IMG/VR virus record: IMGVR_UViG_3300042934_000338
Span: 1-26,207 of that record
Direction: 5' to 3' (one strand)
DNA length: 26,207 nt
Source of the DNA: a virus
Lineage: Duplodnaviria; Caudoviricetes
The notes beneath the pieces were generated by a model, which ran no database searches, had not been told where the DNA came from, and was given only the letters and a program-made list of their open reading frames with translations. Of this stretch, positions 1-26,207 are shown piece by piece. Each line of letters begins with the position of its first letter. Position 1 is the first letter of the stretch. The translations under genes were made by a program, and so were the position numbers.

Positions 1-5
1 TGCAT

Positions 6-220
6 TGTCGTTCAAAGTCTAAAGTACTACTGTCTTACTGTCTTATATATTTTTTTATAAATTAGTAAGTAAATATAATAAATATATAATATATATAGGG
101 TTTTTATAAAAAGTACGACAGATATTTGTAAGACTTTTGAGGTTAGGGCTTGATAGGCAAAGGATTTAAGAGTTTAGGCTTGTCGGATAAGTTTGTGAGA
201 GTCTTAGAAAAAATGAGACA
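6..220. other. Probable phage replication origin: short iterons around an AT-rich core
   Basis: TGTCTTA at 31-37 and 39-45; variants at 6-12, 16-22, 181-187 and 200-206; inverted variants at 114-120, 129-135 and 214-220; nearly pure A/T at 46-112. Lies where a replication module would end. Confidence 0.5.
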
Positions 221-235
221 AAAGGAGATTTTAAC

Positions 236-682
236 ATGCAAAATGAGGTTGATTATAAAAAGATAGAATATTCTTTATTTAATTATAGAGAGATACCTTT
301 ATATATAAAATATTTAGAAATTGAGATAGAGCGCATTGAAAATAATTGTGAAGGGTTCAAAGGTCAAAGTGATAATCAGATCAAGCCCAGCACTCCCACG
401 AATGAATTTAACAGTAGTGTAGAGAATGAGCTAATTAACAAAGAGCGTGAAATAGAAAGGATTAGAAATAAGATCAAAGAGTACGAGCTTAATAAGAAAA
501 CTATTGAAGTTGCATTAGAAAGCTTAAATGATTATGATCTAAAATTAATTACAGATAGATATTTCAATAAAGTGCCAGCGTCAAGAATGGCTATCAAATA
601 TAATTACACAAGAGACTGGATTTATAAACTATGTAAAGAGATCATTACTAGTAAGCTCTCTAAATATTTGATAGGTATTTGA
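236..682 (+). CDS. RinA/ArpU-family late transcriptional activator
   Basis: 148 aa, AAGGAG RBS, coiled coil then sigma-region-4-like HTH (IEVALESLNDYDLKLITDRYF...MAIKYNYTRDWIYKL); directly upstream of terS. Confidence 0.85.
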   Translation: MQNEVDYKKIEYSLFNYREIPLYIKYLEIEIERIENNCEGFKGQSDNQIKPSTPTNEFNSSVENELINKEREIERIRNKIKEYELNKKTIEVALESLNDYDLKLITDRYFNKVPASRMAIKYNYTRDWIYKLCKEIITSKLSKYLIGI

Positions 683-741
683 ATTGTAGACTTGTTAAAT
701 ACCTTTTAAATTTTATTATAATTTATGATTATATTATCAAC

Positions 742-775
742 GAGTGTCCAACAAAGGATGCTCTTATTTTTATTT
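742..775 (+). terminator. Terminator-like hairpin in the late leader
   Basis: GAGTGTCC-aacaaa-GGATGCTC followed by TTATTTTTATTT. Confidence 0.55.
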
Positions 776-789
776 AGGAGGTGTGCGTT

Positions 790-1470
790 GTGACTGATAA
801 GCAAAAAGCGTTTGTAAATGAATATCTTATTGATCTTAACGGCACCAGAGCTTACAAGGCGATTTATAAGACTGTAAAGAGTGACGATGTGGCAGCAAAG
901 GCCGCTAGTCGGTTGTTGAAAAATGTAGAGATTGAAGCCTATAAAAATAAAAGAATGAAAGATCGAGAAAAACGTACTGAAATCACTCAAGATATGGTTT
1001 TACAGAGGTGGTGGGACATTGCTAACGCTGACCCAAACGAGATTATTCATGTACGTAGAGTCTGCTGTAGACATTGTTTTGGTATAGATCATCATTACCA
1101 ATGGGTGGATGAAGAAGAATATCAAAAAGCTGTAGATAGAGCGGTTCATGAAGCTGAATATGAAAGTAAAGACTCAGTGTTACCATCTGACGATGGAGGG
1201 TATGGGTTTGATAGATTATTAAGACCCCACCCTAAATGTCCTTATTGTCGAGGTGAAGGTCACGCCGAAACCCATGTGGAGGATACGAGGTTTCTTAGCT
1301 CTAAAGCAAAACTTCTATATGCTGGAGTCAAGCAAACAAACACGGGATTTGAAGTTAAGTTTAGAAATCAAGACGGAGCTCTTGAGAATGTGGCCCGTCA
1401 TTTAGGGATGTTTAATGATAAGCTAGAAATCAAAGGAGATTTAGGAGTTAAGATTGTAGATGACATATAA
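790..1470 (+). CDS. terS: Terminase small subunit with Cys-rich insertion
   Basis: N-terminus TDKQKAFVNEYLIDLNGTRAY...ASRLLKN and C-terminus ALENVARHLGMF are typical of TerS. GTG at 790 fits RBS AGGAGGTG (776-783) better than 781. Confidence 0.93.
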   Translation: MTDKQKAFVNEYLIDLNGTRAYKAIYKTVKSDDVAAKAASRLLKNVEIEAYKNKRMKDREKRTEITQDMVLQRWWDIANADPNEIIHVRRVCCRHCFGIDHHYQWVDEEEYQKAVDRAVHEAEYESKDSVLPSDDGGYGFDRLLRPHPKCPYCRGEGHAETHVEDTRFLSSKAKLLYAGVKQTNTGFEVKFRNQDGALENVARHLGMFNDKLEIKGDLGVKIVDDI

Positions 1471-1530
1471 CAACTACCACAGATAACTTAACATTATCCT
1501 TGGTAGTCAATAACATAGAATTAAGCTTTG

Positions 1531-1560
1531 TGGCACTCTTAGGAGTGTCATTTTGATTTT
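1531..1560 (+). terminator. Intrinsic terminator-like hairpin between terS and terL
   Basis: TGGCACTC-ttag-GAGTGTCA then TTTTGATTTT. Confidence 0.6.
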
Positions 1561-1601
1561 AAGTATTAAAAGCACATAAATACTAAACAAAAGGTGGTCG
1601 A

Positions 1602-2870
1602 ATGGATGTTAAATTATCAGACGTAATTGCTCCCAGTTTTTACGATTTACACAAGGATGTTAAGCAAGATAAATATACTCACTATTGGTTAGATGGTGGT
1701 CGTGGCTCTACTAAATCCTCATTTGCTGGGGCAGAAATAATATTAGGTATGATGCGTAATCCTGGGACTAATGCGGTAGCGATACGTAAAGTAGGTAAGT
1801 TCCTCAAAGAAAGCGTTTATGAGCAATTATTGTGGTGCATTGATAAATTAGGTGTCACCGCTTATTGGGATGCTAAGTTAAGTCCTCTTGAAATAACTTA
1901 CATACCTACAGGCCAAAAGATACTATTCCGTGGAGCTGATAAACCTAAGAAGATTAAATCTACAAAGGTGCGCCATGGTTACATTAGGTATATTTGGTTT
2001 GAAGAGGTTGACGAGTTTAATGGTGAAGAAGAGCTTCGAGTAATTAATCAGTCGCTTATGCGTGGTGGAAGTAAGTTTGATGTGTTCTATTCTTACAATC
2101 CACCTAAGACAGTAAGTGCGTGGGTTAACAACGTAAAGTTAAATACCAGAGGCGACACAGTATATCATCATAGTGATTATTTGAGCGTACCGGCTGAATG
2201 GTTAGGCGAACAGTTCTTCATAGAAGCTGAGGAACTTAAAGCAAAAAATGAAGCTTTATATAACCATGAGTACCTTGGTGAAGTTACTGGAACTGGTGGG
2301 GAAGTATTTACTAATGTTGTTGTAAGACCTATCAGTGATGATGAAGTTAAAAGCTTCAGCAATCTTAAAAGGGGTATCGACTGGGGTTATGCTGCTGACC
2401 CGTTCTCATATGGTGTTATGCACTATGATAAAACACGTAAGAGGTTATACATCTTCTATGAGATTTATCAAGTTAGGTTATCAAATAGCAAAGCCAGCGA
2501 ATTAATCAAGGTCGAAAATAAACTCAATCAAATTATTACCGCTGACTCAGCAGAACCTAAGAGTATAGCAGATCTTAATGAAAGAGGTCATAGGATTAGG
2601 GGTGCTAAGAAAGGCCCCGATAGTATAGATCACGGAATGAAGTTCCTCAGTGAAGAGATAGAAGAGATCATAATTGATAAGTATAGATGTCCTAATACGG
2701 CTAGAGAGTTTACTCAGTATGAATTAGAAAAAGACAACAACGGTAACTTTAAGGCTGGTTATCCAGATAAAGACAATCACACCATAGACATGGTTAGATA
2801 TGCCCTAGAGGATGATATGAAAGCTAACAGGAAAGTTAAAGTTAAAAGTAAGGCTAATATAGGATTATAG
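1602..2870 (+). CDS. terL: Terminase large subunit, PBSX/SPP1 family
   Basis: Walker A GGRGSTKS, Walker B YIWFEE, coupling motif SYNPP, nuclease motifs GIDWG, ADSAEP and DNHTIDMVRYA. Confidence 0.97.
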   Translation: MDVKLSDVIAPSFYDLHKDVKQDKYTHYWLDGGRGSTKSSFAGAEIILGMMRNPGTNAVAIRKVGKFLKESVYEQLLWCIDKLGVTAYWDAKLSPLEITYIPTGQKILFRGADKPKKIKSTKVRHGYIRYIWFEEVDEFNGEEELRVINQSLMRGGSKFDVFYSYNPPKTVSAWVNNVKLNTRGDTVYHHSDYLSVPAEWLGEQFFIEAEELKAKNEALYNHEYLGEVTGTGGEVFTNVVVRPISDDEVKSFSNLKRGIDWGYAADPFSYGVMHYDKTRKRLYIFYEIYQVRLSNSKASELIKVENKLNQIITADSAEPKSIADLNERGHRIRGAKKGPDSIDHGMKFLSEEIEEIIIDKYRCPNTAREFTQYELEKDNNGNFKAGYPDKDNHTIDMVRYALEDDMKANRKVKVKSKANIGL

Positions 2871-2879
2871 GAGGGCGAC

Positions 2880-4277
2880 ATGGGTTTAATTAGAGATTCA
2901 GATTTAATTATAAATGGGGAGATACCAGTAGCACTTATAAGAAGTTGTATCAAAGAGCATCAAGAGAGTTTGAAACGGTTAGATATGCTCAGCAATTACT
3001 ATTATGGGGAACATGCCATTAAGAATAGAGTACTGCAAAATACATCGTTACCTAACAATAAATTAGTCTGTAACCATGCCGAGTATATAACGGATATGGC
3101 GACAGGCTATTTTTTAGGTAATCCGGTGATTTACAAGCTTGACAACGACAAAGAAAAGGATGGACTCAAAGTATTAACCGATAACTTCAAGGACATCGAT
3201 GCACCGAGCCATGACACTGAGCTTGCTCGCGATCTGTCAGTATACGGTTTAGCTAATGAGCTTGCGTTTGCATCTGACGACGATTCACCTATTGTAGATT
3301 TAGCCAATATAAGTCCTAGATGCTCATTTGTTGTATGTGACGATACCGTAAAACATCGCCCGTTATTTGGAGTACATTATTATCCTAAGATGGATACTGA
3401 CGGTAAGATAACCCATTACACAGTTAATGTATATACGTCAGATAAGGAAATGCAGTACAAAGCTGAAGAGTTACTAATGTCAGATTACACATTGATGGAA
3501 GAGACTGATCATTATTTTGATATGGTACCGCTCATTGAATACAAGAATAAGCGCTCTATGCAAGGCGATTTCGAACAGGTGATTAGCTTGATTGATGCCT
3601 ATAACCTTTTACAAAGCGATAGAGTCAACGATAAAGAGCAGCTTGTGGATGCCTTGCTTGTGATAACAGGTGCCAGCTTGGGGGACGATGAAGCAGAAGT
3701 TACCAAAACAGCTAAAAAAATAAAAGAGTTAAAATTACTTGAGTTACAAGAGGGTTCTGATGCTAAGTGGCTAATAAAAAATCTTAATGAAACCGAGGTC
3801 GAAATCCTAAAAAAATCTCTTAAGGATGATATTCATGAGTTTTCAAAAGTGCCCTGCCTTACGGATGATAATTTTGGTTCTCAAGTTGCTGGGGTAGCTC
3901 TGGCTTATAAGTTATTAGCTTTTGAAATGCTCACTAAGCAGAAAGAGAGCTGGTTCAGAAAAGGTATTAAGCAACGTCTTAAGCTAATGGCTAATTTCTA
4001 CAGCAAGAAAGCTATACAAATAGACCCAGCTTCGATTGACATCGAAATGAAACGTAGCTTGCCGGTTAATAGGGCCGAATTAGTTAATATGGTTGTTGCT
4101 CTCGATGGTGTTGTGACAGACGAAACTAGATTAGGTCTTTTAGACTTTATCGATGATCCGGCAGGAGAGCTTAAGAAGCTGAAAGTTGAATTACAAGAGA
4201 AGATTAAATTAAAGCAGCAGGAGTTCGGTTCGTACCTGTTCAAGCAAGGCGGTGGTGTAGGTGAAGAAACGGACTAA
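2880..4277 (+). CDS. Portal protein, SPP1 gp6-like
   Basis: 465 aa after terL; YYYGEHAI, NNKLVCNHAEYITD..GYFLGNP, VPLIEYKN, GDFEQVISLIDAYN, SQVAGVALAYKL. Confidence 0.95.
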   Translation: MGLIRDSDLIINGEIPVALIRSCIKEHQESLKRLDMLSNYYYGEHAIKNRVLQNTSLPNNKLVCNHAEYITDMATGYFLGNPVIYKLDNDKEKDGLKVLTDNFKDIDAPSHDTELARDLSVYGLANELAFASDDDSPIVDLANISPRCSFVVCDDTVKHRPLFGVHYYPKMDTDGKITHYTVNVYTSDKEMQYKAEELLMSDYTLMEETDHYFDMVPLIEYKNKRSMQGDFEQVISLIDAYNLLQSDRVNDKEQLVDALLVITGASLGDDEAEVTKTAKKIKELKLLELQEGSDAKWLIKNLNETEVEILKKSLKDDIHEFSKVPCLTDDNFGSQVAGVALAYKLLAFEMLTKQKESWFRKGIKQRLKLMANFYSKKAIQIDPASIDIEMKRSLPVNRAELVNMVVALDGVVTDETRLGLLDFIDDPAGELKKLKVELQEKIKLKQQEFGSYLFKQGGGVGEETD

Positions 4278-5304
4278 TCAGTACTGGATTGACAGAAGTA
4301 ATCAAGTATTATCTGAAGCACACAGGAATAGCGACCAATATATTACCAATATCAATGAGGCTTACGATAAGGCCCTTCAAGATGTACAAAAAGATATTGA
4401 TAAAATATTTCAAATTTACGGCAACAATCACAATCTGACATCTATAGAAGCTAAGAAAATTTTAAACTCTAAGATAAGCGCAAAAGAGATTGAAAACCTC
4501 AGAAAAGAGATATCTCAGATAAGCAATGTTGAGCTCAAAAAGCATTTGTTGGCCCAATTAAATTCTGCTGCATACAAAGCTAGAATTACACGATTAGAAG
4601 CTTTAAAGCAATCTATATCAACACATTATGGAGTGCTTGCGGATAAGGAAATGCAGCTAAGCAAGCGTTCTTATCTCAATACTATCAATGATAGTTATTA
4701 TAAGCATACTTTTAACCTGCAAAAAGGCATAGACTTAGGTTTTAATGTATCTCAACTTCCTACAAGAACGATAGAGTTAATACTCAATCAACCGTTCTTA
4801 GGTTCTAACTATTCTGAAAGAATTTGGAAGAACACGGATACGCTCGCTAAAGAGCTTACAAAGACTATTACAAGTGGGATGATCAGTGGTAAGAGTATTC
4901 AGAAGATGGTTAAGGAGTTAGAGGAATTAACGGAGTATGGCAAGTATGCGGCTGAACGGCTCATAAGAACTGAAACAACTTACTTTGCTAATCAAGCGAG
5001 TATGCAAAGCTATAAGGAATGTGATGTTGAAAAGTATATCTTTGTAGCTACATTGGATTTAAGGACTTCTAAGGTTTGTCAGCAACATGACAGAAAAGTA
5101 TATCTAGTCAGTAAAGGAGCGCCGGGTAAAAACCTACCTCCATTACACCCATTCTGCAGATCAACTACACGCGCTTATCTAGGTGAGAAATACTTGAGGA
5201 ATATCAAACGTAGGGCTAGGAATCCAGAGACAGGAAAGACGTATTTAGTAGGGAATATTAATTACAAAGAATGGTACGAAACTTATGTTAAGGAGGTTAG
5301 TTAA
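4261..5304 (+). CDS. Minor capsid / head morphogenesis protein, SPP1 gp7 (Mu F-like)
   Basis: YSERIW, AERLIRTET, ATLDLRTSKVC and PPLHPFCRST motifs. Confidence 0.95.
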   Translation: MKKRTNQYWIDRSNQVLSEAHRNSDQYITNINEAYDKALQDVQKDIDKIFQIYGNNHNLTSIEAKKILNSKISAKEIENLRKEISQISNVELKKHLLAQLNSAAYKARITRLEALKQSISTHYGVLADKEMQLSKRSYLNTINDSYYKHTFNLQKGIDLGFNVSQLPTRTIELILNQPFLGSNYSERIWKNTDTLAKELTKTITSGMISGKSIQKMVKELEELTEYGKYAAERLIRTETTYFANQASMQSYKECDVEKYIFVATLDLRTSKVCQQHDRKVYLVSKGAPGKNLPPLHPFCRSTTRAYLGEKYLRNIKRRARNPETGKTYLVGNINYKEWYETYVKEVS

Positions 5305-5306
5305 AT

Positions 5307-5528
5307 ATGGCAGATATAAAAATAACGGTTGATACAACAGAATTGAATGAAGCGTTAGAAAAAGCAAAAGAACTTAACGCTGAAATGGAAAGGTTCATTG
5401 ATTTGCAAAAGCGAGCTGAGTTAAATTTCCAAATTGGTTTTAATCCTAACGAGGTTACGGTTGGTGAATTCAATTGTTCAAGGCTTGTGGGTAATATTAT
5501 GGGTAATGTATTTGACGTTGATGTGTAA
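5307..5528 (+). CDS. Hypothetical phage protein, 73 aa
   Basis: AAGGAGGT RBS upstream; short coiled coil; tightly packed after gp7. Confidence 0.7.
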   Translation: MADIKITVDTTELNEALEKAKELNAEMERFIDLQKRAELNFQIGFNPNEVTVGEFNCSRLVGNIMGNVFDVDV

Positions 5529-5674
5529 AAAGCACTAACAAATTTATAAGCGAAAGAAGTCCTTTGGAGAGTGGGGACGGAGTAGCTTGCTGTTAGTGCT
5601 TTTTTAATGCCCTGAGTAAGGCTTAAAACTGCTTAAATTAAAACATGTGAACGTGTGGGGCATTGAACTACGCG
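5527..5674 (+). ncRNA. Putative structured cis-regulatory RNA upstream of the scaffold gene
   Basis: 14-bp perfect outer stem (5527-5540/5591-5604) enclosing inner stems and a GAA/AGTA internal loop, followed by two predicted H-type pseudoknots before the RBS. Confidence 0.5.
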
Positions 5675-5693
5675 GGCGAAAAGGAGCGATATT

Positions 5694-6290
5694 ATGAAAT
5701 TAGTAAATAGATTACCGATTAACTTACAATTCTTTGCTGAACCAGACCCAACACCGGGGCCAGTAGAATCGGGTGGAGGAACAGAACCGGCAGCTGGAGA
5801 GCAAAAGACATTTGATGACTTACTCAAAGACAAGACTTATCAATCTGAATTTGACAAGAAGGTAGCAAAGGCACTTGAAACAGCTAAAACTAAATGGGAT
5901 GCTGACTCACAACAAAAAATATTAGATGCTAAAACAGAAGCTGAGAAGCTTGCTAAGATGAATATTGATCAAAAAGCCCAGTATGAGAAAGAAAAGCAAG
6001 AAGCTGACTTTAACAAGAGGCTTGCTGATTTGACAGCTAGAGAGCTTAAGGCCACAGCCAAAGAAACACTTGCTGAAAAGGGACTACCTTTGGACTTGGC
6101 AGAAGTGCTCAATTACACGGATGCTGACGCTTGCAGTAAGAGTATTGAAGCGGTACAAAAGGCGTTTCAATCAGCAGTAGAAAAAGCAGTAAATGAAAAA
6201 TTAAGAGGTGACGGCCCTCCTAAAGGTGGAGCTGGCGGCGGTGGAGCTGCTACAACACTAGCAGGAGCACTGTCAGAATACTATAAATAA
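5694..6290 (+). CDS. Capsid scaffolding protein, DUF4355-like
   Basis: N-terminal LPINLQFFAE (Prp-type processing motif), long coiled coil, AKETLAEKGLP, VEKAVNEKLRG; directly before the major capsid gene. Confidence 0.92.
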   Translation: MKLVNRLPINLQFFAEPDPTPGPVESGGGTEPAAGEQKTFDDLLKDKTYQSEFDKKVAKALETAKTKWDADSQQKILDAKTEAEKLAKMNIDQKAQYEKEKQEADFNKRLADLTARELKATAKETLAEKGLPLDLAEVLNYTDADACSKSIEAVQKAFQSAVEKAVNEKLRGDGPPKGGAGGGGAATTLAGALSEYYK

Positions 6291-6310
6291 AAATTGAGAG
6301 GATGATATAA

Positions 6311-7285
6311 ATGGCTATTACATTAGCACAAGCAAAAGTAGGTATGGCAAACAAAATAGATCAAATGGTAATCGATGAGTTCCGCAGAGGTTCGCTTTTA
6401 ATGGATAAGATTATCTTTGATGATACCGTTTCACCAGGAACAGGCGGTTCAACTTTAGTTTATGGATACACACAATTAAAAACACCAGGAACAGCAGCAT
6501 TTAGGGACATCAACACAGAATACACACCACAGGTAGCTGACAGACAGACTAAATCGGTTGAACTTAAGATATTCGGTGGTACATTCGATATCGACCGTGT
6601 AATCGCAGATACTTCAGGAGCAGTTAATGAGGTTGATTTCCAACTTAAAGAAAAAGTTAAGGCTACTATCAACCTTTTCCATAACTCAGTTATCAATGGC
6701 GATAAAGCGGTTACGGGGTTTGATGGATTAGACAAAATGCTTGTAGGAACCTCTACGGAACTCAATACTGGCGCGGTGATTGACCTTTCGTCTGGCACAG
6801 CTTTAGATACTAACTACAAGCTTTTACTTGATGCATTGGACGAGTTCCTTGCTGAGATGGACGGCAAACCCGACATGTTGATGGGCAATACAAAGTTAAT
6901 TACTCGTATCAAACAAGCAGCTAGACGCGCAGGGTATTTAGATAAGACTTTAAATGCTTTCGGTGTACCCGTAGAGACTTATAACGGTATTCCATTACAA
7001 GACTTACAATACTATTACAATGGTTCTGCTACAGTGCCAACGGTGCCTATTGTAACTAGAACTATCGGAACGTCTACAACAGGTTTAACAGACCTTTACG
7101 CTGCAAGATTTGCGTTGGATGGGTTACACGCCGCTTCTCCATTGGGCGCGAAAGTCATTAAAACATGGTTGCCAGATTTTAAAACTGCCGGGGCCGTGAA
7201 ACAAGGTGAAGTTGAAATGGTAGCGGCTACAGTTCTTAAAAAATCTCGTGCAGCTGGTGTTCTTAGAAACATCAAAGTGCAATAA
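6311..7285 (+). CDS. Major capsid protein
   Basis: 324 aa; MAITLAQAK, LKIFGGTFDIDRVI, INGD...FDGLDK, YNGIPL, AAGVLRNIKV; position after scaffold. Confidence 0.93.
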   Translation: MAITLAQAKVGMANKIDQMVIDEFRRGSLLMDKIIFDDTVSPGTGGSTLVYGYTQLKTPGTAAFRDINTEYTPQVADRQTKSVELKIFGGTFDIDRVIADTSGAVNEVDFQLKEKVKATINLFHNSVINGDKAVTGFDGLDKMLVGTSTELNTGAVIDLSSGTALDTNYKLLLDALDEFLAEMDGKPDMLMGNTKLITRIKQAARRAGYLDKTLNAFGVPVETYNGIPLQDLQYYYNGSATVPTVPIVTRTIGTSTTGLTDLYAARFALDGLHAASPLGAKVIKTWLPDFKTAGAVKQGEVEMVAATVLKKSRAAGVLRNIKVQ

Positions 7286-7297
7286 GGAGTGAATGGA

Positions 7298-7591
7298 ATG
7301 TATGAAATTACGTTTATAGATAATAAAAAGTATACCGGTGAATATGGGCCGGTTATTTTCGTAGAAGGAAAAGCAACAACAGATAAAGAATGGGTAGCTG
7401 CTTGGTTTGAGGGCCGAAAATTTAAGGTAACTGCAAAAGAGATTGAAGTTGAAACGGTAGAATCAGAAAACTCAGCTTTTGAAGAAATGGAAGTAGATCA
7501 GCTTAAGACTCTATGCACTGAAAAAGGCATAGAGTTTAATGCTAGAGCAAGAAAAGAAACTTTAATCAAACTATTGGAGGGTGCTGAGTAA
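7298..7591 (+). CDS. Small head-module protein with C-terminal HeH/Rho-N-like helical domain
   Basis: FEEMEVDQLKTLCTEKGIEFNARARKETLIKLL; ATG at 7298 fits TAAGGAG RBS. Confidence 0.75.
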   Translation: MYEITFIDNKKYTGEYGPVIFVEGKATTDKEWVAAWFEGRKFKVTAKEIEVETVESENSAFEEMEVDQLKTLCTEKGIEFNARARKETLIKLLEGAE

Positions 7592-7607
7592 GCACTCTTT
7601 TTCTTTT
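7577..7607 (+). terminator. Intrinsic terminator after the capsid genes
   Basis: GAGGGTGCT-gagta-AGCACTCTT then TTTCTTTT. Confidence 0.65.
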
Positions 7608-7622
7608 GAAGGGAGGCTTATT

Positions 7623-7949
7623 GTGGCAGTTAGTATAACTCAAATATCAAAATTAAAGACAAGACTACCAGAAATAGTTAACAATTATCAAGATAAATTA
7701 TTGACTCAAATTTTGGAAGATGCTGAAGCAGAAATATTAGATCATACAAATAGGACGGTTTTATTACCTAAGATGGAGCCGTTACAAAGAGAGCTTGCTA
7801 TAATCTATTATAATCGTATAGGCAGTGAGGGGGTAACCTCACAAAGTCAAGGTGGAGTATCGGTATCATACAGTACAGATATCCCAGAAGATATCAGAAA
7901 GCGAATTCAACAGTATGTGAGATTGAAGGTGAGTAATTATGAGACTTAG
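7623..7949 (+). CDS. Head-tail connector (adaptor), SPP1 gp15-like
   Basis: ELAIIYYNRIGSEGVTSQSQGGVSVSY; GTG at 7623 after GGGAGG. Confidence 0.9.
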   Translation: MAVSITQISKLKTRLPEIVNNYQDKLLTQILEDAEAEILDHTNRTVLLPKMEPLQRELAIIYYNRIGSEGVTSQSQGGVSVSYSTDIPEDIRKRIQQYVRLKVSNYET

Positions 7950-8244
7950 AAATTTAAAACCTCACAAGCTTAAAAAAGCGGTATACGAGAAAGACGATGA
8001 GCTCAATGATATCTTTGTAGGGTATGAAGAAATAGGGACGATACAGGCTAACATACAGCCAGCAGGAGGACAAACAAAAATACAACAGTATGGTACTGAG
8101 ATCCACAAATACCATACTGTTTTTTGCTATGCTAACATTTTGGTGGTTGGAGGATTATTCATTGAGTACGAAGGATTGCATCATGAGATACAACCTATTC
8201 AGAAGTGGCAGCATTGGACATTTGACATTAAGGCGGTGAAATGA
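7939..8244 (+). CDS. Head closure (stopper) protein, SPP1 gp16-like
   Basis: 101 aa, IQANIQPAGG...QQYG; position between adaptor and gp10-like gene. Confidence 0.75.
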   Translation: MRLRNLKPHKLKKAVYEKDDELNDIFVGYEEIGTIQANIQPAGGQTKIQQYGTEIHKYHTVFCYANILVVGGLFIEYEGLHHEIQPIQKWQHWTFDIKAVK

Positions 8245-8678
8245 TGGCTACTATTATAGGCTTAGATAGCCTTATGAGGAAATTAAACGCTCTTGGTGGA
8301 AACTCAACACAAGCATTAACTAAAGGAATGTATAAGAGTACAGCTTTAGTAGAAGGTGATGCTAAAGACCTATGTGCTGTTGACAAGGGTCAAACTAGAA
8401 ACTCCATACACAGCGAAGTTAAAGTAACATTTAACGAAGTTAAAGGGTCAACGGGTACGAATGTTGAACAAGCTCCTTACCTTGAATTTGGAACAGGTCA
8501 AAGAGGTGCAGAATCACCATCACCACCTAAATATGATGGACAGTTAGGATATAGAGAGGATTGGGCCGGAATGCCGGCACAGCCTTTTTTATACCCTGCT
8601 ATACAGCAAAATATTGACAATATTAAAGAAATCATGGCAGATGAATTGAAAAAAGAAATAAGAAGGCTAGGTGGTTAA
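8241..8678 (+). CDS. HK97 gp10-family neck/tail component
   Basis: GLDSLMRKL, AVDKGQTRNSI, APYLEFGTG, GMPAQPFLYPA. Confidence 0.93.
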   Translation: MMATIIGLDSLMRKLNALGGNSTQALTKGMYKSTALVEGDAKDLCAVDKGQTRNSIHSEVKVTFNEVKGSTGTNVEQAPYLEFGTGQRGAESPSPPKYDGQLGYREDWAGMPAQPFLYPAIQQNIDNIKEIMADELKKEIRRLGG

Positions 8679-9029
8679 ATGTATAATGCAAAAAGCCAAG
8701 TAGCTAATAAATTAGCAGAAATCCAAAATGTTAATGTGGCAGCATCTTACAAGAAGGGCATGGAGTCGATACCGTGTATAATCTATAGAGAAGCTGGTAA
8801 TACGCAAATTTACCCCGGCAACGAAAGACTTATAAAAGTTGTTTATGTTGTAGATATTTACCATACCGTTTCTACAAGTTCACTTACTGACTCAGTTAAT
8901 GGAAAAATGAGTGAGTTAGGGTTCGCTAGGGACTTTTGTAATGATTTAGACGACCCTGCAGGATATAGACACAAAACAATGAGATTTAAAGGCGTTATAG
9001 ATACCAAAACGGAATTAGTATACCAATAG
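8679..9029 (+). CDS. Tail terminator protein, SPP1 gp17-like
   Basis: PCIIYRE, YVVDIY, MSELGFAR, HKTMRF; directly before the major tail gene. Confidence 0.8.
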   Translation: MYNAKSQVANKLAEIQNVNVAASYKKGMESIPCIIYREAGNTQIYPGNERLIKVVYVVDIYHTVSTSSLTDSVNGKMSELGFARDFCNDLDDPAGYRHKTMRFKGVIDTKTELVYQ

Positions 9030-9044
9030 AGAGGATGATTATAG

Positions 9045-9443
9045 ATGGCATTAGCTGCAACAGGCACCAAATTAGGTTATAAAGCCACTGAAGGAGCAAG
9101 TACTTTCACCGATATAGACGAATTGTTGGAAGTACCAGAGTTTGGAGGAACCCCTGAAAAGATAGACGTCACTACGCTAAAGGATACTGTTAAAAAATCA
9201 GTACCCGGTGTGATTGATTATGGAGATTTAGCATTTAGATTTATTTATGACAAAGCTGTATATCAGGCGATTAGTACTCTAACCGGTCCTATACCTTGGC
9301 AACTCACCTTACCTGACGGTGTAAAGTTTGATTTTACAGCAATCCCTTCAGCGCGTATGGCAGGCGTCGCAGTGAATGGAGCACTTACTTTCGCTATTAG
9401 TATGGACATGCAAAGCGAAATTGTTCCAACGTTCCCCACTTGA
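9045..9443 (+). CDS. Major tail (tube) protein
   Basis: GTKLGYK, VPEFGGTPEKIDVTTL.D, PGVIDYGDLAF, LPDGVKFDF. Confidence 0.9.
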   Translation: MALAATGTKLGYKATEGASTFTDIDELLEVPEFGGTPEKIDVTTLKDTVKKSVPGVIDYGDLAFRFIYDKAVYQAISTLTGPIPWQLTLPDGVKFDFTAIPSARMAGVAVNGALTFAISMDMQSEIVPTFPT

Positions 9444-9473
9444 GACTAGGTTAATTCCTAGTCTTTTTATTTT
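9443..9473 (+). terminator. Intrinsic terminator after the major tail gene
   Basis: AGACTAGG-ttaatt-CCTAGTCT then T-rich tract. Confidence 0.75.
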
Positions 9474-9492
9474 ATAGAAAAGAGGTATTTAT

Positions 9493-9846
9493 ATGAATTA
9501 CGTGAAGTTTGAAGTTGGTGATAAATCACTAAGACTTAGAATGGACACTAAAAACACGGTGAACCTTGAAAGATTAATTGGCACTAGTCCAGTTAACGAA
9601 TTAATGAAATGTGCTGGTGGTTATCTACCCACTATGGATTTCGTATCATCTACACTGCACGCAAGTTTACAGACATTAGAGCATGGTTACACGCTTGATA
9701 AAGTCTACAAGCTTATAGATGAATACGTAAAGGATGATAAGAGCCTTGTGGATATAATCCCAACACTCATGGAAGTCTTTCAATTAGCAGGACTCATACC
9801 AAAGGCAAAAGAGGAAGATGTTGAGGATGAAACCGACCCAAAGTAG
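9493..9846 (+). CDS. Tail assembly chaperone (gpG analogue)
   Basis: 117 aa between tail tube and tape measure genes; ends at slippery heptamer C CCA AAG just before TAG. Confidence 0.88.
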   Translation: MNYVKFEVGDKSLRLRMDTKNTVNLERLIGTSPVNELMKCAGGYLPTMDFVSSTLHASLQTLEHGYTLDKVYKLIDEYVKDDKSLVDIIPTLMEVFQLAGLIPKAKEEDVEDETDPK

Positions 9847-10226
9847 ATGAGGAATCGGTCGGATATAAAAACTGGACAGAAGCTATTAATGATATTTATA
9901 AACCAGCCCTCAGAAACGGTATAAAATCCACCGAGTTTTGGGATATGACATATCAAGAAATACTTGACCAAATAGAAGCTTATCAAGCAAATAAATTAGA
10001 TGATATGCGGTTTGATGCTATCGTGTCATATCAAATAGGCAAGATGGTTGTTAATGGTATAGAAAGAGTTTTTGGAAGTAGCGAACCACCTAAACAAATT
10101 CATGAATTATACCCTACCCTATTTAGGGCGCCTGAGTTAAAACAAGAGAATTCAGAAAGCATAAAAGCTAAAATGATGGAGTATGCTCAGCACTGGAACG
10201 CTAAATTTAAAAAGAAAGGAGAGTGA
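9837..10226 (+). CDS. Tail assembly chaperone frameshift extension (gpT analogue), -1 frame
   Basis: Frame is open from CCCAAAG (9837) through ORF 9945..10226 and includes GIKSTEFWDMT upstream of that ORF's ATG, which lacks a good RBS. Confidence 0.85.
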   Translation, partial: PKVDEESVGYKNWTEAINDIYKPALRNGIKSTEFWDMTYQEILDQIEAYQANKLDDMRFDAIVSYQIGKMVVNGIERVFGSSEPPKQIHELYPTLFRAPELKQENSESIKAKMMEYAQHWNAKFKKKGE

Positions 10227-10230
10227 AAGC

Positions 10231-12897
10231 ATGACATTAGAAGAGTTGCAAGTAATAATCACAGCTAGAACCGCTCCTTTACAAACACAACTTGCCGGAG
10301 TTAGTAGGCAGCTTCAAGGGCTACAAGCGAATACATCAAGGTCTATGTCTGGCGTGCAAAATAGCGTAAATAGAGCTACGGCTGGAGTAAGAAGTGCGGC
10401 AAGCAAGCTTAAAACAGCTCTTATTGCTTTAGGCATAGGCAAAGTGCTTAAAGACAGCTTTGACATAACTAGAATGTATGAAGCTAACGTACAGCAAATT
10501 AATAGGCTGTTTGGATCCTACGCTAGTGCTATGGATAGCTGGATTAAGAAAAATGCAACAATGTTCGGTATGGCCCGTGCTGACGCCATGAAATACGCGT
10601 CCGTATATGGCAACCTATTAAGTGGATTTTTAGGGAGCCAATCGGAAATGTCAACAAAAACGCAAGAGCTCTTAAAAGCTACAACTATAGTAGCATCCAG
10701 CACAGGCAGAAGTGTTGCCGATGTATCTGAACGAATTAGATCAGGTCTATTAGGAAATACAGAGTCGATTGAGGACTTGGGAATCAATGTCAATGTGGCT
10801 TTACTTGAAACGACAGAGGCATTTAAACAGCTTGCTAACGGCAAGTCATGGGAAAAACTTAGTTTCCAAACACAACAACAGATCAGATTAATGGCTATCT
10901 TAGAACAGGCAAGCACTAAGTTTGGTGATAGTATTCAACAGAATACAAACTTTCAGCTTATGCAGCTCACTGCTAATTTGAAAAACGTAGCTCTTAATAT
11001 AGGTCAAGCTTTTATGCCTATTGTGAGCGTTGTACTTCCAGTACTTAACTCCATGTCTCTCGCATTAAGCAATACCACTGCAAGACTAGCGGAATTTATG
11101 AATGTTTTATTTGGTACTAACTTTACAGCTGGTGCCGGAGAAGTAGCACAAGTGGGTGTTGGGTTTGATGGTGCTGGTGATAGTGCAAAAGCAGCTGGGG
11201 AAGAAGCTGAGAAAGCAGGTAAGGCTGCTAAGAACGCTCTTGCTTCATTCGATGAAGTGAATACTCTATCTAAAAATGCAGGCGGTGGAAGTGAAACAGG
11301 TGCAACCCCTACTACTGCTGTGCCAGCTGGTATTAGTCAATTAGAGACAGCTGCGAGTGGTCTGGCAGATAGAGTTAAGGCCGAACTTGATAAACTCAAG
11401 GCACTATTTAAAGATGGGTTTGAAATAGGCTTTAAGAGCGCTAATTTAGATAAACTAAAAAGTGAGCTTGATAAACTTAAAATTAATCTTGAAAATTTAT
11501 TCAATGATTCAGATATAGCCGAAGCGGCAAGAGAATTTATAAATAAATTAGCAAAAGCTCTAGGCCAAACGTTAGGTGCATTTTCAAGTATAGGTGTTAC
11601 TATAGCCACCAACTTGATAGGCGGCCTAAACAACTATTTAGAAGATAATGCTGATTTTATAAAAGAAAAGATCATTTCAATATTTGATATATACGGTGAT
11701 GTTTATGAGAAGATAGCTCAATTAAGTACAATCTTTGCTGATATTTTCAGTATGTTCGCTGATGAAAATGGTCAGCAGGTCACGGGTAATATTATAGGAA
11801 TATTTGCTAATGCGGCACTCAACATGGCTGAACTTGGTGGTAAAGTAGCGCGTGATTTTTTAGGCTCCATAGTTAAAGTTCTAGGTGATAACAAGGAATA
11901 TATCAAACAAGCTTTAGATAATACACTAGGAAATTTAGCATCCATAACCGACACTCTTGAAAAAGCGGTTACCGACACAGGTATAGCGATAAATAATGCA
12001 TACGATACTTATATTAAACCGGCTTATGATAATATGGCTAGTGGATGGAGTAATGTTGTAAGCTCATTTTTAGAGGTTTATAATGGACAATTATCTCCGG
12101 TCATCGATGAATTATGTGAAAGTATAGCTGCAACTTACGAAGAATACTTGAAGCCAGCTATAGAACAAACCCTCACAGCATTAGGTCAAGTTGTAGAGAA
12201 TTTTAGTATCATGTGGAATGAGCATTTGGCTCCTTTTATAGGTTGGTTGGTGGAAACTTTTGGGCCAGTTGTAAGCCGAATATTTGACGGTATGGCATCA
12301 AGTGCTTTAGAAAACATTAATGAGATACTCGCTGTGATAAATGGGTTTTTAGAAGCTCTAAACGGGGTATTGAAATTTATGAATGGTGTGTTTACCCAAG
12401 ATTGGCGAAAAGCTTGGGAAGGTGCTAGAGAAATATTTAGAGGTGTGTTTAATAGTCTGGTAGGTATCGTTAAAGATCCATTAAATCAGATCATAGACAT
12501 GGTTAACCAAATGATAAATGGTTTAAATCGTATATCTATAAACATACCTAATATACCGGGCATACCGGGAGCGGGTACATCTTTCGGTATGAGTATACCT
12601 AATATTCCAAGGTTAGCCCGTGGTGGTATCATAGATAGCCCTACAATCGCAATGATTGGAGAAGCTGGCAAAGAAGCCGTAGTGCCGTTAGAAAATACAG
12701 CATTTGCTGATAAGTTTGCAACTGCTGTAGGAAATGCAGTATTAACAGCTATGCAATTTATGAATACTGGAGCAAGTAATAACAGTAATGAAACTCCTGC
12801 TGTATTTGAAATAGATGGTAATGAGTTTGCACGTTTTATAATCCCGCATATCGGAAGCTATATTAGAAGAACAGGGGTGAGGTTGGAAGATGCTTAG
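10231..12897 (+). CDS. Tape measure protein, about 888 aa
   Basis: MTLEELQVII start after AAGGAG; long helical Ala/Gly-rich protein; LASFDEVNTL, W/F periodic region, IPRLARGGII..PT.AMIGEAGKEAVVPL. Confidence 0.95.
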   Translation: MTLEELQVIITARTAPLQTQLAGVSRQLQGLQANTSRSMSGVQNSVNRATAGVRSAASKLKTALIALGIGKVLKDSFDITRMYEANVQQINRLFGSYASAMDSWIKKNATMFGMARADAMKYASVYGNLLSGFLGSQSEMSTKTQELLKATTIVASSTGRSVADVSERIRSGLLGNTESIEDLGINVNVALLETTEAFKQLANGKSWEKLSFQTQQQIRLMAILEQASTKFGDSIQQNTNFQLMQLTANLKNVALNIGQAFMPIVSVVLPVLNSMSLALSNTTARLAEFMNVLFGTNFTAGAGEVAQVGVGFDGAGDSAKAAGEEAEKAGKAAKNALASFDEVNTLSKNAGGGSETGATPTTAVPAGISQLETAASGLADRVKAELDKLKALFKDGFEIGFKSANLDKLKSELDKLKINLENLFNDSDIAEAAREFINKLAKALGQTLGAFSSIGVTIATNLIGGLNNYLEDNADFIKEKIISIFDIYGDVYEKIAQLSTIFADIFSMFADENGQQVTGNIIGIFANAALNMAELGGKVARDFLGSIVKVLGDNKEYIKQALDNTLGNLASITDTLEKAVTDTGIAINNAYDTYIKPAYDNMASGWSNVVSSFLEVYNGQLSPVIDELCESIAATYEEYLKPAIEQTLTALGQVVENFSIMWNEHLAPFIGWLVETFGPVVSRIFDGMASSALENINEILAVINGFLEALNGVLKFMNGVFTQDWRKAWEGAREIFRGVFNSLVGIVKDPLNQIIDMVNQMINGLNRISINIPNIPGIPGAGTSFGMSIPNIPRLARGGIIDSPTIAMIGEAGKEAVVPLENTAFADKFATAVGNAVLTAMQFMNTGASNNSNETPAVFEIDGNEFARFIIPHIGSYIRRTGVRLEDA

Positions 12898-13237
12898 TAT
12901 AAACAATGTGGAAATGCCTACCCCTAGCGGATACTCAGCTAATATTATGGATATAGTGGACGCAGAAAGGGACTCAAAGGCAACAATGCATATAGACTTT
13001 ATAGCCAAGAAGTGGAAGCTAGAAGTAACGTGGAGCGTACTAAAACAGGCCGATATGACTAAAGTATTAAACGCTTTAGAAAATAATACGACGTTTAATG
13101 TATCATTTATAAACCCAAACACTGGAAGCCCAACCACGGCAATATTTTATAAAGGTGATAGAAGTGTAACAATGCTTAGCTTTATAAATGGTGTTGCTAT
13201 ATGGAAAGACTTTAAGATTAATTTGATAGAGGTGTAA
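12890..13237 (+). CDS. Small tail-tip protein, probable distal tail (Dit-like)
   Basis: 115 aa overlapping the TMP stop; MPTPSGY, KWKLEVTW, FYKGDRS, INLIE pattern. Confidence 0.7.
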   Translation: MLSINNVEMPTPSGYSANIMDIVDAERDSKATMHIDFIAKKWKLEVTWSVLKQADMTKVLNALENNTTFNVSFINPNTGSPTTAIFYKGDRSVTMLSFINGVAIWKDFKINLIEV

Positions 13238-13238
13238 T

Positions 13239-14450
13239 ATGAAAACAGCAAGTTTACAATTTAAAAATGCCATTAAAAATAATATGAGGGAGATAGATAC
13301 TCGCATTATTTTTTATAACGGCAATGATAAATATGTAATAAGAGGTAACGATGTACAGTCAAACAAATATAACACCTCAGTAGAAAAAGAGTTAGGAGGT
13401 ATCGAAAAAAAGATACTAAATCTAACTCTTATTAAAAATACAATCAGCGATAAGATAATAAAAGGTACGGTGTTATATAGGGAAACATGGGTTAAATATA
13501 ACGATAATTGGTATAGTGACTTTCAAGAGAAGTTTATTGTTGTTTCAAGAAAAGGTATAGATAGCAAAAATGTTATAAAAATAGAGGCAGTGGATGAGCT
13601 TACGATTATACGCAGTACGCCACTGCCTTATTTGGCTCAAACTATGAACATAGACCTTATAAGCTATTTCAATACTTTGTTATCTATAATGACAAATGAG
13701 CATGTACTTGATGCAAATCTAGCTAATCCTATGTTATCTTTAGCTTTTCCAAAAAGCACGAACACTCATGAAACATTGTTAGAAATGTGCGTGGCGTCAC
13801 AAGGAATCTTAAAATCAGATTTTACAGTTAAAAAATTTGTAGCTGCCGACCCTGTAGATAGGCTTAACTATGGTCAAGGGTTACTTAAATATGAATTTGT
13901 AGACAGTGACCTAAACACCTATAAAGATGTTATTATTAGTCTGTTTTCGCCCACAAAAAAGACTTTCAAGAGTCTTGGTAGCATCATGACTACAATCCCA
14001 CCGTCAGCTGTAGACTATAAGCTTGGAAATATAGAATTTGATAAGCTGTATATACCTCAATTAATTACTTTCAACCAAGAAGTCGAAATTGCTAATTATA
14101 CAATAGGTTCTAAGACTTGCTCTCTTACTATTACAAGTAGACTGAATGAGCTGATGGAGCTTGAAACGGAGTTCTTGGGATTAGATGTGAATAGCGTAAG
14201 TGCTATGAGTGAGAACACAGAGAACAAGACTAAATTTGTAAATAATATATACATTCAGAGTCCTACGGTTTATGACACTTTTATATACACAGCAAAAGGT
14301 ATCAATATCAAATACACAGGCAATACGCTGTATGAAGTGGGAGACACAATACTGGTTGACGATAAGTACAAAGTGTTTATAGTAGATCACAACTTGGATT
14401 ACAGTGGAGGACTTAAAGGTACTATTAAGGGGGTGTTGATTGATGGCTAA
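13239..14450 (+). CDS. Probable baseplate hub / Tal-like tail-tip protein
   Basis: 403 aa after the Dit-like gene; C-terminal YTGNTLYEVGDTI...LDYSGGLKG is typical of hub proteins. Confidence 0.65.
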   Translation: MKTASLQFKNAIKNNMREIDTRIIFYNGNDKYVIRGNDVQSNKYNTSVEKELGGIEKKILNLTLIKNTISDKIIKGTVLYRETWVKYNDNWYSDFQEKFIVVSRKGIDSKNVIKIEAVDELTIIRSTPLPYLAQTMNIDLISYFNTLLSIMTNEHVLDANLANPMLSLAFPKSTNTHETLLEMCVASQGILKSDFTVKKFVAADPVDRLNYGQGLLKYEFVDSDLNTYKDVIISLFSPTKKTFKSLGSIMTTIPPSAVDYKLGNIEFDKLYIPQLITFNQEVEIANYTIGSKTCSLTITSRLNELMELETEFLGLDVNSVSAMSENTENKTKFVNNIYIQSPTVYDTFIYTAKGINIKYTGNTLYEVGDTILVDDKYKVFIVDHNLDYSGGLKGTIKGVLIDG

Positions 14451-15987
14451 TACAACTTTAGGGGCTAACATATTAAACGGCCTAGATGGCACCATAACAG
14501 TCAACGGTAGCATAAATCAAATAGTTACAGTGTACGGTGATAACAAACAAGATCAATACACTTTGAGTTATGAAGCCATAACTCTTAACAATGCTAAAAA
14601 TTATATATTAGCTTATTTACATTTAGATGATGGTACAGTTAACACTTTCTTTTTCCCTGTACAATTTTTGGGTGAACAATCAATAACATTTAATATACCG
14701 TTTAAGATGTCTAGCTTACAGTTTTATATATACGGTAACTTGCAGATTAAAGATACTAAACTGCAGGCGGTTATCCTAGAAGCACTCACAGAAGAACAAA
14801 AGCTGCTGCTTGATAAAGTGTCCAGTAACGGAGAGTATTGGGATAGGATACTTGCTATTACAAACGCTTTGGGGAATGTAATAACCTCTAAGCTTGAAGG
14901 TAGTATTAATACAGCCTTAAATGCTATAACCAACAGTGACGGTAAGATGTACTGGCAAGATGGGAATTTTATTGTTAGGAACGGATCTACGGACGCTACA
15001 AGTACGCAGGCTATGAGATTTTCTCCGGCAGGATTTATGATTGCTAATGGTAAGAAACCTGACGGCAGCTGGGATTGGCGAACTTTTGGAACTGGGGCAG
15101 GCTTTACGGCTGATTATATTATAGCTGGGACTCTAATAGGCGTAGCAATACAAGGCGTAACGATAACTGGTAGTATCATCACAGGTGGCACAATCAATGG
15201 TGTTACAATCAATGGAGCTACTATATACGTAGGTGACAAAGATGCAGGGAACTATATTGAAATATCCCCTAACAATCCTATAAAAGTATGGAGAAATGAT
15301 GTTGTAGTATCAAGCTTAGGCTATTCAGCTGTTGGTGGGGGAAATTTAAATATTTATGATGTCGGTGGCAATGTAGCATTTAAAATCGAGTGCTTAAGCG
15401 ATGGGAGATTGAGGCTGTATTGTAACAATTCTACAGGTGTTATACCTGACCCAGCTCATCCGGGGTTTTATTTACCTAACCCTAACCCAGATACTGTATA
15501 TTTTGATGCTGGTAGAGTAATATTCCCGTCAAGTTCAGCTGGTATAATGGGATATAACGGGACAACTTTTTGGCCATTCATCACTGATAGTGAAGCGGAC
15601 GCTAAATATGCGACAGACTTTGATTTATCGCTAACGATGCAACAACACATATCATGGTATCACAGCGGTATATCTGACAGAAGACTAAAAGAAAATATTA
15701 AATATGTAGATCCTGCAGATATGGTTAATTTAGCTAACCATGTTAAAATCGCAACCTTTAATATCATAGAAGATGAAAGTAAAAAAGAAAGATTAGGTGT
15801 AATAGCACAAGACTTATTAGAACATTCTCTGGGAAAATATTTTGTGCAACCTATACCGGGGCGAGAAGATGAAATGATGATGGTAGATTATGAATCTCTT
15901 GCGACTACAGCGTTAGGTGCAGTTAAACATCTATCCGAAAAAATAGAAACATTAGAAGAGAAAATAAATAGCATAGAAAGGAGCTGA
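14443..15987 (+). CDS. Tail spike/fibre with C-terminal intramolecular chaperone (peptidase S74-like)
   Basis: GFTADYIIAGTL, G-x4 repeats (GTLIGVAIQGVTITGSIITGGTINGVTINGATI), then SDRRLKENI...GVIAQD...VDYESL and a terminal coiled coil. Confidence 0.88.
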   Translation: MANTTLGANILNGLDGTITVNGSINQIVTVYGDNKQDQYTLSYEAITLNNAKNYILAYLHLDDGTVNTFFFPVQFLGEQSITFNIPFKMSSLQFYIYGNLQIKDTKLQAVILEALTEEQKLLLDKVSSNGEYWDRILAITNALGNVITSKLEGSINTALNAITNSDGKMYWQDGNFIVRNGSTDATSTQAMRFSPAGFMIANGKKPDGSWDWRTFGTGAGFTADYIIAGTLIGVAIQGVTITGSIITGGTINGVTINGATIYVGDKDAGNYIEISPNNPIKVWRNDVVVSSLGYSAVGGGNLNIYDVGGNVAFKIECLSDGRLRLYCNNSTGVIPDPAHPGFYLPNPNPDTVYFDAGRVIFPSSSAGIMGYNGTTFWPFITDSEADAKYATDFDLSLTMQQHISWYHSGISDRRLKENIKYVDPADMVNLANHVKIATFNIIEDESKKERLGVIAQDLLEHSLGKYFVQPIPGREDEMMMVDYESLATTALGAVKHLSEKIETLEEKINSIERS

Positions 15988-15991
15988 AAAA

Positions 15992-18403
15992 GTGGTTAAC
16001 TATAATATAGACGTATACTTAAAGCATACCGAAATGGAAGCTATGTATGTTAGAGAAATGATAGACTTGGTTACGAACGACCATAATGGTAATACTTTCA
16101 ACTTCACGATACACGAAGGAGAAAGTATTTTTGATTTAACTGGAAAAACCGTTAAGCTGCTTGTAAAGAGTCAAAACGGTACAACTATTATGGATGATTG
16201 TACTTTATCAACACCTTATACGGCAGGCAAAGCTTATATTGTATTACCGTCAGATATGTTTCAAGAAGGAGGCGCGTATGTAGCAGAGGTGCAAATATAC
16301 CAAGGTGTTAACCGTATAACAACGCTACCATTCGACTATACGGTTAGACTTAGCCTTGAAACAGATGAATCGGTTTTAGCTGATAATCGATATAGCTTAT
16401 TGCAACAGGCTTTAATAGACGTTGAGGATGCGCAAACACAAGCTGCAGCAGCAGCAAGTACTGCAAGTACAGCATTGACTCAAGCTAACAGCGCAGTAAC
16501 CACAATAAATAATCAGATAGCAAATGTTAATAATACCGCAACAACCGTGAACACTCTCAAAACTACGGTGGAAAGTATGATAGCTAACATGGACAGGGTG
16601 GTCGAAGAGGAATTGCCTCCTGTAAGCTCACGAATAGCAGGAGTATTTTACTGGAAGTATTATGTGATCGATGGCGTTAGGAAAGTTGCTTGGATTGAGG
16701 ATCATCTTGGCAACAAATATGACATACACGATTATCCTACGAAATTACTAAGTATGAATCCAGACGGTACATTCCCAGCTACACCATGTGCACATCATTT
16801 CATTAGGGGCTTGACGGTTAAGGGTCAGACGGCGAGGAATTTATGTGAGTTTAACAATAATATTGACATGCAATCATTAGTACAAATAAACGCTGTTAGC
16901 GGAAAGTATACCAAAACTGCATCTAATACAAAGTATGTAGCAATTTTTAAGGTGTTAAGTTTTTCAGGAACACCAAGTTTATATTTCAGAGCCGAACAAG
17001 GTCTTGTGGGGATAGGCGTGATATCATCAACAGGTTTGAAAAAAGTAGAGTTTACCACGGGGTCAACGGTTAATAGCTCAATTCCTTATATAAGATTAGA
17101 TTCTGGCGGAGAAGCCATTACAGGCAATAGTGCTGTGTTAGAGTTTTTCAATGTAGTAGAATTTAATCAAGAATCATATGTGAACACAAGATTGCCCTAC
17201 GGCCTATCATCAGTAGGCGACTATGACATCACAGACAATCCGCTACGCATACTGCCAAATCTTGTGCAGGACACGATTGATAATGTTGCTACTGGAGCGG
17301 TTACTAGAAGGACCGCTAAAATGGTTTTAAATGGTAGCGAGGCATGGGCGTACAACCTTTACCAATCAACAACCGACTTAAGTATTGTTCGTTTTGCATT
17401 GACCAAAACGGATGCGCTTATCAGTTCCGATTTTGGCAATTCTATTTGGTCTGATAGATTTAAGAATCGTCAAGTTACTGGCACAATAGTTGGAGAAGGT
17501 ATATCTTTAAATTCATCTACAGCAGGTATACACATCGCAATATTCAAATCAAGATTGTCGGGATATTCAGAGTCATTAACCGACATACAAAAGGCTAATC
17601 TATTTAAAACTTGGCTTACCTCTAACAACACGAATATTGAATACCAACTTGCTACACAAACCACCGAAACAGTAGACACCGCAAAAATCAAACCCTTCTT
17701 ATGGTTAATGGTGAACGGAAGAAGGCAGAGGGTTCAGATAACTGATAATTTGCGTAAAATTGGAACGGTAGCAGACGAATTGGGAGTTAGAAGAATAAGT
17801 GGCTGGGTTAATCTCTCAACCTTACCTTGGACACAGACGGCTGCGGTTTTTACTGATTTTAAACAAGCAAATGCAACTTTAACGGGGCACTTAGCTAACT
17901 CGCTACAACTAACCGTTATCAAATATGATGGGAAAATGCTAAATCCCAACTTCGCACAAAGTGCCGACAATTGTGCATTAGGTGGTTCATCAGTTAATAT
18001 TTATGTTCCAAACTCTGATAGTGGGTTTAGTAATGCGTCCAATATAGTAACTATAAACGAATGGAAAGCATATTTCTACGGTTGGAAAATGTGTAATCCA
18101 GATGGGAGCGCATGGGATGGAGTGTCAACAAAACATTGGAAAAAAATTACGGATGGAACAGGGTTGACAAACGTTTTACCCACTGCATCTTACACAGGGT
18201 TTACGCCGTATAAGATGATTTATCAACTTGCTACGCCAACCTACGAAACAGTAGATATTACAACGCTTCAAACAATCCAAGGCGACAATGTAATCAAAAA
18301 CTTAAACTCAGTAATACCAGACAGCATGACAGCTACAGTATGCCAAACCAACCAAAACCTGCAAGACCAAATCACAGCACTACAAAATTTAGCATTATTA
18401 TGA
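15992..18403 (+). CDS. BppU-N-terminal-domain baseplate / receptor-binding protein
   Basis: N-terminal NDHNGNTFNFTI...FDLTGKTV...GAYVAEVQIY, Ala/Thr coiled-coil stalk, then duplicated beta-rich modules ending YQLAT. Confidence 0.8.
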   Translation: MVNYNIDVYLKHTEMEAMYVREMIDLVTNDHNGNTFNFTIHEGESIFDLTGKTVKLLVKSQNGTTIMDDCTLSTPYTAGKAYIVLPSDMFQEGGAYVAEVQIYQGVNRITTLPFDYTVRLSLETDESVLADNRYSLLQQALIDVEDAQTQAAAAASTASTALTQANSAVTTINNQIANVNNTATTVNTLKTTVESMIANMDRVVEEELPPVSSRIAGVFYWKYYVIDGVRKVAWIEDHLGNKYDIHDYPTKLLSMNPDGTFPATPCAHHFIRGLTVKGQTARNLCEFNNNIDMQSLVQINAVSGKYTKTASNTKYVAIFKVLSFSGTPSLYFRAEQGLVGIGVISSTGLKKVEFTTGSTVNSSIPYIRLDSGGEAITGNSAVLEFFNVVEFNQESYVNTRLPYGLSSVGDYDITDNPLRILPNLVQDTIDNVATGAVTRRTAKMVLNGSEAWAYNLYQSTTDLSIVRFALTKTDALISSDFGNSIWSDRFKNRQVTGTIVGEGISLNSSTAGIHIAIFKSRLSGYSESLTDIQKANLFKTWLTSNNTNIEYQLATQTTETVDTAKIKPFLWLMVNGRRQRVQITDNLRKIGTVADELGVRRISGWVNLSTLPWTQTAAVFTDFKQANATLTGHLANSLQLTVIKYDGKMLNPNFAQSADNCALGGSSVNIYVPNSDSGFSNASNIVTINEWKAYFYGWKMCNPDGSAWDGVSTKHWKKITDGTGLTNVLPTASYTGFTPYKMIYQLATPTYETVDITTLQTIQGDNVIKNLNSVIPDSMTATVCQTNQNLQDQITALQNLALL

Positions 18404-18407
18404 GAGG

Positions 18408-18614
18408 ATGAAGAAAATGTTTGAAACTATGAAGATGTTTATTGAGGCAGGCTATTACAAAGACGAGGAGGTTGTTAAGACCAAGGCTAATACATTTTAC
18501 CTTGCAGACGTTCTAAAGGATGAGGAATATGCAAATATTTGTCTTGTTATTGATTCAAAGTTTCATCCACCAGTAGATTCGGTACAGGAAGAACCAGTTG
18601 AACCAGAAGAATAG
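18408..18614 (+). CDS. Small acidic protein, possible fibre chaperone (XkdX-like position)
   Basis: 68 aa directly after the RBP; VLKDEEYANI resembles the IT.EEY.EI motif. Confidence 0.55.
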   Translation: MKKMFETMKMFIEAGYYKDEEVVKTKANTFYLADVLKDEEYANICLVIDSKFHPPVDSVQEEPVEPEE

Positions 18615-18642
18615 AATTTCAGTTTTATAATGAAAAATAGTA

Positions 18643-18663
18643 GCGCCAGAGGGCGTATTTTTT
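18643..18663 (+). terminator. Short terminator-like hairpin before the lysis cassette
   Basis: GCGCC-agag-GGCGT then ATTTTTT. Confidence 0.45.
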
Positions 18664-18699
18664 ATGCCCTCTTTAACAAGAGAAAGGGGAAAAGGGCCA

Positions 18700-18990
18700 A
18701 TGAATGAAAGCCAGATCAAGGAGTTAACTGAAACTACAGCTAGAAGCAAAAGCAATACTCATCGTATAGATAAGTTGGAGGAACAACAAAACTTACTGCA
18801 TGAAATGAATAGCAATATTGCAGCAATAGCCGAACAGACAAAGTATACAAAAGAAGAGGTAAGCGGGCTAAAAAAAGACGTAGAAGAGATTAAGATGAAG
18901 CCTAGTAAATTGCTAGACGGAGTGAAAGAAAAGGCGCTAGGGGTTATTGTGGGTGCTTTAGTGGGTGCTGTTATAGCACTTGTATTGTAG
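18700..18990 (+). CDS. XhlA-like lysis membrane protein (coiled coil plus C-terminal TM)
   Basis: RSKSNTHRIDKLE coiled coil and terminal ALGVIVGALVGAVIALVL; ATG at 18700 follows a purine-rich RBS. Confidence 0.75.
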   Translation: MNESQIKELTETTARSKSNTHRIDKLEEQQNLLHEMNSNIAAIAEQTKYTKEEVSGLKKDVEEIKMKPSKLLDGVKEKALGVIVGALVGAVIALVL

Positions 18991-19001
18991 GAGGTGTTTA
19001 G

Positions 19002-19253
19002 ATGTTTAAAATTAATATAGAACGTACGCCTAAGCCAAAAGGCAGATTTAGCAAAAGGATAATTATATTAATGTTACTCTTTTTGCTATTGTTTACAGTG
19101 GCTAATATAGGTCTGTTTTACTTGACCGGTAATGAACCAAGCACATTAATTACTTGCGTATTCGGATTTTGTGGGGCAGAGGGTGGTTATTTAGCATTTG
19201 TAAAAAAACTAAAAAACAAAGGAGATAATATTGATGGAAATACAAATTTATGA
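19002..19253 (+). CDS. Two-TM membrane protein, holin-like
   Basis: FSKRIIILMLLFLLLFTVANIGLFYLTGNEPSTLITCVFGFCGAE; AGGAGGTG RBS. Confidence 0.7.
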   Translation: MFKINIERTPKPKGRFSKRIIILMLLFLLLFTVANIGLFYLTGNEPSTLITCVFGFCGAEGGYLAFVKKLKNKGDNIDGNTNL

Positions 19254-19476
19254 TGTTGCAGTAGTGGCAGTTATTATAGGTATAGTTGAGATCGCAAAGC
19301 GAGCAGGGCTTAATACTAACTGGTGTCCACTGTTATCGCTTGCATTAGGCGTTACAGCGGGAGTTTTATTTTTATCAGATGGAGATATCAAGAAAGGTAT
19401 TGTAATAGGTATAGCTTGTGGTTTGAGCGCATCAGGCTTGTATGACAACGCTAAACTACCAATGACAAAGGAGTGA
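19234..19476 (+). CDS. Holin
   Basis: About 80 aa, three hydrophobic segments, VEIAKRAG, PLLSLALG, GLSASGLYD; directly before the endolysin. Confidence 0.88.
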   Translation: MEIQIYDVAVVAVIIGIVEIAKRAGLNTNWCPLLSLALGVTAGVLFLSDGDIKKGIVIGIACGLSASGLYDNAKLPMTKE

Positions 19477-19480
19477 TTAT

Positions 19481-20149
19481 ATGAGCACAGAACAATGCAG
19501 AGACATAAATAAGCTTCATCCTTTTGTTCAAAAAGTAGCAGAAGCATTTTTAGTTGAGTGCCGCAAGCAAGGATTGAAAATAAAAATATCTGAAACATTC
19601 AGGACAAAAGAAAGACAAGATTATCTGTACGCACAAGGGCGTACAAGAGCCGGTAATATTGTGACTAATGCTAAGGGGAGGGATATGCAATCTTATCATC
19701 AATGGGGGTTAGCTTTTGATATATATGTTGATATTCCTAATGACATATACAATAAATCAATCATGAGTAAAGCTATTGCAATTGCAAAGAAAATGGGACT
19801 GGAGTCCGGCGACTCATGGGGAGATACCCCACATCTACAATACACCTTTGGACTATCTATCGCTCAATTGAAAAGTGGTAAAAAACCACCAGAAGCAGTT
19901 AAGAGTGATGAAGATTTAGAAAAAGCGGTAGAGAAATTAGTTGTTAGAAATATTATAGGAAGTCCTGCAGCATGGTCAAGTATAGACAAGATTAATCTGA
20001 AAAATGTGCCAGCGCTACTCACTAAGATGGGTGGGGTCGATAGATTAGTGAAAGATAAAATAATTTCAGATAGTTTACTGTGGGCTACTGGTACTTATAA
20101 AATTGAACATGTTCGCAGTCTAATAATTAAATACGCAAATTTGGGGTAG
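19481..20149 (+). CDS. Endolysin, M15-family (L-Ala-D-Glu-type) Zn peptidase
   Basis: ETFRTKERQDYLYAQGRT, SYHQWGLAFD (SxHxxGxAxD), DTPHLQ; short repeated C-terminal binding region. Confidence 0.95.
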   Translation: MSTEQCRDINKLHPFVQKVAEAFLVECRKQGLKIKISETFRTKERQDYLYAQGRTRAGNIVTNAKGRDMQSYHQWGLAFDIYVDIPNDIYNKSIMSKAIAIAKKMGLESGDSWGDTPHLQYTFGLSIAQLKSGKKPPEAVKSDEDLEKAVEKLVVRNIIGSPAAWSSIDKINLKNVPALLTKMGGVDRLVKDKIISDSLLWATGTYKIEHVRSLIIKYANLG

Positions 20150-20174
20150 GGGCTTAGGCTTCTACCCTTTTTTT
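20144..20174 (+). terminator. Intrinsic terminator ending the late operon
   Basis: GGGTAGGGGC-ttag-GCTTCTACCC then T7. Confidence 0.85.
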
Positions 20175-20236
20175 ATTCGATCTTGATTAAATATAATAAA
20201 CTAAGACTATACTCCTACAAAAAAGGAGATTAACCA

Positions 20237-20350
20237 ATGGGAACTAAGTGTGATGGTAATTGCGAGCAATGCAAATATTATATACAGATAATTAATTTTG
20301 ACGCTTGGCCTTGGAGCTGCATGTTAGAGTTACCTAAAATAGATTTTTAA
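20237..20350 (+). CDS. Unannotated 37-aa Cys-rich peptide MGTKCDGNCEQCKYYIQIINFDAWPWSCMLELPKIDF
   Basis: AAGGAG (20223-20228) 8 nt before ATG; four Cys as C-x3-C-x2-C-x15-C. Confidence 0.65.
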   Translation: MGTKCDGNCEQCKYYIQIINFDAWPWSCMLELPKIDF

Positions 20351-20351
20351 T

Positions 20352-20381
20352 TTGCTTAATTGTATGATAATTTGATATAAT
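20352..20381 (+). promoter_or_regulatory. SigA-type promoter of the accessory membrane protein gene
   Basis: TTGCTT-18 nt-TATAAT with extended TG (TGaTATAAT). Confidence 0.7.
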
Positions 20382-20403
20382 GAGATAAAAAAGGGGAGAT
20401 ATT

Positions 20404-21078
20404 ATGCGTTGCACTCATTGTAATTTAGAAAACCATCAAACGGCATCATTTTGCACAAATTGTGGTCAGCCATTTAACAGTAAGAAAAAATGGTATGAAA
20501 GTAATATACTCATAATTTTATTAATAATTTTTCTTTTTCCTATAGGATTATTTATGATGTGGAAGTTTTCAAAATGGAATAAAGTTTTAAAAATTGTAAT
20601 TACCGTATTTGGTAGTATTATATTTTTACTGAGCTTTGGGAATAATCAATCAGCTCCAACTATTAAAAATGAGGAACCGAGTAAAGAGGTAATTCAAGAA
20701 ATTCCAGTTGAAGAAAAAGAAATCAGCGAAGAAGAGTATAAAGCGTCATGTGAAAAGTTTGAGTACAAACTAATCGCGAGAAACCCAGCTGATTATGAAA
20801 ATAAGAATGTGAGTATATCTGGAAAAGTAATTCAAGTAAGCGAAGGATTATTTGATACAGTTACTCTCAGAATAGCCACAAAAGAAAGTGAATATGGGGG
20901 TTATACCGATGACATTTATATGGTTACATACAAACAAGTTGAGAGTAACCGAATACTAGAAGATGATATGGTTGCTATATGGGGTCTTTGTGATGGGGTA
21001 ACAACTTATAAAAGCGTACTAGGTGGAAACATAACCGTACCGAGTATGGAAATGAAATATTATGAAATATTAGATTAA
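20404..21078 (+). CDS. Zinc-ribbon, two-TM membrane protein with C-terminal OB-fold-like domain (accessory gene)
   Basis: CTHC...CTNCG, KKWYE then two hydrophobic helices, acidic linker, YKLIARNPADY...SGKVIQV...RILEDDMV.IWG. Confidence 0.8.
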   Translation: MRCTHCNLENHQTASFCTNCGQPFNSKKKWYESNILIILLIIFLFPIGLFMMWKFSKWNKVLKIVITVFGSIIFLLSFGNNQSAPTIKNEEPSKEVIQEIPVEEKEISEEEYKASCEKFEYKLIARNPADYENKNVSISGKVIQVSEGLFDTVTLRIATKESEYGGYTDDIYMVTYKQVESNRILEDDMVAIWGLCDGVTTYKSVLGGNITVPSMEMKYYEILD

Positions 21079-21103
21079 TGTCATTAAAACTTAACACCCC
21101 CAA

Positions 21104-21135
21104 TTGTTGAATTATTAACAATCCTATTTTATACT
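21104..21135 (+). promoter_or_regulatory. SigA-type promoter overlapped by a Rex-like operator
   Basis: TTGAAT (21107-21112)-17 nt-TATACT (21130-21135); TTGTTGA-atta-TTAACAA (21104-21121). Confidence 0.6.
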
Positions 21136-21156
21136 GAGAATAGGGGAGGTGTACAT

Positions 21157-21201
21157 ATGATAAAAAAGAAAGATCTAATCACATATAAAAATACATGTTA
21201 A
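21157..21201 (+). CDS. Unannotated 14-aa micro-ORF MIKKKDLITYKNTC
   Basis: Strong RBS GGGGAGGTG (21143-21151), own promoter and terminator. Confidence 0.5.
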   Translation: MIKKKDLITYKNTC

Positions 21202-21203
21202 AG

Positions 21204-21238
21204 AAGACTAAGGGGAATGATCTTAGTCTTTTATTTTT
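21204..21238. terminator. Intrinsic terminator between the micro-ORF and the convergent repressor gene, possibly bidirectional
   Basis: AAGACTAAG-gggaatgat-CTTAGTCTT then TTATTTTT; A-rich on the left side. Confidence 0.75.
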
Positions 21239-21283
21239 ATACAAAAGTATAAGTTTTTATAATATTATTGTCGAAAAAGGGTT

Positions 21284-21604
21284 TTATTTTTTATACTTGT
21301 TAGCCAAAAACTCCATAAAACTGTTGAATTCTAATTTTAAGGCATTTGATTTTTCAGATGAGAGGTTTTTAAGATTAGCTTGTGAGATAAACAATTTGAA
21401 CAAATCATCTGAGTTAGTGAATAAAGAGAATATGCTAATATCAAGATTATTTGCTATTGTGCGCAAAAGCTCTAACGTAATTCTTTCATTTTGCTCATAA
21501 TATTTTACTGATCTCACAGATTTATGTATTTTTGCAGCAAACTCTTCTTGGCTTAATTCTAAATCTTCACGGATGTTTTTTATTCTATCACCTATGGTTT
21601 TCAA
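21284..21604 (-). CDS. XRE-family HTH transcriptional repressor
   Basis: IGDRIKNIREDLELSQEEFAAKIHKSVRSVKYYEQNER...LRTIANNL; TTG start with GAGGTGA RBS (complement of 21611-21617). Confidence 0.93.
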   Translation of the reverse strand: MKTIGDRIKNIREDLELSQEEFAAKIHKSVRSVKYYEQNERITLELLRTIANNLDISIFSLFTNSDDLFKLFISQANLKNLSSEKSNALKLEFNSFMEFLANKYKK

Positions 21605-21656
21605 ACTTTATCACCTCGCGTTATTATAACATTCGAGGTATTTATTTGACTTGATA

Positions 21657-21706
21657 GGTGCATAAACTGGTCACTTATAATTACTAAAGTGCACAATAGT
21701 TGCACT
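21657..21706. promoter_or_regulatory. Two palindromic operators in the divergent intergenic region
   Basis: GGTGCA-N7-GTCACT (21657-21675) and AGTGCA-N7-TGCACT (21688-21706) flank TATAAT (21676-21681). Confidence 0.65.
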
Positions 21707-21736
21707 AGATAACTTACATAATGAGAGGATGATTTT

Positions 21737-21991
21737 ATGTTTATTACAGTTACAAATGAAAGGAAAATTAATAGTAACAAAATAGATGAAATGAGGTATA
21801 ATAGTAAAACTAAGACTATAACTTTTTTTCTATGTACAGGGGAGATTATTATTAATACCTACGATGACATAGATTCATTCAATAATGCCTATAGATTATT
21901 TGATAGTGAGATACATCAAACAGCTTATGCTGTAGATAGGTTAGTCGCAGAGCTAGAAGAAATAAAATTCTACGGAATAAAAACATGTTAA
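21737..21991 (+). CDS. Hypothetical protein, 84 aa, divergent from the XRE gene
   Basis: GAGAGGA RBS; beta-rich N-terminus and C-terminal helix. Confidence 0.75.
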   Translation: MFITVTNERKINSNKIDEMRYNSKTKTITFFLCTGEIIINTYDDIDSFNNAYRLFDSEIHQTAYAVDRLVAELEEIKFYGIKTC

Positions 21992-22060
21992 TACTTTAAA
22001 CTAGTTTAAATAGGAAGAAACTAATAATTCTAGACAGTAAATTGACAGTGGAATATAATT

Positions 22061-22188
22061 AATTAGCTTTAAAGCTAAAGGGGTATAGTTTTAACACTAA
22101 ACAAGTTATTAGAGCAAAGGCTTTATTATCAATGCTTTAGTGCATATTTATCAATAGTTACAAGAGATGAATTAGCTTTAAAACTAAA
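22061..22188. repeat. 19-nt direct repeat, two copies, self-palindromic
   Basis: AATTAGCTTTAAAGCTAAA (22061-22079) and AATTAGCTTTAAAACTAAA (22170-22188), one mismatch. Confidence 0.85.
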
Positions 22189-22189
22189 T

Positions 22190-22220
22190 TACAGAACTCG
22201 GCGTATAGATTTGGTTAACA
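22190..22220 (+). pseudogene. rnpB: Displaced 3'-end fragment of the RNase P RNA gene (att core duplication)
   Basis: ACAGAACTCGGCGTAT matches the conserved 3' region of type A RNase P RNA (ACAGAACCCGGCTTAT, recalled from E. coli) at 14/16; a terminator follows; no rnpB body is upstream in the window. Confidence 0.6.
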
Positions 22221-22225
22221 TATTG

Positions 22226-22256
22226 ATAGACAAAGCTTTTGGCTTTGTCTATTTTT
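22226..22256 (+). terminator. Intrinsic terminator, probably that of the interrupted host RNA gene
   Basis: ATAGACAAAGC-ttttg-GCTTTGTCTAT then TTTT. Confidence 0.85.
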
Positions 22257-22415
22257 AATTGGGTTCAATTTGTTAAGATGATAATAATAGAATATAGAAT
22301 AGCGTATTGAGGAATAATGGGCTGTAAGGTAGCTGCTTTTATAAATTGAGGGGATTTTTGTTTTATGATATGATAAAATGAAATGATAAAATAGTATATA
22401 GGCGGGAAGTAAAGT

Positions 22416-22988
22416 ATGGAGCTATGGTTAGGGTCACTATTAAAAGAACTCAATAGTATTTCACGTATGGCCATTTTGGAAAATGCTTTTGAGACAGAGA
22501 AAATGCTACGCAGTTATTCAAAAATCTTAAAATACAGATGGGGTCACGAAGGAAATATAGTGATTGCAAGTTCAGAATTTGAGGTCATAAAAACACTTTG
22601 TGAGTTCTATCAAAGTAAGTGGCATAAAACATTTCATTTTGAAATTAGTCAGTCAGCAGATACCAAATCGCTCTTCATCCCTCACTATGGGATAATGGGG
22701 TATTTGAGTGTTATTTTAGAGAGCCTTGAAAACGAAACAAGAGATGACCTTCAAGTCACAGTAACTGCTGAGGGAATTGAGGGGCATATTGTTTTTTGCC
22801 TGCTGTTCACAGGAGGTGAGTATTTTGAAAAGATTTATTCAAAGGCTCAAAAGGCAAAGCAAGGGTTATATGACTCCATCCCAGCAGCGGAAGCTCGGTG
22901 GACAAAAACTTTTGGTGAAAATGGGATTCAAGTAAAGATACAGGATAAACTTCACCTGAAAATTTTATTTACAGTGACGCAAAGTTAG
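22416..22988 (+). CDS. Degenerate LytS/YesM-type histidine kinase core lacking the phospho-His and ATP-binding boxes
   Basis: LNSISRMAILENA...YSKILKY...IPHY aligns without gaps to LNVISMTALLENA...LSKFMRH...IPVF of the next gene. Confidence 0.7.
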   Translation: MELWLGSLLKELNSISRMAILENAFETEKMLRSYSKILKYRWGHEGNIVIASSEFEVIKTLCEFYQSKWHKTFHFEISQSADTKSLFIPHYGIMGYLSVILESLENETRDDLQVTVTAEGIEGHIVFCLLFTGGEYFEKIYSKAQKAKQGLYDSIPAAEARWTKTFGENGIQVKIQDKLHLKILFTVTQS

Positions 22989-22997
22989 GAGTACAGT

Positions 22998-24509
22998 ATG
23001 AGAAGAATGATTGATTTAATGAAAAGTGTCTCCATACGTGTGCAACTAATTTTCTTTTCTATTTTAATGAGCTGCATGATTGGAGGTATTGCCTTTTTTG
23101 TATTACACTGGAATGCTAAGGCATTACAAAATGATTCAGAATATATGAATTATATTTTTAAAATCAATAAGTTATATCAGATACAAGAAGAAAATGGAAA
23201 ATATTTATATCAAGTTGTTAAGACATTAGATGAAGAAGCCAAGATGAATCTAAGACAGCAGATTACAGAATCCTATGAATTGCTCAATGCAGTTGAATTA
23301 AGTTCGGTATCGGTAGATTCTAACGTAAGAATTAGGGTAACCCGATACCTATTAAAAAGATTTGAAAATCACGTGGAAGAAGTAATCTGGCTTAGGAAGT
23401 TTGAGGATAACGGAACCGATCAAGTAGAGGCAGACAGTTCCTATTATGTGATTTATATGGAATCATTGGATATTTTGTCCCGTATCACTACCTATCTACA
23501 AGAAATATTGAGGCTTAGTGTAGAAGAAAATCGGGAGTTTATTGAGAAGGCATCACAAAATAACAAGAGGTTACAGAGGCTTATAATCTTTTTCGTCTTT
23601 ATAGTAGTAGTGGCAAGTATAAGTTTCTGTATCTTTTTTTCTAATTATGTGACGGGACTTATTAAGCGCATAGCCGCTATGACAAAAAAGATAGCTAAAG
23701 GTAGCGAAAAACATGAAATCATGTCCATGGCAGGGCCTAAAGAAATTCAGGAATTAACGAGTAATTTCAATCAATTGCTGGATACGATTTATGCGCTTAA
23801 TGGAAAGGCGGAAGAAAAGGTTAAATTAGAACTGCGTTTATCAGAAGAAAAGCTGGAGAAAATGAAGGTGCGGGAATTATTAAAAGAATCGCAGCTTCAG
23901 GGATTGCAGACACAGATTAACCCTCATTTTTTATTCAATACATTAAATGTCATTTCTATGACTGCACTTTTAGAAAATGCAGATCAGGCCTATGCTTTAA
24001 TGATAGCTCTATCAAAATTTATGCGTCACTATCTTAAAAAAGTTAAAAGTAATGTGCCTTTAGAAGAAGAATTAGACATGATTTCACAGTATTTATATAT
24101 ATTAAAAGCCAGAATGGGCGAACAACTCCTTTACAGTATTCAGTGTGATGTGAAAACTAAGGAAATAAAGATTCCTGTTTTTACACTACAGCCTATTGTA
24201 GAGAATGCCTTCAAGCATGGAATAGAAGATCAAGTTGAACAGGGGCGAATTGATATTAGAATTAAAGAGAGAAATCGGAGTTTGTATTTAAGTATCTATG
24301 ATAATGGGAAAGGCATGACAAAAGAGGAAATAGACAGCGTTAGAAAAAAACTTATGGTTCATGATGTAGATTTTGGGGATCAGGCACATATAGGCATTGA
24401 GAATGTAGGGTATCGATTGAACCTAGTTTTTGAAAATAGGGTGAAGTATTACGTGAGAAGCTCTTCGAGAAAGGGAACTATTTTTACCATTCAAATCATT
24501 TTAGAGTAA
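22998..24509 (+). CDS. Sensor histidine kinase, YesM/LytS type
   Basis: Two TM segments, HAMP (EIQELTSNFNQL), H-box QINPHFLFNTLN, N-box QPIVENAFKHG, DNGKG, HIGIENV, GT.F. Confidence 0.96.
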   Translation: MRRMIDLMKSVSIRVQLIFFSILMSCMIGGIAFFVLHWNAKALQNDSEYMNYIFKINKLYQIQEENGKYLYQVVKTLDEEAKMNLRQQITESYELLNAVELSSVSVDSNVRIRVTRYLLKRFENHVEEVIWLRKFEDNGTDQVEADSSYYVIYMESLDILSRITTYLQEILRLSVEENREFIEKASQNNKRLQRLIIFFVFIVVVASISFCIFFSNYVTGLIKRIAAMTKKIAKGSEKHEIMSMAGPKEIQELTSNFNQLLDTIYALNGKAEEKVKLELRLSEEKLEKMKVRELLKESQLQGLQTQINPHFLFNTLNVISMTALLENADQAYALMIALSKFMRHYLKKVKSNVPLEEELDMISQYLYILKARMGEQLLYSIQCDVKTKEIKIPVFTLQPIVENAFKHGIEDQVEQGRIDIRIKERNRSLYLSIYDNGKGMTKEEIDSVRKKLMVHDVDFGDQAHIGIENVGYRLNLVFENRVKYYVRSSSRKGTIFTIQIILE

Positions 24510-24522
24510 AAGAGGAAAGATA

Positions 24523-26076
24523 ATGTTTCGTTTACTAATTGCAGATAATGAATATATAGAAAGAGAAGCGATGAAAACCATTGTCCAAAGAAAATTTGGA
24601 GAATTATATGAGATACGGGAAGCGGCAAATGGCCTACAGGCTATTGAAGAAGCAAAAACCTTTTTGCCACATGTGATTTTTATGGACATTAAGATGCCCT
24701 TTTGCTCAGGTATTGAAGCTGCTAAAAAAATACGTGAGTTTTCGCCGGAGGTGAGCATTGTGTTTATTACGGCCTATGATTATTTTGATTATGCCAAAGA
24801 TGCTATTGCGCTTCAAGCGGCAGAGCTATTACTGAAGCCCGTAGAAATGGAAAAAGTATGGAGTTTAATAGAGACACTTACGGAAAAAATGATTAAGGTG
24901 GAGAAGTGGCAATACCAGAATAAAGAACTAGAATTTAAATTTGAGCAGATTACCAGAGGTTTTCAGCTAGAGTTCATGAAAAGTTTGAAAAATTATAATA
25001 CCTCGTTAGAAAGTATTGAACAATATTTAAAGATTATGGATATATCCTTTGTCTGTGCAATGGCAGTGACGTTGGATTTTACAACCATTACGCAGTATAA
25101 AACCAGTGGTATTATTGAGAAGAATTTTATGCGTACACGGTTCTTAGATAAAGTCAGCAGACAAAGTGAGAAAAAAGAAATCCTATGTATTATTGGAGCA
25201 GTGGATGACTGTATGCAGCTTTTATTCTTAGAATCAAGAAGAGGAGAGAACGATCATGAAAGTATGAGAGAAAAATCTATTCTTGAAGATGTTCAGGATA
25301 TGATGGATGAAGCTATGGCTCAGATGCATATGAAGGTGGACTATACGAGAAGTGAACTGATTACGGAAGCTTCTCACCTGCCTATGGCTTTGTATTTATC
25401 AGAACAAACTCAGCTAGATAAGCAGGGAGCGGGGCAAAATGGTTATCCCTATGAATTAGAGGAACAGCTTATAGCTGCTTTAGAAAAACATCATTTTGAA
25501 GAAGCCAGAGGTTATATTGTGCAAATAGCAAAAGTTTTGCGCAGACTATACAGCGGTAATGCGTTTAATCGGGAAGCTAGGGGGCTATATGCTATCGTTA
25601 AACGAACGCTGAGGAGGTTTTCGGAGGATGTGATGATGCCTTATGCCGACCAGCTATCTGAAAGAATTTTTCAAGATGTGGATATGGTTTCTTTTTTTCA
25701 AAGGTTTTTTAGTTATGCAGAAGACATTATAGAAAATAGAAAGGATAAGAATCAAGTTTTGATTCAAAAAATAAAAGACTATCTTGAAGCGCATTATAGG
25801 GAAGATATTTCCCTCAAACAAGCAGCTGAGATGATAGGATTTAGTTCCTTCTACTTCTCTAAATTGATGAAAGAATATCTGAATACAAGTTATGTAGAGT
25901 ATCTAGCGTCTGTCCGTATGCGAAAAGCTAGGGAGTTATTAGAAACGACCGATAAAACGATCAGTGAAATCGGCTATGAAGTAGGTTATGCAGATGCTAA
26001 TTATTTTACCCGTGCCTTCAAACGGATAGAGGGTATGACACCAACAGATTATAAAGCTAATCATTTTAAAGGATAG
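24523..26076 (+). CDS. Response regulator with C-terminal AraC domain, YesN type
   Basis: Receiver LIADNE...MDIKMP..SG...ITAY..FDYA...LLKP; AraC domain ISLKQAAE...EIGYEVGYADANYFTRAFKRIEGMTPTDY. Confidence 0.96.
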   Translation: MFRLLIADNEYIEREAMKTIVQRKFGELYEIREAANGLQAIEEAKTFLPHVIFMDIKMPFCSGIEAAKKIREFSPEVSIVFITAYDYFDYAKDAIALQAAELLLKPVEMEKVWSLIETLTEKMIKVEKWQYQNKELEFKFEQITRGFQLEFMKSLKNYNTSLESIEQYLKIMDISFVCAMAVTLDFTTITQYKTSGIIEKNFMRTRFLDKVSRQSEKKEILCIIGAVDDCMQLLFLESRRGENDHESMREKSILEDVQDMMDEAMAQMHMKVDYTRSELITEASHLPMALYLSEQTQLDKQGAGQNGYPYELEEQLIAALEKHHFEEARGYIVQIAKVLRRLYSGNAFNREARGLYAIVKRTLRRFSEDVMMPYADQLSERIFQDVDMVSFFQRFFSYAEDIIENRKDKNQVLIQKIKDYLEAHYREDISLKQAAEMIGFSSFYFSKLMKEYLNTSYVEYLASVRMRKARELLETTDKTISEIGYEVGYADANYFTRAFKRIEGMTPTDYKANHFKG

Positions 26077-26127
26077 CACAAATTTGTTTCCTGGAATTTA
26101 AAGGGGAAACAAATTTGTGCTATTTTT
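26073..26127 (+). terminator. Intrinsic terminator with 19-bp perfect stem
   Basis: ATAGCACAAATTTGTTTCC (26073-26091) / GGAAACAAATTTGTGCTAT (26105-26123) then TTTT. Confidence 0.85.
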
Positions 26128-26207
26128 GTAGAATTATGAAAAACATAGCAATATAGTGATATAAAAAACAAGTCTGTGAATGGTTGTCTTTTGATGAGAT
26201 TGTTATA

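Follow-up and report, generated by a model that had tools for sequence, protein, structure and literature searches.

Where in the host chromosome did the phage in this stretch of DNA insert, and what is the short sequence at which phage DNA gives way to host DNA? The window, i.e., the whole stretch of 26,207 nt that was analyzed, is an entire viral record (IMGVR_UViG_3300042934_000338), linear and ~50% complete. It starts just before terS and runs through head, tail, and lysis genes and three low-GC accessory ORFs into a kinase/AraC regulator block; among the 80 terminase relatives kept of 184, the best shared 72% identity. As a rule, RNase P RNA is an essential ribozyme with a single gene copy, and few bacterial sequences are as conserved as its 3′ P4 strand. 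Tyrosine-integrase prophages and islands are known that sit in the 3′ portion of tRNA or tmRNA genes (Williams 2002, Islander/TIGER). By Rfam, the window contains no tRNA or tmRNA. We find that positions 22190-22260 are very probably the attR of a prophage whose tyrosine integrase inserts it into rnpB, with the gene being rebuilt, a reading to which the identity of a short rnpB fragment, the homology breakpoint, an empty allele in a relative, and the layout of related elements all lead. The features of the window are the following.

236-20149, + strand: right half of a siphovirus-like prophage (late regulator, terminase small and large subunits, major head protein, tape measure, tail/BppU proteins, holin, endolysin), from ORFs, Pfam, and PHROGs.
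20404-21991, mixed strands: low-GC accessory genes between lysin and junction, namely a 224-aa membrane/zinc-ribbon protein (+), an HTH regulator (21284-21604, −), and an 84-aa ORF (+), from ORFs, Pfam, and PHROGs.
22031-22052, + strand: tandem 11-nt repeat with a GACAGT core, 160 nt upstream of the rnpB motif.
22063-22078, 22086-22100, and 22172-22187, unstranded: three related palindromes, the last of which touches the junction.
22190-22221, + strand: displaced final 32 nt of a type A RNase P RNA gene (P4 3′ strand and P1 3′ strand), identical to L002:4391-4422; likely attR core.
22225-22258, + strand: rnpB intrinsic terminator, at the same place 3′ of rnpB in L002 and within the 71-nt block 22190-22260.
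22416-26076, + strand: host genes, i.e., a 190-aa ORF (the 22416 gene), a sensor histidine kinase, and an AraC-type response regulator (Pfam), 96.6% identical to the DNA 3′ of L002 rnpB.

The first-pass annotation had described a 30-mer followed by a strong terminator at the phage/host boundary, with no coding gene ending there. Both elements are indeed in place, with the 30-mer at 22190 and a terminator stem of 13 pairs at 22225-22253 (fold z = −3.12), and no forward ORF of at least 60 aa ends at the boundary. For the 15-nt motif ACAGAANNCGGCNTA, the window has a single occurrence, and 500 mononucleotide shuffles gave two. As for the remainder of the ribozyme gene, the window holds the 32-nt fragment only and no full-length RF00010 gene above the gathering score; the RF00010 match at 22106-22221 is weak (21.6 bits versus a gathering score of 100; Rfam). 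The fragment is complementary to the host P4 and P1 5′ strands, with duplexes of −13.0 and −12.1 kcal/mol, respectively, and all of the 59 distinct full genes have a Watson-Crick match at the variable P4 pair.

A prophage-free version of the locus was found through the response regulator, which led to a relative (97%) on contig L002, from a Clostridia MAG. This contig carries an RF00010 gene (134.6 bits, 4158-4422) whose last 32 nt are those of window positions 22190-22221, and the homology breakpoint falls exactly at 22190, which bears out the proposal that the boundary holds a displaced rnpB end. The blastn identity begins at L002:4391, equivalent to window 22190, and extends for 3,890 nt at 96.6% without gaps, while 12 of the 40 bases immediately upstream of 22190 match. 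L002 contains one motif match, and its rnpB adjoins the orthologue of the 22416 gene, which is the order that had been anticipated for an empty site. The predicted pairing strands fared differently from each other: the P4 5′ strand, GAGGAACGTCCGAG, is present exactly in L002, whereas the P1 5′ strand, expected to contain AACCAAAT, actually reads TGTTAAGTAAGTC, which nonetheless forms a 12-bp duplex with the 3′ strand (−12.1 kcal/mol). Compared with five family members, the L002 gene lacks 88 internal nt (at 4324-4325). A 397-nt contig from run X1 (see below) spans this point with 237 nt before it and 72 nt after it, leaving, by arithmetic, 88 nt between; because that contig has the 88 nt, the gap in L002 is likely an assembly error or a strain-private deletion.

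The mechanism that we propose would proceed as follows. The phage attP would carry ~70 bp that copy the rnpB end and its terminator, and arm-type sites would lie on either side, ~160 nt ahead of the motif and ~80 nt beyond it. Crossover with the host gene would rebuild a complete rnpB at attL from the host 5′ part and the phage 3′ part, and the original rnpB end would be displaced to attR. The integrase gene would sit immediately past attL and be encoded on the other strand, as is the case in relatives.

Searching 401 genomes across the order yielded 223 with a match, 11 of which appeared to hold two copies, and a full gene together with an orphan end was found in 4 of the 223 matching genomes (G046, G200, G214, and G217). 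The other two-copy candidates were set aside: G027, G044, G107, and G129 are contig-end overlaps; G141 (L221/L226) and G392 (L230/L231) each hold two different full rnpB genes and are probably mixed bins; and G150 was too short to class. Looser second matches in the family scan were chance matches where inspected (G006, G032). A second copy that rebuilds rnpB at the proximal boundary was observed in G402, G046, G200, and G214. The clearest layout is that of G402, where an intact prophage (terminase, portal, capsid, tape measure) occupies one contig and measures 39.5 kb from rnpB and integrase to the orphan end (L065). At the integrase end (L093), an RF00010 match of 147 bits, cut by the contig end, stands beside a PF00589 integrase, which as a query returned itself alone. 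G046, from the host's own family, has a full rnpB of 295.7 bits with an integrase C-terminal fragment, and its orphan end lies behind an amidase on another contig. G406 shows the order endolysin, motif, integrase fragment, and in G402, G406, and G046 alike accessory genes lie between the lysin and the att site. Among the 11 loci of the nearest family relatives of the G046 integrase, 1 is at rnpB (L238, 65%), 4 are beside tRNA-Thr, and 6 are without a tRNA found; integrase remnants at rnpB within the family were seen at L238, L216, and L217. Two further observations concern these genomes: a reverse-transcriptase-like gene adjoins attR in G402 (L246:2187-3920), and G200 and G214 (L228, L232) have a different layout, with the integrase match on rnpB's own strand rather than converging and the shared block beginning 22 and 61 nt upstream.

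A scan of viral contigs for the rnpB end returned 89 loci, around which we searched with an HMM built from ten integrases of these loci, each independently assigned to PF00589. A converging integrase begins at most 400 nt downstream of the motif in 31 of the 89 loci and upstream of it in none (0/89). A further 39 have enough flank and no converging integrase, 11 of them being orphans, and 19 have <700 nt downstream. The 31 integrase loci comprise 8 in which the integrase lies behind a full or cut rnpB, i.e., the attL layout; 20 without an upstream rnpB, i.e., the attP layout, one of them in a complete genome with terminal repeats; and 3 whose flanks are insufficient for a classification. Integrase ORFs at rnpB end about 43-137 nt away from where the motif starts, and the full rnpB genes with an integrase behind them score 257-296 bits. 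The integrase set is redundant, as 12 of the 20 compared fall into one cluster at 60% identity, with 8 clusters at 60% and 5 at 40%. In a scan of proteins at other loci, PF00589 adjoins the motif in 21 of 36. From such arrangements, other phages appear to occupy the same rnpB site. One candidate was rejected as an rnpB target and is not among the 31: at L029 (72-1509), a tmRNA gene lies between motif and integrase, and the tmRNA is the likelier target. L078:1143-2786 holds a large serine recombinase in converging orientation to a full rnpB, so that serine recombinases may use the site too. The viral-catalogue contig L034 has a full rnpB (2988-3337) inside a cluster of 22 tRNA matches; it belongs to a large phage that encodes an RNase P RNA of its own, or else is host DNA filed among the viruses. 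Among GenBank phages, nothing matched the window block meaningfully (best E 0.2), and the search brought up no cultured phage with the window attP; the attP of L036 gave a single 30-nt match there, in an unannotated record.

Tandem repeats of the kind that integrases use as arm sites are present on the phage side of the junction. The repeat at 22031-22052 contains the sole GACAGT-N4-6-GACAGT tandem on either strand of the window (at 22033) and likely constitutes the integrase arm-type sites of the P arm, although it scores 8/11 and hence falls below the 9/11 threshold that we used for tandem repeats. In G402, G046, and L042/L077, the last being an att pair taken from two different records, tandem 11-nt repeats were common to both ends of the element, at 140-165 nt ahead of attR and 65-88 nt beyond attL; the G200 and G214 pairs showed no clear tandem arm repeats. 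The three palindromes at 22063-22187 are candidate excisionase or regulator binding sites, and a similar palindrome motif directly precedes 22190 in a second element arm in run X1. No convincing, consistent signal of core-type inverted symmetry around the motif was apparent by eye. A sigma-70-like promoter (11/12) at 22031-22059 overlaps the arm repeat and points to the att core; it could produce an ~190-nt RNA with the displaced rnpB tail and the terminator as its 3′ end.

The other end of the element lies outside the record, and run X1 offers a view of it. This is the sole run that contains the phage and possibly the window's own source, so it is not independent; what follows refers to the contigs listed from it (8 of 10). 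A 2,393-nt contig covers 21400-22219 without differences, and overall the phage arm reaches 22219 at 8.3x, while the host side starts from 22209 at 9x. Three further contigs match parts of 22193-22260 with one to three differences, and two of these diverge at 22260. One of them, of 1,528 nt (7.1x), matches 22209-22260 with one difference and then continues into non-window DNA that starts with a tandem repeat. The loose end beyond 22260 opens with a tandem TGACAGT repeat (30 nt of the arm seen), and the window repeat matches the arm leaving the block at 22260 in 16 of 17 central bases by eye. The 7.1x contig may thus be the attL arm of the window phage, although these short contigs are unphased across the 71-nt repeat. 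At least two host alleles are present in this run (25.2x and 9.1x upstream of rnpB), and the window's downstream allele is the 9x allele. Elsewhere, the exact junction motif was found in no second viral contig and the species-level junction motif gave no matches in metagenomes; the family-level motif gave three loci, none from the window phage.

Run X1 also bears on two ways in which the junction could mislead. The junction at 22190 might be that of a different element, small or older, which is stacked at rnpB, with the phage in tandem with it or inside it and using its own att site elsewhere. The GC content of 20404-22190, which is 28-32% versus ~38%, would fit such an arrangement, as would the second element arm that joins at 22190 in run X1 together with several variants of the block, and the family integrase remnants at rnpB (L238, L216, L217). 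Nevertheless, there is no second rnpB motif, tRNA, or tmRNA between lysin and junction; accessory genes likewise separate lysin and att in G402, G406, and G046; and the depths of the phage arm, the branching arm, and the host side agree in run X1. We hence regard a stacked element as improbable. A chimeric join across the 71-nt repeat, placing a free or excised phage (attP) on an empty locus, seems comparably improbable; here rnpB would still be the target, and the strain would not be a lysogen. The listed contigs of run X1 do break at 22209-22219, none of them linking phage arm and host side across the full block, and attP layouts are common among the viral records (20/89). On the other hand, the matching depths of phage arm (8.3x) and host side (9x) are what a lysogen would give, and the window's downstream allele is the one at this same depth.

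The part of our reading that concerns the rebuilding of rnpB can be questioned separately. If crossover were of a short-core or serine type, rnpB might not be rebuilt, and the cell would use another rnpB copy or a protein-only RNase P. Precedent comes from the ffs-targeting phage phiEf11, which according to excerpts of PMC12540744 changes the final 17 nt of its target, and there is also the serine recombinase behind a full rnpB at L078, as well as the two different full rnpB genes in each of G141 and G392. Yet the contigs that leave at 22260 keep the block with one to three differences, the attL-type genes of relatives score as complete, and the empty relative L002 has one motif match, so that we consider an unrebuilt gene highly improbable.

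Returning to an attR at a rebuilt rnpB, we can place the crossover to some extent. Exact identity begins 1 nt before ACAGAA in the window, versus 2-61 nt in other pairs, which puts the crossover at or after 22190. It possibly lies within CGGCGTATAG (about 22199-22208), part of the conserved P4 3′ strand, and a crossover inside this strand may mean that the phage supplies just the distal part of P4, P1, and the terminator. The G046 pair bears on the position further: its full gene has a G-C pair in P4, at the pair that is Watson-Crick in all 59 genes, and its attR has a T at that position. This T may therefore be phage-derived, in which case the crossover would lie further right, before the positions, 18-19 nt into the motif, at which attL and attR differ in other pairs; a decaying attR that has drifted would explain the T equally well, and the rightward placement is thus tentative.

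The arrangement resembles that of elements in tRNA and tmRNA genes in that a displaced 3′ fragment marks the far end and a rebuilt gene the near end, and in its converging integrase and tandem arm repeats. It differs in that the target is the RNase P ribozyme gene (RF00010) and the copied block consists of the P4/P1 3′ strands and terminator. The mechanism is thus a known one and the recombination chemistry looks conventional, while the target, which is recurrent, is apparently undescribed. The nearest precedent is phiEf11 of Enterococcus faecalis, which integrates into ffs (SRP 4.5S RNA), as described in excerpts of PMC12540744. There, too, attB is an essential, non-tRNA stable RNA gene, and in the same excerpts the attP core lies near the int end (74 nt in phiEf11; about 43-137 nt in the rnpB loci). 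Unlike ffs as these excerpts portray it, the rnpB 3′ end appears to be replaced almost exactly, and whereas phiEf11 is there nearly confined to one species, the rnpB site is used by several integrase groups. The excerpted article also cites pneumococcal prophages in csRNA genes. Their attB is likewise a non-coding RNA gene, although the targets are regulatory small RNAs and not a universally conserved ribozyme. The csRNAs are dispensable.

Our literature search found no report of rnpB as an att site, which the tables or supplements of Williams 2002 and TIGER could list. The excerpts of PMC12540744 name tRNA, tmRNA, csRNA, and ffs as targets and not rnpB, and four of its supplements are without an RNase P term. 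In the portions retrieved of eight further papers (PMC2516327, PMC2386152, PMC2864759, PMC5771137, PMC2818188, PMC3541175, PMC5462765, and PMC6582537), rnpB figures just as an annotation, a marker, or an expressed RNA. If rnpB is a recurring attB, then island finders keyed on tRNA and tmRNA, as they are, would miss such elements or bound them wrongly. Integrases aimed at the conserved P4 strand would be candidate broad-host integration tools, and each lysogen would be a natural swap of the P1 strand and terminator of a ribozyme. A wider generalization strikes us as rather unlikely, namely, that the P4 strand of RNase P RNA joins tRNA and tmRNA as a third site of general docking, used by several unrelated integrase groups, with phage P1 strands and terminators, often unlike the host's, re-tuning ribozyme folding or level in lysogens.

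Two minor observations were made along the way. A strong hairpin at 26061-26136, 3′ of the response regulator, is probably a terminator, and it gives chance microRNA matches in Rfam. Furthermore, contigs of several genomes (G010:C83, G027, G044, G107, G129, and G150) start or stop near the rnpB 3′ motif, a pattern to be expected from populations with varying insertions at this site.
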